Shown: positions 1-64,000, numbered from the stretch's first letter. The stretch is 64,000 bases of DNA from Candidatus Saccharimonadota bacterium (GCA_024635455.1 JAGXIU010000002.1:44309-108308), one strand, 5' to 3'. Notes: generated by a model from the sequence alone, not told the origin. Numbers and translations: made by a program.

Positions 1-1187
1 CCAGGAGCGTTGTAATGATGGAAGAATCGCTTTTCTTCATCTTTTTCCATAGTATCAATCAATTGCGCGTAACGAAGCGGCGCCAACGTAACAATATTCA
101 TTCCTTGCGTAACACCTCGAGTAAAGATACTTGAGCCGTGTACACGTGGCAAAATACCAACCTCGCTTGACAACGGTCGAATCTCGGTTAGTTTCCGACC
201 ATCTGGGCGGGACTGCTTTTCGATAATGCCAGCTCGAGCGTCTTTATGAAGTGACATCGTGAAGGCTTCATCATACTCTGCTTTGATGTCAGGGTAGTCA
301 TCGCCAAGCTTGTCTGCCATAGCCTCATGATAAGCCGTGCGTAAATCTGCTATTTTGGCGTTACGCTCCGGATAGTCAATACGTAAGCTGTCGCCAAGCT
401 TTCCCTTGGTCCAGTCATCGGCTACTTTTTGGATTTCCTCATCAGGCAAGTCTAGTTCATACTCTTGTGCTTTTGCACCAAGTTTCTCTACGAGCTCGTT
501 TTGCAGGGCAATAGCTGGCTGCATCTTTTCTTGAGCGAACTCAATGGCTGAGATAACTTGCTCTTCATCCACCTCTCGTGCACCAGCTTCAACCATCATA
601 ACGCCGGTCTCTGTACCGGCAACAACTAGGTCAAGCTTGCCATCTTCTAGCGTGGAGCGAGTTGCAAATGGCACAAAATCACCTGCTTCGTTTAGGCCGA
701 TGCGCAAACCAGCGACAGGACCAGAAAACGGCGCACCAGTAAGGCTTAGAGCCGTACTAATAGCGATCATAGCGATCATGTCAGGACGAAAGTCAGGGTC
801 CATACTAAGAACAGATGCGATTCCCTGTACTTGATTGCGGTAACCTTTCGGCCACAAGGGTCGGATTGGGCGGTCGATCAAGCGACTTAGCAATATAGCA
901 TCGTCTGATGGACGGCCTTCTCGCTTAACAAAGCGTGAGCCGCTAATTTTCCCTGCTGCGTACATCTTTTCTTCATAGTCAATACTGAGCGGAAAGTAGT
1001 CCATGCCAGCCGCTGGCTCGTCGCCAACCATAGCTGTTCCTAGAATTACGGTATCGCCATAGCGAACTATGACACTAGATGATGAACGAAAGCCAACTCT
1101 GCCAACTTCCAGCGTCAGTGTTTTACCGCAAAACTCTGTGCTTACCTTTGTTATTTCTTTACCGAATGGATTTATCGTTTGTCCCAT
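1..1187 (-). CDS. pnp: polyribonucleotide nucleotidyltransferase (PNPase), N-terminal ~395 aa; the 3' part runs off the window
   Basis: Hand translation from the ATG at 1187..1185 gives MGQTINPFGKEITKVSTEFCGKTLTLEVGRVGFRSSSSVIVRYGDTVILG..., which matches a typical PNPase N-terminus. The frame stays open to position 1. The rpsO-pnp gene order is the classic one. Confidence 0.9.
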   Translation of the reverse strand, partial: MGQTINPFGKEITKVSTEFCGKTLTLEVGRVGFRSSSSVIVRYGDTVILGTAMVGDEPAAGMDYFPLSIDYEEKMYAAGKISGSRFVKREGRPSDDAILLSRLIDRPIRPLWPKGYRNQVQGIASVLSMDPDFRPDMIAMIAISTALSLTGAPFSGPVAGLRIGLNEAGDFVPFATRSTLEDGKLDLVVAGTETGVMMVEAGAREVDEEQVISAIEFAQEKMQPAIALQNELVEKLGAKAQEYELDLPDEEIQKVADDWTKGKLGDSLRIDYPERNAKIADLRTAYHEAMADKLGDDYPDIKAEYDEAFTMSLHKDARAGIIEKQSRPDGRKLTEIRPLSSEVGILPRVHGSSIFTRGVTQGMNIVTLAPLRYAQLIDTMEKDEEKRFFHHYNAP

Positions 1188-1340
1188 AATGTATGTTGTT
1201 CCTTACTTTTGTTCGAGCTTGTATCACAGGGGGCAAATATACAATCTATGCTTGTGCGATAACGAGCCAGCGCCCGCTATATGTATATCTGGTCTCTGCA
1301 AACAAACTCGTTTGGTTTCGTATTAATGTGCACAAGCGTT

Positions 1341-1354
1341 CCGCCAATTGGCGG
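1341..1354 (-). terminator. perfect GC-rich palindrome CCGCCAATTGGCGG just downstream of rpsO; possible attenuator or processing hairpin ahead of pnp
   Basis: 14-nt perfect palindrome located 16 nt after the rpsO stop. It has no clear U-tract, so full termination is doubtful. Confidence 0.35.
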
Positions 1355-1369
1355 ATTAGACTGTGCAAA

Positions 1370-1636
1370 TTAGCGTCGGATGCCTATTTTCTTAATCAAC
1401 TTAAGATAAGCTTCACCGTCTTTGTCGGCGATATGCTTGAGTAGTCGCTTGCGCTTACCAACCGCCTGTAGAAGGCCACGACGAGCAGCAAAATCTTTCT
1501 TGTTCTGCTTGAGGTGCTCAGTCAACTCATTGATACGCTCAGTTAGTATACCAACCTGCACTGCACTACTGCCAGTGTCCTTCTTGCCTGCTTGCAAATC
1601 AGTGATTATCTTACTTTTTTTCTCGTGTGAAATCAT
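1370..1636 (-). CDS. rpsO: 30S ribosomal protein S15
   Basis: 88 aa. The sequence GSSAVQVGILTERINELTEHLKQNKKDFAARRGLL...IKKIGIRR is a canonical S15. Confidence 0.95.
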   Translation of the reverse strand: MISHEKKSKIITDLQAGKKDTGSSAVQVGILTERINELTEHLKQNKKDFAARRGLLQAVGKRKRLLKHIADKDGEAYLKLIKKIGIRR

Positions 1637-1846
1637 GCGGTTCCTTTATTTAAAATTGTCTTGTTCCCAAAAGAGATTTCTATGCGATTGCAATGGATTG
1701 TATCAGATGTATCTCTCGAGTGCAATCAAATCGTATACCAAATATGTATTTTATTATCTTCGGCGTTCTACTGACCAAGCAATATACAAAAGCATATATA
1801 TGATTTCTATTCTATCATTATATTGTATTGTGTCAATTTTGTCAAG

Positions 1847-2530
1847 TTATAGTTGCCTTATGTAGCTTAGTACATCGCCCTCTATGGCTGTAATGTCCTC
1901 AGCGTCAGTGACGCTCCAGGGCCCAATGCTGGTACGGCGCAAACCGTGTAGATAGGCGCCTGTTTCAAGGTGTACTCCGATATCCGCTGCGAGTGATCGG
2001 ATGTACGTACCCGAAGAAACCCGGCAGTTGATCTTTAGCCATGGGTATTCGTAATTTACTAGATCATTCTGGTGTATCGTCACCGTTCTTGGCTCGATTT
2101 TTACCGTTTTACCAGCACGTGCTAGTGCGTAGGCCCGCTTCCCGCCCACCTTAACGGCTGAGTATGCTGGAGGAGTTTGCTGAATCGTGCCGCTATACTT
2201 CGAAAGTGCTGTGTTTATCGCCTCAATATCTGGTTGATGAGGTACGTTTTTTTCAGTTTTCTCTCCTTCATCATCACCAGTCGTACTGGTAATACCTAGA
2301 CGTATCGTCGCCTCATAGCTTTTATCCATGCCAGAAAATTCTTGAGCTCGCTTGCAATATGAACCTGTAACGATCAGTAAAAGACCTGTGGCATTTGGGT
2401 CAAGCGTGCCGCAATGACCAACTTTTGGCCGTTTAACATCTGTTTGTGCTCGTAACAGTCCACGAACTTTAGCAACAACGTCAAACGAAGTCCACCCCGC
2501 TTGTTTGTCTATGTATAGTATTCCGTCCAT
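1847..2530 (-). CDS. truB: tRNA pseudouridine(55) synthase TruB
   Basis: 227 aa. It has GILYIDKQAGWTSFDVV and the catalytic-Asp motif GHCGTLDPNATGLL. Confidence 0.9.
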   Translation of the reverse strand: MDGILYIDKQAGWTSFDVVAKVRGLLRAQTDVKRPKVGHCGTLDPNATGLLLIVTGSYCKRAQEFSGMDKSYEATIRLGITSTTGDDEGEKTEKNVPHQPDIEAINTALSKYSGTIQQTPPAYSAVKVGGKRAYALARAGKTVKIEPRTVTIHQNDLVNYEYPWLKINCRVSSGTYIRSLAADIGVHLETGAYLHGLRRTSIGPWSVTDAEDITAIEGDVLSYIRQL

Positions 2531-2590
2531 TGTTCTAAGCGAGTATACCCTATAAAAAATCGGTATGAGGTTTTATACCCTGGCTGGACT

Positions 2591-4336
2591 TTACTGATTT
2601 TGATTGGCTTGGCTTGGTGGCATCATCGGCGGTGGAACTGGTGGCGGCTGGTTTGGGTTCTGTACTTGTTGATTAGGCGCTGATGTGTTTTGTGTGTCAT
2701 TTGGATGAATATTTAGATGTACAGGCTGAGCGTTTAATGCTTCAACGGGTGGCAAAGCTTGATCGGGGTTCGTATTGGACGTATCCGCAGCATCCATAAT
2801 CGCTTGGCGGGCTTCATCTAACTCAGCCGGTGTCTCATTTGACCTATGACTCGGACTTGGAGCCGTGCTGTGAGCAGGAGCAAAGTTCATATCTGGCTTA
2901 CTTGATGCCTCTGCTTGATTGTTACTGTCACCAGTTTGCTGGTGAGCGCCAACAGCCTGCTCGATGTCAGAAAGCGTTTGTGTCGGACTTTGTGGCTCCT
3001 CATCTTGAGACTGTTCTTGGCCGCCTGTATTCTGCTCATTCTCTGGGCTACTTTTATCTCCTTGACTGTGCTCATCGCTATCTGTTTGCTGAGATGCGGA
3101 ATTGTGTGAAAGAATTCTTTCGTTTCTATGGTCAGATGAAGACAGGGGGTCAACAGGCTCTTCCTCATCAGAGTTGTTTGCGCTGTTAGATTGATCATCT
3201 GACTCTTCTGGCTCATCCGGTAGCATAGCCCCTTGGGGTTTTGTTACGATTTTTGGTAACGTATCGTGCGATGCCCCGCTGTTTTGCGCAAATTCATTAT
3301 TTTGATTTATAGATTGTTGGCTGGTGCTGTTTCCTGAGTTGTCGTCTACATTATCCTGATCCATAGCCTGCAGATTGCCGTGTTCATCTATGTGAATCTG
3401 GTGACCATCTACGTCGTCCCCAGATTGGTCGTGGCTAATATGAAGCGTGCCATCGTCCTTCTTTCTGTGTGAACGAGCCTCTTCTGAAGCCTCATCATCA
3501 AGCTGTTGATTTTGTTTTGCAGGTTCAGGTGCTGGTGGAGTCGGAGCCGGGGGCTCAGGTGCTGGTGCAGGTTCAGGTGCTGGTGGAGTCGGAGCCGGGG
3601 GCTGAAGCTTTTCAGCGACAAGTTGCTGGTCAGCTCCAGCTTTTAGCAACCGAGAACCGAGTGTCATACTAGCTGGATTGGTCTTTTCATTGCTGAAGCG
3701 ATCCGTTTCTGCGACAAGTCCGGTAAGGAATGCGGTGGCAGTTTGACCATCAAGTAGGTTTTCGCCAACTTCGTCAACCAGGTGTCCAAGCATTTCGCAT
3801 AAACTACTCGCTTGCTCATCAAGCCAGTTAATTGAGCCGGCAGAGCCATTTTGATTCATATTTATTGTTGCAACAGTTGCATCATGCAAGATTCGACCAT
3901 GACTCGATATGGCTTTGTCTATGTCTGTTTGCTCATGCACGCCAAGCGCGATTACCAGGTCAACGTTAAAATCACCTTGAGAAAAGTTCAAATCGCTCTC
4001 GTGAATCGATGTGCGGTATGGTGATATAAATATTTTTACCTGTGTGTCTTCTACTTTGTAGCGCAGCTTATCTGCCTTTGATCGATCAAGTGAGATAATA
4101 AAGTCTCGAAGTGAGTCAGTGTTCTTCTCTAGTGTTTTCTCGGGCTGTAAGAATGAGATAATCGGCGGTGTTTGACCGCTGAAAACAGCCGTGGCATGTT
4201 TGTTTAATTTGTTGAGCACTAGCGTCAGGCCAATTGCGCCAGACAACTGATCAACTGAGGGGTTATTACTAACCGTTACGAGTACGTTTGTAGCCTCTTT
4301 GAGGCGAGTGATAAGCTGTTGCTTTTGTTCGTTCAT
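2591..4336 (-). CDS. NrnA/DHH-like protein with degenerate catalytic motifs and a ~350-aa disordered P/Q/N/D/E/S-rich tail
   Basis: The N-terminal ~240 aa aligns by eye to DHH/DHHA1 phosphoesterases (VSNNPSVDQLSGAIGL, DLVIALGV, TINMNQNG, FLTGLVAETDRF). The position upstream of truB matches the nrnA position in many operons. The start was moved to ATG 4336 (MNEQKQQ). Confidence 0.6.
   Translation of the reverse strand: MNEQKQQLITRLKEATNVLVTVSNNPSVDQLSGAIGLTLVLNKLNKHATAVFSGQTPPIISFLQPEKTLEKNTDSLRDFIISLDRSKADKLRYKVEDTQVKIFISPYRTSIHESDLNFSQGDFNVDLVIALGVHEQTDIDKAISSHGRILHDATVATINMNQNGSAGSINWLDEQASSLCEMLGHLVDEVGENLLDGQTATAFLTGLVAETDRFSNEKTNPASMTLGSRLLKAGADQQLVAEKLQPPAPTPPAPEPAPAPEPPAPTPPAPEPAKQNQQLDDEASEEARSHRKKDDGTLHISHDQSGDDVDGHQIHIDEHGNLQAMDQDNVDDNSGNSTSQQSINQNNEFAQNSGASHDTLPKIVTKPQGAMLPDEPEESDDQSNSANNSDEEEPVDPLSSSDHRNERILSHNSASQQTDSDEHSQGDKSSPENEQNTGGQEQSQDEEPQSPTQTLSDIEQAVGAHQQTGDSNNQAEASSKPDMNFAPAHSTAPSPSHRSNETPAELDEARQAIMDAADTSNTNPDQALPPVEALNAQPVHLNIHPNDTQNTSAPNQQVQNPNQPPPVPPPMMPPSQANQNQ
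3519..3604. repeat. 48-bp tandem repeat (~1.8 copies) inside the coding sequence, encoding PAPEP/PAPTPP repeats
   Basis: gcaggttcaggtgctggtggagtcggagccgggggct occurs at 3519 and again at 3567, identical over 37 nt. Confidence 0.9.
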
Positions 4337-4553
4337 GTATTTTTGTAGTTTTTTTATTTTTTGGTATCTGTTAGTTATAGTACTACATAAGCACAAGTGT
4401 GTCTAGTAGGTGAAATATCGACGATTAGTTAGTCGTGAAACGATTCTTCATACCAGATGACATACTCTTTACAATTAGAATAAATAGTGTTACATTCAAA
4501 CCCGACTTTATTCTATTATCTAATATTTTAAGAAAGACAGGTCAGAAGTAACT

Positions 4554-4958
4554 ATGCCAATTATCAAGTCAGCTAAGAAGCGTGTCAAAACTGCTGCAAA
4601 AGCAACTGTACGAAACGCAAAGACTAAGCGCAATTTCCGTACCGCGATTAAACAGTTTCAGGTAGCGGTAGAAAGTAAGAAGAATGCTTCTGAGGCATTA
4701 TCTGAAGCCCAAAGCACAATCGATGTCGCCGTAAAAAAAGGACTATTGCACAAAAATCGAGCAGCTCGTAAGAAACAACAACTTGCTCGCCAGGCGAAAG
4801 CGGCCGGCGTTAAACTTACCCCCTCCACAAAGAAAAAGACTAGCCCCGCCAAGAAAACAACCGCTAAGAAACCTGCTACTAAAAAAGCAGCTCCAAAGAA
4901 AAAGCCAAGTACTACCGCGAAAAAGAAAACAACCGCCAAGAAACCTGCTAAAAAATAA
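4554..4958 (+). CDS. rpsT: 30S ribosomal protein S20 with a Lys/Ala/Pro/Thr-rich C-terminal extension
   Basis: MPIIKSAKKRVKTAAKATVRNAKTKRNFRTAIK is a canonical S20 N-terminus. The last ~45 aa are AKK/TAKKP repeats. Confidence 0.9.
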   Translation: MPIIKSAKKRVKTAAKATVRNAKTKRNFRTAIKQFQVAVESKKNASEALSEAQSTIDVAVKKGLLHKNRAARKKQQLARQAKAAGVKLTPSTKKKTSPAKKTTAKKPATKKAAPKKKPSTTAKKKTTAKKPAKK

Positions 4959-4966
4959 GTTGTTCG

Positions 4967-5896
4967 TTAGGCTTTTGAGCCAAGTGAGACAATGAAGTAC
5001 CGTATTGCTTGATCGACATCAAGCGGTCTGGTCTTTTGTGCCCTATCAATATCTCGTAGCTCAGCGACGAGCTTAAATACCCGGCTACGGCCGATGATGC
5101 GTGAAATTTTCTGTATTTTTTCTATTGCATACGGGTGAACATGAGCATCGCTCGCGATCGATTGGCTCCTCGCTCCTCCAGGGGCAAAAGCTACGATTGC
5201 CAAGATTTGTAATTGCCTCGCCATCATAGCCAAAATTTGTTGAGGCTCGACTTTCTGAGCGCGCTGGTCTTCATATAGTTGTAGCGCCTTATCAACCTGG
5301 CCCGACAAAGCCGCATCGAGCAAATCAAATATTGAGCTTTGTGGCGTTGCATCACTCAACAGATCTATCGTGTGACGAGATATCGTCGAGCTATAAGCTA
5401 TGAGCTTATCAAGTTCGTTGTGCAACCTATACTGATCAACGCCGACTCGGCTTACAAGATACTGTGCATCTGAGCGAGTTATGTTAGCACCACGTGCCGA
5501 AGCTTCGTCCTGTAGCCAACCAGGGGCACTGTAGGGGTCAATGCCAGCAAACTCGCTCACATCAGTCTGCTTCTTGAGATACTTTGCGTACGTTGTACGC
5601 TTATCAAGCTGTGGCTCAACAATTATGATATCGAGTGCGTCTGACACGTTACCGAGTAGTGTTTCGTGCTGGTCTGTAAAACCAGTTATCTTGCCTGGTT
5701 GCTGCAGCACTACGCATTTCTTATCAGTCAAGAACGGTAAACTACCGAGACTGTCTTGTACGGAACGTAAATCTGACTCGGCGCCATCGATACGCTCCAA
5801 CGCGTGCTCACCATGCGCACCGACAAAGCTTTGAATACGTTTTTGCAAAGCCTGAGCAAGTAAATATTGGTTGTCTCCAGTAAGTGTATATATCAT
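4967..5896 (-). CDS. holA: DNA polymerase III subunit delta
   Basis: 309 aa from MIYTLTGDNQYLL, a HolA-like N-terminus. The ATG at 5896 overlaps the mutM TGA as ATGA. The alternative upstream start is 5923. Confidence 0.75.
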   Translation of the reverse strand: MIYTLTGDNQYLLAQALQKRIQSFVGAHGEHALERIDGAESDLRSVQDSLGSLPFLTDKKCVVLQQPGKITGFTDQHETLLGNVSDALDIIIVEPQLDKRTTYAKYLKKQTDVSEFAGIDPYSAPGWLQDEASARGANITRSDAQYLVSRVGVDQYRLHNELDKLIAYSSTISRHTIDLLSDATPQSSIFDLLDAALSGQVDKALQLYEDQRAQKVEPQQILAMMARQLQILAIVAFAPGGARSQSIASDAHVHPYAIEKIQKISRIIGRSRVFKLVAELRDIDRAQKTRPLDVDQAIRYFIVSLGSKA

Positions 5897-6777
5897 GTAG
5901 GTAGTGCCTGACAGTTTGAACAAATATGTGTGCCTCGACCGGCAACTCGAATCTTATCTATAGAGTTCTGGCAGCGCGTACATGGCTGTCCTTCGCGGCG
6001 GAAGACTTTGGCAAAATTCATATAACTCCCCTTCTTTCCTTCGGCATTTACATAGTTTTTGTTGGTCGAGCCACCTTTATTAATGGCTGTGTTCAGTACG
6101 AGACGCAATTCATCAAATAACGTATTCAATTGGTCGCTGGTTACATCTGCAACGCGAGTATTTGGATGAATACGCGCAGCCCATAGAGACTCGTCGGCGT
6201 ATATATTGCCGATACCAGCAATAACAGTCTGGTCTAGCAAGGCAGCCTTAATGCTGGTTTTTTGTCGGCGCTGAAATCGCTTAGCGAACATATCGGCGGT
6301 GAGCGAGTCGTCCAAAGGCTCAGGCCCAACCTTCTGAAAAAAAGACAGGTCTGCTACTGCAACGGTTGGTAGCAGCTTCATCCAGCCAAATTTACGTTGA
6401 TCGTTAAAAAACAGCTTACTTTCATTACTAAATGTAATCGTCACTCGAGTGGATTTATCGGGAAGACTGTTTATTAAGCTATCGCTTGGATGCCCTGCCC
6501 CAAAGCGTGATCCATTTGATTTTGAGCCAATAAAAACAAGCTGCCCAGTCATCTTTAGGTGAATCACGAGACTATAGTCAGTGTCTAGCTCAATAATAAG
6601 CACTTTAGCCCGTCTACGAACCGATGTGATTGTTGCACCAAGCATAAACCTATCAACATCAGCCTGGCTATTCGGAAAACCCTTCGGCCAGTCAAACGCA
6701 ACGTCTGCTATCGTGCATCCTAACACGAGCTTATCAAGCCCTCGACGGACAGTCTCAACTTCTGGTAACTCTGGCAT
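5893..6777 (-). CDS. mutM: formamidopyrimidine-DNA glycosylase
   Basis: It has the MPELPEVETVRRGL N-terminus and a C-terminal zinc finger, CTRCQNSIDKIRVAGRGTHICSNCQ. Confidence 0.92.
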   Translation of the reverse strand: MPELPEVETVRRGLDKLVLGCTIADVAFDWPKGFPNSQADVDRFMLGATITSVRRRAKVLIIELDTDYSLVIHLKMTGQLVFIGSKSNGSRFGAGHPSDSLINSLPDKSTRVTITFSNESKLFFNDQRKFGWMKLLPTVAVADLSFFQKVGPEPLDDSLTADMFAKRFQRRQKTSIKAALLDQTVIAGIGNIYADESLWAARIHPNTRVADVTSDQLNTLFDELRLVLNTAINKGGSTNKNYVNAEGKKGSYMNFAKVFRREGQPCTRCQNSIDKIRVAGRGTHICSNCQALPT

Positions 6778-6803
6778 AGCCCCTATTATAACCTGGGGCT
6801 GCG

Positions 6804-7070
6804 ATGTATACTACAGATGAAATGGATAGTATTGATACAATCTTAGGAGCAAAAAAACGCAGTAATGAACCGCCTGAGATGCGTATTATCCGAGATTTTA
6901 TCCATAAAGAATTTCAAGAAACCTGTCGCGTAAGTGTTAGCCAGCGAAGCATAGCCATAATGGTGGACAATGGCGCAATTGCTAACATGGTGCAAATGCG
7001 GCTCCATGAAATCCGTGAGGCTTGTGCTACCGAGAAAAAACTATACGTCCGTATTGGCACCATCAGCTAA
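6804..7070 (+). CDS. hypothetical small protein (possibly DUF721/DciA-like)
   Basis: 88-aa ORF divergent from mutM. There is only weak by-eye resemblance to DUF721 (SIAIMVDNGAIANMVQMRLHEI). It overlaps the convergent HAD gene by 30 nt. Confidence 0.4.
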   Translation: MYTTDEMDSIDTILGAKKRSNEPPEMRIIRDFIHKEFQETCRVSVSQRSIAIMVDNGAIANMVQMRLHEIREACATEKKLYVRIGTIS

Positions 7071-7631
7071 CACTACATCGAGCGCTGTTTGTAGCTCATG
7101 GAGTCCGTTGTATACAAGTCCGTGCATGCCGACGGCTTCTGCAGCATCAGCATTATCTTCATTATCATCTATAAATACGCATGCTTCTGGGTCTACACCG
7201 AGACGTTCAGCCGCTAAATAGAATATATCAGGATGCGGCTTTGTTATCCCAACCCGAAACGACTCAATGATGTCATCGAACAACGCCTGTTCAGACGCAT
7301 CTAGCAATCGAGTCGTAATCCAGTCACTCGCAATGTTGCTCAATATAGCAAGCTTGTAATGTTTTTTTAACAAAGTTATGTAGGTAAGAAGCGCTGAGTT
7401 TTTGGCTGTCTCATCTAGCTTTACGTCCTCGATACGCTGGGGGGCGTGTCCGGTAAGATCTTTCAGCCGAAACAAATAATCATCATCAGATAGCATACCT
7501 GCATCATGTGCCCGATTAAGGTCATGTAGTGGTTGCTGGTCAATTGTAGGCGGCAAGCCGTCTAAATAACGTTGCCAAGTGCCAGTGGCTAAGACGCCAA
7601 AACAATCAAAAATTATAGCTTGTTTCTTCAT
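7041..7631 (-). CDS. HAD-superfamily hydrolase
   Basis: HAD motif I is AIIFDCFGVL. The C-terminal motif is VFIDDNEDNADAAEAVGM. Confidence 0.75.
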   Translation of the reverse strand: MKKQAIIFDCFGVLATGTWQRYLDGLPPTIDQQPLHDLNRAHDAGMLSDDDYLFRLKDLTGHAPQRIEDVKLDETAKNSALLTYITLLKKHYKLAILSNIASDWITTRLLDASEQALFDDIIESFRVGITKPHPDIFYLAAERLGVDPEACVFIDDNEDNADAAEAVGMHGLVYNGLHELQTALDVVLADGANTDV

Positions 7632-7655
7632 ACCTATACACTGTAACGCAAAATG

Positions 7656-8219
7656 CTAACGACGCGCATCACGAATTATATCGCGGTACTCTGGAATTTG
7701 CTCCTGAAACAATGTCATTACTGAACTTCTATCGCCAGCAAAGGTTCCATCTGAGCGCCCACAAGAACTGGTCCATGTTCGATGCACCACTTCATCATCA
7801 ACCCGTATCTCAAAAACAAAACGGCGACCAGATGGGCAAACACCATCCTCAGTTTCTATAGCACTTTGTCGCGTCTCGGTAGCATTGTTAGAATCTAGCG
7901 AATATAAAAGCGCTTTATATGCACTAGTAGTATTTGGAAGCCGCACTTGCTCTTCGATAGTTAAATCATAGCCACGCAGTACATCTAATGTGCGTTGTTG
8001 GGCGCTTACTGTTACACGGACTGCCTCAAATTCTTCGTTGGCAACAATGCGACCATATTCAGTAAAGGTAACCTCAGAATTCTGATCAAGATATGATGCA
8101 GCTAACGATGAGTCGGTACTAAGCTCAGACGGTGTATCACGAGAAGCAAGGCCAATAATACCAGCAATAAAGCCAGCGACAATGATTACCAAAATTGCTC
8201 CGCCAATAATGTATTTCAT
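7656..8219 (-). CDS. hypothetical membrane-anchored protein
   Basis: 187 aa. It has an N-terminal TM segment (IIGGAILVIIVAGFIAGIIGL) and no family I recognise. Confidence 0.55.
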   Translation of the reverse strand: MKYIIGGAILVIIVAGFIAGIIGLASRDTPSELSTDSSLAASYLDQNSEVTFTEYGRIVANEEFEAVRVTVSAQQRTLDVLRGYDLTIEEQVRLPNTTSAYKALLYSLDSNNATETRQSAIETEDGVCPSGRRFVFEIRVDDEVVHRTWTSSCGRSDGTFAGDRSSVMTLFQEQIPEYRDIIRDARR

Positions 8220-8300
8220 ACATTTATATTATACCACTCATACGGTATTTTACAATAGGCTCCATCTATAGCCTTTCGTCACCAAGCGTGGAGTAGATGT

Positions 8301-10946
8301 CTAAAGTTCACCCCAATGAGAACCAATTACTACGTCAACTTCTAAATTGACCGGTAATTTGTATATGTTCTGCATGGTATGCTTCATCTTCTTAGCTACA
8401 GATTCAGCAGACTCAGCAGGACATTCTACAAGGATTGAGTCGTGAATTTGCAGTAGCTGTGTTGCTCCAGACGGCAGGATATCGTCAACCGCCACCATAG
8501 CCATCTTCATAATATCGGCCTCAGTGCCTTGAATCGGCATGTTGATTGCTGCTCGTTCTGCGGCTTGACGAACAATAAAGTTACTCGACTTTATATCTGG
8601 TGTTGGCCGGCGGCGACCAAAAAGTGTTTCTACGTAGCCAACGTCGCGCGCCTGCATTTTTAAGCTCTCGATGTACTCCATAATTGGCTTGCGAATAGAA
8701 AAGTAAGTATCGATAAACTTTTTTGCGGCTGCGTAGGACATGCCGGTGGCTGCGACCAAACCGTGTGGACTCATGCCATACAAGATACCAAAGTTTATAA
8801 CCTTAGCGTCGCGTCGCATCGTCTTGGTTACGTCCTCGGGATTACGGCCATATATTTGTGCAGCTGTTGTAGTGTGAATATCGGCACCATCATTAAACAT
8901 CTTTATGAGCTCTTTATCATCAGCTAAGTATGCTGCTAAACGTAACTCGAACTGCGAGTAATCTGCGCTCACAAGCTTATTTCCCTCTGCAGCCACAAAG
9001 GCTCGACGAATTCGTTTACCAAGCTCAGTCCGCACTGGTATGTTTTGTAAATTTGGATCAGTTGAGCTGAGCCGACCAGTCTGAGCAATCGTTAAGTGAA
9101 ACGTGGTATGTACACGTGAGCGCTCGTCGACCAGCTTTGGCAGAGTATCGACATAGGTACTCTTCAGCTTGGTGTATTCACGGTACTTTAAAATACTCTC
9201 TATGACCGGATGTTGCCCGCGGAGCTTACCGAGCTGATTTGCAGCAGTTGAGTAGCCGGTTTTACCCTTTTTTATACCGTTAGTTGGCAGCTTCATCTCC
9301 TCAAACAATACCTCACTTAATTGTTTCGGTGAGGAAACGTTAAATTGCATATCGGCATACCCATAGATTTCTTGCTCGACGTCGTTAATATCATCAGCTA
9401 GTTCCTCTGACATTTTTTCTAAGTAAGCAGTATCGAGCTGAATACCTTCGTGTTCCATACGTGCCAAAACCGGTATAACTGGCCACTCCACGTCTTTCGC
9501 TAAATCGGTAAGCTTCGGTATATCTTGAAAGGACGTTTTTTGCTGTTTGTGTAGCGTCTTAATAAGCGCGCTGACCTCACCTGCTCGACTGGCAAACTCT
9601 TCGTCAGTGCAGTCCTCAAACGAAGATCCGTCGTAAGCAAATTCGGTTTGCGCTAACTCGGTGAGCGACTGTTCCCGTCGCAATGGGTTGAGTAAAAAAG
9701 CACCGACAAACACATCATGATCAACTTTTGGGAGCGGCAAACCTAGTTCGTACAAAACCTGCAAATTAGCTTTTGTATCATGCCCAATAATTGATTTTAC
9801 GGATGAAAAACAATCAGCCAATGCCTCAATAGATATATCAGCAAGAGTTATGACGTAGGTAGTCGGCTTATCTGCCTCTGAAACCGTTATTGCATAGGGT
9901 TGTTTGCCATGGGCATTTTTCGCCCTGCTTTGAATGTAGATAGTCTTTGCTAGGTTCAGTTTCTGTAAGGATTCGTCAGTTTTTATATAGACAACTTCTT
10001 CAGGTACGATACGCTTGCTTGTCGATAGTGCAGGCGTACTGATTGCACCGCTGCCGTTCATTGAATCAGGCAGTTGCCGAACAAGTGTCCTAAACTCGAG
10101 CTTTTCAAAAATAGATCGAATTTTTTCTACATCTATATCGTCACCATTCATTTTACTGACATCAAGTGGGATTGGTACGTCGGTCCAGATAGCGGCAATT
10201 TTTTTGCTCAAGTAGGCTGACTCTTTGCCGTCTTCGAGTTTTTTGCGCACAGAATTTTTTATAAGATCAAGGTTTGCATACACACCATCGAGCGAATCAT
10301 GCTCCTGAAGTAATTCTGTAGCCGTCTTCTCGCCAATGCCTGCTACCCCTGGGATATTATCAGATGAATCACCCTTTAATGCCTTAAAGTCAAGAAATTG
10401 ACTCGCTTTGATGCCATATTTTTTCTCCAGTGATTCTGGTTTGAATAATTCTATGTTACTTAAGCCTTTCTTGAGCGCATAGACATGAACTAATGGGTTA
10501 ACCAACTGCAGTACATCTAAATCGCTAGTGATGAGTTGCGTTTCTATACCCTGCTTGCTTGCCTCTACCGCAAACGTCCCCATAATGTCATCGGCCTCAT
10601 AGTCATCAATTTCATACAATGGCCAGCCAAACGCATCGAGTAATTCGTGCAGTACCGGGATCTGCTCATAGAAGTCTGGTGGGGGCGGTGTTCGGCCAGC
10701 TTTATATTCCGGGTATAACTCTTTACGTTTACGTATGTTGGTTTTTGGCTTATCCCACGCGACACAAACATAGTCTGGCTTAAGTTTCTTTATAACCTCT
10801 AGCGCCATAACTGCAAAACCATAGACTCCGCCAGTCGGGGTGCCGTCTTTCGTAGACAAATCGCGCATGGCATAGTACCCACGATAAAATACCGATTTAC
10901 CATCAATAATGGCTAATTTTTTGGGTGTATTGTTGGGTGTACTCAT
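8301..10946 (-). CDS. polA: DNA polymerase I
   Basis: 881 aa. It has a 5' nuclease N-terminus (LAIIDGKSVFYRGYYA) and polymerase motifs DYSQFELRLAAYL and QIHDSILVE. Confidence 0.96.
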   Translation of the reverse strand: MSTPNNTPKKLAIIDGKSVFYRGYYAMRDLSTKDGTPTGGVYGFAVMALEVIKKLKPDYVCVAWDKPKTNIRKRKELYPEYKAGRTPPPPDFYEQIPVLHELLDAFGWPLYEIDDYEADDIMGTFAVEASKQGIETQLITSDLDVLQLVNPLVHVYALKKGLSNIELFKPESLEKKYGIKASQFLDFKALKGDSSDNIPGVAGIGEKTATELLQEHDSLDGVYANLDLIKNSVRKKLEDGKESAYLSKKIAAIWTDVPIPLDVSKMNGDDIDVEKIRSIFEKLEFRTLVRQLPDSMNGSGAISTPALSTSKRIVPEEVVYIKTDESLQKLNLAKTIYIQSRAKNAHGKQPYAITVSEADKPTTYVITLADISIEALADCFSSVKSIIGHDTKANLQVLYELGLPLPKVDHDVFVGAFLLNPLRREQSLTELAQTEFAYDGSSFEDCTDEEFASRAGEVSALIKTLHKQQKTSFQDIPKLTDLAKDVEWPVIPVLARMEHEGIQLDTAYLEKMSEELADDINDVEQEIYGYADMQFNVSSPKQLSEVLFEEMKLPTNGIKKGKTGYSTAANQLGKLRGQHPVIESILKYREYTKLKSTYVDTLPKLVDERSRVHTTFHLTIAQTGRLSSTDPNLQNIPVRTELGKRIRRAFVAAEGNKLVSADYSQFELRLAAYLADDKELIKMFNDGADIHTTTAAQIYGRNPEDVTKTMRRDAKVINFGILYGMSPHGLVAATGMSYAAAKKFIDTYFSIRKPIMEYIESLKMQARDVGYVETLFGRRRPTPDIKSSNFIVRQAAERAAINMPIQGTEADIMKMAMVAVDDILPSGATQLLQIHDSILVECPAESAESVAKKMKHTMQNIYKLPVNLEVDVVIGSHWGEL

Positions 10947-11054
10947 ATTGCCTCGTTTGTACTAGTGTAACACTAGAGAAATTATTCGAGTGGGCCTAGC
11001 TGTAGTCCGTTATGAAATTAACGTTATAGTCGGTACCGATTTACAAAGTATAAA

Positions 11055-12047
11055 CTACGATGCGCGGCGTCGATCAACCTCATAAGTTCGGCGTATTTTT
11101 TCAAGCGATCTTGCCTCTATTTGGCGGATTGCTTCACGCGTAAGGCCAAGTTGATCACCAACCTCTTGTAAAGTTTGAGGGGAGCCGTCAAGCAGACCAA
11201 AACGACGAATAATCACCTCTCTGTCACGTTTACGCAGCCTTCTAAGTCGATTATGCAAATCTTCACTTTCAGCTGCAGCCATCGCGACACTCTCAGGATT
11301 AGGTGCTGTTTCATCTTGGACTATGTCTGCTAATTGAGCGCCGCCTGAAGTATTGTCCTTATTTCTGTTCTTAATAGGTTGATCAAGTGAAGCAGAGCTA
11401 GCAAAGCGTGACTTACGAAGTTCGGTTTTCTCTATTTTTTCTTGTGAAAAACCAGTTGCTTCGACTAGCCGTGATGTAATTTCAGCCTTCGTCATATTAC
11501 CGTCATCTATCTTTTCATAGGCTGTGAGAATCTTGGTGGCGTCCTGCCTGAAATGAGTCGGGAAGCGCACTGGCTCTACAATACTGTTGTCAGGGCGCCC
11601 ACGCTGGATAGCCTGACGTATCCACCAGTTTGCATAGGTTGTAAAACGATAACCTTTGGTTGGTTCAAACTTATCAACAGCCCGCTTGAGCCCCATATTG
11701 CCCACCTGGACTACATCAGCCAACTCCTCAGTATCACTTTTATATTTATGCGCGAGATGAACCACTAGTCGAAGATTATGCATAAACAAGCTATCGAATG
11801 CAGACCTTCCGAGCTCCTTTATTGTGTCGATACGATCGGGGTCAACATTTATTGCCGAGCCCTTTTCTTCAACGGCTTGGGCAGCTTTTAGTTGTTTGCC
11901 AAGCGACGCTTCTTGCTCGGGGGTTAATAAATCATGCCTACCAGCTTGACTCATGTATTGTGTAACGCTATCTGTTACAGTTGAGTCTTGCTCGATTACA
12001 CCGTAATCAGTAGTCTGCTCGTGATCCAATTTTTCTGGATATATCAT
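11055..12047 (-). CDS. RNA polymerase sigma factor, sigma-70 family (second copy, non-primary)
   Basis: Region 2 is FTTYANWWIRQAIQR. Region 4 is TLQEVGDQLGLTREAIRQIEARSLEKIR. Confidence 0.85.
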   Translation of the reverse strand: MIYPEKLDHEQTTDYGVIEQDSTVTDSVTQYMSQAGRHDLLTPEQEASLGKQLKAAQAVEEKGSAINVDPDRIDTIKELGRSAFDSLFMHNLRLVVHLAHKYKSDTEELADVVQVGNMGLKRAVDKFEPTKGYRFTTYANWWIRQAIQRGRPDNSIVEPVRFPTHFRQDATKILTAYEKIDDGNMTKAEITSRLVEATGFSQEKIEKTELRKSRFASSASLDQPIKNRNKDNTSGGAQLADIVQDETAPNPESVAMAAAESEDLHNRLRRLRKRDREVIIRRFGLLDGSPQTLQEVGDQLGLTREAIRQIEARSLEKIRRTYEVDRRRAS

Positions 12048-12120
12048 TGAATTATATTATCAAAATCAATACTACATAAAAAGTACTTGTGCCTACTATA
12101 GACTGTTCTTATAGCAGACC

Positions 12121-12966
12121 CTACTGATGACGTCGCAGCTCTTGTGCGTTTCGGGCAATTTGGCCGAGGGCAGAAAACGGATTTTGGTGGCTCGAGGTCG
12201 GTTCTTGACCAGAGCCAAGTGGAAAGGTGTCAGATATAACGTAAAGGTTTTCACCATTGGCGTCAAAACCATCGTGTCTTGCTTGCAACGCTCGCCGCGC
12301 CTGCCCCGCGTTTTGCACCCAAGCACCTGCGTTCGATGCAACCAAGACGCTGTCTTTTGACCCGATGTGATTGGCTGCCACTGCCATTACTTCATCACCT
12401 ATCGATGAGTTGACACGCACAAGCTCTACACGAACGCCGGCATCTTCCAATATGCCTCGAATAACGTTGTTAAAGTAATCGGCTTCGGTCATACCGGCTT
12501 CGACGTCATCACCTTCTTGTGGCTTCATTTCTCGATTGCCTGCTACCAAAAGCACGTCGGAAACTGCTCCTGATTCATTAGCCAACCGTTGGGCGCGGCG
12601 TTGCATCCAGTTGCGAACGCCACCAGTCACTAAAGCAACATCAATAGCAGCTTCACCTGACACAGTTTCTGAATTCATGTAAGACCTGTCGACGGGCAGG
12701 AGTAAACCAGAGCGCTCTACCCAACCTCGTGCAATTGTTACAGGATCATCGTTGGTTCCGATTTTTTCTTGCACGCCAGCTATGTTTTCTTGTAGTTCCT
12801 TTGATTGACCAACTGTACCAATAAGATTACCGAGATTTTGTACATCTGGTTCCTCGCTAAGCTCATGGTTGAACACTCGTGCCATTTCAGGTACTACTCC
12901 AGTTCCAATCTCATATACGCTGTGCGCTTCTGGGTTAAATGATTTAAATGTTATTTGTTCACTCAT
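12121..12966 (-). CDS. hypothetical protein
   Basis: 281 aa from MSEQITF. AAGGAG lies 9 nt upstream of ATG 12966. I recognise no family with confidence. Confidence 0.55.
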   Translation of the reverse strand: MSEQITFKSFNPEAHSVYEIGTGVVPEMARVFNHELSEEPDVQNLGNLIGTVGQSKELQENIAGVQEKIGTNDDPVTIARGWVERSGLLLPVDRSYMNSETVSGEAAIDVALVTGGVRNWMQRRAQRLANESGAVSDVLLVAGNREMKPQEGDDVEAGMTEADYFNNVIRGILEDAGVRVELVRVNSSIGDEVMAVAANHIGSKDSVLVASNAGAWVQNAGQARRALQARHDGFDANGENLYVISDTFPLGSGQEPTSSHQNPFSALGQIARNAQELRRHQ

Positions 12967-13211
12967 TATGATAATCTCCTTAGTCTGCATTTTTTACTCC
13001 AGCTGATCAATATCTTCTTACGTGATACCTATATTGGATAATTATTGGATAATTTATTAGCTCCCTGGCTTGAAATGCGCTCCGGTATTAGAGCCCCGAG
13101 GTGACGATTTGCTTGCGTCCAAGCCACTTGCTCGTCCGAATAAAGCTCATAGCTGTCAGGCACTTCAAGTTACTTCTCCGCCATGATAGTATTATCATAG
13201 CATTTTTTGTG

Positions 13212-13817
13212 CTATTTAGCAATATCTTGTAATAACTGTTGGGCGTGTTTCTCGAATGTAGCAAAATCGTCATTGTTTTCTATGGTATCTGTGGCATTTT
13301 CTTTCACGTAGGCTACATCCATTTGAGCATCCTTGGGAATACTGAGCTTCGGGCGCCACTGTAATGCTTCGTGAGCAAGGAATGTATCCATGTCTATATT
13401 TTTCATCTCACCATCTCGAGAGAACCCGAGCGCGCGAGCATAGCGAATATCGTCACTCGCTTCTACCCATATAAGTCGGCCATGATGTGTACGTATAAAA
13501 TCTACTTCTGTCGGAGTGCGAATACTGTAGAGTACAAGTCCAGTGTATGAAGCCTCTTTCTTTGCTTCTTTATATGCTTCAATCGCTTTGCGCAATACCA
13601 CATCTGCGCCAAATTGTTGTCGTAGGTAATTTGCAGTCTCGGTCATGTTGGCTACCGATATTGGATTATCCTCATCAACATGCCGCTGCCGCGACTGCTC
13701 TCGCACGATATCTCCTAATGATACACCGAAATACCCTGCCTCAATAAACTGCTTGGCTAGGGTATCTTTGCCGCTACGAGGTAGACCAGCAATACCAACA
13801 ATATTCATTTCTGACAT
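13212..13817 (-). CDS. P-loop nucleoside/nucleotide kinase-like protein
   Basis: It has a Walker A-like GIAGLPRSGKDT motif at the N-terminus. At 201 aa, its size and layout resemble dNMP or dephospho-CoA kinase-like proteins. Confidence 0.6.
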   Translation of the reverse strand: MSEMNIVGIAGLPRSGKDTLAKQFIEAGYFGVSLGDIVREQSRQRHVDEDNPISVANMTETANYLRQQFGADVVLRKAIEAYKEAKKEASYTGLVLYSIRTPTEVDFIRTHHGRLIWVEASDDIRYARALGFSRDGEMKNIDMDTFLAHEALQWRPKLSIPKDAQMDVAYVKENATDTIENNDDFATFEKHAQQLLQDIAK

Positions 13818-13827
13818 AAGGTCACCC

Positions 13828-14973
13828 TTATTTTATATAGTCCTGTAAGCGTTTGCTCTCTCGGTGTTTGCGTAACTTTGCAAGTGCCTTGGCTTCAATT
13901 TGTCTGATACGCTCCCGGGTTACCATAAACTCTTGCCCGACTTCCTCGAGTGTGTGGCTCTTGCCATCTTCGAGCCCAAAGCGAAGCTTGAGTATCTTTT
14001 GTTCTCGCTCAGTCAGCGTTCCGAGCAAACCTTTTACATGCTCCTTCAGAAGTGAACCTGTTGCTGATTCTTCAGGGGTAATCGTGTCCTCGTCAACAAT
14101 AAAGTCACCCAAGACAGAGTCCTCTTCGTCGTCTCGTACTGACGCATCTAGACTCGAAATATCTTGTTTGATCTTCATGATGTGTTCGACTTTTTCGACT
14201 TCAAGCTCCATTGCTTTAGCAATTTCTTCATGAGTAGGTTCACGATTAAGCTCCTGTGTCAGACGTCGCTGAGTACGTAGTAGCTTATTGATTGTCTCCA
14301 CCATGTGCACAGGAATACGAATGGTTCGAGCCTGATCAGCGATAGCACGAGTAATTGCTTGACGAATCCACCATGTCGCATAGGTACTAAACTTGAACCC
14401 CTTGTCAGGATCAAACTTCTCTACTGCTCGCAGCAGCCCAGTGTTCCCCTCTTGAATAAGATCAAGTAAGTCTAGCCCACGGCCAACATAACGCTTGGCA
14501 ATAGACACCACGAGGCGCATATTGGCCTCCGCCATTTTGTCTTTGGCGCCGGGCTCGCCAGCCACAACTTTGTTTGCCAATATAAGCTCTTCATCAGCGC
14601 TTAATAACGGAATTTTACCGATTTCTCGCAAATACAAGCGAACTGAGTCATCGGAAATATCATCAAGATAAGAGGTGCTTTGCGGAATAACTTCTTCGTC
14701 GTCATCAGACACCCACTCATCACTGAGCTCTTTTTTATCAATCTCTGGTGGGATAACAATCTCAACACCGCTATCAGATAGCTCAGTGTAGAGAGTATCG
14801 AGCACCTCTTCATTCTCTGGGGTGTCGGGAATAACCTTAAATATATCTTTTTGGTCAATTTTTTTGTCTTTTTGAGCGGTATCAATAAGCTTCATGACCG
14901 CTTTTGGGTCAAGTACGTCCGGAGTCTCGTTCTCCTTTGGCTTCTGCTGCTTCTTATTAGACTTTTTTGCCAT
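13828..14973 (-). CDS. rpoD: RNA polymerase primary sigma factor
   Basis: It has [30 protein letters not shown] and the region 4 sequence [24 protein letters not shown]. It lies directly downstream of dnaG. Confidence 0.92.
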
Positions 14974-14996
14974 GCGCGTACTGTCTACTCCCTTGG

Positions 14997-16751
14997 TTAG
15001 TGTTTTAATAGTGAATTTAGCTGATGCACCTCTGTAAGTAACTCAGCTTGTTTGTCTTCATCAGCATCTTCTAGCTTGGCTAAAATCGCTTGTTTTTTGT
15101 ACTTCACGTATTGTTCAACGAGGCGAGTCTTTATTCTGCTGGCTTCATCACGAAGCTCAACTAGGTCAAGATCTTTATATAATTCCTCAAACTGCAATTC
15201 TAGAATTTTAACATAATCTTCGTGTTCCTTCAAAGTTGGGTCTTTCCGTAGCTCATCAGCTGGGACAACCTTATCGATGATAGTATCTTGTAACTTTCGA
15301 GCAGGACCGTCCTCTAGTACCTCTGGTGGTATCGACAAAATGTTTTTGCGAATAGCCGGTTGGAAGAGCGCCAATGCCATCAAATGGTCTTGTATTTTGT
15401 TGCGCTCCTGACGAGCCTTATCTTCTACGGATGTATCTACGGTTTGAGTCGGTTTTTTCCGACGCGGCGGAGTTTGTTTACTCTGCGATTGTCGCAACTT
15501 TGCTCGCAACGAATCACGAGATACCTCTAGCTTACGTGATATAACACCTAGATAATGGTCTTGTTCAACACTATCCTTGATTGATCCAATCATCTTCAGT
15601 ACGACATCACTAAACGCTCGCTTCCCCTGAGCGGTGGTAATATCTAGCTGTTTTTCGTAGCGCTCAATCAACCAGTCGACGGCGTAAACAGGTTTTTCCA
15701 AGATAGCCTTCCAGGCATCAATATCAGACTTGATGAGATCATCAGGATCTTTCCCTGCTGGTAGCGGCAAAACACTCAACGAAACGCCGACTTCTGCAGC
15801 CACACCGATGGAGCGCTCGATAGCATTTTGCCCAGCGTTATCCTGGTCAAAGCAAATTCGCAAATCATCTGTAAAGTGCAGCATTGATTTCAGGTGATGG
15901 GTTGTAAGTGCGGTTCCAGCAGTTGCCACGACTTCACGCGTACCAGCCTGATGTGCAGCAATAACGTCAAGATTACCCTCGACTAATACTGCGTATTTCT
16001 GCTGACGAATAGCTTCCTTGGCCAAATGGAACGCATAGACGTGTCTACTTTTGTCATACAGTAGCGTTTGCGGAGTATTTATGTACTTGGGTGCATCTTT
16101 ATTGTCTTTTAACAGACGAGCAGTAAATCCAATCACCCTACCCTGTCTGTCCATGAGCGGTACCATGATTCTGCCGCGAAACATATCACTTGGCCTGCTG
16201 TAACGCGTGGTGACTAACCCGGCAGCTTTTAGTTCGGTGTCCTTGAATCCTTTTTTACTTAAGTAGCTATAGAGTTCACTACCATTTTCTGGTGAGTAGC
16301 CCAACCGAAACTCTAGTGCTATATCTTTGGTGAAGCCACGCTTCTTTAGCACGTACTCGAGAGCGGGTGTGTGTTTGGTAAATTGCCGCTGATAAAAGTG
16401 CGCAGCTGCCTCTAAAGCCTCATGCAAGCGTTCTTTGTGCTTCGTGTTTGACCCTGAGCCAGAGCTCCGATATTGATCTAGGTCAATACCAGCCTTACGA
16501 GCCAATTGCTCAAGTGCCCCCTTAAAGTCGAGCCCCTCAACCTCCATCAAAAAACTAAACATGTCTCCCCCGCGACCAGAGCTGAAGTCATGCCATATCT
16601 GCTTCTCTGGACTAACCATGAAGCTAGGCGTTCTCTCATTAGTAAACGGGCTTAACCCCTTTAAGTTTCTGCCGGAGCGCTTGAGCTCAATAAATTCACC
16701 CACCACATCTTCTATATCTAAGCGACTTTTAATGTCATCGACAGCATCCAT
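14997..16751 (-). CDS. dnaG: DNA primase
   Basis: It has a zinc-binding N-terminus ([34 protein letters not shown]) and a TOPRIM region ([16 protein letters not shown]). The start was set at ATG 16751. Confidence 0.92.
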
Positions 16752-16857
16752 ATACACTAGTGTACGTTTATTTCGTAATTCGAGAAAGTAGTCATGCTTA
16801 ACTTTTGGTTTGCGAGACTTCTTGATTTACTATATATGCTATATGTTCCCAAACAAT

Positions 16858-17379
16858 ATGACAGATCCAGGCAAGAAAAAACGCATCCTCATCGCCGCAG
16901 CTGGTGGAGGCATGTTGCTTATAATTATTATAATATTTTTGAGTATTATATTATCCGGCCCAAATATAGAGAGTAACTTCACAGCTATTGCTCAGCGACA
17001 AGCGGAAATAGCCAGGATTGCTGACATCGGCGCAGACAAAGCACGCGAAAGCCGCGTTAATTCTATAGCTACCACAACCCGTGCCTCTATAGCGTCGTCA
17101 CAAAATAGCGTGATTAGTAGGCTCGCGCAGAGTGGCGTCAGCCTTGATTCTTCTAGCCTAGCTGCGCGTCAAAGTCCCAGTACGGATAGTGAGCTAAACT
17201 CAGCAGAGCAAGCCAACCGGTTCGATGAGGAGTTTATAAAGATATTAATTGCTGAACTGCAAGAATATCAGAGTTTGCTTGAATCAACCTACGATCAATC
17301 TACGTCGAGAAGTGACCGTGAGCTACTCGACACGCTTCACAGTGAAGCTGCCGTCTTACTCAAGGCTATCGAAGACTAG
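16858..17379 (+). CDS. hypothetical membrane-anchored protein
   Basis: MTDPGKKKRILIAAAGGGMLLIIIIIFLSIIL is an N-terminal TM segment. The start was set at ATG 16858. Confidence 0.5.
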   Translation: MTDPGKKKRILIAAAGGGMLLIIIIIFLSIILSGPNIESNFTAIAQRQAEIARIADIGADKARESRVNSIATTTRASIASSQNSVISRLAQSGVSLDSSSLAARQSPSTDSELNSAEQANRFDEEFIKILIAELQEYQSLLESTYDQSTSRSDRELLDTLHSEAAVLLKAIED

Positions 17380-17727
17380 CTACTCGTTAAAAAGTGGTGT
17401 CTCTCCACCAGCTTTTGTTACTAGATCATAACTGTGCCGAATCAGCCCTTGCACATCTTCCCAAGGTAGCTGACCGGTTAATATTATGGTGTTCCAGTGC
17501 TTTTTATTTAGGTGGTAGCCCTCGAGGACTGTTTCGTACTTTTCGCGGAGTAAGGTCGAAAGTTGTGGGTCGCATTTAAGGCTCAAACGAACTGGAGCTT
17601 TTCCCTCTGGTATGAGTGCGTACATTTTGTCACCGACTTTATAGACGGCAACCTCTTCACCGAACGGATATTCCCGCCTGGCGTTTGGCATACTAAGCAC
17701 ATAATCTTCTACAGTTTTATGATCCAT
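17380..17727 (-). CDS. MmcQ/YjbR family DNA-binding protein
   Basis: 115 aa. The sequence EYPFGEEVAVYKVGDKMYALI...LSLKCDP...GYHLNKKHWNTI is typical of YjbR. Confidence 0.8.
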   Translation of the reverse strand: MDHKTVEDYVLSMPNARREYPFGEEVAVYKVGDKMYALIPEGKAPVRLSLKCDPQLSTLLREKYETVLEGYHLNKKHWNTIILTGQLPWEDVQGLIRHSYDLVTKAGGETPLFNE

Positions 17728-17811
17728 AGGCTACAGTTTAGAATGAAACGTCGATAGATAAAAGAATAACTACTTACAACCAAAATAAAAATGTGACATT
17801 ATTAGTCAAAT

Positions 17812-19467
17812 TTACTCCAGTGAACGTAGCAGTGATTGTTCTAGCTGACGCTTGGCAGGATCAGCGGCAGCTATTGGCATAGGTTGATGTTGTCTGCCAT
17901 TGGTAGATTTTTCGGTAAACAAACGAGGGTGCTTCTTTTTAATAGCAAGCATGATGGCAACTGTCCAAGCCTGAACCTCTTGCGGCGGTTGTTCGTATAC
18001 GTGCAAGAGGTCCAGTTCTTCGTTTACAACGTAGACTTCGGTGGTGTTTAGCTCTGGCTCTGAACTGTCACCACCACGGACAAACTCCGGAAACCGATTA
18101 GTTGATTCTACGATGTGGTGAAGGCGTTTTTTTAGGTCGTAGGCTAAGCCATAGTAACCGTGCCTCTCTAGGCCGCAGGCGATCTCATATGTGTCCCAAG
18201 GCCACACAGAACCGCTATGGTAGGCCCCTTCTCGAAATGTCGGCTCATATTTAGAAACTGTTCGGATACCCTGTGGGCTTAGAAGCCCCTCATCGAACAG
18301 CCGTCTAACAGTTTGTTCACGCTTGTACGTAATCTCTGGGTCGTCGCCATCCAGCAACGAAGAATTTAGCAAGTGACCAATGTTAGAGCTAACTACTTCT
18401 ATCGGGCGCATCTCTCCGTTATCATCTCTGTCGGCGCCGAGAGCAAAGTAGCCACCCACTTCATCGTCTATCCAAAGTTCTTTCAAGACAGCGCGACGCA
18501 GCGATTCGGCAGTATTAAATATCTCTCCTGAATGAAGCTCATCATTACTGTTCAGCGCGGTTGCGACCAAGGCGTCGTAGGTGAGGCCTTGCACCTCAAG
18601 TGTGGCGATGCCGTCAGCTGTGTTAGCCATTTCGCCGTTTTTATGACGATAAGCGTAGGCAGAATCTCGCCATCCTTGATTCATCATGCCAAAGCCAGGA
18701 CTACGGGTATCAAGATTTTTATACCAAAGTAGTCCCTGCGAGTCATTTTCTTGCAGCTCGCCATAGAGCCAGCCAAACGCTCTGTTAACAGCTGTCTCTA
18801 TCTGCTGTGTTTCGCCATTTTTGTCCACGTATGGTTTCTGCATTATCTCCGGGTCTTGTTTTGCGACTGTGTGGGCGGCATTTATAAATAGTGGCGTTGC
18901 GTCAATAGACCCATAAAACGGCCATCGCCAACCCTGCATAGCTGAAAATTTACGAGCTATCGGATCTTGAGGATCTTTTACGTGGTGGGGGACCTTGCCA
19001 AACCGTTCTTGGCCGAACGGCACCGAAGGATTTGGGTCGAGCTGCTCGTCCTTAACGCCTTGGTACTTCGCCAATTCCAAGATAGTGGATGTCATAAGCC
19101 GCGGATATGCGTCTTGCAAGTAGCCTGCGGTGCGCAATGAGTCACGCCCAAATAAATCCTCGTATTTGTTTAGGCTGGGGACATGTTCGTTCTCAGGGTT
19201 AGACCGAGATGCGACAGCTGGACCGTTTGTACCTATCTCAAGGCTCCGTTCTACTCCAGTCAACCACAGCATAGCCCGAAGCGCTGAAGGATGTCTTTCT
19301 GGGCGGACATCATCGACGTAGACAACATCGACGACTCTTTCCACCGGCGATAGGTAAGGAATTATCTCCGGCACACTCTCGCGCATATCCACATATGGGT
19401 CGACCTCATTTAAGCCAAGTAATGGATAACGTGGATAAGTTTCAGCCGAGTTATTTTCTCCTCTCAT
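17812..19467 (-). CDS. amylo-alpha-1,6-glucosidase (GDE_C)-like (alpha/alpha)6 glycoside hydrolase
   Basis: 551 aa. It has the FGRDSLRTAGY motif and a GSVWPWDT motif typical of this family. Confidence 0.7.
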   Translation of the reverse strand: MRGENNSAETYPRYPLLGLNEVDPYVDMRESVPEIIPYLSPVERVVDVVYVDDVRPERHPSALRAMLWLTGVERSLEIGTNGPAVASRSNPENEHVPSLNKYEDLFGRDSLRTAGYLQDAYPRLMTSTILELAKYQGVKDEQLDPNPSVPFGQERFGKVPHHVKDPQDPIARKFSAMQGWRWPFYGSIDATPLFINAAHTVAKQDPEIMQKPYVDKNGETQQIETAVNRAFGWLYGELQENDSQGLLWYKNLDTRSPGFGMMNQGWRDSAYAYRHKNGEMANTADGIATLEVQGLTYDALVATALNSNDELHSGEIFNTAESLRRAVLKELWIDDEVGGYFALGADRDDNGEMRPIEVVSSNIGHLLNSSLLDGDDPEITYKREQTVRRLFDEGLLSPQGIRTVSKYEPTFREGAYHSGSVWPWDTYEIACGLERHGYYGLAYDLKKRLHHIVESTNRFPEFVRGGDSSEPELNTTEVYVVNEELDLLHVYEQPPQEVQAWTVAIMLAIKKKHPRLFTEKSTNGRQHQPMPIAAADPAKRQLEQSLLRSLE

Positions 19468-19588
19468 TACTAGAAACTATAGCAAATATGAAAATATAAG
19501 ACAAGCTAGTTTCGTGTATGTCAAACGTACGCTATACTACCATGGCTAACGTGTGTAGTAATATGTACGTCCAAATTGGGAGGACAAA

Positions 19589-20779
19589 ATGAACAAGTCA
19601 GATGATAGGCCACTTAAAATTGCAATGTTGGCTCCGCCTTGGCTAGACATGTACCCGAGATGCTACTTTGGTATCGAAAACGTAGTGCATAATCTTACGG
19701 AACAGTTGGTAGAAAACGGACATCATGTAGAATTGTTTACTGTTTCTCATACAAAGACAAAAGCCAGTAAGACCCACTGGTTTCATAAAGAAAATCAGTA
19801 CAGACACTTATTCGCACCGCTTCACCATTCTGCAAGTATTTTGATATCACACATTCTCCATTCGCTTGAAATAATTCAAAATCAAGGGGACTTTGACATA
19901 ATTCATGATCACAACAACTTTGTTGGTCCGGGGATGATGGCTCACCTAAATAGGAAGTTTCCGCCGGTTATACATACACTCCACCAGCCTTTCACAGATG
20001 ACGAATTAGTCGAAGGTGGTACACCGGATAACAGGTTGATGTTTCAGGAGCTACAAAATGCAGAAAATCTGTATTTTAACTTTATCTCTGAAAAACAGAA
20101 AGAGATGGCGCCACCAGAACTAACCAGTCGAGTGCTTAGTCTTGTTTATAACGGAATTAAGGTAAACGACTACCACTATTACACAGAGAAAGAAGACTTT
20201 TGGCTAAACGTCGGCAACTTGAACAAAGGCCAAGGCGTCGCCGCTAAAGTATGTTCTGAGATGGGCGAAAAGCTTAAATTTGCTGGAATTATTTCTGGCG
20301 AACTAGAGAATCAAGAAATGCTACAAAAAGAGCTTGACGATCCACGAAGTAAATTCCTCCTAAAAGACGACTTTAAGCGGTTCCTAAAAGAGGTTGTGCC
20401 GTATATGAGTGAGGGGCAAGTTGAGTTTGTCGGGACCATTGTTGGCGACAGGAAGCTAGAGATGTTTGGTCGAGCAAAAGGTATGTTGTTCCCGATTTTA
20501 TGGGAAGAGCCGTTTGGCATTGTTGCCATTGAGGCATTAGCATCCGGCACACCAGTTGTCGCCTACAATAAAGGCGCTATGCCAGAGATAATAGAACATG
20601 GCGTAAACGGATTCCTCGCCAATAACGAGGCGGAACTAAAAGAATATATGACAAAGGTCGGGGAAATTGACCCAGAGAAGTGCCGCAAAACTGTAGAGGA
20701 TAAGTTTTCTGTCGAGATTATGGCAGATAAATACGACGAGCTCTATCGTCAAATCACCCTTCGTGGCAAAAACGCGTAA
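19589..20779 (+). CDS. glycosyltransferase family 4
   Basis: The sequence EEPFGIVAIEALASGTPVVAYNKGAMPEIIEHGVNGFL contains the GT4 E-x7-E region. Confidence 0.8.
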   Translation: MNKSDDRPLKIAMLAPPWLDMYPRCYFGIENVVHNLTEQLVENGHHVELFTVSHTKTKASKTHWFHKENQYRHLFAPLHHSASILISHILHSLEIIQNQGDFDIIHDHNNFVGPGMMAHLNRKFPPVIHTLHQPFTDDELVEGGTPDNRLMFQELQNAENLYFNFISEKQKEMAPPELTSRVLSLVYNGIKVNDYHYYTEKEDFWLNVGNLNKGQGVAAKVCSEMGEKLKFAGIISGELENQEMLQKELDDPRSKFLLKDDFKRFLKEVVPYMSEGQVEFVGTIVGDRKLEMFGRAKGMLFPILWEEPFGIVAIEALASGTPVVAYNKGAMPEIIEHGVNGFLANNEAELKEYMTKVGEIDPEKCRKTVEDKFSVEIMADKYDELYRQITLRGKNA

Positions 20780-20782
20780 GCA

Positions 20783-22141
20783 TTATCGTCGATCGATGAG
20801 TGTCGAGGCGTAGTATACGGCTGCAGCAGTCCAAGCCTGACTCACAGCGCTTTCTTGGTCGTGATCCGGATGCTCCCACGGTACGAGGTTGTTATTATCA
20901 TCGTCTTGAAATAGTTCTATCATACTGTCGAATTGAGATATACCGTGAAGCATGCTGCGGGCTACCTGTTTAGCAGATTGCTTAAAGTTGGCTTTCTCCA
21001 TGCCAGATGCCACAAGTGCAGATACGAACGGCCAATATGTACGTGAACTCCTGTGGTAGCCATTATCTGCTGCTGATACATCAGAAAGCAGGGAGTAATT
21101 TCTTAGCCCTGCTTGTCGGTTGAGCATATCCGGAAGTAATAGACGAGCGACAACATCATCTCGATATTTTTCGGCAATGATTGAGTCGCCACGAAAATCT
21201 GCCCATAAACATAGGCCAGGGTCCGCAGATATAGATGTCAGCTTGTTATCGTCTCCGTCAATGGCCTCTGCGTAGTAGTACAGCTCGAAGTTATCGTCGT
21301 AAACGAGAAATCCGTCGTTGGTACTGTTGAAGCGTTGCTTCAGGTTGTGCGCAGTATCCTCTAGATGATCGGCAAAATTGCTATCTGTATGTGCCAATAT
21401 TTCAGCTCCATATCTGAGAGCACACCAGAAAAGCGCATTAACAAAAACGTCCTTGATTGGATGTGGGGATACTGACCCATCCGAGTTTGTGTAGGCATAA
21501 TCGCTGTCTTTCCAGCCTTGGTTTCGTAGGCCTTTTGCTGTTCGCTCAAACTGTTGGTCTGCTGAAGTAAAGCCGGCTAGACCACCGTATTCATCCAGAT
21601 TACGTAAACACCACTCCAGCGCTTGCCGGACTTTGCTGGTGTACGCATGCGTATAGTTGGTATTTGTGAAATGGTGATACCTTGCTGTTGCGATGACCCA
21701 AAGAGGTGTACTGTCGACGCTATCCCAGTTGATATGGCGATGACTATGCGGGTCAACTTGCCAGAGATCAAGACTGATATCGACTCTTTGCTGCTCAGGG
21801 TCTAGGTCAGCCTCATTGAGTATTTCGTGCGGGATCTTTCCGAGTGCCTCACCAATCTGTGGAATGTCTTCGTGACCCTGGAACGAACCGAGTATCTCTA
21901 GGCCTGGGTACGTCCGTTTACAAAATTGCGAATTGCAATTTCGGCGCTCAGTATCAAATATAAGTCCGGCGACTATCGCGCTATCTCGACCGAATATATG
22001 GTTGTACAGACCTTTCCAGCCAGCTGAAGAAGATGCCTTAATCCCCTCAGAAGTGACAAGTTCATCAAGTACAGCCATTGAGCGCTCCCGCAGATTGTCG
22101 GTATCTAGTTTTGTTCGATTGTTTTGTTGTTTTAGTTTCAT
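20783..22141 (-). CDS. second amylo-alpha-1,6-glucosidase (GDE_C)-like glycoside hydrolase
   Basis: It has FGRDSAIVAGL and RTYWPFVSAL motifs and is a paralog-type of 17812..19467. The start is uncertain: ATG 22141 was chosen, and a GTG at 22168 is also open. Confidence 0.7.
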   Translation of the reverse strand: MKLKQQNNRTKLDTDNLRERSMAVLDELVTSEGIKASSSAGWKGLYNHIFGRDSAIVAGLIFDTERRNCNSQFCKRTYPGLEILGSFQGHEDIPQIGEALGKIPHEILNEADLDPEQQRVDISLDLWQVDPHSHRHINWDSVDSTPLWVIATARYHHFTNTNYTHAYTSKVRQALEWCLRNLDEYGGLAGFTSADQQFERTAKGLRNQGWKDSDYAYTNSDGSVSPHPIKDVFVNALFWCALRYGAEILAHTDSNFADHLEDTAHNLKQRFNSTNDGFLVYDDNFELYYYAEAIDGDDNKLTSISADPGLCLWADFRGDSIIAEKYRDDVVARLLLPDMLNRQAGLRNYSLLSDVSAADNGYHRSSRTYWPFVSALVASGMEKANFKQSAKQVARSMLHGISQFDSMIELFQDDDNNNLVPWEHPDHDQESAVSQAWTAAAVYYASTLIDRR

Positions 22142-22321
22142 AGTATGGCTGTACTCACATCTTACCACTTAAGCTTACGGTTGTGAACGCAAGCGCAACA
22201 GATATGCTGGTATAGTATGATCCTGTGGCAGAAACAGTGGGACATCGTTGTGTCTCAACGACTCGAGTTGTTGCCGTACACTTGTACAAAGTTGAATAGT
22301 GTACAATTTTCAGTTTTCAGC

Positions 22322-22365
22322 CATTAACTTAAACACGCAAGTCGACTTGCGTGTTTAAGTTAATG
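22322..22365 (-). terminator. perfect 22-bp-arm palindrome downstream of the large surface-protein gene
   Basis: The sequence is cattaacttaaacacgcaagtc|gacttgcgtgtttaagttaatg. It lies 29 nt after the stop at 22394. Confidence 0.75.
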
Positions 22366-22393
22366 AAAGTTTAATTTTTAAACTGTGTGATTT

Positions 22394-25300
22394 TTATTCT
22401 TGTTCGGCTTTGCGACGAAAAAAGAGGAGATAGAAAGCGGACAGCGCAGCGAGGCTAATAAGTATCCAGGCTAGTGTCATACCGGATGAGGATTCATCTG
22501 TCGCCTCATCAACGGCGCCCTGCACCTTGCCATTTTGCTCAGCGTCATCTGAGGCACCAAGAGTTTGTGCATCACCCTCAGATTCTTCACCATTATCCGG
22601 TTCGTTGTCTTCCGTGTCGCCAGCTCCGCCAGCGTTGTCGGCCGCGAATGCGACGAATGGTACACCCTGAGCTCCAGCAGCAGCCGCCTGTTGAGTACCT
22701 TGGTTGTTAGGCAAATTAACTGTGTTACTATCTTCATCTTCATCTTCATCTTCATCTGGCTCAGCAAACGTCACTGTAGCGGTTTCATTCGCTTGGTTAC
22801 CTGCCTCGTCAGTTACGGTCAGCGTCACCTCATAAGTGCCTTCAGTCGCACTCGTGACAGTCACTTCTTCTTCGTCGTTCTCACCGTTAATGGTAGCGCC
22901 GGTCTCAACGATCCAGATGTAGGTGTAGTTACCCAATTCATCGCTAGTAGCAGTAAGGATAACTTCGTCACCAGTCGTATTGTCACTGCTGGCCGGATCA
23001 ATATCAAAAATCGGTGCAGTATTATCGTAAGTAATGACAAACTCATTTGACCAATCAGATACATTCCCTGCCAAGTCTATGGCGCGCACACGAATGTAAT
23101 GCGTACCTTCTCCTTCAGTGAATGCGCCATATCGTGTCTCGCTATAAACTGAGGTAGACCATGGGTTACTTTCGGTCCATGGGCTGTCTGTAATATCATT
23201 CCAGTAGCTGTATTCGTAACGAACAGTATCGCTACTCGGCTTGTCCCAGATAGCTGTAACACCACCTACATTAGTGCTTTCACCAGAGGTAAAGCTCTCA
23301 CCGTCAACCTCAGCACTAAGAATAGGTGCGGGTGGCGCAGTATTGTCGACTGTTATTTTCCACAAATTACTCCATTCACCCTGGTTTCCAGCGTGGTCAA
23401 CTGCTTTTACTCTCCACCAGTAGGTAGTTTCAGAAACATTGTTGGCGGTTTTACTCGTAGTTGTGAATTGTTCATTCCAGCGCAGATTGTTGGCGCCTGC
23501 GTCATCATAGCTTTCGTAGATGTAGTATGCCACATCCTCATCACCAGACTCCCACTCTTGGGTGACGCTTGCGCCATTTAGCACAGTGCCGTTGCTTGGA
23601 GAGACTAGCGTTGCGACTGGCGCAGTTTGGTCATAAGTAAAGTCGCTGCTAATCCCATGATTATAGTTACCGACATCGTCAGTTGCTCTGGCCCAGAAAG
23701 TGTGATCGTCCAGGACTTCAGTCATCTGGTTATGTGTGTTTATATACTTACCATCTGATGGTATCTGAAATTCAAATCTGTATGTATCTCCGCCGATAGG
23801 GAGTGTTTCGTATGTTCGCGGAGCAACGTATTGTCCGTCTTTGTTTTGAATTCTAAACTCTACATCCTCAACGCCAGATGCGGCGTCTTCTACCTCAACT
23901 TCTACTCTTACCTGATCACCTGGCTTTACTACATCTTTTTCGACGTAGCTGGTGCCATCATATACATACATTTTAATGTTAGCCATTGAGGGTGCAGTTC
24001 GGTCGTTAGTGAATCGCGTAGAATCTGAGTTTGTATAGTTGCCGGCAGTATCAAATACCTTGATGTAGAAGGAAAGTCCTTCAATTGTTTCAGTTATCGT
24101 CTGATGTGTATCTATATACTGGTTGTCTGCAGGAAAAGTGAAGGTTCTCTCATAGATATCAGCAACCTTATTAACAAAATACCCTGAATCTATGTAACCG
24201 CCACCGTTCGAGCTTGGTTCAACGCTCCGTGCCAGCAAGCGAACTTGCCCTAAACCTGAATCATCATCTGTAATCTCTGCCTGCACGGTTACATTATCGC
24301 CTGGTCGCATGTAGGTAGATTCAATACCATTTACATACATAGTGATGCCAGATACTTCTGGGCCACTGAAATCACAACTGCTATTAACTGATACTGTATT
24401 TCCGTCCTGGAATGGCTGACAAAGCCATGGGTTGTAATCAATAACTATGCTGTCTGATGTGCTCGTGCGCAAATCGACTTCACTTTCTACAACTGTACCC
24501 CAGTAATTTTTTTCTGCGTCAGAAGTATCTGAGCCAGTCATACTACTGTGCATAGCAACGCCGTACCATGAGCCATCTGAAAAGAAGTTATTTCGATTTA
24601 TCGTGACTGAAGACATACTGGCGTTGTCCTGAAAGAACACCCCTGAACCATCTAGATTATTTTCATAGCCAGCTTTATATTCAGTAATATTAGAGATATC
24701 ATTTTCTACAACTTCAGCATTAGGAGTGTTTCCCTCTAGTCCAATGGCGTGCACCCAAAGACCTTCAAGGTTACTAATAGTGTTCCTTGCGATTCGAGCG
24801 CCGTCAGTATTTCCACCGTAGTTAATCAAGATACCGTAAGCACCTCGACCACCATTTCCACCGTTCCATTCATCAGTTGAAGCGGCAATATTTGTAAGAT
24901 TATTGTTTTCAATAAGAATACCGGATAGCGTTCCAGAGCCAGCGGTGTCTCCTACATATACACCTTTTGATGAACTGCCACCACTCCTAACTAGACTAGT
25001 GTTTCCAATGTTTGCTATCTCATTGTTTGTTATCTCTGCCTCAGATCCATTTAGATAAACAGCTTGCGCAGATCCCTCAGCGAGACTAGAGCCAATATCT
25101 GTGAAGACATTATTGTCTATTACAACATCTGTAGCGCCATTGACTACAACACCGTAACCACCAGTCGGGTTGGTTATCGTTAATCCAGATATGGTAACGC
25201 CTGAGGCAGTTACATTGATCTGTCCGTTTACGACAGGAGAAGAACCGTTTGTGAGTGTCAGGTCTGCCTTATTTACCTGGAGGTCCTCGTTGTAAGTGTC

Positions 25301-26140
25301 GTCGCCAATTTCGATCGTGTCGCCGTCGTTTGCCTCATCAATTGCTTCTTGAATAGTTTCGTAGAAGTTATCCTGAGTAGTGTTATGGACGGAGCCTACG
25401 GGTTCAGGGGCAGGTGTTATGGTTACTTCATAGTTCTTTGTAATCAAAGAACCGTCGAGAGCGCTGGCAATCACGATTACTTTGCCTTCAGCGTTAGCGG
25501 TTAATAGACCCGTATCCTGGTTGATAGCTGCGTCTCCATAACTAGAGCCTGAGCCATCACCTAGATAGACCGTCCACGCAACATCTTGGTTTGCCCCGTC
25601 AGTAGTAGCAGTAAACTGTATGGTTTCTCCTACTTCAACGGATGATTCACCGGAAATAGTAATCTCTTCAGAAAAATCAATTTCGTCACTGACTGTAATA
25701 AAGTCCGCGTTAAATTCCCCGGCTGGACCCGTAAAATAACCTATCAAATATACATATCCATCCGCACCAGAACCAGTAATCTCTGCTGATAACGTATCAA
25801 ACCCATTATAATTTACGCCGCCGACAATAGTACCCTCAATATCTCCACTAATGGTGCCTTCAAATTCAGCTGACTGACCAAGAGTGATATCAGTGACATC
25901 ACCAGATATGGTGGTCTCGTAGCTGTCAACGGTGTTGCCAGATACAGCCAAGGAACCGTCTACTTCAACTGACCCAGTGACTGCGCCATTATAAGCAACA
26001 GAAGATGCTGCTACAAATTGAGGCGCAACAGCACTTAGCGTGCCAGCGAGCGATAATGTTGCGATAATTACTGCAAAAATCGCATTTTTAATAACTGTCT
26101 GTGTTGCCTGCTGCCACCCTGCCTGGATACTGTATCTCAT
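22394..26140 (-). CDS. large secreted/surface protein with Big_2, right-handed beta-helix, FN3/PKD-like repeats, an acidic tail and a C-terminal TM anchor
   Basis: 1,248 aa from MRYSIQ, with AAGGGAG upstream of ATG 26140. It has a signal/TM segment (AIFAVIIATLSLAGTLSAVA) and a Big_2-like stretch (VGETIQFTATTDG...). Beta-helix repeats include NNVFTDIG, NNEIANIG, ENNNLTNIA and ENDISNIT. The C-terminal end is LAWILISLAALSAFYLLFFRRKAEQE. Confidence 0.8.
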   Translation of the reverse strand: MRYSIQAGWQQATQTVIKNAIFAVIIATLSLAGTLSAVAPQFVAASSVAYNGAVTGSVEVDGSLAVSGNTVDSYETTISGDVTDITLGQSAEFEGTISGDIEGTIVGGVNYNGFDTLSAEITGSGADGYVYLIGYFTGPAGEFNADFITVSDEIDFSEEITISGESSVEVGETIQFTATTDGANQDVAWTVYLGDGSGSSYGDAAINQDTGLLTANAEGKVIVIASALDGSLITKNYEVTITPAPEPVGSVHNTTQDNFYETIQEAIDEANDGDTIEIGDDTYNEDLQVNKADLTLTNGSSPVVNGQINVTASGVTISGLTITNPTGGYGVVVNGATDVVIDNNVFTDIGSSLAEGSAQAVYLNGSEAEITNNEIANIGNTSLVRSGGSSSKGVYVGDTAGSGTLSGILIENNNLTNIAASTDEWNGGNGGRGAYGILINYGGNTDGARIARNTISNLEGLWVHAIGLEGNTPNAEVVENDISNITEYKAGYENNLDGSGVFFQDNASMSSVTINRNNFFSDGSWYGVAMHSSMTGSDTSDAEKNYWGTVVESEVDLRTSTSDSIVIDYNPWLCQPFQDGNTVSVNSSCDFSGPEVSGITMYVNGIESTYMRPGDNVTVQAEITDDDSGLGQVRLLARSVEPSSNGGGYIDSGYFVNKVADIYERTFTFPADNQYIDTHQTITETIEGLSFYIKVFDTAGNYTNSDSTRFTNDRTAPSMANIKMYVYDGTSYVEKDVVKPGDQVRVEVEVEDAASGVEDVEFRIQNKDGQYVAPRTYETLPIGGDTYRFEFQIPSDGKYINTHNQMTEVLDDHTFWARATDDVGNYNHGISSDFTYDQTAPVATLVSPSNGTVLNGASVTQEWESGDEDVAYYIYESYDDAGANNLRWNEQFTTTSKTANNVSETTYWWRVKAVDHAGNQGEWSNLWKITVDNTAPPAPILSAEVDGESFTSGESTNVGGVTAIWDKPSSDTVRYEYSYWNDITDSPWTESNPWSTSVYSETRYGAFTEGEGTHYIRVRAIDLAGNVSDWSNEFVITYDNTAPIFDIDPASSDNTTGDEVILTATSDELGNYTYIWIVETGATINGENDEEEVTVTSATEGTYEVTLTVTDEAGNQANETATVTFAEPDEDEDEDEDSNTVNLPNNQGTQQAAAAGAQGVPFVAFAADNAGGAGDTEDNEPDNGEESEGDAQTLGASDDAEQNGKVQGAVDEATDESSSGMTLAWILISLAALSAFYLLFFRRKAEQE

Positions 26141-26402
26141 AGCTCTCCCTTTACTTATCTTCATTTGATAAGCCGTGGGTTCGCTACTAGCTCCGTGTGT
26201 TTCAAGCGACCATATACAAAACACATTTCTATGCTGGCTTTTTGATACACACTTTTGATTTTACTTAGTTACATCTTAACATATGCAATAATTTCGCAGC
26301 AAGCACAAGCAAATATCACAACATGCCTTCAGTTATACGCTGAATAAATATATAGTTCTTGGTATTTGGTTTCCGGACCCTAATTCGGAGCTTCTAGTTC
26401 CC

Positions 26403-26957
26403 CTATTTGCTAGCCTTCAGCCAATCTAAATAAAACTGTAGTTCAGCCACTGAAGCTTGTATGTCGTCGAAGGCACGGTGGACTTCCTTTTTCTCAAACT
26501 CCACGCCATACTTACCTTGCATCAGTACCTTAAGTGCACTGACATCCAGCATGCGGTAGTGCAGCTTCAAGTCGAAATTTGGCAGCCAATACTTCACAAA
26601 ATTACGATCATTATGAATAGAGTTACCTGCTAGTACCGCTGGCTCATCTCCGAAATGTTTTTTTGTAATTTCGATCAGCTCTTTTTCTATTACATCGAGC
26701 GACTTACCTTCATTGAGCCGGTCAACAAAGTCGTCCCGATTCTCTGGGAAATCTCGCCACCAAATGTTTTTCTGCATTCTATCCAGAACTGTCTTTTTAT
26801 CTTGCTGGAACCGCGCCTCATAGGTATCAATTGTTTTGAAGGAAAAGTCAGTAATCTCTACTGCGACTTCGAGCAAAACATCCTTTTCTGATTCTAGACC
26901 TGTCATCTCTAAATCCATCCAGAGAAGCTTGGTTGGGTGTGCTTTTTTATTGATCAT
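26403..26957 (-). CDS. orn: oligoribonuclease
   Basis: LLWMDLEMTGLESEKDVLLEVAV is the DEDDh ExoI motif. HRAFDDIQASVAEL is ExoIII. The start is ATG 26957. Confidence 0.85.
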   Translation of the reverse strand: MINKKAHPTKLLWMDLEMTGLESEKDVLLEVAVEITDFSFKTIDTYEARFQQDKKTVLDRMQKNIWWRDFPENRDDFVDRLNEGKSLDVIEKELIEITKKHFGDEPAVLAGNSIHNDRNFVKYWLPNFDLKLHYRMLDVSALKVLMQGKYGVEFEKKEVHRAFDDIQASVAELQFYLDWLKASK

Positions 26958-27027
26958 AGCCCCAGTATAACCTGCATAATACAAAAATCCCACGCAAGGT
27001 CTACCCGAGACGCGCTATACTACCATT

Positions 27028-27795
27028 ATGTCTATACGAAAACGCTGGATCGCAATAATTATTGCCCTGCTATTGGTTGGCGCTATATCACTTTTTGTCG
27101 CATCTGAACAAGCAAATGCTCCGGCAAGTGATGGCGGAAATACAGAACAGCTAGAAGCTGACGAAACTCAAACAACTGAAACTGGCTTGGACAAAACAAA
27201 GTACAGTATCGATGAGCCTGGTAGCTTATGGTGGATAGTGAGCCGCGAACGACCATTGCCTGATGGATATGAACCCTCAAACCTAGAAGTGCCAGACACA
27301 CAGCTCCGATTAGCTGCAACAGCCGAGCAAATGCAGCTTAGAGGTACCGTAGCAACAGCTACAGAAGCTATGTTCGCGGCTGCACAATCAGATGGTATAG
27401 AGCTCGTCTTTGGCAGTGGCTATCGCTCTGAAAGTCTGCAAGCGCAGTTTTATAACAGCTATGTTGCTCGTGATGGACAGGAAGCAGCAGACCGCTATTC
27501 AGCCCACCCAGGCACGAGCGAACACCAAACTGGCCTAGCATTTGACGTAACCTCATTGAGTGGCGCCTGCCACCTAGAAATATGCTTTGAGGACTTACCA
27601 GAAGGACAATGGGTGCAAGACAACGCCCACGACTATGGATTCATAATTCGTTACCTAGACGGGAAAGAAAACATTACTGGCTACCAGTACGAACCGTGGC
27701 ATCTCCGCTACGTCGGTGAAGAACTAGCAAATGAGCTGCACGAAAACGGCCAGACCATGGAAGAATTCTTCGGCTTAACCGGCACTGCTGATTAG
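27028..27795 (+). CDS. D-alanyl-D-alanine carboxypeptidase, VanY/M15B family
   Basis: It has an N-terminal TM segment plus the motifs SGYRS, SEHQTGLAFDV and EPWHLRYVG. Confidence 0.85.
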   Translation: MSIRKRWIAIIIALLLVGAISLFVASEQANAPASDGGNTEQLEADETQTTETGLDKTKYSIDEPGSLWWIVSRERPLPDGYEPSNLEVPDTQLRLAATAEQMQLRGTVATATEAMFAAAQSDGIELVFGSGYRSESLQAQFYNSYVARDGQEAADRYSAHPGTSEHQTGLAFDVTSLSGACHLEICFEDLPEGQWVQDNAHDYGFIIRYLDGKENITGYQYEPWHLRYVGEELANELHENGQTMEEFFGLTGTAD

Positions 27796-27820
27796 CTATC
27801 AGTCTTCAATCGCCTGCCCT

Positions 27821-27846
27821 GAACACGCAAGTCGAGTTGCGTGTTC
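27821..27846 (+). terminator. hairpin gaacacgcaagtcgagttgcgtgttc after the VanY-like gene
   Basis: It lies 26 nt after the stop. It shares the core aacacgcaagtcgaNttgcgtgtt with the palindrome at 22322..22365. Confidence 0.65.
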
Positions 27847-28040
27847 AACCCCAGCCCCAATTATTAATCCCTAGCCGCTACTTTCAGGCTTTGGCCAAAC
27901 TGATTGGTGCGACGCACAGACAATAGTCACGTTTCGAGGATGTTTGAGCCGAGCAGAGCGATGGCGAGTTCCGCAAGAAACTGATTGTTGGCTGGGTGGG
28001 GCGCCGGTCATGTGAGGACAACCGCCTGCGGCGTTTTTGC

Positions 28041-28082
28041 ATACTTTTGCCGCTGTTGGTAAAAGTATGTTGTTATTTTGCA
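28041..28082 (+). terminator. 12-bp hairpin plus T-rich tract; possible 3' end of an unannotated plus-strand RNA
   Basis: The hairpin is catacttttgcc-gctgtt-ggtaaaagtatg (one G-U pair), followed by ttgttattttgc. It lies 250 nt beyond the previous terminator. Confidence 0.45.
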
Positions 28083-28133
28083 AAGCAAAAAAAACAAACT
28101 CTAATCCCTGATTTAGTAGTTTCTAACTTTAAA

Positions 28134-29333
28134 TTATCTGCTCAAAAAATCGTCAGAACTCAAAATTGTCACATCGCTCATTCGATTGAGCACATTCGTC
28201 ACCCGCTCACGCTCAGCTTGCACACTTGTATCTAATTGATTGCGCTGGAAGTAGCCGTCGTCGACCTCATCCAGCGTATACATTTGCAGGTTATCACGAG
28301 CTAACAGGTTCTGCGCCTGCGCATCCTCAACCGACCATTCGTAGTGCGAGTAAGTTGGCAAAAAACCCAGACTTTCTAGCTCGAGTGTTTCTATATTAAT
28401 ATCCATCACCGCAAAACCACCGACTAATGTATTAGCCGGAATTTGTGTGTTCAGGAAGTTCCCAAGTGAATACCAGACAACAGCTTGTCGCCCATCACTA
28501 GTGTCAATTCGCTCAACTGGTTGCAGTACATGTGGCCCATGACCGAACACATAATCTGCACCGGCCTCAGCAACTGTACGCGCAATACCGCTGTCTCTCG
28601 CGTTGGGTGCATCAGCATATTCATCACCCCAGCGCATGCTTACCAACACAATGTCAGCATTATCTGCTGCTTCACGTATCTCTCGCGTTGCTGTCTGTTC
28701 ATCGTATTGCACGAGACTGTAGGTATTAGGGACTAGATCGTTGCTGTACGTACTGTATGAGAGAAAGGCAAAGCGAACACCGGCTATCTCAAAATACGCA
28801 ATTTGTTCACGCTCCTCCTGAGACTGATGCGCACCAGCAATCGCTAGCACGTCACGGTTCTGCCAATCAGCCACCATAGCGTCAACCAATGCCTCACCTT
28901 TGTCGTAGGTATGGTTTGTCCCCAGATTAATAACGTTGCAACCAACTTGCTCCATACCATCATGCCACTCGAATGGTGCGTTAAATACTGGGTATCCCGA
29001 TATACCGAATTGCTCCCCGCCAGCTGGCGTTGCCTCGTTACAAAACGATACGTCTGCTTGAGTAAAATACGGTTGCATATTCTGCATCAACGAATAAAAG
29101 TCGTAGCCATCACCTGTTTCTGCATTGGCGATCACTGAATCGTGCGCAATCATATCACCCGTTGCCACTAAACGAAACGTGCTACGACCTTCATCCGCTG
29201 AAGAATCATCTGAACTATTCTGTGCCTCATCCTGCTCAACAGTACTCTCACGTTGCTGCGCATATAAAGCTACAGCAGCCAGAAGAACTATGAGAAATAA
29301 AACGATACCTATGTAGCGTTTTTTTCTATTCAT
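28134..29333 (-). CDS. CapA-family (poly-gamma-glutamate synthesis / metallophosphatase-like) protein
   Basis: It has FRLVATGDMIAHD and NLGTNHTYDKG motifs. An N-terminal TM segment follows MNRKKRY, and the start is ATG 29333. Confidence 0.78.
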   Translation of the reverse strand: MNRKKRYIGIVLFLIVLLAAVALYAQQRESTVEQDEAQNSSDDSSADEGRSTFRLVATGDMIAHDSVIANAETGDGYDFYSLMQNMQPYFTQADVSFCNEATPAGGEQFGISGYPVFNAPFEWHDGMEQVGCNVINLGTNHTYDKGEALVDAMVADWQNRDVLAIAGAHQSQEEREQIAYFEIAGVRFAFLSYSTYSNDLVPNTYSLVQYDEQTATREIREAADNADIVLVSMRWGDEYADAPNARDSGIARTVAEAGADYVFGHGPHVLQPVERIDTSDGRQAVVWYSLGNFLNTQIPANTLVGGFAVMDINIETLELESLGFLPTYSHYEWSVEDAQAQNLLARDNLQMYTLDEVDDGYFQRNQLDTSVQAERERVTNVLNRMSDVTILSSDDFLSR

Positions 29334-29733
29334 CTTTACTGCCCTCTGCTTCTTCAAAAGAAAGTGCACATGAATTAATGCAGTAGCGTTTGCCTGTCGG
29401 CTGATCAATGGCATCATCAAATACATGCCCGAGGTGACCGTTGCAGTTAGCACAAACAACTTCTACCCGCTGCATGCCGTTACTGCTATCGTCTTGGAGC
29501 TTTACGTTGCCATATTGTGCGACGTCCCAAAAACTCGGCCATCCCGACTTAGAGTCAAACTTATGCTGGCTCGAAAAAAGCTTTGAGCCGCATCCGGCGC
29601 ATACATATGTGCCCGATACGTCATTGTGTACGAGCTTGCCAGAGAATGGTGGCTCAGTGCCCCGCTTGCGCAGCACATCATACTGCGATGGTGTTAAGTG
29701 TTGTCTCCAGTAGGCTTCGTCTTTACCGGGCAT
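29326..29733 (-). CDS. msrB: peptide-methionine (R)-S-oxide reductase
   Basis: It has two CxxC pairs (CAGCGSKLF and CANCNGHLGHVF) and RYCINS. Confidence 0.92.
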   Translation of the reverse strand: MPGKDEAYWRQHLTPSQYDVLRKRGTEPPFSGKLVHNDVSGTYVCAGCGSKLFSSQHKFDSKSGWPSFWDVAQYGNVKLQDDSSNGMQRVEVVCANCNGHLGHVFDDAIDQPTGKRYCINSCALSFEEAEGSKDE

Positions 29734-29738
29734 TGTAC

Positions 29739-30032
29739 CTACGACTTATTCTTATAGCTAATAACAATTTTCCGAAACGATATAACGATACGCGCCAGCA
29801 CTTCTAGTACTATGACCTGCAATATAAACAACATAGCTGGCTCAAACAAAGATGCTCGCCAGTCATAGATTGAACCTGCTTTGACGCCAATGTCGCCATT
29901 GATAATACTAGAGAATAGCGACGACAAGCCAAGTGCAACCACCGACATGAACTGCGCGAGAGCTAGACCAAGTGCGACTGCCAATATGATTGAGGTCACG
30001 TCTTTGCGCTGCAATATCCGAATAAATACCAT
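29739..30032 (-). CDS. hypothetical small membrane protein
   Basis: 97 aa with 2-3 hydrophobic segments. It sits 6 nt upstream of msrB. Confidence 0.5.
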   Translation of the reverse strand: MVFIRILQRKDVTSIILAVALGLALAQFMSVVALGLSSLFSSIINGDIGVKAGSIYDWRASLFEPAMLFILQVIVLEVLARIVISFRKIVISYKNKS

Positions 30033-30062
30033 GTTTTCCTCCTCGTTTCTAGACGTATTGTA

Positions 30063-31271
30063 TCAGTTATCTTCTGAAAGCCGCTTTAAGGCAGTGTAGA
30101 AGGCAGCCTCCTTGAGGCAGATATCTCGGTTCGTGGCGTCAGTTGTCACTTGATCGACGGCGTCGCGCAGATAGGTTTCGATTTTGCTCAAGACTGTCTG
30201 CTCATCCCAGTGCTCCCCTGCCCGGTTTTGTTGCCACTCCAGTAAGCTAGCTGTAACACCGCCGGCATTGGCCAAGATATCAGGAATGATGATAACGCCT
30301 TTTTTGGTTAAGTAGTCATGCGCCTCGAGAGTAACCGGACCATTGGCAAGCTCCAAAATATACTTGGCACGAACGTCTTTCATATTGTCTTTGTTGATTA
30401 CTCCACCGAGTGCCGCCAAAACTAGGATGTCGACTTCCTCGCGTAGAAGTTCTTCATTGGTTATATGAATAGTGTCTTGACTGTCATAGTCTCGAAACTT
30501 TTTCTCTTGCTGGCGGATTTTAGCCATTTCAGTTGCACTAAGCCCAAAACCTGAACTCAAACCACCGCTAGAATCGGCTGCAGCGACCAGTAAAACCTGA
30601 GGTAGAAGCTTCTCTTCCCGGAACATAAAGTGCGTCCCGACATTGCCGACGCCCTGGATGGCGTAGGTCATGTCTTTTTTATCATCGCCTTTCTGCTTGA
30701 GCACTTCACTCAGCACGTCAGCGCCACCATACCCGGTTGCCGCCGCACGACCTTCAGATCCACCATTGGCAATGGACTTGCCTGTCATGACAGCCCTGGA
30801 GATATCACCGGTCAGCTGTTCATATTCATCAACCATCCAGTCAATAATCTTGGCGTTGGTATTGACGTCTGGTGCCGCAACATCAGTATCAGGACCAATG
30901 TGTTTCTGCAGTTTGCGGACGAAGTCACGCGATAGCTCTTCCAGCTCTGATTCCGTGAGTTCTTTGGGGTTAACCGCGACACCGCCTTTCCCGCCCCCAA
31001 AAGGCAGTGCCGTGACCGCATTTTTGACCGTCATCAAAGTCGCCAAAGCTTGTACCTCATCTTTGTCGACCTCTGGATGAAAGCGAATACCGCCCTTGTA
31101 CGGGCCGCGCCGGTTATCATGCTGGATGCGGAAAGCCGAGTAGGTTTTATTGCCGTCAGACACCTCAAACGTATGTATGTGATCAGCTGTTAAGAACTTT
31201 TTTATCATGTCGTCTGTCCAGTCAAGATCTTTGGCAGCTCGAGTAATAAATTCTTGGGCAGTCTCTAACAT
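30063..31271 (-). CDS. gdh: Glu/Leu/Phe/Val dehydrogenase family (glutamate dehydrogenase-like)
   Basis: It has GPYKGGIRFHPEV, LPFGGGKGGV and the Rossmann motif IQGVGNVG. Confidence 0.88.
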   Translation of the reverse strand: MLETAQEFITRAAKDLDWTDDMIKKFLTADHIHTFEVSDGNKTYSAFRIQHDNRRGPYKGGIRFHPEVDKDEVQALATLMTVKNAVTALPFGGGKGGVAVNPKELTESELEELSRDFVRKLQKHIGPDTDVAAPDVNTNAKIIDWMVDEYEQLTGDISRAVMTGKSIANGGSEGRAAATGYGGADVLSEVLKQKGDDKKDMTYAIQGVGNVGTHFMFREEKLLPQVLLVAAADSSGGLSSGFGLSATEMAKIRQQEKKFRDYDSQDTIHITNEELLREEVDILVLAALGGVINKDNMKDVRAKYILELANGPVTLEAHDYLTKKGVIIIPDILANAGGVTASLLEWQQNRAGEHWDEQTVLSKIETYLRDAVDQVTTDATNRDICLKEAAFYTALKRLSEDN

Positions 31272-31284
31272 GGGAACCTCTTTT

Positions 31285-32772
31285 CTATCGTGTATATTTT
31301 TTCAAAAAATCTTCTGCGCGGTAACTAATAATCCGCTTGCGATCCGCGTCAAGCTTATCTAATTGGGTTGTCATCATGTGTAAACGAGGGTTCTGGGCTA
31401 AACGCTCACGATGCTTTTCAACAAAACGCCAGTAGAGTCCATCCCAGATATCAGACCATCCACCGTGTTCATAATGACTCATATTCAATATGTAGTTACT
31501 CGAGCTTACATACGGCTTGGTAATAATAGAGCCGCTGTCGGCAAACTGACTCATACCGTAAACGTTCGGCACCATGACCCAGTCATAAGCGTCCACGAAC
31601 AACTCGCTGAACCAGCGATAGACCTCGTTCGGGTGAATATCTGATAACAGCATTAGGTTACCAGCTATCATCAACCGCTCGGCATGATGTGCATAGCCAT
31701 GTTTTTGCACCTTTTGTACCATGTCATCAAAGGGTGGTATACCCAACGTGCCGTCGAACCAAGCATCTGTGAGTTGGCGGGTATTCTTTAACGCATTCTT
31801 GCTGCGCATTTGACCACCCCGAGTCACATACACTCCTCGCATAAACTCGCGCCAGCCCAGCACTTGTCGAATAAAACTCTCGAGGCTCGCCAGTGGGACC
31901 TCTCGTTTGTGGTGCCGATCTAGTGCAGCAGTAACGATTTGATTAGGAGATAACAAGCCAATATTCAAAGCAGGAGTTAGCACGCTGTGGTATACCCAAG
32001 TCGCATTATTATCTATAGCGTCTTCATACGGACCAAACGAATCGAGACGATGCTCGACAAAATCCTCGAGCCACGCATTCGCTTCAGCGTGGTTTGTTGG
32101 CCAAACGAAATCAGTGCCGCCAGGATTATTTGGAAAGTTTTGCTCCACCCAGGTAGTTGCCTCTGCCACGTAATCATTACTACCGAACACTTCAAAGCTT
32201 GGTAGCTCATGCCCCTTGGGTAGTTTCTTGCGATTTTCGCCATCAAAACTCCACTTACCACCCAATGGTTTGTAGTGCGCATTAATCAGTATGTTGAACC
32301 GTTCGCGTTGCCACTGATAAAAATCATCAAACAAGTGCTGATGTGACTCACCAAAATATGAGCGCACATCTTGGTCTGACAGAAAAAAGTTAGGTGAGGT
32401 CAGCAGCTCAAGCTCAGCGTTTATAGCATGCTCTCGTCGTGACCGTAATAATCGCTTGAGCAGCACATCATCAACCGGATCAAATGCATATATCTGTTGT
32501 GCCTCAGAAACTCGTTGCATGATATCTGCGGTCTGTAATAACGGATCAAGCTCGATGTACTCTACCTTGTAGCCGGCAGGCCATAATACTTCCTGGACAT
32601 AGCGGCGCATGCTGGCGCGATGCAATATAAGTTTTTGTTTGTGCATCCGGAGTGGATACTCACTATCAACACCGAAATACAACGGATCTTCGACTAGAAA
32701 AACTGTGTCTACTTCTGGTAGAAACTCGACTGGATATAATTGATGTGGATATAGGATAAGTGTTGATTTCAT
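31285..32772 (-). CDS. cryptochrome/photolyase-family protein (COG3046, FeS-BCP/(6-4) photolyase-like)
   Basis: 495 aa. The N-terminus (LILYPHQLY) and C-terminal half (ERLMIAGNLMLL, WFSELFVDAYDWVMVPNVYGMSQFADGG-like) match this family. Confidence 0.78.
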   Translation of the reverse strand: MKSTLILYPHQLYPVEFLPEVDTVFLVEDPLYFGVDSEYPLRMHKQKLILHRASMRRYVQEVLWPAGYKVEYIELDPLLQTADIMQRVSEAQQIYAFDPVDDVLLKRLLRSRREHAINAELELLTSPNFFLSDQDVRSYFGESHQHLFDDFYQWQRERFNILINAHYKPLGGKWSFDGENRKKLPKGHELPSFEVFGSNDYVAEATTWVEQNFPNNPGGTDFVWPTNHAEANAWLEDFVEHRLDSFGPYEDAIDNNATWVYHSVLTPALNIGLLSPNQIVTAALDRHHKREVPLASLESFIRQVLGWREFMRGVYVTRGGQMRSKNALKNTRQLTDAWFDGTLGIPPFDDMVQKVQKHGYAHHAERLMIAGNLMLLSDIHPNEVYRWFSELFVDAYDWVMVPNVYGMSQFADSGSIITKPYVSSSNYILNMSHYEHGGWSDIWDGLYWRFVEKHRERLAQNPRLHMMTTQLDKLDADRKRIISYRAEDFLKKYTR

Positions 32773-32782
32773 AATTTCTCCG

Positions 32783-34432
32783 TTACATTTTTTCTATAGC
32801 AGGAATACCGAGTAGAGTTAAGCCGTTTTCAAGAACTGCTTGATACTTCCGAACGAGCTCGATGCGGTTAACCTCTCTTTCACTCCCAATAACCTGATTA
32901 TCTTCGTAGAAACGATTAAATTCTTTGCATAACTCATACAGATACGTACAAATAAGATGTGGCTGCAGAGATGCTACAGCAGCATCCAGCACACCAGAAT
33001 AATGACTCAGCTTACGAGCCAGAGTTCGCTCACTCGGAGTATATTCTGCTGGATAAAGCGGCACATCACGCGACTGGATTGACTTGCGTAGTATCGAGCA
33101 AGCACGAACATGCGCATACTGTAAATAAATACCGGAATTACCATGTATGCTAACTGACTCATTGATATCAAATACTACGTCGCTACCGCTTCGAACCTTC
33201 AGGAATTCATAGCGTAAAGCTGCCTGAACTATCTCGTCTGTTGCGAGACTTTCTTCGGTTTTTATGGCGTCAGCTATTTGGTTAAATAACCATTGTATCT
33301 CTATGACATCGCCATCACGTGAACTCATCTTTCCACTTGTAAGCTTTACTGTTCCAGTTGATATATTTTCGGTTACCCCGCCAAGATCCGGCAGGCATAG
33401 TTCGGCAGCCTTAATCACTCCCTGAAAATAGGCTTTTTGCTCCTCTGCGGTTACGATATAACTCTTGTCAGGATGAAAATCTCGCTGCTTCAACTGCATC
33501 AGACCAAGATCACGAGCACCATATAGACTATTACCAGCTGAGGAAATAAAAGCGCTGTCAAATGAACCGTACTGCTCGCCCGGAAACACGACCGCGCCTT
33601 GGCTCTCTACAAATACATCTCCTATGTTTTCTCTGACTGTTTTTGCACCAAGAATGTCCGTTTGACTTTCTAGGTAGCGACCGTTTTCTGCGATAGCCTG
33701 GTTGCCGATTCGCCCCACAATCTGATCAATCTCTTCAAAACTCCATGCCTTACAAAGCTCATACGTTTCCCTATATATTCCCTCTGGTGGATTGAATGAC
33801 TGCTTAGCTAGCTCGTTGATTTTTTCTCTAGCGGCGTCATCTTCTTTATAGGCTTTGGCTCCTTCGGCATACATCCGTGACATAAAGTTATTCCGCTCAG
33901 CCTTTGGTATAGCATGTAGCTTCTCTATATCGCCACCAATGTAGCTCAATATACTGTACATACTTTTGCCGACATGAGCGCCCACGTCACCGTGATAGCT
34001 CACTCTGAATGTTTCTGCGCCACCAGCTTCAATAATGTTCGCTATGGTGTCTGCCAATATTGCATTATAGGCGTGACCAATGTGCATAGCCTTAAATGGA
34101 TTTGGATTATTTGTTTCTATAACTACACGTTTTTCTGTGTGTTTGCATGGCTTTAGACTAATAGCTTCTTTCAAGGAAGTGTCAGTAAGACGTATATTGA
34201 TAAAGCCAGGGCCAGCAATAGTCATCTCGGCAATTGCCTCGTGGTCTAGCTTCTCTACTAGGCCCTCCGCAATTTCACGCGGATTTTTATCTAGCGGCTT
34301 AGCTAAGCGCAGGGCAACGTTCGTGCTGTAATCACCAAACTTTTCCTCAGGAATTTCTAATACAACATCGACTTGTTGGCCGAACAATTCTTCTACAACC
34401 CTCGCTATATGTTTCTGTATGTCTTCTTGCAT
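32783..34432 (-). CDS. argS: arginine--tRNA ligase
   Basis: 549 aa. It has the HIGH-type motif NPFKAMHIGHAYN, an MSSR (KMSKS-like) motif, and a C-terminal ...IEKM. Confidence 0.95.
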   Translation of the reverse strand: MQEDIQKHIARVVEELFGQQVDVVLEIPEEKFGDYSTNVALRLAKPLDKNPREIAEGLVEKLDHEAIAEMTIAGPGFINIRLTDTSLKEAISLKPCKHTEKRVVIETNNPNPFKAMHIGHAYNAILADTIANIIEAGGAETFRVSYHGDVGAHVGKSMYSILSYIGGDIEKLHAIPKAERNNFMSRMYAEGAKAYKEDDAAREKINELAKQSFNPPEGIYRETYELCKAWSFEEIDQIVGRIGNQAIAENGRYLESQTDILGAKTVRENIGDVFVESQGAVVFPGEQYGSFDSAFISSAGNSLYGARDLGLMQLKQRDFHPDKSYIVTAEEQKAYFQGVIKAAELCLPDLGGVTENISTGTVKLTSGKMSSRDGDVIEIQWLFNQIADAIKTEESLATDEIVQAALRYEFLKVRSGSDVVFDINESVSIHGNSGIYLQYAHVRACSILRKSIQSRDVPLYPAEYTPSERTLARKLSHYSGVLDAAVASLQPHLICTYLYELCKEFNRFYEDNQVIGSEREVNRIELVRKYQAVLENGLTLLGIPAIEKM

Positions 34433-34523
34433 GCGATATGCTCTAGTATATCAGTTGAGCGACTAATTTTCTGCCACTACTATGATGATGTTACGCTACT
34501 AATACTAAAGGAAGGATGGTTTC

Positions 34524-35081
34524 GTGAAAATATTACTCATATTCGGCAGTACGCGCATAGAACGTCATGGAGAAGTTGTTTTTAACTGGGTGAAAGAGCA
34601 AATCAATGCACGTGACGATATTGAGCTAGATGCAGTAGATTTACGAGATGTACCGCTACCGTTCTATGATGAGCCTGAATCTATTGGCGCGTTAGATGGT
34701 AAGTTTAATCACGAAATTGGAAAAGAATGGAATGAGCGTGTATCAGCAGCGGATGGCTTTATTATGATTACGCCTGAGTACAATCACGGACCGTCAGCTG
34801 TCTTAAAAAACGCAATTGATTATGCCTGGGCTGGCTGGAACTATAAGCCAGTTAGCTTCATTAGTTATAGCAACGGCATGATTGCGGGTGCACGAGCCAC
34901 TGAACAGCTCCGATTAATTGCCAGTGGCGTAAAGCTACTGCCCCTCCCTACTGCCACACACATACCAATGCTGGCCGATGCATTCGATGAAGCTGGTCGA
35001 CCCACAAACGATAAAACCACTCAATCACTTGACTCTGTACTCAAAGAACTTACAACGGTCGGTCAAAAACTTGCCGCCTAA
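34524..35081 (+). CDS. NAD(P)H-dependent FMN reductase family protein
   Basis: It has KILLIFGSTR and ITPEYNHGPSAVLKNAIDY. The start is GTG, with AAGGAAGGA upstream. Confidence 0.8.
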   Translation: MKILLIFGSTRIERHGEVVFNWVKEQINARDDIELDAVDLRDVPLPFYDEPESIGALDGKFNHEIGKEWNERVSAADGFIMITPEYNHGPSAVLKNAIDYAWAGWNYKPVSFISYSNGMIAGARATEQLRLIASGVKLLPLPTATHIPMLADAFDEAGRPTNDKTTQSLDSVLKELTTVGQKLAA

Positions 35082-35120
35082 TCTGCACGAATACGTCATA
35101 GTCATATATACTAATGAGCA

Positions 35121-35771
35121 ATGAAGTGGATACACCGTAGCCTAGACAGTGCACGCGATACGGTTCGAGGATGGATGAATCATGTTGCTGAAGCGCTCGA
35201 CAAACTCTCTGGCGGTTCGCTCAAGCCGAACACCATTACCTATATTGGGTTCTTGATGCATATTCCCGTAGCGATGCTGATTGCTACAAATCAGTTTGTG
35301 CTAGGTGCTATTACGCTTATCATATTTGGCCTGTTTGACGCGCTTGACGGAGCATTGGCCCGTATACAAAAAACCGATTCTGCTGGCGGCATGCTACTTG
35401 ATGCCAGCACTGATCGCATGAAAGAAGTTTTGTTATACGTTGGCGTGGCTTATGTCCTTATTAACAACGGAGCCGAACTAGCTGCTGTTTGGGCGGTCGC
35501 TGCATGCGGTGCAAGTATTTGCGTCAGCTACGTTAAGGCCAAGGGAGAGGCTGCGATTTCAACGCTGCAGACTATTTCAGCAAAAGAAGTAAATAATCTG
35601 TTCAAAGACGGCTTGCTACGCTTTGAAGTGCGTATGTTTTTTCTAATTGTCGGCCTCCTAACGAATCAGTTGGTCATTGCACTGATTATCATAACCACGC
35701 TCTCGACCTATACTGCGTTTGATCGGTTGCTGCGCATTCAACGAACACTTGATGAGGCATCTCGTGTTTAA
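35121..35771 (+). CDS. CDP-alcohol phosphatidyltransferase family protein
   Basis: The motif DALDGALARIQ...GGMLDASTDR follows the pattern D-x2-D-G-x2-A-R...G-x3-D-x3-D. It is a multi-TM protein. Confidence 0.8.
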   Translation: MKWIHRSLDSARDTVRGWMNHVAEALDKLSGGSLKPNTITYIGFLMHIPVAMLIATNQFVLGAITLIIFGLFDALDGALARIQKTDSAGGMLLDASTDRMKEVLLYVGVAYVLINNGAELAAVWAVAACGASICVSYVKAKGEAAISTLQTISAKEVNNLFKDGLLRFEVRMFFLIVGLLTNQLVIALIIITTLSTYTAFDRLLRIQRTLDEASRV

Positions 35772-36408
35772 GGTTGATTTGCACACTCACTCATCTGCCT
35801 CGCACGATGGCGGTATAAAGCCAGAGCAGTATAAGCAGGTGCTAGAATCAGGGGTACTAGATTGTATCGCTGTAACTGATCATGGGCGTATCGATGCAGC
35901 ACAACAGCTACACGACGAACTAGGCGACAAGATTATCGTCGGCGAAGAAATCATGAGCCAGCAGGGCGAGATTATTGGCCTATATCTAAACAAGCCAGTC
36001 ATGAGTGGCTTAAGTGCTCATGAAACGGTGCAAGTTATACGAGACCAGGGTGGCATTGTCTATATTCCGCACCCGTTTGAAACCGTTCGTAAAGGCCTAC
36101 ACCCTGAGGTATTAGAAGAGCTTGAGATTGACATTATAGAAGTGTGCAACGGGCGAGCCTTCGCCCAAAACCGCTCTCAGCAAACAGTGGTATGGTCGCG
36201 GCTTAACCACGTATATGGAGCTGCCGCTAGTGATGCGCACGGCGTCAAAGGCCTTGGCAAAACCTACACCATGCTAGCAGAGATGCCGAGCAGGACCACA
36301 CTACGAGAACAAATGAAACAGGCTCGAGTTATTACCGAACGACCAGCACTGCGTAGCTTGCTCTACCCGAAATATCACAAAATACGCAAGAAAGTCCTCA
36401 GGAAATGA
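35752..36408 (+). CDS. PHP-domain metal-dependent phosphoesterase
   Basis: It has VDLHTHSSASHDG and IPHPFE motifs. The start is ambiguous (ATG 35752 or GTG 35764). It overlaps the end of the upstream gene. Confidence 0.72.
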   Translation: MRHLVFKVDLHTHSSASHDGGIKPEQYKQVLESGVLDCIAVTDHGRIDAAQQLHDELGDKIIVGEEIMSQQGEIIGLYLNKPVMSGLSAHETVQVIRDQGGIVYIPHPFETVRKGLHPEVLEELEIDIIEVCNGRAFAQNRSQQTVVWSRLNHVYGAAASDAHGVKGLGKTYTMLAEMPSRTTLREQMKQARVITERPALRSLLYPKYHKIRKKVLRK

Positions 36409-36935
36409 CTATGCTTTGGGAAGTGTTTTGGTTTTTCCTTCCAGCTGGCATAGCAAACATGGCGCCAATATTTGCCGTGCATATGCCCCTTCTCCGCCAC
36501 TGGAACACGCCACTGGATTTTGGCAAGTCATTCCATGGTAAACGTATATTCGGTGATAATAAAACGTGGCGCGGCCTCGTCTTTGGTGTGTTTTGCGCTA
36601 TAGTATTCGGACTGTTTCAGTATCGTGTAATTGCCTACTCGGCAGAATCAACCAGTTTCATTATCCTGGCCTCAGGATTACTAGGTTTTGGTGCATTAGC
36701 TGGAGATGCAATAGCAAGCTTCTTTAAGAGGCAAAGGAATATTCCTGCTGGATACAGCTGGATTCCAGTTGATCAGACAGACTACATCATTGGCGGACTT
36801 ATCATGGTATATCCACTAATACCTAAGCAACTGACTCTCACTATCGCGCTCATGACTGTAGCAATGTATATGTTGCTCCATGTAGCGGTAAGTTATTTTG
36901 GCTATTTGCTTGGCTTGAAGAAGAAACCTATCTAA
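36405..36935 (+). CDS. CDP-archaeol synthase (CarS/DUF46)-like membrane protein
   Basis: The sequences LPAGIANMAPIF...PLDFGKSFHGKRIFGDNKTWRGLVFG match my recollection of the CarS family signature. Its ATGA overlaps the PHP gene stop. Confidence 0.68.
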   Translation: MTMLWEVFWFFLPAGIANMAPIFAVHMPLLRHWNTPLDFGKSFHGKRIFGDNKTWRGLVFGVFCAIVFGLFQYRVIAYSAESTSFIILASGLLGFGALAGDAIASFFKRQRNIPAGYSWIPVDQTDYIIGGLIMVYPLIPKQLTLTIALMTVAMYMLLHVAVSYFGYLLGLKKKPI

Positions 36936-37981
36936 GAAGCTGTTAGTTCTTTCTTCAGCTTTTCTATCATGTCAACGGGTGTCGGATCAAGACCGTTGAG
37001 GAGCGCCACGTAAAGACTAACGAAATCACCCATGACTACACTCCAAAGCAACTGTTGCAGCTCATTATCACCCTGCACTTCGACAATTATTGGCGCAGGA
37101 CGTTGCCCAGATAATAGCTTTTCTGAAATAACGAAGCGCTTTTGCACACGCTCGTGTTCTATCGAGCTACGCAAATCAATTACTTTATACGGCTTTTTTT
37201 CCGGGTGGCTGGTCCACCCAAGAAACTCGTTATGATTAAACTCAGGAAACTGATTATACCAAGCGATGTTTTTAGCGTTTTCATTAAAACTAATCTTCCA
37301 CTTATAGGCTGCTGGCGATAGCTCCGGACCAGCATAGATGACCACTGAGCTACCGGCCACGTCCAGCGCTATTTGCTTCGCTAAGTTGTCGCTTGTTGGC
37401 ACTGTTGGTGACAAACGCTCAGACTGCTGGCCAAGCCAATCAGATACAGCACGCAGCTCTGCTAACTTTCCCGAGCCGATGAGCTCGCTTGGTTCGAGCA
37501 GATGAATAAGCGCAGTGTAGTTAAAGAGCATCGCCATGCGCGGCTGATAGCCTGTTGGTAATGTAAAGCAAGGATAGCCTGCTGCCTCAGCTCGCTGCTT
37601 TAGTTGACCACCTGAAGTCACCACTACAATCTGACAACCACGTGATTCTGCCGCATCAAGAGCACTAAGCGTTTCTTCTGTATTACCCGAGTAACTTGAG
37701 GCAATGAACAACGTGTTGCTATCCGCATAATTTGGTGCATCGTATGAACGCCAAACCTCAAGAGGTACAGTAGGCTTCGGCCAACTTGACAAGAAGCTGG
37801 CGGCTAAAGCAGATCCGCCCATGCCAGCCACAACAATATTGCGTACTGCACTAAAGTCAATCATAGATACATCTACATCGCTATAGTCATGTTGCAACTG
37901 CAAGTGCTGCTTTTGGGCGATGCCCAACGCATCTCCACTATCACGGTGATGGATAGCTTTTAGGTCATCAAGAACTGACAT
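36932..37981 (-). CDS. bifunctional phosphoglucose/phosphomannose isomerase (SIS domain, archaeal-type PGI/PMI)
   Basis: It has the SIS motifs VVAGMGGSALAA and FIASSYSGNTEETL, plus a C-terminal GLDPTPVDMIE. Confidence 0.8.
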   Translation of the reverse strand: MSVLDDLKAIHHRDSGDALGIAQKQHLQLQHDYSDVDVSMIDFSAVRNIVVAGMGGSALAASFLSSWPKPTVPLEVWRSYDAPNYADSNTLFIASSYSGNTEETLSALDAAESRGCQIVVVTSGGQLKQRAEAAGYPCFTLPTGYQPRMAMLFNYTALIHLLEPSELIGSGKLAELRAVSDWLGQQSERLSPTVPTSDNLAKQIALDVAGSSVVIYAGPELSPAAYKWKISFNENAKNIAWYNQFPEFNHNEFLGWTSHPEKKPYKVIDLRSSIEHERVQKRFVISEKLLSGQRPAPIIVEVQGDNELQQLLWSVVMGDFVSLYVALLNGLDPTPVDMIEKLKKELTAS

Positions 37982-38119
37982 GTGTATATCTCCTTTTTGG
38001 TATCAATACTTCCTAGTGTACGCATAGAGGGATAGACGAACAAGCAAATATGCTTGCACTTTTACCCTAATCCTCTTATGCTATAGAGTATATAAGAAGC
38101 AAATAATATAGGGGGTGGC

Positions 38120-38704
38120 ATGTTCGATCAGCAGAACGGTCAGAATAATCAACAACAAAACTTTCAAGATGCGAATGCACCCGGGCAACCAGCGGCACCA
38201 GCAGATCAGCAAGTAGCTGACGGACAGCAGGCGGCAGCACCACAAGGCCAACAGTTTTCAGCACCTAAACCAGCCTATGAGTCTATCTTTGATGACGACC
38301 ATGCTGCCCCCACCGCAACAAATGACGGATCTCTCTCCTCTGATGATCAATCGTCAACTGCGGACGCGCAAGTAGCTGATACTACACAGGCACCGGCCAC
38401 GGTTGCCCCTGTTGATAACACAACTGGCGACGACAGCCAATTACTGGATATCAAGAAACAAGCTCTTGAGCACCTAAGCCCGCTCGTCGGTCAACTCGAA
38501 CAGAGCCCTGAAGAAAAGTTTCATACTACTATGCGTATCATTCAAGCGTCTGATAATCACGCGCTCGTAAAAGACGCTTATGAAGCTGCACAGAATATCG
38601 AAGACGACAAAGTCCGCGCCCAAGCACTTTTGGACATCGTTAATGAGATTAACTACTTCACAAAAGAACCCGGACAAGAGGTTGAGCAACCTGACCCTAG
38701 CTAG
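38120..38704 (+). CDS. hypothetical protein with a Q/N/A/P-rich N-terminal half
   Basis: 194-aa ORF. It has a low-complexity N-terminus and a helical-looking C-terminus, with no family I recognise. Confidence 0.5.
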   Translation: MFDQQNGQNNQQQNFQDANAPGQPAAPADQQVADGQQAAAPQGQQFSAPKPAYESIFDDDHAAPTATNDGSLSSDDQSSTADAQVADTTQAPATVAPVDNTTGDDSQLLDIKKQALEHLSPLVGQLEQSPEEKFHTTMRIIQASDNHALVKDAYEAAQNIEDDKVRAQALLDIVNEINYFTKEPGQEVEQPDPS

Positions 38705-38722
38705 AGACTGTCACTGATATAT

Positions 38723-38756
38723 AAAAAACGCTCGCTATTTAAGCAGGCGTTTTTTA
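38723..38756. terminator. probable bidirectional terminator between convergent genes
   Basis: The sequence is aaaaaacgctcgctatttaagcaggcgtttttt. The imperfect stem is flanked by A6 and T6. Confidence 0.55.
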
Positions 38757-38772
38757 TATTTAAGAATCGGTA

Positions 38773-39192
38773 TTACAAATTATTTGAAGGGCCAGTTTGT
38801 GGCAACTGCTCTACCGCCCCTGAAGATCGTGTTGTATCCTGCTGAGAGCTTGAATCATCTGAGGATTCTTCAGGTTCTGGCTCGGAACCATCACTAGAGT
38901 CATCGGTTGTATCGTCGCTTGAATCATCTGATATACGCGCACCTGGCAGCTGCTCATCTTCGGTTGTCTCTATCTCACTTGTTGTGTCGTCGCTTGAGTC
39001 AGAGCTAAAAATGCTTTGGTATGCCCAGCGACCAGCAAAGAAGATGCCAAGGATAATCGCAACAGTAAGGATGAACGCACCAACTGCAAGCAACCAAGCT
39101 ACACCCATACGGTCACGTTGCTCTGCCTTATAGTAATCTTGCACTTCTTCAGGAAGCACTTCGTCTTTATTCTTTCGGTTGAACCATGCCAT
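38773..39192 (-). CDS. hypothetical membrane protein with an acidic Ser/Asp-rich tail
   Basis: 139 aa. It has one TM segment (VAWLLAVGAFILTVAIILGIFFA) followed by SSDD repeats. Confidence 0.5.
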   Translation of the reverse strand: MAWFNRKNKDEVLPEEVQDYYKAEQRDRMGVAWLLAVGAFILTVAIILGIFFAGRWAYQSIFSSDSSDDTTSEIETTEDEQLPGARISDDSSDDTTDDSSDGSEPEPEESSDDSSSQQDTTRSSGAVEQLPQTGPSNNL

Positions 39193-39316
39193 GAATAGTT
39201 TTCTCCCTTAGTTGACTTATACAATACTACAATGTGGCGTAATTATCAACTATTATGTCTGTTATAGTTGCTTATGATTACTGCAGATACATTAACTGTT
39301 ACTACGCAGCGCGTAA

Positions 39317-39352
39317 TAAAAAAATAGACAGGACATTAAATTTCCTGTCTAT
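39317..39352 (-). terminator. strong rho-independent terminator (minus sense)
   Basis: A perfect 10-bp stem (atagacagga...tcctgtctat) is followed on the minus strand by a T7 run. Confidence 0.7.
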
Positions 39353-39548
39353 TTATCAAATTGAGGATGAGCAGCCGGGGAAATCAAAGATTTCCCCAAG
39401 CAACGAGAGGAGGAGACCCCCTCTTCTCATGAGCAAGCGTAGCGACTTTAAAAGCTAAAAAGTCCTCGGGATTTACTTCCGGGACTTTTTATCTGCTTTA
39501 AAGGAGGAGAGCAAACCGAGTAGGCGATTCATTCGGCTACCCGGCTTG

Positions 39549-39576
39549 ATGAGAGGAGGGAACTCCCTCCTCTCAT
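39549..39576 (-). other. perfect 12-bp hairpin immediately after the groEL stop
   Basis: The hairpin is atgagaggaggg-aact-ccctcctctcat, with no U-tract. A related hairpin lies at 39405..39428. Confidence 0.6.
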
Positions 39577-39581
39577 AGTTC

Positions 39582-41243
39582 TTACATCATTCCCATGCCG
39601 CCCATGCCTGGCATGCCGCCGCCACCGCCACCGGCTGGTGCAGCAGACTCCTTCTCAGGAACGTCTACAACAAGAGCACCCATGGTCATCGCAGTTCCTG
39701 CAATAGAAGCAGCGTTTTGGATTGCTTCTTTGGTAACGCGAGCGGGATCGATTACGCCGACTGACTTCATGTCAACTAGCTTAGACGGATTATTGACATC
39801 GATTCCCTGCCCAACCTTACCGGCACGTACCTTTGGCAGCCACTCATCGGCATTCAAGCCAGCGTTGGTCAGCAGTATACGAAACGGCTGATCGAGTGCG
39901 TTTTTGAGGAGTTGCGCTCCAGCTGCCTCTGCATCATTAGCATCTACTTTGATAGTATCCGCAAGGTTAATCAGCGTCACACCACCACCTGGCACAATGC
40001 CCTCATCTAGGGCTGCTTTAACAGCTGCTACCGCATCATCGACGCGGAACTTTTTTTCCTCAATTTCAGTTTCAGTGGCGCCACCGACCTTGATGACTGC
40101 AACTTTACCAGACAGTGCAGCGCGTCGCTTTTCAAGGTTCTCTTTATCGTATTCACTGGTTGCTTGGTCAGCTTGCGCAGCAATTTGTTTGATACGAGCA
40201 TCAACCTCAAGTACATCACCGTTACCCTCAATGATAGTTGTCTCATCCTTCGTAACGATAATCTTCCGTGCAGAGCCTGCCATATCTAGCTCAGCATTCT
40301 CGAAGCTGTGTCCCTGGTCTTCGGTAATGACAGTTGCACCAGTCAAAATAGCAATGTCTTGTAGCACCTCTTTGCGGCGATCACCGAAAGCTGGCGCTTT
40401 CACGGCTACACAGTTAAAGGTACCCTTCAGTCGGTTAAGCACAAGGTTAGCAAGTGCGTCGCCTTCGACGTCTTCTGCTATTAATACAAGGTCTTTCTTG
40501 CCACTCTGCACTAACTTCTCAAGAAGCGGCAGAATATCCTGGATTGAACTAACTTTCTTATCTGTAATTACCACTGCTGGCTTATCATAGGTTGCTTCCA
40601 TACGCTCAGTGTCTGTTGCCATGTACGGGCTCACAAAACCACGGTCGAAGGTGAAGCCCTCTACCACTTCGCTCTCTAGCTCGAGGCTTTGGCCTTCCTC
40701 TACCGTAACAACGCCGTCTTTACCAACTTTTTCTATAACCTCTGCGATTAATTCACCGATCTTGTTGTCACCTGCGGAGATAGTGGCAATTTCTGAAACG
40801 CGCTTCTTGTTTGCTTTAATGTCCTCGGCCTGCTTACCAAGCTCAGCAATAATATCCTGGGCAGCTGACTCTAACCCTTTGCGTAGTTGCATTGGACTGT
40901 GCCCTGCAGCGATTAATTTATTTGCCTCATTCAAAATGTTGTATGTCAGCACCGTAACAGTTGTAGTGCCGTCACCTGCCACGTCGTTCATTTTGTTGGC
41001 TGACTGCTTTATGAGCTCTGCGCCCACTTTATAACCGAGTGTTTCATCATCAACGTCTTCAATATCAACGCCTTTTGCAACTGTTACGCCATCATGCGTA
41101 ATGGTTGGGTTACCGTAACTTTTACTGATAACTGCATTGCGCCCCTTTGGACCCATAGTTGTTTTCACGGCATCATAGAGAATCTTTGCGCCCTCGAGCA
41201 CACGCCGTCGAGCGTCTTCATCATAAAATACTTTGTTAGCCAT
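39582..41243 (-). CDS. groEL: chaperonin GroEL
   Basis: 553 aa. It has AGDGTTTVTVL and a C-terminal GGGGGMPGMGGMGMM. Confidence 0.98.
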   Translation of the reverse strand: MANKVFYDEDARRRVLEGAKILYDAVKTTMGPKGRNAVISKSYGNPTITHDGVTVAKGVDIEDVDDETLGYKVGAELIKQSANKMNDVAGDGTTTVTVLTYNILNEANKLIAAGHSPMQLRKGLESAAQDIIAELGKQAEDIKANKKRVSEIATISAGDNKIGELIAEVIEKVGKDGVVTVEEGQSLELESEVVEGFTFDRGFVSPYMATDTERMEATYDKPAVVITDKKVSSIQDILPLLEKLVQSGKKDLVLIAEDVEGDALANLVLNRLKGTFNCVAVKAPAFGDRRKEVLQDIAILTGATVITEDQGHSFENAELDMAGSARKIIVTKDETTIIEGNGDVLEVDARIKQIAAQADQATSEYDKENLEKRRAALSGKVAVIKVGGATETEIEEKKFRVDDAVAAVKAALDEGIVPGGGVTLINLADTIKVDANDAEAAGAQLLKNALDQPFRILLTNAGLNADEWLPKVRAGKVGQGIDVNNPSKLVDMKSVGVIDPARVTKEAIQNAASIAGTAMTMGALVVDVPEKESAAPAGGGGGGMPGMGGMGMM

Positions 41244-41274
41244 AAATAGGTTTCTCCTTCTTTTCGTTTAGTGC

Positions 41275-41541
41275 TTATTTAACGGTTGCGAGTATGTCTT
41301 CCTCTTTGACGAGAAGATACTCAGTGCCTTCTATTTTAATGTCGCTCGTACTATACGTTTTGTATATAACACGGTCGCCTTTTTTGACTTTTTTTGCATC
41401 TGCACCAACGGCAAGTACCTTGGCTATTTTTGGCTTCTCCTGGGATTTCTCCATTACGTAGAGACCGCTAGCGGTCTTGGCTTCAGCCTCTTCTTGCTGA
41501 GCGAGCACGTAATCTGCAAGCGGTTGAATATTCGCTGCCAT
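41275..41541 (-). CDS. groES: co-chaperonin GroES
   Basis: 88 aa, with IQPLADYVL...GDRVIYKTYSTSDIKIEGTEYLLVKEEDILA. Confidence 0.95.
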   Translation of the reverse strand: MAANIQPLADYVLAQQEEAEAKTASGLYVMEKSQEKPKIAKVLAVGADAKKVKKGDRVIYKTYSTSDIKIEGTEYLLVKEEDILATVK

Positions 41542-41604
41542 TGTATGTTTCCTCCTCGATTATCTGTTCTTTGGTGGATTAGCGCTTCTCGCAAGTTGTT
41601 GTTT

Positions 41605-41631
41605 TTGGCACTCGCCAAAAACAAGTGCTAA
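41605..41631. promoter_or_regulatory. CIRCE-like operator (proximal copy)
   Basis: TTGGCACTC-N9-AAGTGCTAA versus the consensus TTAGCACTC-N9-GAGTGCTAA, with one mismatch per arm. It lies 64 nt upstream of groES. Confidence 0.65.
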
Positions 41632-41635
41632 TCCA

Positions 41636-41662
41636 TTAGCACTCACTATAGCCGACTGCTAA
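41636..41662. promoter_or_regulatory. CIRCE operator (distal copy)
   Basis: TTAGCACTC-N9-GACTGCTAA, with one mismatch to the consensus. Confidence 0.75.
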
Positions 41663-41690
41663 TTACTCTGTCAAGTCTCTGGCTGAAAGC

Positions 41691-42659
41691 TTATTCTGTT
41701 GGTTTATTAAGCCGCTGATATCTTTCGTCAAAGTCATCTCGATCATACGCCGGGACAACTCTAACCGTGTTGTCTAGCACCTCTTGAGTCAGCATCTTAA
41801 ATTCTTTTCGCAGCTGCAATGAGGTTTGATCGGGCGTTTCAAATCTAGTGCTCAAAAACTGTCTACCGAGTCGCTGCGTAATTCCTTTTGAACGTTCCGA
41901 GATCTTTTCTTTTTTGTTACCGACACCGCGCCCCGTTGACACGTTTTCGTTGTACCAGACAGGCAGGTCAGCGTTACCTTGCGCATTACCTTTCTGCGCA
42001 ACCCCGCTCATCCAATGTGTTCCTGCTATTCGAGCAGTCGGAAAAGCTTTCTCGAAAAATTTTTTTGCAATCGAAAGCGTGCTTCCCGTAGCTCGGACTT
42101 CGTCAACAATTAGAACCGTTTTGTCGTCCAGTTGAGTTGGTGCATTATCAATTTCTTCTGTTAAACCAGCTCGCTTATGGTTAATGTCAACAAAAATTGA
42201 TCGCAGACTTCGTATAACTGACTGGTCCACTCGATCAATATTAAAAATACCCGTACCATCAGGGTCAACACTAGATAGCCAGTGGTTTCGGTCTATATTT
42301 ACAAAGCGAAACTCAGGGCGTTTAGGTGTTTCACCCGACTCGTCCGCGGCAAGGATAGGCCACAAATCTTTTGTTAGCCAAGCGACTGGTCGAGCAGACT
42401 TATCAAGCCAAACAACATAATCAGGACGCTCTTCAACCTGTTCTCCAGTCTCTGGATCGGTAACTGATACACCTTTGGTAATCTTGTGTATAAGTTTATC
42501 CGTAAGATGGACGTACTGTCGATGTAGCTCTTCGTCAGTTTTTTCACTTCCGTCAGTACGTGGGTGGCCAACCAGTAATTGATATGGCTCTTTTTCTGAT
42601 TGCGCTACCTGTTCAAACTGTTCATGTTTAGAAAACTGCATAAGCATGTATAATAGCAT
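41691..42659 (-). CDS. phosphoribosyltransferase-domain protein with a long N-terminal extension
   Basis: The PRPP-binding motif is TVLIVDEVRATGSTL. About 190 aa of unrecognised sequence precede it. It lies 33 nt downstream of kinase-like gene A. Confidence 0.7.
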   Translation of the reverse strand: MLLYMLMQFSKHEQFEQVAQSEKEPYQLLVGHPRTDGSEKTDEELHRQYVHLTDKLIHKITKGVSVTDPETGEQVEERPDYVVWLDKSARPVAWLTKDLWPILAADESGETPKRPEFRFVNIDRNHWLSSVDPDGTGIFNIDRVDQSVIRSLRSIFVDINHKRAGLTEEIDNAPTQLDDKTVLIVDEVRATGSTLSIAKKFFEKAFPTARIAGTHWMSGVAQKGNAQGNADLPVWYNENVSTGRGVGNKKEKISERSKGITQRLGRQFLSTRFETPDQTSLQLRKEFKMLTQEVLDNTVRVVPAYDRDDFDERYQRLNKPTE

Positions 42660-42692
42660 ATTTTTGCTTATATTGCAAGGTTTAGCGTTTGG

Positions 42693-43817
42693 TTAAGGCG
42701 CGATCCGACGTGCTCTTTGCTGCACATCCATCAAGTCTCGAGCCTCTTCAAGCTTCGTGAGAACCATTTGGTCGTATGCTCGCGCTAAGGGGTCGCCTGG
42801 CCGAACACCAATACGCAACAAACGGTCATAGTACGGTAAAAAGAGTTTACTCAGCATAAAACTATAGGTTTCTAGCGGCTGTTTCTCGTCGTGTTCGTCC
42901 TTGAATAAATACCCGATGTATTCATAGATAGATTTCGCTACAAAAGAAAAGTCTTCGTTCATCTTCTCGGCAATCACGTCGACTTTCTCTGTAGCGTCAC
43001 GGTAGCTACGCGCATACTCAAGATCAATCACTCGTAGTGATCGTCCACTGTCTGCTACCGCGATATTGCGGAATTCAGCGTCACCGTGAAATATGTAGTG
43101 ACTGTGCAATAGCGCCATTGTATCGAGAACATGCTCCATTCTCTGCCCCGCCATCTCAGCGTCCATACCTGACCACTTCAGGCTATTGAGTGTTTCCATG
43201 TCTGCTTCAGTACGACTCACGACGTAACCATACGGCTGCGAACCGTCTTCTTCATCTCCACCCTCACTACCTGCTTCAGGTATTACAGCACCTGTTCGAA
43301 TAACTCCGATAACATCGAGTGCCGGCAACCCATACTGCGTCAGGTATTGGTGCATTCCGACTTCGTGTAACACCTTATAGTGATCTTTAACAGTGTTAGG
43401 TATCGGCTTGATAGCAACATCAATGGCGCCCGACTGCTGCTCGTGAAACCACTGACCTTCTAATCGTCCAAAAAATACCTGATGGCGCGATTTTTCCCGT
43501 CCAAGTCGATCAAATGGCTGCGCCTCAAACGATAAACGATCAGGGTAGCGGTACGGTGTGTCTTCGCGGAAAAAGCGAGGCGCAAAAAATACCGTGTCAC
43601 CAGAAGCTTCCAGCGACACATTCAAATTGCGTGACGGCTTACCGGTATGATCAACATACTGTCCAAGATTGGGTAGTTCGGCAAAATGACCCTGCCTGAG
43701 CGGCTCTAGAAGTTCGCGGAAAGTTTTTTGATTCTTTTCGTCAATGAGATTCCGGTTTTCAAAATAATAATCATCCAGAAACTCAAAGCCAATAACTTCA
43801 CTACTCTCTCCATCCAT
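42693..43817 (-). CDS. atypical protein-kinase-fold protein (Kdo/RIO/APH-like), copy A
   Basis: It has VAIKPI (beta3 Lys), HEVGM, the catalytic loop FHGDAEFRNIAV, and VIDLEYA. The start was set at ATG 43817, inside the last codons of the partner gene. Confidence 0.7.
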   Translation of the reverse strand: MDGESSEVIGFEFLDDYYFENRNLIDEKNQKTFRELLEPLRQGHFAELPNLGQYVDHTGKPSRNLNVSLEASGDTVFFAPRFFREDTPYRYPDRLSFEAQPFDRLGREKSRHQVFFGRLEGQWFHEQQSGAIDVAIKPIPNTVKDHYKVLHEVGMHQYLTQYGLPALDVIGVIRTGAVIPEAGSEGGDEEDGSQPYGYVVSRTEADMETLNSLKWSGMDAEMAGQRMEHVLDTMALLHSHYIFHGDAEFRNIAVADSGRSLRVIDLEYARSYRDATEKVDVIAEKMNEDFSFVAKSIYEYIGYLFKDEHDEKQPLETYSFMLSKLFLPYYDRLLRIGVRPGDPLARAYDQMVLTKLEEARDLMDVQQRARRIAP

Positions 43818-44454
43818 AGTCGACTTCCTCCACAATGCGGCGAGCCAGCGGTTCGGTGCTAATGGGTGCTTCACCACTCATTAAAAATCCCGCAAACCCT
43901 ACCAGCTGTTCGTCTAGTGCTTTTGGTTCATCCGTTAACGAATATGGCGGCAAAAAAACAACACGTGCCCCTAAATCTGACTGTCGATCGGGGTAAAAAG
44001 CAAACTGCTGCAACCAGTTGCCAGACGGCGCGCCAAAACCAGCCTCGTGCAGCTTGCGCAACTGCTGCCCAAGTAGACGGAACACGGACATGTACTGCGT
44101 CGTATCGTAATGTTCTTGCTGAGCATCTCCTATTAACGCTACCAGCGATTCAATACTTCTAGTATTTTTCGGCACTGGTAACACAATTTTGTCATTGATG
44201 TGCGTCTTCTCAAGCACATCAATCCCAGAGTCTCGCAATCTGTCATGACTTGATTCGACGGCAGAACCTTCACGTATAACAATAATCCGCTCACGCAGTC
44301 GGTCACTATAGAGTTCGTGCACGTCTATATCAGATGTATCTGTGTCGGTGAGCAGTGCAAATGTATCTTCTATCGGATAAAGGTCGCCGTAGATAACCTG
44401 CAGGGTTTCATAGTCAAATCGCTCGCCTGAATCGGCGATATCAAACTCCATCAT
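43801..44454 (-). CDS. hypothetical protein, partner of kinase-like copy A
   Basis: 217 aa. It is a paralog of 45764..46390, sharing ERII, VLPVP, FRLLG..LR..HE...G.PSGNWL.QFA and VV.LPPY. Confidence 0.65.
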   Translation of the reverse strand: MMEFDIADSGERFDYETLQVIYGDLYPIEDTFALLTDTDTSDIDVHELYSDRLRERIIVIREGSAVESSHDRLRDSGIDVLEKTHINDKIVLPVPKNTRSIESLVALIGDAQQEHYDTTQYMSVFRLLGQQLRKLHEAGFGAPSGNWLQQFAFYPDRQSDLGARVVFLPPYSLTDEPKALDEQLVGFAGFLMSGEAPISTEPLARRIVEEVDYGWRE

Positions 44455-44540
44455 AGTTTCTATATTATAGCACTTTTTTAGTTTTTTATCAAAGGATGGA
44501 TTTTTCTATTCCTTTATAAGCGCTGTTTTTATAACAGCCG

Positions 44541-44652
44541 CTTCGACCCACTCGAGGAGTTTACCACCCATATTACGGGTGTCGGTGGCCGATGCCGGTA
44601 CAAAGCACGTGGTTGTATGCTCCTGCTAAGGGGTCGCCCGGCCGAACACCAA
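44541..44652 (-). pseudogene. chimeric gene remnant: a kinase-A-like 3' fragment abutting a murE-like 3' fragment
   Basis: 44541..44608 aligns to 46468..46535, with about 10 mismatches and a 2-nt deletion over ~68 nt. 44611..44652 aligns to 42770..42811, with 4 mismatches in 42. Confidence 0.8.
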
Positions 44653-44715
44653 GCTTAGATCCGGCTAGCAACGAAGGGGATCGATAAAACACCTAGCATT
44701 ACTAAAGCTTATGAC

Positions 44716-45789
44716 TTATGCGTGGCGCCAGTAACCCTCATCTCCAACAGCCTCATCAAGCCTGCGAGAAACTACGTTATCATATGCGAGACCAAGTGGA
44801 TCCTGGGGTGTAATCCCAAATTTAACCAGCCTGTTGAAATAAGGTAAAAACACGTGTTCATGCATAAAATTAAATCGATCTGTTAGTGAGGTAACGTCAG
44901 CTTCATTCTGGTACAGATGACCAACATTTCCGTCAAGAGAAGATGCAAGAAAGCTAAAGTCGGATTTCATAAACAAAGATAACTTTCGTACATCATCTTG
45001 CTCATCAAGCAGGCTCCCCGATAGTTCCAAATCAACTATCGTAGGCTTTTGATTGGCATCACAAACGGCAATATTTTTAAAAGCTGGGTCACCATGAAAT
45101 ATATAATTTGCGTGCAGTAAAGCGAGCGTGTCGACTGCATGGCTCAAGGCGTTTGCAGCCTCCTTGGCGGTCATATCACCCCACTCAAGCGTATCGAGAG
45201 TTCGAATATCCGGTTCGTATCGAGTAATTACAAATCCGTATATATCAGGCGCATCTGATTTAATAAGTCCCAAGACGTCCAACGTCGGAACATCAAGTGA
45301 CGCAACATGTTGGTACATCGCTATTTCATGCAGCGATTGCTGATGCTTAATAAAATCCTTGGCATGCGGTATGGTGCTTACGGCAACCTCTACTGTTGGT
45401 TTTTCTTCTGATGCAACTCCTATGCCTGACATCTCACCAAAAAATAACTGCCTCCTGGAGTCTTCTCGACCAAACCTAAAAAGCGGACGAGGCGCAAAAG
45501 CAAACTCTTGCTTTGGCGCAACCTCTACACCCGAGTGAAATAAGGCGGCCGCTTTTTCACTTTCTAGTATTTCATGCACAGCGGAGCTTCGACCACCACG
45601 ATGATTCAGGGCAGCTCTTACATCTGGTAGTTCACCTATTGGACGGTGCGTAAGTCCCTCAAGAGATTCGATAAATACCGCTTGGTTACGATCACTAACT
45701 TCACGTCGCTCTGGATCGTTGTAGTAGTTTGGCTTTACACCTTGAGGGAAATGCTCGCCCGAGTTACGTTTCTCGATTCCACCCATCAT
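44716..45789 (-). CDS. atypical protein-kinase-fold protein, copy B
   Basis: It has FHGDPAFKNIAV and IVDLELS. The position of the beta3 Lys reads VAVSTI. The start ATG 45789 (MMGG) lies inside the partner gene's last codons. Confidence 0.68.
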   Translation of the reverse strand: MMGGIEKRNSGEHFPQGVKPNYYNDPERREVSDRNQAVFIESLEGLTHRPIGELPDVRAALNHRGGRSSAVHEILESEKAAALFHSGVEVAPKQEFAFAPRPLFRFGREDSRRQLFFGEMSGIGVASEEKPTVEVAVSTIPHAKDFIKHQQSLHEIAMYQHVASLDVPTLDVLGLIKSDAPDIYGFVITRYEPDIRTLDTLEWGDMTAKEAANALSHAVDTLALLHANYIFHGDPAFKNIAVCDANQKPTIVDLELSGSLLDEQDDVRKLSLFMKSDFSFLASSLDGNVGHLYQNEADVTSLTDRFNFMHEHVFLPYFNRLVKFGITPQDPLGLAYDNVVSRRLDEAVGDEGYWRHA

Positions 45790-46390
45790 GCACTTCCCAC
45801 GCAAGCTGCGTTATTGTTGTCTCGTTCAGATTTGTCGTATCAGCAAGCTGCAATCCAATTTCGGTCATGGCGTTCACAGCTCTTTCATGCGTGTTGTATG
45901 GAGGCAATAACACTACCTTGGCGCCATATTTTTCCCCCGCATCAGGATGATACGCAAACTGGTCGAGCCAATTGCCTGACGGTAAGCCAACATTGCTTTC
46001 ATGAATAGCACGCAGCTCGCCTCCAAGTAGCCGAAATACAATCGAATAATTTTGCGGGTCTCGCTCAATGAATCCTGCAATAGTGCGCATGCTTCGAGCG
46101 CCCTCCGGTACAGGAAGTACTCTATCTTCCCCAAGAGACTTCTTTTGCAACAAATGAACTCCGTTTGCCACCAAATAATCGTGGGTTTCTTCAATTTTTG
46201 ATCCGCCCTTGAATGTAATAATCCGCTCTGGAGTCTTGGTTGTCGTCCACTCTTTTACGTCTGACCCGAATGTCTCGACATCAGACAGCAATGAAAAAGA
46301 GCGCTGGACCGGGCGAAGGGTTCCAAAGGTTTCATAGAATGACTCTGGCAAACTAGGGTGCTCACCGCGATCTAGATAGTGCTCTGACAT
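45764..46390 (-). CDS. hypothetical protein, partner of kinase-like copy B
   Basis: 208 aa. It is a paralog of 43801..44454. Confidence 0.65.
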   Translation of the reverse strand: MSEHYLDRGEHPSLPESFYETFGTLRPVQRSFSLLSDVETFGSDVKEWTTTKTPERIITFKGGSKIEETHDYLVANGVHLLQKKSLGEDRVLPVPEGARSMRTIAGFIERDPQNYSIVFRLLGGELRAIHESNVGLPSGNWLDQFAYHPDAGEKYGAKVVLLPPYNTHERAVNAMTEIGLQLADTTNLNETTITQLAWEVHDGWNRET

Positions 46391-46420
46391 ATACCATATT
46401 GTAACACTTTTTTGTAGAAT

Positions 46421-47716
46421 TTACAATTGTTTTTTGGTTCTCTTTAGAAGTTGGGTGACGATTTTTACTTCGTCCCATTTGACGAGCTTGCCGCCCATAT
46501 TACGGGTGTCTTGGTGGCCGATACCAGTGCAAAGCACAACGTCACCTGACTTTGCTTCTTTCAGTGCGGCCTGGATGGCCTTTTTGCGATCAGCTATTTC
46601 AGTTGTTTTCTTTACGCCCTTGCCCTGCTTGATACCGCTCATAACATCTTTGCGGATCTTAGCTGGATCTTCAGTGTAGGTCTCGTCGTCAGTGAGGAAA
46701 ATTTTGTCAGCTAGCTCAGCAGCTACCTTGCCCATCTTGGGTCTTTTGTCGGTGTCTCGATCGCCCGTTGCTCCAAATACTACTAAAACTCGCTTATCGG
46801 TCAATGCTCGCAGTGATTGTAAGGACTTCTCAAGTGCATCTGATGTAACTGCATAATCTACTAGTACCGTATAGTCTGTTTTTGTATCGACTATCTGCAT
46901 ACGGCCCGGCACCTGATCGAGGGATGCCAGCCCCTTAGTAATTTGCTCAGCCGACAAGCCCAGCACTGCACCAACGCCAGCAGCAGCAGCTGAATTATAG
47001 GCATTAAAGTCACCAATAAGCTTCAGGTCGCAGGCTGATTTTTTTCCCTCTATTTTTAGACTGAGCCTGGTGCCACTTACGCTTGGATCAACACTAGACA
47101 ACACAATATCTGCGTCACGCTTTACTCCATAACTATTTACCAAACCAACGCTCTGCTTTGCAAAATAATTGTACTTAGCATCATCTCGGTTCAAAACACA
47201 ATACATCGGCTGCATATACTCATTAAATAATCGCACTTTCATAGCAATGTATTCATCCATAGAGCCGTGATAATCGAGGTGGTCTTGAGAAATATTTGTC
47301 AAAACTGATACTTCAACCGGGATATTAAGCACTTTGTGCTGATGAAGCGCGTGGCTAGTCACCTCGAGCACGACGTAATCAACCTGGCTGTCTTTGGCTC
47401 GCTTCAAAAACTGCAGTAGATCAGCGGTCTTCGGCACAGTGGTGTGGCGTGTATTGAGTTTTGCTACGCCTGCTACCTCAACACTAGCCGTTGTAAACAT
47501 AGCTGTTTTATAGCCGGCTGATTTAAGCATTGCATTTATCAGCATACAAGTGGTTGTCTTGCCGTTCGTTCCTGTAACCGCTATCACCTGCAAATCCCGC
47601 GCTGGGTATCCGTAGCGTATCTGCATGGCGCGAATCCTGCTTTTGCGATATGTTTCCTCAGCAGTTTTTATACCGCTGGCAGGAAGAACTTTACGAGCAA
47701 ATTTCTTTGGGTTCAT
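46421..47716 (-). CDS. Mur ligase family protein (MurE-like, short N-terminus)
   Basis: The P-loop is IAVTGTNGKTTT. The C-terminal region reads FLTDDETYTEDPAKI...GDVVLCTGIGHQ. The start is ATG 47716. Confidence 0.75.
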   Translation of the reverse strand: MNPKKFARKVLPASGIKTAEETYRKSRIRAMQIRYGYPARDLQVIAVTGTNGKTTTCMLINAMLKSAGYKTAMFTTASVEVAGVAKLNTRHTTVPKTADLLQFLKRAKDSQVDYVVLEVTSHALHQHKVLNIPVEVSVLTNISQDHLDYHGSMDEYIAMKVRLFNEYMQPMYCVLNRDDAKYNYFAKQSVGLVNSYGVKRDADIVLSSVDPSVSGTRLSLKIEGKKSACDLKLIGDFNAYNSAAAAGVGAVLGLSAEQITKGLASLDQVPGRMQIVDTKTDYTVLVDYAVTSDALEKSLQSLRALTDKRVLVVFGATGDRDTDKRPKMGKVAAELADKIFLTDDETYTEDPAKIRKDVMSGIKQGKGVKKTTEIADRKKAIQAALKEAKSGDVVLCTGIGHQDTRNMGGKLVKWDEVKIVTQLLKRTKKQL

Positions 47717-47842
47717 ATCACTATAATACCGCAAAAACAGTCAATCACCGCCGCTAGTTTTTATTAGAATTAACTCGACAATTAATGAAGCACTCTGCAA
47801 GCATGAGTAACAGCAATCAGCAACATGCTATCATCACTAATA

Positions 47843-48913
47843 ATGAAAATACTCGGTATTGAGACTAGTTGTGACGAGACAGCCTGTGCAGTAGTTGCAA
47901 ATGGCAACACACTTCTGAGCAACGTGGTTTTCTCTAGCATTGATCAGCACGTTGCCTATGGTGGCGTTGTACCAGAAATCGCAGCGCGTAGCCACATCGA
48001 GGCAATGACCCCAGTTATCAAGCAAGCGCTGAGCGATGCGAAGTGCTCTTGGGGTGATATTGATGGCATCGCCGTAACTTACGGTGCTGGACTCGGCGGT
48101 TCATTGCTCATAGGAGTCATCACCGCTCGAACCTTGGCCATCTCAAAGCAATTACCGCTGTATGCCTGCAACCATGTTGAGGGGCACATTTACGCTAACT
48201 TTTTAACCTCCGGAGCTACGCCGGCAGTCAATGACTACAAGATGCGAGGTGAGCAGCCTGAGTTTCCAATGCTCGGGGTCATCGTCTCTGGTGGACACAC
48301 ACAACTTGTGCTTTGGAAGGATCATTTCGATTATCAGCTCCTGGGGCGAACACGAGACGATGCCGTCGGAGAAGCGTTTGATAAAGTAGCAAAAATTATC
48401 GGACTCCCCTACCCTGGCGGTCCGAGTATCAGCCAAAAAGCGAAGCAGGGTAACGCGAACTCATACGAGTTACCGAAAGCCAAATTATCTAACCCATATG
48501 AATTTTCCTATAGCGGGCTCAAGACAGCCGTTCTACGACTTGCGCAGAAAGAAGTTGGAGAAGATTACAGCTTTCCTTCGTTTAAGCTTGCAGAGCGCCT
48601 ATCTGACGCCCAGAAGGCAAATATTGCAGCGAGCTTCCAACGTATTGCTATTGAAACGCTTGTCGATAAGGCTGCACTTGCTTACGAAGAATATCAGCCA
48701 AGAAGTGTCGTTATTGGCGGTGGCGTAGCCAGCAGTCAAGAATTACGTAAACAGCTATCCGAGCGACTCCCCTTGCCTATCTCCTACCCTGATGCACGAC
48801 TATGCACTGATAACGCCGCTATGATAGCGACACTGGGTTGTTTTCAGGCAGCACAGAAACGACCAACTGCGGATCCTTACAGCTTGAGCATTCAGCCAAA
48901 CTTATCGATGTAA
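47843..48913 (+). CDS. tsaD: tRNA N6-adenosine threonylcarbamoyltransferase
   Basis: It has MKILGIETSCDETA, NHVEGHIY and VSGGHTQL. Confidence 0.92.
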   Translation: MKILGIETSCDETACAVVANGNTLLSNVVFSSIDQHVAYGGVVPEIAARSHIEAMTPVIKQALSDAKCSWGDIDGIAVTYGAGLGGSLLIGVITARTLAISKQLPLYACNHVEGHIYANFLTSGATPAVNDYKMRGEQPEFPMLGVIVSGGHTQLVLWKDHFDYQLLGRTRDDAVGEAFDKVAKIIGLPYPGGPSISQKAKQGNANSYELPKAKLSNPYEFSYSGLKTAVLRLAQKEVGEDYSFPSFKLAERLSDAQKANIAASFQRIAIETLVDKAALAYEEYQPRSVVIGGGVASSQELRKQLSERLPLPISYPDARLCTDNAAMIATLGCFQAAQKRPTADPYSLSIQPNLSM

Positions 48914-49377
48914 TAACACTCCACGCAATCAGCAAAAACCGCGCGTGAGGCCTTTCACGCGACTAATGCGCTAACCGTGTACGTTCTTATTTTTAAGACA
49001 ATCCTAAACCGCGAACAAACACTTCTCAATGTACCACACAATAACATGTTGGTATATGTTTGTCAATGTTTACCTCTGTTGTAGGTCGTGTTACACTGGT
49101 CACGAAAATAAAAACTATACCTGAGTCGGGTAACGACTTGCACCTTCGAATAAAATGACCAGTCACATCAATTGTCTAGAGGGTTTCATGTGAAAACCTT
49201 TGAGTTAGTTTGTGTGTTTTTTCACGTGAAAGTTTTATCCTGCCATCAGTGGTGAAGTAACTATATTTATGCTATGCTACGGCCATAGTTACAGGTGTAG
49301 CGTGTCATGGAATATACATAAACGAGCGAACCTAAACGCACGGAACAACGATTGAGTAACAGGGAAGAGAACAACTA

Positions 49378-51951
49378 ATGAACTTACCAAAAGTATACGA
49401 ACCAAAGTTATACGAATCAGATATCTATGCTCTGTGGGAAAAAAGCCAAGCTTTTGCACCAAAAAGCAGAGGTAAATCGGGGCATTACAGTATTGTCATG
49501 CCGCCACCAAACGCCAATGCTAATCTACATATAGGTTTCGCGTTAACAGCAGCTCTCGAGGACATACCGACTCGCTATCACCGCATGCAAGGCAAGTCGA
49601 CACTACTACTGCCTGGTGCTGATCATGCTGGCTTTGAATCTCAATCTGTATATGAAAAACAGCTCGCAAAAGAAGGCAAGAGCCGTTTTGATTTCAGCAG
49701 GGAAGAGCTTTACCAACAAATTTGGGATTTCGTAGCGGCAAATCGACAGAATTATGGCAAGCAGTTTCGTGCTTTAGGTACAAGCTGTGACTGGTCTCGT
49801 TTTACGTTTACACTTGATGAAAAAATTATCAATAGAGCATACAAAACATTTAAAAAAATGTGGGATGAAGGACTTATTTACAGAGGCGAGAGGCTCGTAA
49901 ACTATTGTACGTTCCACGGCACTGGATTTGCGGATGTAGAGGTTGAGTATAAAGAAGTAGCTAGCAAAATATGGTCTCTGAACTATCCACTAACTGACGG
50001 AAGCGGTGTTATAACGGTAGCGACCACACGACCAGAAACAATGCTCGGCGATACCGCAGTAGCAGTACATCCGGAAGACGCACGATACAAAGATATGATC
50101 GGCAAAACAGTTCAGCTACCCCTAACTAAAAGAGAAATACCGATTATAGCTGATGGCTTCGTTGATAAAGATTTTGGTACTGGTGCGGTCAAGCTAACGC
50201 CCGCACACGATCAAAATGACTACGATGCCGCACAACGACACGACCTTCCGATGATTGTAGCCATTGGACACGACGGCACAATGACTAGTCACGTCCCCAG
50301 TAAGTATCAAGGACTACCAGTTGCCGAAGCCCGAAAAATCGTCCTAAATGATTTGGAAGAGCAGGGCGCTCTCGCATCAGATGAGCCCTATACGCATAGC
50401 GTGGGACACTGCTATAAGTGCGGAACTGCGATTGAACCAATGCTCAAGGAGCAGTGGTTTATCAATATGCAGCCACTCGCAAAACAAGCGATAAAAGCCC
50501 TGAAAGAGGGTAGAATCAAATTTTATCCTGATAGCAAACGAGAGCAGTTAATTACTTACTTGGAGGGCTTGCGAGACTGGAACATTTCTCGTCAAATTGC
50601 CTGGGGGATTCCTATTCCAGCCTTTGTGAACGTTGATGATTCAGAGGACTGGATATTTGATGAACGAACCGACCAACATACGATTGAGATTGACGGAAAA
50701 ACCTACGTCAGGGACTCCGATGTTTTTGATACGTGGTTCAGTAGCTCAAGCTGGCCATACGCCACTCTAGACTATCCTGAAGGGGAAGACTTTTCTGATT
50801 TTTACCCATTGAGCTTAATGGAAACCGGTGGAGAAATTCTCTACCCATGGGTATCACGCATGATTATGCTCGGGCTATACGTTACGGGGGAAGTTCCATT
50901 CAAAGAGGTGTACATTCACGGTTACGTGATGGCAGAAGACGGTTCAAAAATGAGTAAGTCCATTGGCAATGTAGTTGACCCATTCCCGATTATTGAAGAA
51001 TTTGGCTCAGACGCATTGCGCATGGGACTTATTGCTGGGCGATCACCGGCAGTCAATAGGGGGTTTGATAATAGAAAAATTGAAGATGCGCGCAACTTCT
51101 GTAATAAACTTTGGAACATTGCCCGGTTCACGCAAGAAAAACTTGGTAATGAATACTCGCACAGCAATAATCCAAAAGCTGCTAGTCTGGCTGATGAATG
51201 GATGTTGAGGAAAATACAACATAGTATTGCGCTAACGTCGGACTATCTCGAAGAGTATCGTTTCTCTGAGGCATACGAACACCTATATCATCTGGTATGG
51301 GACGATTTTGCGGATTGGTATATTGAATCGACTAAAATTGACCTGAACGAAGGTGTGCTCGCCTATTGTCTTGAGGCGATATTAAAGCTAATTCACCCGT
51401 TTGCTCCTTTCGTAACAGAGACGATCTGGCAGACGCTTGCCTGGGAGCAAGATAGTCTACTGATAACGAGCTCATGGCCAACTGCGCTGAAAGCAGATAA
51501 AAAAAAGGCTCAGCAATTTGAAGAGGTGAAGACCATTGTTGGCGAGGTTCGCTACATTACAACTGCACTTCGAGTACGGGATACTGTGACTTTGTACTAC
51601 AAGGAAAGCGCCTTCCTGGAAGAGCAGGGGGATCTAATCAAGAAGCTTGCACGCCTCAAGGACGTTCGTTCGGTTGAAGATGGAAATGGCCTGTACCTAA
51701 CAGAGACAAAGCACTCCTGCTGGCTCGATATAGATAAAGCTACCGCTAAGCGCTACAGCAGTGAATTGGCAGATAAGATAGCTGCAGCTGATGAAGACAT
51801 ACAATCACTAGACAAACGACTCAGCAATAAAAGTTACACCGCCAAAGCACCAAAAAAGCTAGTCGATGAGTCAAAGCAACAGCGAAAAGAGGCGGTAGAT
51901 AAGCGTGAAAAGCTTGTTGCGGAGCTCGAACGCTTTCAACTAGCTGGCTAG
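49378..51951 (+). CDS. valS: valine--tRNA ligase
   Basis: 857 aa. It has PPPNANANLHIGF (HIGH), KMSKSIGN and a C-terminal coiled coil. Confidence 0.96.
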   Translation: MNLPKVYEPKLYESDIYALWEKSQAFAPKSRGKSGHYSIVMPPPNANANLHIGFALTAALEDIPTRYHRMQGKSTLLLPGADHAGFESQSVYEKQLAKEGKSRFDFSREELYQQIWDFVAANRQNYGKQFRALGTSCDWSRFTFTLDEKIINRAYKTFKKMWDEGLIYRGERLVNYCTFHGTGFADVEVEYKEVASKIWSLNYPLTDGSGVITVATTRPETMLGDTAVAVHPEDARYKDMIGKTVQLPLTKREIPIIADGFVDKDFGTGAVKLTPAHDQNDYDAAQRHDLPMIVAIGHDGTMTSHVPSKYQGLPVAEARKIVLNDLEEQGALASDEPYTHSVGHCYKCGTAIEPMLKEQWFINMQPLAKQAIKALKEGRIKFYPDSKREQLITYLEGLRDWNISRQIAWGIPIPAFVNVDDSEDWIFDERTDQHTIEIDGKTYVRDSDVFDTWFSSSSWPYATLDYPEGEDFSDFYPLSLMETGGEILYPWVSRMIMLGLYVTGEVPFKEVYIHGYVMAEDGSKMSKSIGNVVDPFPIIEEFGSDALRMGLIAGRSPAVNRGFDNRKIEDARNFCNKLWNIARFTQEKLGNEYSHSNNPKAASLADEWMLRKIQHSIALTSDYLEEYRFSEAYEHLYHLVWDDFADWYIESTKIDLNEGVLAYCLEAILKLIHPFAPFVTETIWQTLAWEQDSLLITSSWPTALKADKKKAQQFEEVKTIVGEVRYITTALRVRDTVTLYYKESAFLEEQGDLIKKLARLKDVRSVEDGNGLYLTETKHSCWLDIDKATAKRYSSELADKIAAADEDIQSLDKRLSNKSYTAKAPKKLVDESKQQRKEAVDKREKLVAELERFQLAG

Positions 51952-51954
51952 TTC

Positions 51955-52797
51955 TTAGTCTTTGAACCTGAGCGCATCTCGAACCCGCTGAACGCTCTCT
52001 GAGGCCCTATAGCCATCGAACCACAAGACACGCCAGCCAAGTCGTTCTGCAGCCATTATATTAGCTCTGGCGTCATCTATCAGCAACAGCTCTGCTGGCT
52101 CAAACGTTGTGTTAGCTTGAGCGATCTCAAAGATCTCAGGCTCTGGCTTGATCGCGTGAGCATCAGACGAATCGATAATACTGTGGTAGGTGACTTTTGG
52201 TAGCAAATCTTGCTCCAGCATTTCCGTGATAAGACCCGGCATAATATTGCTCAACAACCCAATGTGATAGTGCTCCGCTGCCCAGGTGATCAAGGCATGC
52301 ATCTCTTCTATTGGCTCGACAGCGTCGAGATAGTACTTCTGCCATTCTATGCCTGGTGTTTCTAGCTGCTCGCTGAGGATTTCATTGAAGTCATCCATGC
52401 CAAGCTCTCCACGACAAACAGCATCATTGTAGCGCCAAAAGGTGGTCTCAATCATGTCAGCTGACTTACCGGTGTCTTCAGCGAGCGCCGTAAAGGCACG
52501 CTGGAAAAAGCGCACCAAACAACCATTGATATCGAAGTAGACGAAACGAATACCCGTTAATGATGTCTTCTTCTGTGGTTTTTGCGGAATAATACCACCT
52601 AAAAGCTCCTGAAAAGACAGGTCGAGCGCATCAGCAATGGCGTGGATAGTAAAGATAGACGGCGCCTTTATAGCACCTCTCTCGATCTTTGCCAGTGTCG
52701 AGTAGCTTAAGTTCGCTTTATGGCATAAGTCTTGCTGGGTTAAACCAGCTTTTTTACGCGCAGACTGCAGTGCCTTCCCCAGAGCCTCTTCGTTCAT
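51955..52797 (-). CDS. XRE-type HTH domain fused to a HAD-like hydrolase domain
   Basis: The N-terminal LTQQDLCHKANLSYSTLAKIERG is an HTH_3 region. The C-terminal half has FVYFDINGCLV and LLIDDARANIMAAERLG. Confidence 0.75.
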   Translation of the reverse strand: MNEEALGKALQSARKKAGLTQQDLCHKANLSYSTLAKIERGAIKAPSIFTIHAIADALDLSFQELLGGIIPQKPQKKTSLTGIRFVYFDINGCLVRFFQRAFTALAEDTGKSADMIETTFWRYNDAVCRGELGMDDFNEILSEQLETPGIEWQKYYLDAVEPIEEMHALITWAAEHYHIGLLSNIMPGLITEMLEQDLLPKVTYHSIIDSSDAHAIKPEPEIFEIAQANTTFEPAELLLIDDARANIMAAERLGWRVLWFDGYRASESVQRVRDALRFKD

Positions 52798-52858
52798 ACA
52801 CCATATCGTACTATTATATGAGCAAAAAACAAAGAGAAACTAGCACCAAATGGCTAGT

Positions 52859-53032
52859 TTATTCCGGTATAAAGCCGAGGAGTGTAAACATAAGTATAAA
52901 TACGACAATGCCGACAACTGCCGCACCGGTGACCGCAGACTGCGTGTTACCACCAGTCCGGCGATAAAATTTGCTATACACCCAAGCTGAAACACCAATA
53001 GCCATTAAAAATGCAATGATACCGTTTGACAT
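52859..53032 (-). CDS. possible 57-aa two-TM membrane protein (below the ORF-track cutoff)
   Basis: Hand translation gives MSNGIIAFLMAIGVSAWVYSKFYRRTGGNTQSAVTGAAVVGIVVFILMFTLLGFIPE. The ATG lies 9 nt after the HIT gene stop. There is no obvious SD. Confidence 0.4.
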   Translation of the reverse strand: MSNGIIAFLMAIGVSAWVYSKFYRRTGGNTQSAVTGAAVVGIVVFILMFTLLGFIPE

Positions 53033-53041
53033 ATTCTTATT

Positions 53042-53437
53042 CTACTCGAATGCAAGAAGTTTCGCGAGTGCTTGGTTTTTTGCTGAGTTTACAGGTTGTG
53101 ATTCATCTGGTTGCTCCCGAAATTCAGCTAATGTATTGAAGCCAATTACATGCACGTGTACGTGTGGAACGTCTAAGCCAATAACCTGTAGACCAACTCG
53201 CTTTGGCTGTACTTTCTCGTTTATTTTCTGGCCGATTTTTTGAACCGTGTCCATAACCGCCCGATAGTCGTCTTTTGATAAGTCTATGAATTGATCGACT
53301 TGTGTTTTTGGTATAACGAGGACGTGTGCTTGAGCAATTGGGTGTAGGGGGATAATAGCGATGGTTTTATCATCTTCATACACCTTGTCTGAGGGTAGCC
53401 CCCCTTTGATAATCTTTGTGAAAACTGATTCTTCCAT
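53042..53437 (-). CDS. HIT-family nucleotide hydrolase
   Basis: It has the histidine triad HVHVHVI and an N-terminal FTKIIKGGLPSDKVYEDD. The start is ATG 53437. Confidence 0.88.
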   Translation of the reverse strand: MEESVFTKIIKGGLPSDKVYEDDKTIAIIPLHPIAQAHVLVIPKTQVDQFIDLSKDDYRAVMDTVQKIGQKINEKVQPKRVGLQVIGLDVPHVHVHVIGFNTLAEFREQPDESQPVNSAKNQALAKLLAFE

Positions 53438-53486
53438 AGCTATATTGTACACAATTTCACTGATAAATTTCGTGTAGAATAAGCGT

Positions 53487-54497
53487 ATGCATGTTCTGAA
53501 AAATATACTGACAGCAATCACCGCACTGCTACTTCACCTAACGCTCCCGCTACTCGTGATTGCCAGTATCTTTACCCTCTTGTTTACTACGCCAGACACA
53601 ATTAAACAATCATTCCGTGAAGCAGATGTCTACCAGGCATTTGTCGACACAATTGCACATGAACTCACTGCGCAGACACAAACAGATGGTTCATCCGATA
53701 TACCACAAAAAGAAATGCGCAACGCTATAGAACAAGCGGTGACAGCAGAGGATGTCCAGACCCAGGCAGAGCAGGCAATTGATGGCGTATATGATTGGCT
53801 GAACGGTACGACCGAGCAGCCAGAATTCATGATTGATTTCGGTCCTGCCCGAGAACGATTTGCTGAGGAAATAGCCATGTTTGCAGCAGAACGGCTACAG
53901 TCACTACCGACCTGTACATCACTCGACCAGCTACAAGGAGAAATTGATCCGCTAACTACCGAGTGTTTGCCGCCGGGTTTTGACCCCATCGAAAAAACGT
54001 CTACCTATGCAGATGAGTTACTCGCCTCAGATGACTTTATTCCAGATGTACAAATTTCATCTACTGAATTGCTCGATGACATCGAGGACGATGATCAGAT
54101 ATCGACGATTCCAGAGGGCTTTGAGTGGTTAATGCGTAGTATATGGATTATATCTACTGCAATCGTTGTGCTAGCGCTCGGGCTGTTTGCACTCGCTCCG
54201 TCAAAGCAAGTTGGCGTCCGGCGAGTCGGCATGCAATTCTTTATAGCTGGATTATGGCTTGGTCTATCGACGCTGATCGTGTGGATTCTGCAAGATGGGC
54301 TATTTAAAGAAAATGCGGCGGCGGCTGAGATCCAAAATGCCCTTGCTAGGGCAGGAGAGCTGCTCGTTGGCGATATATTGTTAATAATGGCCGTTGGCGC
54401 AGGTATATACGTTCTGCTTGGATTATCGCTCCGCTATGGCTTGGCCCCTCGATTGAAGGCGGAGGAGCCTGCGGTAGATAAGACCGGGCGGGCATAG
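53487..54497 (+). CDS. hypothetical multi-TM membrane protein
   Basis: 336 aa. It has an N-terminal TM segment, an acidic central region and three C-terminal hydrophobic segments. Confidence 0.55.
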   Translation: MHVLKNILTAITALLLHLTLPLLVIASIFTLLFTTPDTIKQSFREADVYQAFVDTIAHELTAQTQTDGSSDIPQKEMRNAIEQAVTAEDVQTQAEQAIDGVYDWLNGTTEQPEFMIDFGPARERFAEEIAMFAAERLQSLPTCTSLDQLQGEIDPLTTECLPPGFDPIEKTSTYADELLASDDFIPDVQISSTELLDDIEDDDQISTIPEGFEWLMRSIWIISTAIVVLALGLFALAPSKQVGVRRVGMQFFIAGLWLGLSTLIVWILQDGLFKENAAAAEIQNALARAGELLVGDILLIMAVGAGIYVLLGLSLRYGLAPRLKAEEPAVDKTGRA

Positions 54498-54564
54498 TTT
54501 ATATATTTATGAGAGGTTCGACGAAAGCTTACTTCACTCAAGCTTAATCATGGCAAGTTGTTTG

Positions 54565-54991
54565 TCGGAGAGAGGGATGAACACTCAATGATAGACCGTC
54601 AGCTCGTGTTGTTTATATTCGAGAGGGATATCGGCTTCGCCTCTTCCGTTCAGGCTTACTCGAAGCAACCGTTCTTCACTAAAGCTACGAATAGCTTGGC
54701 TTCTGCGTGAGCCTTCGCTCCACCGAACGCCTCGGTACGTATTTTTTAGAAAAAAATACCCTCGGGCTTGAAGCCCTCTATCAAATAAAAAAGACCGACT
54801 AAAGCCAGTCTTCTTTATTTGGCGGAGAGAGAGGGATGAACACTCGATGATAGACTGCACGTTCCGTGCATTCCATCATCTCGCTATTTGTCGTCAAGTG
54901 GTAACTTGACAACAATCGAACCTGAGAACCGAATTCCTGCTTTCACTGGCGAGAAAGCTAAACCCGAGCACAAGGCTCGGGTCTATCTTCC
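54565..54991 (-). repeat. tRNA-Ser(CGA) trailer: conserved unit plus two further copies of the tRNA 3' end
   Basis: The 18-nt tRNA 3' end (54992..55009) recurs exactly at 54820..54837 and in degenerate form at 54565..54597. 54781..54991 is the inverted partner of 59081..59291. Confidence 0.85.
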
Positions 54992-55083
54992 TGGCGGAGA
55001 GAGAGGGATTCGAACCCTCGGTACCGATTGCTCGGTACAGCTGTTTTCGAGACAGCCCAGTTCAGCCACTCCTGCACCTCTCC
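54992..55083 (-). tRNA. tRNA-Ser(CGA), class II, CCA encoded
   Basis: The hand-folded cloverleaf has acceptor GGAGAGG/TCTCTCC, anticodon stem GCTGT/ACAGC with loop CTCGAAA, a long variable arm GTACCGA-gcaa-TCGGTAC, and T arm GAGGG-TTCGAAT-CCCTC. Confidence 0.9.
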
Positions 55084-55125
55084 ATACCTAAAATATGCTA
55101 TCACATACTATCAGCTCATCAGTAC

Positions 55126-55656
55126 TTAGGCAGACCCGTCATTTGGTATGCACGATAACAACACTACGCCACCGATAAATGAACCACGGGCCTTTCTTTT
55201 TTCTAATCGAACGTCCTCAATCTTATGAATTGACACACCGACTGCCTCAGATAAACCATATACACACTCCAGCAACCCAGCAAGTTTTTCGAGGCGCTCG
55301 CTGCTGCTTGGGCTTGCCGCTAGCTCTGCGTGCAACAGATTAAAACGCTCATTCAGAGCGTCCGCAGAAGCGCCCTCGAGGCCCATGACTGGACGTTGCT
55401 TTCTTTGGGTTCTTTGAAGGTGCTGCTCGGTATAATCATCGAGTACAGTAAAGCTATACAAAACTTCGGATATATCACTGAGCTCTTCGGTTTTGCATTC
55501 AAGCCTTTCTGCTTCGTTGTATTCAGCATATTCTTCGATTATTTTTTCTAGCAAGAGACCTCTGTGCTCGGTCTGACTAGAAACATTTCGCCACTCCGGT
55601 GATCGACCGTCGTTAGCGAGTATAATTTCTGGTATATTGTCGCGTACAAGCTTCAT
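55126..55656 (-). CDS. MazG-like nucleoside triphosphate pyrophosphohydrolase family protein
   Basis: MKLVRDNIPEII...LLEKIIEEYAEYNEA...EELSDISEVLY resembles the KLVRDKIPEII MazG-like family. Confidence 0.6.
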   Translation of the reverse strand: MKLVRDNIPEIILANDGRSPEWRNVSSQTEHRGLLLEKIIEEYAEYNEAERLECKTEELSDISEVLYSFTVLDDYTEQHLQRTQRKQRPVMGLEGASADALNERFNLLHAELAASPSSSERLEKLAGLLECVYGLSEAVGVSIHKIEDVRLEKRKARGSFIGGVVLLSCIPNDGSA

Positions 55657-55814
55657 AGCATCAATTGTATGTTAAATCTGATGAAGAAAGTATACCTCGA
55701 AGTTGCAGGATAGACACAAGCAAAAACAAGCAGTTTAACTTACGGTCGTAGACTCAAACCACTGGAGTATATATGCAACAAAAAAGCCCGAGACAAAAGC
55801 TCATACCTTTTTAT

Positions 55815-55828
55815 TGGTACACCCGGCA
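55815..55828 (-). repeat. isolated 14-nt copy of the tRNA-Arg 3' end (att-like)
   Basis: tggtacacccggca is identical to 57645..57658, in the same orientation. Confidence 0.6.
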
Positions 55829-56002
55829 AGGACGAGTTGGGAACAAATTAAAGCGGAACTGATTGAAATTGGGCAACAGGTTAAAAAGAACCGAGGAACA
55901 AACTTCTTGTAGTCTAAGCGACAATAACTAAACCACGTCAATGAGTTATGTGAAAAGCCAGTAACACCTTTAGAGCTGTTGACAGCTTGCTTGTATTATG
56001 AT

Positions 56003-57181
56003 ATGATGTCGCTTATGTCAGTACAGCACGAAATGATGCCGCTTTTGGATCCTAGAGAAGTTAATCCACCGCCTTCGGAAAGGGTTCTTGCGCCAGATGA
56101 ACAGGTTCAGATTGACCTTGATGCTCCCCTTGCTGACAGTCAAGAAGTGCACGATAGGTTGGGTATACGAAGTAACTTAGTTGCTACCGTAAACGCTGGT
56201 AGTAAGAGCTTTTTAATTGTTGACTCTCGTAATACTCGCAGCAATAGGGATTTCTTTATTTCAGATGAAACCTTTTCAAAAGAAAACAGAATAGGATTCA
56301 AAGGTGTACTGGAAGACGAGCCAGTAGTCATAGGTCGTGGTCATCACACAGATAGATTCTCTTACCCAGCTACTGTTTCTAGAGAGCATTTTGAAGTTTC
56401 ATACACCGATGAAGCGTTATTTATTCGCAATCTACGACCAACTAACAAAACCACTGTAACGGCTCATTTAGCCTTAGAGCAGCAACACCAAGGGGTTTCC
56501 CCTCGTTACGCCGTTGAAGATATACGCACAATCCTAGTAGAAGACAGACTGCAAGCACACCCCGACTTTGACGAAAAAGATGAAACAGCCCCATACGGGT
56601 ACTATATGAATCACCAAATCTTAGGTAGAGCGTCTAAGTCAGTAGACGGCGGAGTATATTTGGGTGGTTCAGCTCGTGAAGCAATAGTAGTTGACGGCAA
56701 ATCCGTAGCTATGAAGCAGGTATATGAAGGTGTTGCAACAGAGTTGCGACAATCATTCCAAAAAAATGAAACTTTGCCAATGCAGTCTATCTTATTGAAG
56801 GTAATGCACAGAGTTCAAGAAGTGATGCCGTATGACGGTAGAAAAACAGAAGATATTAGCCGACAGCACCATGGTGATAAATTAGTCGGGCTTAGTACAT
56901 ATGTTAAAGAACGAGTTGGTGTTTGTAGACATCAAGGCTTATTGGCCGCCTACATTATTGAAAACCTTATTAAAGACGGTCATATGCTTGGAATAGTAGG
57001 TGTTGAACGTAATACTGTTAAAGATATGGGTGGAACGCACGCTTGGGCCGTTTACAAAACTAGCAGTAATGAAGCCGAAGAAGTAATTGTTGTTGACCCA
57101 GCTCAATCATTTGTCGGCACCAAAGCACAAGCACAGCGCGAAGGTCGGTGGGAATACCGCTTGACCACTGACAAATACTAG
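56003..57181 (+). CDS. FHA-domain protein with a C-terminal transglutaminase/papain-like Cys-His-Asp core
   Basis: The FHA region is VIGRGHHTDRF...VSREHFEV...LFIRNLRPTNKTTV. The C-terminal candidate triad is GVCRHQG, GTHAWAV and VVDPA. The first in-frame ATG is 56003; the ORF opens at TTG 55979. Confidence 0.65.
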   Translation: MMSLMSVQHEMMPLLDPREVNPPPSERVLAPDEQVQIDLDAPLADSQEVHDRLGIRSNLVATVNAGSKSFLIVDSRNTRSNRDFFISDETFSKENRIGFKGVLEDEPVVIGRGHHTDRFSYPATVSREHFEVSYTDEALFIRNLRPTNKTTVTAHLALEQQHQGVSPRYAVEDIRTILVEDRLQAHPDFDEKDETAPYGYYMNHQILGRASKSVDGGVYLGGSAREAIVVDGKSVAMKQVYEGVATELRQSFQKNETLPMQSILLKVMHRVQEVMPYDGRKTEDISRQHHGDKLVGLSTYVKERVGVCRHQGLLAAYIIENLIKDGHMLGIVGVERNTVKDMGGTHAWAVYKTSSNEAEEVIVVDPAQSFVGTKAQAQREGRWEYRLTTDKY

Positions 57182-57454
57182 TCTTAGTTTCTAAACTACT
57201 ACTGAAGCAAAAAAATGAGAGCTGTTATTGCTAAAACATAAAGAGCAAATTATTGACGAAGTTATGCAGCTCATTAACCAGCCAGACGAGTTACGGAACC
57301 AAGCTATCCTCAAGATACAGAAGGCTATCCAATGGTTAGTATTTCCGAACGGACTTGAGTGTGACTTCGGAACTGGTTTTTGAAACCAGTCCACTAAGCC
57401 AAACTCATCTGTTAATTTAAGAACTTGATAAAAAATTACCTGAAAATGCAAATT

Positions 57455-57505
57455 TGGTACACCCCTGCCCGATGTGATACATCGTATCAGGCGGGCGGCA
57501 GGATT
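57455..57505 (-). pseudogene. tRNA-Arg 3' stump split by a 32-nt insertion
   Basis: The minus-sense read is AATCCTGCCG-[CCCGCCTGATACGATGTATCACATCGGGCAGG]-GGTGTACCA, compared with the intact AATCCTGCCGGGTGTACCA. Confidence 0.8.
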
Positions 57506-57611
57506 ATCGCACACAATTGCTAAAGCATTTGCTCGGCCAAGCAAGGAAAACATAATGTGCCACCGGCACATTATGCCTACGGTCGCAGGTTCAAGCCAAC
57601 GACCTACCACG

Positions 57612-57638
57612 CAAAAACCCGACCAAAATGGTCGGGCC
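57612..57638 (-). terminator. rho-independent terminator after tRNA-Arg
   Basis: The minus-sense read is GGCCCGACC-atttt-GGTCGGG-TTTTT. It starts 7 nt after the CCA. Confidence 0.8.
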
Positions 57639-57644
57639 TTAGCG

Positions 57645-57721
57645 TGGTACACCCGGCAGGATTTGAACCTACGACCTTCTGTACCGCAAACAGACGCTCT
57701 ATCCAGCTGAGCTACGGGTGC
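57645..57721 (-). tRNA. tRNA-Arg(GCG), CCA encoded
   Basis: The hand fold is GCACCCG TA GCTC AGCTGGATA GAGC G TCTGT TTGCGGT ACAGA AGGTC GTAGG TTCAAAT CCTGC CGGGTGT A CCA. The anticodon loop TTGCGGT gives GCG. Confidence 0.85.
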
Positions 57722-57730
57722 TTAATTTAT

Positions 57731-57973
57731 CTATTGTATTCTTGTGAAAAGTACTTTTCTAGCATTACCACTCTTTTTTACCTGACTTTCTCTTTTTCGT
57801 GCTAGCCCTAACTCTCGGTATGCTTCGTAATAAATCAACTCTATGGGTAATCTTGATTTTGTAGAAGCAACCTTACCATCTTGATGCTCTTTCAGTCTAC
57901 GCTTCAAATTTGATGTTGAACCGTAATAAAACTTATTGTCGGCACAAGAGTGCAGAATATAAAAATAGTACAT
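57731..57973 (-). CDS. small GIY-YIG (URI-domain) nuclease family protein
   Basis: 80 aa, with YYFYILHS...KFYYGSTSNLKRRLKEH...E...E motifs. Its stop lies 9 nt upstream of tRNA-Arg. Confidence 0.8.
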   Translation of the reverse strand: MYYFYILHSCADNKFYYGSTSNLKRRLKEHQDGKVASTKSRLPIELIYYEAYRELGLARKRESQVKKSGNARKVLFTRIQ

Positions 57974-57980
57974 TTATTAA

Positions 57981-57988
57981 ATTATACA
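57981..57988 (-). promoter_or_regulatory. extended -10 (TGTATAAT) directly upstream of the GIY-YIG ATG; likely a leaderless or near-leaderless transcript
   Basis: The minus-sense read is aaaaaaTGTATAATttaataaATG. Confidence 0.5.
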
Positions 57989-58000
57989 TTTTTTAATGTT

Positions 58001-58051
58001 CCAGCTGACCCGCCTGATACGATGTATCACATCGGGCAGGGCTACGGGTGC
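58001..58051 (-). pseudogene. tRNA-Arg 5' stump split by the inverted copy of the same 32-nt sequence
   Basis: The minus-sense read is GCACCCGTAGC-[CCTGCCCGATGTGATACATCGTATCAGGCGGG]-TCAGCTGGA, compared with the intact GCACCCGTAGCTCAGCTGGA. Confidence 0.8.
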
Positions 58052-58137
58052 ATATATGTGTAACGCGTAAATGATCGAGCTTTTGCCTCATGGGCAAACG
58101 GAGCAGGGGAAACTATAGCATATAACAGAGGTTATTA

Positions 58138-58698
58138 CTAGAAACGTATTTTACGCATCAAGTTATCAATAGCGTCAGGGTCGCTATCCTCCATCGGTAA
58201 ATAATCAGAAATGGCTTCGATGATTTGATCCTCCTGATCAGGGGGGTAATATACGCGCAACTCAGTGGTAAAACGCTTTATTGGTAGCAAAAATATAGAT
58301 GATATGGCGCCTTCGTCATGTACAGCAAAAGACTTGAATGAGTCGAACTCGTATAGCCTACCGCTTACATCAATGCCGCTCGGTGTTATCTCATACTGCC
58401 GAACTTCTGGTTTACGTGTAGCCAACACCCCGAAAGATGCGCCAGCAATCAAAACTACGATAAGTGATATAGCATCACGCGTTAGCAGATAAACAAGCAC
58501 AGACAATAAAGCGAGGCCAATCCCAAACGATACATACCAGGAAAGACTTTTGTGGTGCGCGATAAATTCAGAGGCAGACCAGCTTACCAGGCTCCCTCTT
58601 GGTTCAGGGGATACCTGTTGAGCATCTTGGCTGTTAGAGTTCTTTCTAGTAATCTGGGCTTCAAGTTGTTCGATTGTCGGCTCTTGCTGATCCTGCAT
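58138..58698 (-). CDS. hypothetical two-TM membrane protein
   Basis: 186 aa. It has two adjacent TM segments (WYVSFGIGLALLSVLVYLL and ISLIVVLIAGASFGVLA) and a soluble C-terminal domain. Confidence 0.55.
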   Translation of the reverse strand: MQDQQEPTIEQLEAQITRKNSNSQDAQQVSPEPRGSLVSWSASEFIAHHKSLSWYVSFGIGLALLSVLVYLLTRDAISLIVVLIAGASFGVLATRKPEVRQYEITPSGIDVSGRLYEFDSFKSFAVHDEGAISSIFLLPIKRFTTELRVYYPPDQEDQIIEAISDYLPMEDSDPDAIDNLMRKIRF

Positions 58699-58767
58699 GT
58701 GCTTATTGTACCTGAAGATAGCACTACATAGAAAGTACTCAGAGCTATTAGTCGCGTTGCGTGGAAT

Positions 58768-58780
58768 TATTTGCTATAAT
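58768..58780 (+). promoter_or_regulatory. putative tRNA promoter -10 block tatttgcTATAAT
   Basis: The same 13-mer occurs upstream of tRNA-Ser(TGA) at 59466..59478. Confidence 0.55.
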
Positions 58781-58821
58781 CTTCATCTGTTACAGTCTAA
58801 GCTAGTCATAGATTGTGACGA

Positions 58822-58914
58822 GGAGAGGTACCCAAGTGGCTGAAGGGGCGGCTTTGCTAAAGCTGTAGGGGGGCGCAAGCTCCCGCGAGGGTTCGAATCC
58901 CTCCCTCTCCGCCA
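58822..58914 (+). tRNA. tRNA-Ser(GCT), class II, CCA encoded
   Basis: The acceptor is GGAGAGG/CCTCTCC. The anticodon stem is CGGCT/AGCTG with loop TTGCTAA. It has a long variable arm and T arm GAGGG-TTCGAAT-CCCTC. Confidence 0.9.
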
Positions 58915-58917
58915 GGA

Positions 58918-58958
58918 GAGAAGCGGTCATATCTTTATGGTATGGCCGTTTCTCTTTT
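58918..58958 (+). terminator. rho-independent terminator after tRNA-Ser(GCT)
   Basis: The hairpin is gagaagcggtcata-tctttatgg-tatggccgtttctc, followed by tttt. Confidence 0.7.
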
Positions 58959-59080
58959 GGAGAAAGGATGCGAACCCGTATCCGCTGGAAGTGGAAGGGT
59001 TCGGTGACACAAGCTGACGCGCAGATGCTTGCATCGAGCATCAGTGCAGTGGCAACGATGTCATCCCTCCCTCTCCGCCA
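58959..59080 (+). repeat. type-A trailer unit ending in an exact second copy of the tRNA-Ser(GCT) 3' end
   Basis: 58998..59062 matches 59650..59714 with 8 mismatches in ~66 nt. The 18-nt sequence atccctccctctccgcca sits at 59063..59080. Confidence 0.85.
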
Positions 59081-59291
59081 GGAAGATAGACCCGAGCCTT
59101 GTGCTCGGGTTTAGCTTTCTCGCCAGTGAAAGCAGGAATTCGGTTCTCAGGTTCGATTGTTGTCAAGTTAGTACTTGACGACAAATAGCGAGATGACGGA
59201 ATGCGCGGAACGTGCAGTCTATCATTGAGTGTTCATCCCTCCCTCTCCGCCAAATATAGAAGACTGGCTTTAGTCGGTCTTTTTTATTTGG
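59081..59291 (+). repeat. type-B trailer unit (hairpin-bearing left arm, third tRNA 3'-end copy, terminator); inverted partner of 54781..54991
   Basis: There are about 8-9 mismatches over ~211 nt against the reverse complement of 54781..54991. The core copy lies at 59235..59252. Confidence 0.9.
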
Positions 59292-59465
59292 CAGACAGGT
59301 TCGAACCCGATTTAAGCGAGCTGTGCGAGCGAGGGTTCGGCGGAGTGAGGTCACGCTCAGAAGCTCGCTTCGAGCATGGCCGAACGTAAAAGACGAAGAC
59401 AATATTCCTCTCTCTACGAGAAAGAAGTGATATGAGCGCTGCCTTCCTATTCTGAAATCAGTTTA

Positions 59466-59478
59466 TATTTGCTATAAT
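59466..59478 (+). promoter_or_regulatory. putative tRNA promoter -10 block tatttgcTATAAT
   Basis: It lies 11 nt upstream of the tRNA-Ser(TGA) 5' end and is identical to 58768..58780. Confidence 0.6.
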
Positions 59479-59489
59479 CACACTCTGTT

Positions 59490-59579
59490 GGAAGGGTGAC
59501 CGAGTGGTTTAAGGTACTTGTCTTGAAAACAAGCGTGCCGGAAACGGTACCGTGGGTTCGAATCCCACCCCTTCCGCCA
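59490..59579 (+). tRNA. tRNA-Ser(TGA), class II, CCA encoded
   Basis: The acceptor is GGAAGGG/CCCTTCC. The anticodon stem is CTTGT/ACAAG with loop CTTGAAA. It has a long variable arm and T arm GTGGG-TTCGAAT-CCCAC. Confidence 0.9.
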
Positions 59580-59732
59580 GGAAGGTAGACCCGAGCCTTG
59601 TGCTCGGGTTTAGCTTTCTCGCCAGAAAGTATGGAGTCGAGCCCGATGCGGTTCGGTGACACAAGCTGGCGCACAGAAGCTCGCTTCGAGCACCAGCGCA
59701 GTGGCAACAATGTCATCCCACCCCTTCCGCCA
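59580..59732 (+). repeat. compact trailer unit (B-type left arm + A-type right arm) ending in a second copy of the tRNA-Ser(TGA) 3' end
   Basis: The left-arm hairpin gacccgagccttgtgctcgggtttagctttctcgcc lies at 59588..59623. The core atcccaccccttccgcca at 59715..59732 is identical to 59562..59579. Confidence 0.85.
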
Positions 59733-59770
59733 AACAAAATGAATCTACCTTGTGTAGGTTCTTTTTGTTT
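59733..59770 (+). terminator. rho-independent terminator closing the tRNA-Ser(TGA) trailer
   Basis: The hairpin is gaatctac-cttgt-gtaggttc, followed by tttttg. Confidence 0.7.
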
Positions 59771-59858
59771 GAGGGGTGATTCGAGCCCACGGGCGACAGC
59801 TACTGCTGCCGTTGAGCCGTGTATAAACCCGACAATCTATAGTGTGTCGGGTTTATAT

Positions 59859-60539
59859 TTAGTCTTTTTGGCAGAATACACTAGCGTATACGTTTTTATA
59901 ACCTGCTCGACGCAGCTCTTTTGTTGCTGCTATCAACGTGCCGCCTGTAGTCGTCACGTCATCGACCAGCACTATTGGAGTGTCTTTATGTTTGCCCGCT
60001 GCAGTACCAGCTAAGAACGCCCCTTCTAGTTGCTGCAAACGAGTCGCTCGGGTTGCCCCGACTTGGCGTACATTACTAAGGCGTCGGAGCAGGGGATGGT
60101 AGCTCCTACTAATATTATTCGCTAGGGACCTAGCGATAAGTTGCGCCTGGTCATACCCCCGCTGACGAATCCGGCTCGGGGCAGTTGGTATGTGCGTAAT
60201 AATGGTTTCCTTGGGTAGATAAGGCATTGACTCCGCCATGAGTGATGCAATGACGGTTACTGACGCCCGCTTGCGGGAGAACTTCATGCCTTCGATCAAT
60301 TTCTTGGGTACACCCGTGTACAAACTTGTCACCCACACTTGTTTAGGTGGGCTATATCGTTTTACGCACCGTGCGCACGTAATCGTACTGTCGCCCTGAG
60401 CCTTACAAAGAAAACAACGCTCAGGTATCGGCTCACGGACATCAGGCAAACACCAATGACAAACGATACTACCTATGCGACCACAAACGGTGCAATGGTG
60501 TGGAGCGATTTGTGCTATCAAGAGTTCTACTACGTGCAT
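59859..60539 (-). CDS. comFC: ComF-family phosphoribosyltransferase (ComFC-like)
   Basis: It has N-terminal Cys clusters (CTVCGRIGSIVCHWC and CFLCKAQGDSTITCARC) and the PRT motif IVLVDDVTTTGGTL. The start is ATG 60539. Confidence 0.82.
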   Translation of the reverse strand: MHVVELLIAQIAPHHCTVCGRIGSIVCHWCLPDVREPIPERCFLCKAQGDSTITCARCVKRYSPPKQVWVTSLYTGVPKKLIEGMKFSRKRASVTVIASLMAESMPYLPKETIITHIPTAPSRIRQRGYDQAQLIARSLANNISRSYHPLLRRLSNVRQVGATRATRLQQLEGAFLAGTAAGKHKDTPIVLVDDVTTTGGTLIAATKELRRAGYKNVYASVFCQKD

Positions 60540-60667
60540 GTTGTTATTAGTACTGTTGTAAATATAGAGCCAAACTGTTGCCCTTATCTTATAATGTAAG
60601 CTATACTTGCTAGTAACAAAAATTGCAAACCTTAGAAAATAAATTCTACAAGTGGAGGGTAAGACGT

Positions 60668-61144
60668 ATGGCGCGCAAAAATCGCGATGAAGACCTATTG
60701 ATGGAAGATGAATTAACGGCAGCTTTTCTTGATGACGAAGAATTAGCGCCCGTAAATACATCATCTAATGATCAGCCGGCAGATGCAGGCAATGATGACT
60801 GGGATGAAGACGAGGCTGTACCAGGTCAACTTGCAGTTGACGTGTACGAGACCAAAGAACAGCTAATTGTTAAGGCGCGTACAGCTGGCGTCAACAAAGG
60901 CGAGCTTGATGTGAGCATTGCTGACAACACGCTCAGCATTCGAGGCACGCTCTCAGCCGGAACTGAGGACGGAGTAGAGAACTACTTTGTTCAGGAATGT
61001 TATTGGGGCGAGTTTAGTCGCAGTATCGCATTGCCAGTTCCAGTCAAAGAAGAAGAAATTGACGCAGTTCTTAAGGACGGTGTACTAACTATCAGCTTCA
61101 CTAAGGTTAAGCAAGACACGGTTAAAAAGATAGAAATCAAATAG
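60668..61144 (+). CDS. Hsp20/alpha-crystallin small heat-shock protein
   Basis: It has AVDVYETKEQLIVKARTAGVNKGELDVSIADNTLSIRG and LKDGVLTISFTKV. GGAGGG lies upstream of ATG 60668. Confidence 0.88.
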   Translation: MARKNRDEDLLMEDELTAAFLDDEELAPVNTSSNDQPADAGNDDWDEDEAVPGQLAVDVYETKEQLIVKARTAGVNKGELDVSIADNTLSIRGTLSAGTEDGVENYFVQECYWGEFSRSIALPVPVKEEEIDAVLKDGVLTISFTKVKQDTVKKIEIK

Positions 61145-61245
61145 CACAAACAATAACTATTCTGATTAGATAATAAGTGCGAGTTAAATCGCGCTTATTT
61201 TTTTGAGTTGCTGTCTGACTTCTCGAAGGAGTATGTGCAACAAAT

Positions 61246-61277
61246 AAAAACGACCCGTGCTTGGCGGGTCGTTTTTA
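61246..61277. terminator. bidirectional rho-independent terminator between hsp20 and the pilin-like array
   Basis: The sequence is aaaaacgacccg-tgcttgg-cgggtcgttttt. Confidence 0.8.
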
Positions 61278-61294
61278 TCATAAAGATGCTTTTA

Positions 61295-61705
61295 CTATAG
61301 GTCAGTAGCAGTCGTTAATACGAACCGAACGATAACCTGAGCAAGTGCAACTACGACTAGGCCAATAATGGCGTAGAGGATGGTGTTCTTGGCGCCTGTT
61401 ACGTTACCTGAGTCACCGCCCGAAGTTATGTACTTAAGGCCACCAATGATGATCATGATGACAGATATAACACCTACAACGAGGGAAAATACATTGATCG
61501 TTGTGGTAATGATGCCTTCGACGCGTTCTTCTGGGTTATCGCCGCCCTCTGGATCTGTAGCTGTTGCCCCAGAATCGAGATTTCCAGAAATACCTCCGTC
61601 AGGGTTAATAAGCTGTGCTTCAGCAGGACTAACCAACACTAAGGGTGCAACGACTCCTGCGATGAGCACCATCTGTAGTGCAATTGATTTTAGAGATTTA
61701 AACAT
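61295..61705 (-). CDS. VirB2/TrbC-like (T4SS pilin-like) small membrane protein, paralog 1
   Basis: It has a signal-like N-terminus ending AEAQ. The C-terminal module is VVGVISVIMIIIGGLKYITSGGDSGNVTGAKNTILYAIIGLVVVALAQVIV. Confidence 0.7.
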   Translation of the reverse strand: MFKSLKSIALQMVLIAGVVAPLVLVSPAEAQLINPDGGISGNLDSGATATDPEGGDNPEERVEGIITTTINVFSLVVGVISVIMIIIGGLKYITSGGDSGNVTGAKNTILYAIIGLVVVALAQVIVRFVLTTATDL

Positions 61706-61773
61706 TTGAATTATTTTCCTTTCTTACCTGTTATTTATACACCGATAGTTATCTTTGGTCAAGATTGTACTGT

Positions 61774-62190
61774 CTAAACAGTATCGATTACAAACAATAC
61801 TATTACCTGAGCGAGGGCTACTATAGCAAGGCCAATGACAGCATACAGAATGGTGTTCTTAGCGCTGGTTATATTGGAAGGGTCACCGCTTGACATAATG
61901 TACTTCAGGCCACCAATAATAATCATAATGACGGCTATAACACCGACAACAACGGAGAATATATCAATTGCCGTCTGTATTGCGCCGTAGAGGTCACCCT
62001 CTGCATCACCTGGAGGGTTCGGATCTGTTAGACAGGCCCCAAGTGCTGGACCTGTAAGCCCGCCACAGTGGCTATTTGCAAACACGTGTTGCGTCGGAGC
62101 GAATGCTACAAGTGCAAACAAAAGCGCACCAGTGATTAATATTGCCTTGATGATTGTTTCTTTTTGAATAGTGTATAATTTTTCGAGCAT
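61774..62190 (-). CDS. VirB2/TrbC-like small membrane protein, paralog 2
   Basis: The C-terminal module is VVGVIAVIMIIIGGLKYIMSSGDPSNITSAKNTILYAVIGLAIVALAQVIV. The variable region has two Cys. Confidence 0.7.
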   Translation of the reverse strand: MLEKLYTIQKETIIKAILITGALLFALVAFAPTQHVFANSHCGGLTGPALGACLTDPNPPGDAEGDLYGAIQTAIDIFSVVVGVIAVIMIIIGGLKYIMSSGDPSNITSAKNTILYAVIGLAIVALAQVIVLFVIDTV

Positions 62191-62204
62191 TTTTTTCCTT
62201 ATAT

Positions 62205-62618
62205 TTATATGGTTTCTATCACAAACAATACAATAGCTCGTGCAAAAACTGCAACTCCGATACCAATTAATGCATAGATTATGGTGCTTCGTGCACTTGC
62301 TAGCTTAGCCGAGTCTCCCGTTGATAACATGTACTTTACGGCGCCGACAATCAACATAAAAACTGCAATGACGCCGATTCCAATCAGCAATATGTCAATT
62401 ACCTCTACTACGAAATCAGTCACGCCGCTATCTTGTGCCGTATCGCCGCTCGTATCATCATTACTCTTACAGACTTCAGGGATATTACTTCCGGTATAGG
62501 ACGAGCATGATGGATCGAGCACTGATTGCGCACTAATCGGAGTAGCTAATAAGAGCAACAATGACATGGTAATAACGGCCATAGCCCGAAGGGCAGTCTC
62601 AAGTTTATGCACTACCAT
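62205..62618 (-). CDS. VirB2/TrbC-like small membrane protein, paralog 3
   Basis: The module is IGVIAVFMLIVGAVKYMLSTGDSAKLASARSTIIYALIGIGVAVFA. ATG 62618 lies 4 nt after the stop of paralog 4. The variable region has two Cys. Confidence 0.68.
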   Translation of the reverse strand: MVVHKLETALRAMAVITMSLLLLLATPISAQSVLDPSCSSYTGSNIPEVCKSNDDTSGDTAQDSGVTDFVVEVIDILLIGIGVIAVFMLIVGAVKYMLSTGDSAKLASARSTIIYALIGIGVAVFARAIVLFVIETI

Positions 62619-62622
62619 GCCC

Positions 62623-62919
62623 TTAAGTGCTCCCAATAACAAAATTAACAATCGTCCAGGCACTTATAGATATGGCTAGCCCTATGACTGACCATAATAT
62701 AGTCTTTTTGGCGCGCGCAACCCTTTGTGGGTCACCGCCTGACAATGTATACCAGTAGCCTCCAACAATGACCATAATGACTGATATAATCCCTACTGCT
62801 ATAAATACAAACTCCGTAACCGAAGCAAGCTGATCGCTACCGAGACTACCATCTTTATTTGGATGCTCAATATCATCAAAAACACCACTGATTTGTGAAA
62901 ATATTGTAAGAAGCTTCAT
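62623..62919 (-). CDS. VirB2/TrbC-like small membrane protein, paralog 4 (short, no clear signal peptide)
   Basis: The module is VGIISVIMVIVGGYWYTLSGGDPQRVARAKKTILWSVIGLAISISA. Confidence 0.62.
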   Translation of the reverse strand: MKLLTIFSQISGVFDDIEHPNKDGSLGSDQLASVTEFVFIAVGIISVIMVIVGGYWYTLSGGDPQRVARAKKTILWSVIGLAISISAWTIVNFVIGST

Positions 62920-62924
62920 AATTA

Positions 62925-63359
62925 TTACGCCAACAAAATGTTCGTCACTATGTTAACTATAGCCACCGCAAATACCGCTAACACCAGGCCAACCAAGCCA
63001 TTAATAATAGTCTTTCTGGCGTTGCTCAATTGCTCTGGTTGCCCTTGACTCATACTGAACAGTATACCACCGTATATAACGTATCCCACAGCTACGATGC
63101 CGGCTATACGAAGTAGTATTTCTATAGCCGCGAACAAAATTGCTGAAACAGTAGCTCCTATGTCAACTGATTCATCTTTTTGTGGCAAAGAAATACTGCA
63201 ATCATCAGCCACATCAAGATATTCATACCACGTCGGGAATCCCAAGAAGCTTGATGAGCCATCATAATCCTTACAGTGATTATCGGCGTGTACTGTACCT
63301 GGCGATACCATAGTGAATATACCGACCACCGCAAATAAAAGTGCCGTAAACTTTATCAC
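62925..63359 (-). CDS. VirB2/TrbC-like small membrane protein, paralog 5
   Basis: The module is AGIVAVGYVIYGGILFSMSQGQPEQLSNARKTIINGLVGLVLAVFA. GTG 63359 has GGGAGGGG 9 nt upstream. The variable region has two Cys. Confidence 0.65.
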   Translation of the reverse strand: MIKFTALLFAVVGIFTMVSPGTVHADNHCKDYDGSSSFLGFPTWYEYLDVADDCSISLPQKDESVDIGATVSAILFAAIEILLRIAGIVAVGYVIYGGILFSMSQGQPEQLSNARKTIINGLVGLVLAVFAVAIVNIVTNILLA

Positions 63360-63360
63360 C

Positions 63361-63882
63361 CTACAGAACCCCTCCCGGCACAAGCCATTGCAAGAACGCG
63401 AACAAGAAAATATATATAACTAACGCCGAAATAGCTTGCGTAATCCGTTTTTTAGCGGCAGCAACTGCTTGAGGGTTTGAGCCTGCTGACGAGTATTGAA
63501 TTCCGCCGATAACAATCATCATAACAACGACAATCCCAAATATAACGGCTAATGCATCTGTAAAAATTTTTAAATAAGCGATGATTCCACAGGTCTCGGG
63601 GTTAATGTCATCAGTCTCGCAATCAGCTTTGATATCAGGTCTCAGGCCAGATGACGTCTCTTGAGCTCCTCCTGGATTTTGAAGAGCATGCTCACGACAA
63701 AGCTCTCTATCACCTGGGTCAGAAATACGATCACATTCTGCCGCCGTCCTACCGTGGTCAGCTTGCACATAAACGGGGCTCGATAAAGAAAGCAACAGGG
63801 CCCCGAATACAGCAATAACTAACGCTAAAATAAAAGATTTTTGCGCATACCGCCTGTTGCGTAAATTGTTTTGCATTTTCAT
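63361..63882 (-). CDS. VirB2/TrbC-like small membrane protein, paralog 6
   Basis: The module is FGIVVVMMIVIGGIQYSSAGSNPQAVAAAKKRITQAISALVIYIF. It has a signal/TM N-terminus and four Cys in the variable region. Confidence 0.65.
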   Translation of the reverse strand: MKMQNNLRNRRYAQKSFILALVIAVFGALLLSLSSPVYVQADHGRTAAECDRISDPGDRELCREHALQNPGGAQETSSGLRPDIKADCETDDINPETCGIIAYLKIFTDALAVIFGIVVVMMIVIGGIQYSSAGSNPQAVAAAKKRITQAISALVIYIFLFAFLQWLVPGGVL

Positions 63883-64000
63883 ACTTGTTACTGCTTACTA
63901 TGTTCTCTTGTAAATCAAATATAAACTACACAAAGAATAAAACAGTTTAGAGATTCTGTAAATCACGATTGTCGGTCAAAGCAATAACTTAGACTTATTT

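Follow-up and report, generated by a model that had tools for sequence, protein, structure and literature searches.

A six-gene array of pilin-family genes beside a type IV secretion operon in an uncultured Saccharimonadales bacterium

Arrays of pilin genes of the type considered here have been described since 2018, and are well covered by papers published in 2023-2025. In Ca. Southlakia epibionticum ML1, six pilin genes (SEML1_0014-0019) are each essential by Tn-seq (Wang et al. 2023, Cell; PMC10633639), and it is only from Tn-seq in this species that essentiality and the need of a type IV secretion system (T4SS) for epibiotic growth are known. Pilin arrays have also been surveyed in 3,035 genomes, with VirB2-like arrays of 2-11 pilin genes given for 383 assemblies (Quiñonero-Coronel et al. 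2025, Microb Genom; PMC12102498).

Here, we describe an array of six pilin-like genes at the end of a 64,000-nucleotide stretch of DNA (the window) from an environmental member of the Saccharimonadales (Patescibacteria/CPR), an uncultured species. The original prediction, made from the sequence alone, had pointed to a pilin-like family common in CPR genomes, and the best 80 relatives of the associated VirB4 are all from MAGs of Ca. Saccharimonadales or Saccharibacteria. Gene for gene, the locus corresponds to SEML1_0007-0021 of S. epibionticum, and this match, together with the survey of 3,035 genomes, places the array among those already known. We identify it, with a probability of about 0.85, as the pilin genes of a chromosomal, monoderm-type (MPF-FATA-like) T4SS, orthologous to SEML1_0014-0019. 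To what is known of such arrays we add the position-specific orthology of their members, an internal promoter and a terminator of the last gene, duplication of genes of the last type, and fusions of modules, which are not among the points met in the available portion of the survey (PMC12102498).

The six consecutive genes, p1 to p6, occupy positions 61295-63882 on the minus strand, p1 being the member nearest to the T4SS operon, and the six minus-strand open reading frames (ORFs) of 98-173 aa that had been proposed are all present. The array and its surroundings contain the following features, in which a slash marks the signal-peptide cleavage site assigned by a heuristic.

63883 to 64000, no strand: intergenic region, the first 118 of the 178 nt between p1 and the divergent T4SS operon.
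63361 to 63882, minus strand: p1, 173 aa; signal peptide VQA/DH, four-Cys ectodomain, two-helix module.
62925 to 63359, minus strand: p2, 144 aa from GTG 63359; signal peptide VHA/DN, two-Cys ectodomain, module.
62623 to 62919, minus strand: p3, 98 aa; leaderless, with a short acidic N-tail and no Cys, then the module.
62205 to 62618, minus strand: p4, 137 aa from ATG 62618; signal peptide ISA/QS, two-Cys ectodomain.
61774 to 62190, minus strand: p5, 138 aa; signal peptide VFA/NS, two-Cys ectodomain; close paralog of p6.
61762 to 61757 (-35, TTGACC) and 61739 to 61734 (-10, TATAAA), minus strand: predicted sigma-70-type promoter with a 17-nt spacer, in the 68-nt p5-p6 gap.
61718 to 61725, minus strand: p6 ribosome-binding site (RBS) AAGAAAGG, predicted from sequence conservation.
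61295 to 61705, minus strand: p6, 136 aa; signal peptide AEA/QL, no Cys in this genome; candidate major subunit.
61243 to 61279, minus strand: predicted intrinsic terminator after p6, a stem with ACGACCCG/CGGGTCGT followed by a T-run, with a predicted fold of -20.6 kcal/mol.
60623 to 61144, plus strand: HSP20 gene (PF00011, 63.1 bits), a conserved array neighbour.
59859 to 60764, minus strand: ComF-like phosphoribosyltransferase gene (Pribosyltran, 29.7 bits, and a weak double zinc ribbon), a conserved neighbour.

The first ORF extents were those listed for p1, p3, p5, and p6, together with 62925-63383 for p2 and 62205-62663 for p4, and these two longest-ORF starts (TTG 63383 and GTG 62663) run into the preceding gene. 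With p2 starting at GTG 63359, which is preceded by GGAGG, and p4 at ATG 62618, the gaps from p1 to p6 are 1, 5, 4, 14, and 68 nt, in exact agreement with the close packing (1-14 nt, with a single 68-nt gap) described earlier; the public gene call starts p2 at ATG 63311 (128 aa), for a p1-p2 gap of 49 nt. A promoter-like match upstream of p1 (63962-63934) fits only 9/12 positions and is no better than chance. On the far side of the array the HSP20 gene has the position and orientation of SEML1_0020; we do not count it as a component of the secretion machinery. The ComF-like gene corresponds to SEML1_0021 (K02242 comFC); its longest ORF runs into the HSP20 gene, and the public call is 226 aa.

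All six proteins exceed the gathering cutoff (26.6 bits) of the T4SS_pilin family PF18895, as anticipated, scoring 28.1 (p1), 29.9 (p2), 52.5 (p3), 29.7 (p4), 49.0 (p5), and 51.1 bits (p6), and chance is no concern because all six independently pass the curated Pfam cutoff of one family. The proposed relationship to VirB2/TrbC holds in architecture, with sequence similarity that stays sub-threshold. PF04956 (TrbC/VirB2, gathering cutoff 27.9 bits) is matched below threshold, best by p6 (26.1 bits, E = 1e-5), with the others at 16.5-18.8 bits or without a match, and profile-profile comparison was empty: hhalign of 60 modules with a set of eight annotated VirB2/TrbC proteins returned a probability of 0.4%, a weak negative because that set is small and from Alphaproteobacteria only. 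Foldseek against the PDB returned no match at E <= 0.001, the query being a bare helical hairpin from a model with a pLDDT of 63.6, which discriminates poorly; a profile search of PDB sequences found no pilin and nothing significant, and tblastn against plasmids gave no matches. At the sequence level direct homology to canonical VirB2/TrbC could not be shown, and the link would be one of architecture and sub-threshold similarity. A second curated family, NF045849 ('pilin-like conjugal transfer protein'), matches all six (E = 2e-10 to 1.6e-4; 6.5e-7 for p1), with p3 (40.2 bits) just at the equivalog cutoff of 40 bits and the other five at 21.3-35.8, and the six proteins are related to this family without being members of it.

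These scores bear on a reading in which the six are small proteins of a generic kind, secreted or membrane-bound, or else 'effectors', having no structural role in the T4SS and located beside it by coincidence. Earlier work on TM7x referred to 'six putative effector genes' in a type IV secretion region, which we infer to be the same array, and the matches given by Foldseek are non-specific helical hairpins. This reading is nevertheless disfavoured, and we regard it as scarcely credible, given that a curated pilin-family cutoff is passed by 6/6, that the divergent layout with the T4SS operon is kept in dozens of species, and that the array shares the T4SS essentiality phenotype in S. epibionticum.

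The C-terminal two-helix module thought to be common to the array is real in all six proteins on sequence comparison, each having two hydrophobic peaks within it; helix 1 ends in IIGG, IVGG, or IYGG, but in IVGA in p4. Positions G78, V82, G88, A105, and I109 (p6 numbering) are invariant, and the A[KR] loop is found as an A-[KR]-x-x-I motif in each protein. In the AF2 model of p6, residues 58-94 and 99-135 form the two arms of a helical hairpin (pLDDT 74-84). Across the array identity to p6 ranges from 20% to 50%, the upper value being that of p5 over its full length. The exposed parts of p1-p6 contain 4, 2, 0, 2, 2, and 0 Cys respectively, matching the earlier count (2, 2, 2, and 4, with two proteins having none), and the p2 ectodomain carries an FLGxPxWYxYL motif. 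The signal-peptide-like N-termini attributed to the whole set are seen in 5/6, where the heuristic finds a stretch of basic residues, then a hydrophobic stretch and a site of the AxA type, but not in p3, which is without any hydrophobic leader. A class III leader with a prepilin peptidase site of the G/F[TS]LIE type, the mark of type IV pilins and T2SS pseudopilins, is absent from all six sequences.

The secretion machinery had been predicted to lie, if present, beyond position 64000, and this is where it is found. A public contig (L001) that is 100% identical to window positions 59829-64000 continues into a divergent T4SS operon with PrgI/VirB3 and VirB4 genes, its nearest gene (333 aa, opposite direction, product without a family match) lying 178 nt from the p1 start. 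PrgI/VirB3 reaches 43.6 bits with PF12666, whose cutoff is 27, and VirB4 scores 353.6 bits against the cutoff of 325 for the CD1110 family NF045971, as well as 98.8 bits with P-loop_TraG and 259.5 bits with the mycoplasma VirB4 family NF045975 (Mbov_0397). This VirB4 is without the N-terminal ~180 residues, and just upstream of it is encoded a 294-aa product that matches TrsD (E = 8.7e-6, but 25.7 bits where the cutoff is 200) and the N-termini of three VirB4 models, and has the position and size of SEML1_0009; VirB4 appears to be split into a TrsD-like N-domain gene and a CD1110-family ATPase. A 901-aa polytopic membrane protein is VirB6-like (PF19590 TrbL_3) in a precomputed table only, which also lists a candidate VanY-type cell-wall peptidase in the operon; the VirB6-like (TrbL_3), TraC-like, and VanY assignments did not recur when Pfam and NCBIfam were searched with hmmscan. 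No relaxase or coupling protein was present among the products annotated in the window and its 10-kb continuation (~74 kb, a few short ORFs being unscanned), and VirB5, VirB7, VirB9, VirB10, and VirB11 were not seen here.

In such a setting the six proteins might be membrane-embedded parts of the translocation channel, small hairpin subunits like VirB3 or the mycoplasma ICE protein CDS15, with no extracellular pilus being formed. Besides PF18895 the nearest curated family is NF045849 of mycoplasma ICEs, which is likely to correspond to CDS15 because Mbov_0395 lies two locus tags before the VirB4 family member Mbov_0397, and CDS15 is VirB3-like according to the literature. This VirB4 is of the monoderm MPF-FATA type (CD1110 family; PMC12102498), and systems of that type are generally without pili; homology to canonical VirB2 was undetectable by PDB sequence profile search or hhalign; and the literature found reports no filament made by this system, with a review still terming a pilus an 'intriguing possibility'. 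However, in five of the six a leader that looks cleavable is combined with a species-variable, Cys-containing ectodomain of 30-90 residues, which fits exposed rather than buried parts, a separate PrgI/VirB3 gene is already there, and the predicted possession by one paralog of its own strong promoter, RBS, and terminator would suggest a high-copy structural subunit. We therefore consider a set of channel components somewhat unlikely, and return to the array as pilin genes.

Thirty-six clean six-gene arrays were recovered from relatives (37/47 among arrays clear of locus ends), and the arrays always diverge from the same T4SS operon. The p1-p6 order is kept in related species, with best matches in other genomes falling at the same position in 1227/1260 cases for p1, 1252/1260 for p2, 966/1260 for p3, and 1148/1260 for p6. 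In relatives, no ectodomain is longer or more variable than that of p1 (ORF of 129-301 aa, 2-11 Cys), p3 is short throughout (median 99 aa), and the p4 module is less conserved among orthologs than any other (39%). Two-module fusions join p2 to p3 in three loci (L010, L028, and L039) and p1 to p2 in a fourth (L063), which implies that the fused pilins are used together.

The original prediction had suggested a heteropolymeric or variable filament, and of these a fixed and non-redundant set of six is favoured and interchangeable variants are disfavoured, as order and orthologs are kept and each gene is essential in S. epibionticum. An array of interchangeable pilins, deployed singly or in shifting mixtures for host-strain adaptation or escape from recognition, is the role proposed for VirB2 paralogs in Bartonella and Anaplasma, and a reading of this kind is suggested in the survey (PMC12102498). 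It would fit the low identity of paralog modules within a genome (~26-45%, p5/p6 excepted) and the rapid evolution of the ectodomains, which change faster than any other part (orthologs are 24-31% identical there), and the module identity of p5 and p6, 64.7% within genomes versus 56.1% between genomes, is compatible with some exchange between those two. Yet p1, p2, p3, and p6 keep their order and identity across species whose VirB4 is 81-88% identical to that of this locus, the data are explained without repeats or signals of shuffling, p3 is structurally distinct (leaderless) everywhere, and neighbouring genes are fused; individual essentiality of the six orthologs, unlike what is expected of interchangeable copies, argues that the paralogs do not substitute for one another. 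A repertoire of exchangeable variants is accordingly improbable, and the non-redundant set is retained.

Within this set, p6 stands apart. In 31/36 relatives the p6 ATG is preceded at 26-39 nt by a TTGnnn-N16-18-TAnAAn motif, against 0.03 expected per interval, with TGn mostly preceding the -10 element, and the p5-p6 gap has 32 hits to this motif versus no more than 10 in each of the other categories. GAAAGG is found no more than 20 nt from the p6 ATG in 33/36 relatives, and a hairpin with a T-run no more than 80 nt after p6 in 30/36. The p6 module is the most conserved among orthologs (69% versus 39-53% for the others), and the extra copies in seven- and nine-gene arrays are of the p6 type. 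Since it is the most conserved member, with its own conserved promoter, strong RBS, and terminator, and is the type duplicated in larger arrays, p6 is probably the bulk subunit, with conservation being the basis for both the predicted promoter and the major role.

A fixed assembly of major and minor subunits is favoured by the kept p1-p6 order, the conservation, promoter, and duplication of p6, the leaderless p3, and the fusions of neighbours, and is put forward as a tentative model. Five of the subunits would leave through Sec and be processed by signal peptidase I, and p3 would insert without a leader, such that all six may lie in the membrane as helical hairpins with the N-terminus out, the basic loop in, and the C-terminus out. 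A VirB4-driven machine could then pull the pilins out of the membrane for assembly into a filament or conduit, either spanning the wall or extracellular, directed toward the host bacterium. Because their Cys-containing ectodomains are position-specific and variable, and they are occasionally fused to a neighbour, p1-p4 (and possibly p5) would probably be low-copy specialised subunits, for example in priming, at the tip, or in host contact.

Compared with canonical VirB2/TrbC/TraA pilins (PF04956; the Agrobacterium T-pilus, RP4, and F), the proteins here share a small size, a long cleavable leader, two hydrophobic helices, and a short basic loop, and their genes likewise lie beside VirB3, VirB4, and, as a candidate here, VirB6 genes. 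The canonical systems are, however, those of diderms and have one major pilin with VirB5, whereas here a monoderm host with an MPF-FATA-type VirB4 has six non-redundant paralogs with variable, Cys-containing N-terminal ectodomains (p3 being leaderless). The 80-residue model of the mycoplasma ICE family of Mbov_0395 (NF045849) matches 6/6 of the proteins, and both that family and this array lie two genes from an MPF-FATA-type VirB4, but the Mbov_0395 gene is single-copy and, judging by that model, without ectodomains. Such pili are not known from the wall-less mycoplasmas.

In Bartonella and Anaplasma, too, diverged pilin genes (VirB2 paralogs) lie in tandem in host-associated bacteria, an analogy drawn in the survey (PMC12102498), but those arrays are thought to give antigenic or host-range variation, whereas the paralogs here are ancient, keep a set order, and are each essential in a relative. 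The sets of major and minor (pseudo)pilins in type IV pili and T2SSs offer a functional analogy only, in which an abundant subunit and conserved low-copy subunits are encoded together; their fold and biogenesis are unrelated, and their class III leader is absent here. The VirB2-like arrays of Patescibacteria are defined by the same HMMs (PF18895 and PF04956), lie near virB4, and are abundant in Saccharimonadia, with a within-array identity averaging ~25% and reaching at most 54%, as compared with 20%-50% relative to p6 here; they have no essential difference from this array (PMC12102498).

The closest system is that of S. epibionticum. There, two large VirB6-like genes flank a 278-aa NTF2-like gene, where this locus has one 901-aa gene and the 333-aa gene; the species here is another, uncultured one, and its p6 is without cysteines. 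The two loci share six co-directional PF18895 genes that are divergent from an operon of M15B/VanY peptidase, VirB4, a TrsD-like product of ~290 aa, PrgI, and VirB6-like genes (the peptidase, TrsD-like, and VirB6-like members being candidates here); beyond the array Hsp20 comes next, on the other strand, with comFC after it, in the order of SEML1_0014-0021. Even the details of the array correspond, with a short third gene (103 aa there and 98 aa here) and a sole large gap before the last gene (83 nt there and 68 nt here).

Six minus-strand genes, p1-p6 (numbered from the one nearest the T4SS operon to the farthest), occupy positions 61295-63882 of the window, as the original prediction held:

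63361-63882, minus strand, p1, 173 aa
62925-63359, minus strand, p2, 144 aa from a GTG preceded by GGAGG
62623-62919, minus strand, p3, 98 aa
62205-62618, minus strand, p4, 137 aa from an ATG (longest ORF from GTG 62663)
61774-62190, minus strand, p5, 138 aa
61295-61705, minus strand, p6, 136 aa, with its ATG at 61705

For p2, the longest ORF starts from a TTG at 63383, and the public gene call from an ATG at 63311. With the starts chosen here the intergenic gaps are 1, 5, 4, 14 and 68 nt, which is the tight packing with a single 68-nt exception that had been described. The common C-terminal module of about 55 aa – two hydrophobic helices and a short polar loop – is borne out by alignment of the six paralogs; five positions are invariant, among them the A of A-[KR]-x-x-I. 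So is the cysteine pattern, the ectodomains (the predicted exposed parts between leader and module) of p1 to p6 containing 4, 2, 0, 2, 2 and 0. Signal-peptide-like N-termini had been attributed to all six; by a heuristic call, a basic-then-hydrophobic leader with an AxA-type site is seen in five, and p3 has no leader.

The search with PF18895 (T4SS_pilin) proposed alongside these claims places all six proteins above the curated cutoff of 26.6 bits (51.1, 49.0, 29.7, 52.5, 29.9 and 28.1 bits). By these matches p1-p6 are members of that family, and it is extremely improbable that they are merely unrelated small secreted proteins. All six also match NF045849 (NCBIfam, 'Mbov_0395 family pilin-like conjugal transfer protein', from mycoplasma ICEs) with E = 2e-10 to 1.6e-4, with p3 alone reaching the cutoff, and matches to PF04956 (TrbC/VirB2) are all below cutoff, the best scoring 26.1 against 27.9 bits (E = 1e-5). 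In an AlphaFold2 model of p6, with the six-paralog alignment as input (mean pLDDT 63.6), the leader is helical, the ectodomain is disordered, and residues 58-94 and 99-135 form a helical hairpin at pLDDT 74-84; a Foldseek search of the PDB with this model returned only generic helical hairpins, all with E > 1, and no solved pilin. An HMM profile of 60 modules gave nothing significant against PDB sequences, and tblastn with p6 as the query found nothing in 72,556 plasmids. Against eight annotated VirB2/TrbC proteins, hhalign reached a probability of 0.4%, a weak negative, the VirB2 set being small and narrow; these proteins were fetched with an Agrobacterium VirB2 sequence used as a probe only, which matched an annotated virB2 at 99.2%. 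Of the predicted kinship with VirB2/TrbC there stands the sub-cutoff PF04956 match, joined by neither a profile-profile signal nor a match to a solved pilin; from sequence, membership is not demonstrable, and homology to canonical VirB2 is not claimed. A type IV pilin or pseudopilin identity was ruled out because the class III leader is absent. The mycoplasma ICE match suggests, as a lead and not a result, that monoderm FATA-type systems may have a small hairpin subunit of their own, not one borrowed from diderms; a recent survey leaves the choice between these origins open (Quiñonero-Coronel et al. 2025, PMC12102498).

Secretion machinery, if any, had been placed past position 64000, and it is present there. 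Exact-sequence look-up of p1 found L001, a public contig that is 100% identical to window 59829-64000 and continues 10 kb further. On the opposite strand an operon begins 178 nt from p1, with PrgI/VirB3, VirB4 and further genes:

L001, opposite strand to p1, gene 1, 333-aa protein with no family match
L001:6049-8754, opposite strand to p1, gene 2, 901-aa polytopic protein; TrbL_3 (VirB6-like) in the precomputed table only
L001, opposite strand to p1, gene 3, PrgI/VirB3 homolog (43.6 bits)
L001:3954-4838, opposite strand to p1, gene 4, 294-aa protein with weak matches to TrsD and to the N-termini of VirB4 models
L001, opposite strand to p1, gene 5, 639-aa VirB4 ATPase of the CD1110 family (353.6 bits against a cutoff of 325)
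L001:1-2022 (part), opposite strand to p1, gene 6, large gene with a 979-aa product; precomputed VanY match

The 639-aa ATPase covers positions 182-734 of the 752-position CD1110 model. Because the first ~180 positions are missing and the 294-aa gene directly upstream matches VirB4 N-termini, VirB4 is, on these matches, split over two genes (L001:2034-4838). The precomputed TrbL_3, TraC-like (L001:3954-4838) and VanY matches were not reproduced by hmmscan at E <= 10, which may reflect a version or filter difference, and the VanY domain probably sits in the part of the 979-aa product outside the fetched locus. No relaxase or coupling protein was found in the L001 operon or among the window's gene products.

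The remaining window is housekeeping in character (PolA, DnaG, RpoD, GroES/EL, ArgRS, LeuRS). A stand-alone VanY D-Ala-D-Ala carboxypeptidase (27028-27795, plus strand; 151 bits) is additional to the VanY-domain gene downstream of virB4. A 1276-aa protein (22394-26224, minus strand) carries PKD and bacterial Ig-like domains towards the C-terminal end and may serve the epibiont as a surface adhesin; it has no exact-sequence record in the gene index, probably through a start-codon difference. Five successive minus-strand genes at 41691-46390 (about 322, 374, 216, 356 and 208 aa), with no Pfam match on record, are situated between groES/groEL and a Mur ligase gene. An FHA-domain protein (55979-57181, plus strand) is encoded within 53487-59800, a stretch in which the ORFs at 53487-54497, 55126-55656, 57191-57652 and 58138-58698 have no family match.

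Relatives were collected with VirB4 as the anchor, the six-paralog alignment offering no conserved stretch. There are at least 586 among species-representative genomes, and the best 80 of these are 81-88% identical, all being Ca. Saccharimonadales or Saccharibacteria MAGs. An HMM of the six window modules, searched against all ORFs in the loci of those relatives, identified 297 pilin ORFs, every one lying upstream of the same operon and pointing away from it. Of the 47 arrays lying clear of the locus ends, 37 have six ORFs, and sizes of 5, 7 and 9 are also seen. The best match in other genomes is at the same position for p1 (1227/1260), p2 (1252/1260), p3 (966/1260) and p6 (1148/1260), with p4, p5 and p6 cross-matching as one subfamily; judged from these loci, the gene order p1-p6 is fixed. 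We therefore dropped the idea of a hypervariable cassette, order and orthology being conserved. It is also quite improbable that the genes are interchangeable variants for host range, a reading offered in the survey (PMC12102498), given the conserved order and the individual essentiality of each gene in Ca. Southlakia epibionticum, a cultivated relative. Of the 'heteropolymeric or variable' surface filament first suggested, the heteromer is kept as a proposal. In arrays of 7 and 9 genes the additional copies are p6-type and at the distal end, and several 5-ORF arrays contain one ORF with two modules (L039 and L063 below; L010 and L028 carry such an ORF as well):

L010:1870-2523, minus strand, p2-p3 fused ORF with two complete pilin modules
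L028:520-1200, minus strand, p2-p3 fused ORF with two complete pilin modules
L039:2220-2912, minus strand, p2-p3 fused ORF with two complete pilin modules
L063:2547-3377, minus strand, p1-p2 fused ORF with two complete pilin modules

These may be genuine fusions or products of assembly frameshifts; in the former case, adjacent subunits would act together. What emerges is a pilin-family array of six paralogs in conserved order, physically linked to a T4SS of monoderm type that lacks conjugation-specific genes. We put the probability of the basic identification, as the pilin gene array of such a T4SS, at about 85%; the observation in the original prediction is confirmed and its interpretation supported.

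The gap between p5 and p6 is the sole consistently long one among the relatives (median 73.5 nt, compared with -4 to 6 nt elsewhere), and has a conserved sigma-70-type promoter motif, TTGnnn-N16-18-TAnAAn, in most cases with TGn ahead of the -10. In 31 of 36 relatives the motif is found 26-39 nt ahead of the p6 ATG, with 0.03 expected per interval, and its matches are concentrated in this gap (32, compared with at most 10 in any other category). A GAAAGG ribosome-binding site of p6 is found in 33 of the 36, and a hairpin and T-run after p6 in 30. The corresponding window elements are:

61762-61757, minus strand, p6 -35 (TTGACC)
61739-61734, minus strand, p6 -10 (TATAAA)
61725-61718, minus strand, p6 ribosome-binding site
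61279-61243, minus strand, strong intrinsic terminator after p6 (predicted fold -20.6 kcal/mol)

A generic promoter scan gave no more sites than expected (8 against 8.0) and missed the p6 promoter because its rule demands T at -10 position 6. The window includes a sigma-70 (RpoD) gene, within a minus-strand cluster at 11055-16757 (dnaG, rpoD, AAA_18, an unknown gene and a second sigma-70-family gene), and the organism therefore has a sigma-70 able to read this promoter type.

The paralogs also differ in conservation. Orthologous modules are 69% identical for p6 and 39-53% for the other five, and the 40 residues before the module are 24-31% identical in all six. The p1 ectodomain is the longest and most variable, with 2-11 cysteines among relatives; p3 is short throughout (median 99 aa) and leaderless. 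Modules of p5 and p6 are 64.7% identical within a genome compared to 56.1% between genomes, a likeness compatible with co-evolution or some gene conversion. The N-terminal part of p6 has exactly two cysteines in 34 of 36 clean six-gene arrays and none in the window; the one clean array with a zero-cysteine p6 is L001, evidently the window's own copy. The ectodomain cysteine pair of the most conserved pilin seems to have been lost in this genome.

We propose that the subunits would be inserted in the membrane as hairpins with both termini outside and the basic loop inside, an arrangement with which the natural fusions are topologically consistent, and that the VirB4 machine would build them into a wall-spanning or extracellular structure aimed at the host bacterium. 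Because p6 has its own promoter, ribosome-binding site and terminator, the highest conservation and copy-number expansions, it may be the bulk subunit, and p1-p4 (possibly p5), being position-specific, may be low-copy subunits; we hold this major/minor model tentatively, at somewhat below even odds. A single ordered heteromeric filament – with bulk p6 from its own promoter, a fixed low-copy complex of p1-p4 (possibly p5) priming, capping or host-targeting, the p1-p2 and p2-p3 fusions marking adjacent subunits, and a module native to monoderm (FATA-type) conjugation systems – is rather doubtful as a complete account. If true, it would be the first case of a heteropolymeric pilus of the VirB2 type, and the first of a T4SS pilus made by a monoderm. 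Membrane-embedded channel subunits that form no pilus would suit the mycoplasma ICE family link, the monoderm setting and the absence of any observed filament (we found no paper reporting one made by this T4SS), but are unlikely in view of the variable cysteine-containing ectodomains and the high-expression signals at p6.

Published work shows the T4SS and pilin array to be essential for epibiotic growth of a cultivated Saccharibacterium, and among monoderm T4SSs this one alone may make a pilus. The conserved gene order, separate p6 promoter and terminator, absence of a leader in p3, duplication of p6-type genes and fusion of neighbours sharpen a testable model of major and minor subunits, argue against the interchangeable-variant reading, and guide the choice of p6 for tagging or purification and of p1 and p2 as candidate specificity factors.

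In the survey, 3,035 genomes examined with PF18895 and PF04956 models gave 441 arrays of 2-11 pilin genes, with a mean within-array identity of 25% (Quiñonero-Coronel et al. 2025, PMC12102498). In S. epibionticum, SEML1_0014-0019 encode six PF18895 proteins (132, 185, 103, 126, 127 and 138 aa), each scored essential by Tn-seq; they are divergent from SEML1_0007-0013 (M15B peptidase, VirB4, an 882-nt gene, PrgI and VirB6-like genes), and Hsp20 and comFC come after them (Wang et al. 2023, PMC10633639). HSP20 (plus strand) and ComF-like phosphoribosyltransferase (minus strand) genes at window 59859-61144 flank the array exactly as SEML1_0020 and 0021 do; between 60623 and 60764 the longest ORFs of the two overlap, which puts the real starts further in (public gene calls, 158 and 226 aa). 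The S. epibionticum locus has the same order as the window, and there too the third gene is short and a long gap precedes the last one. The array has thus already been described in publications, and the region flagged in the window is a correct and ordinary example of it.
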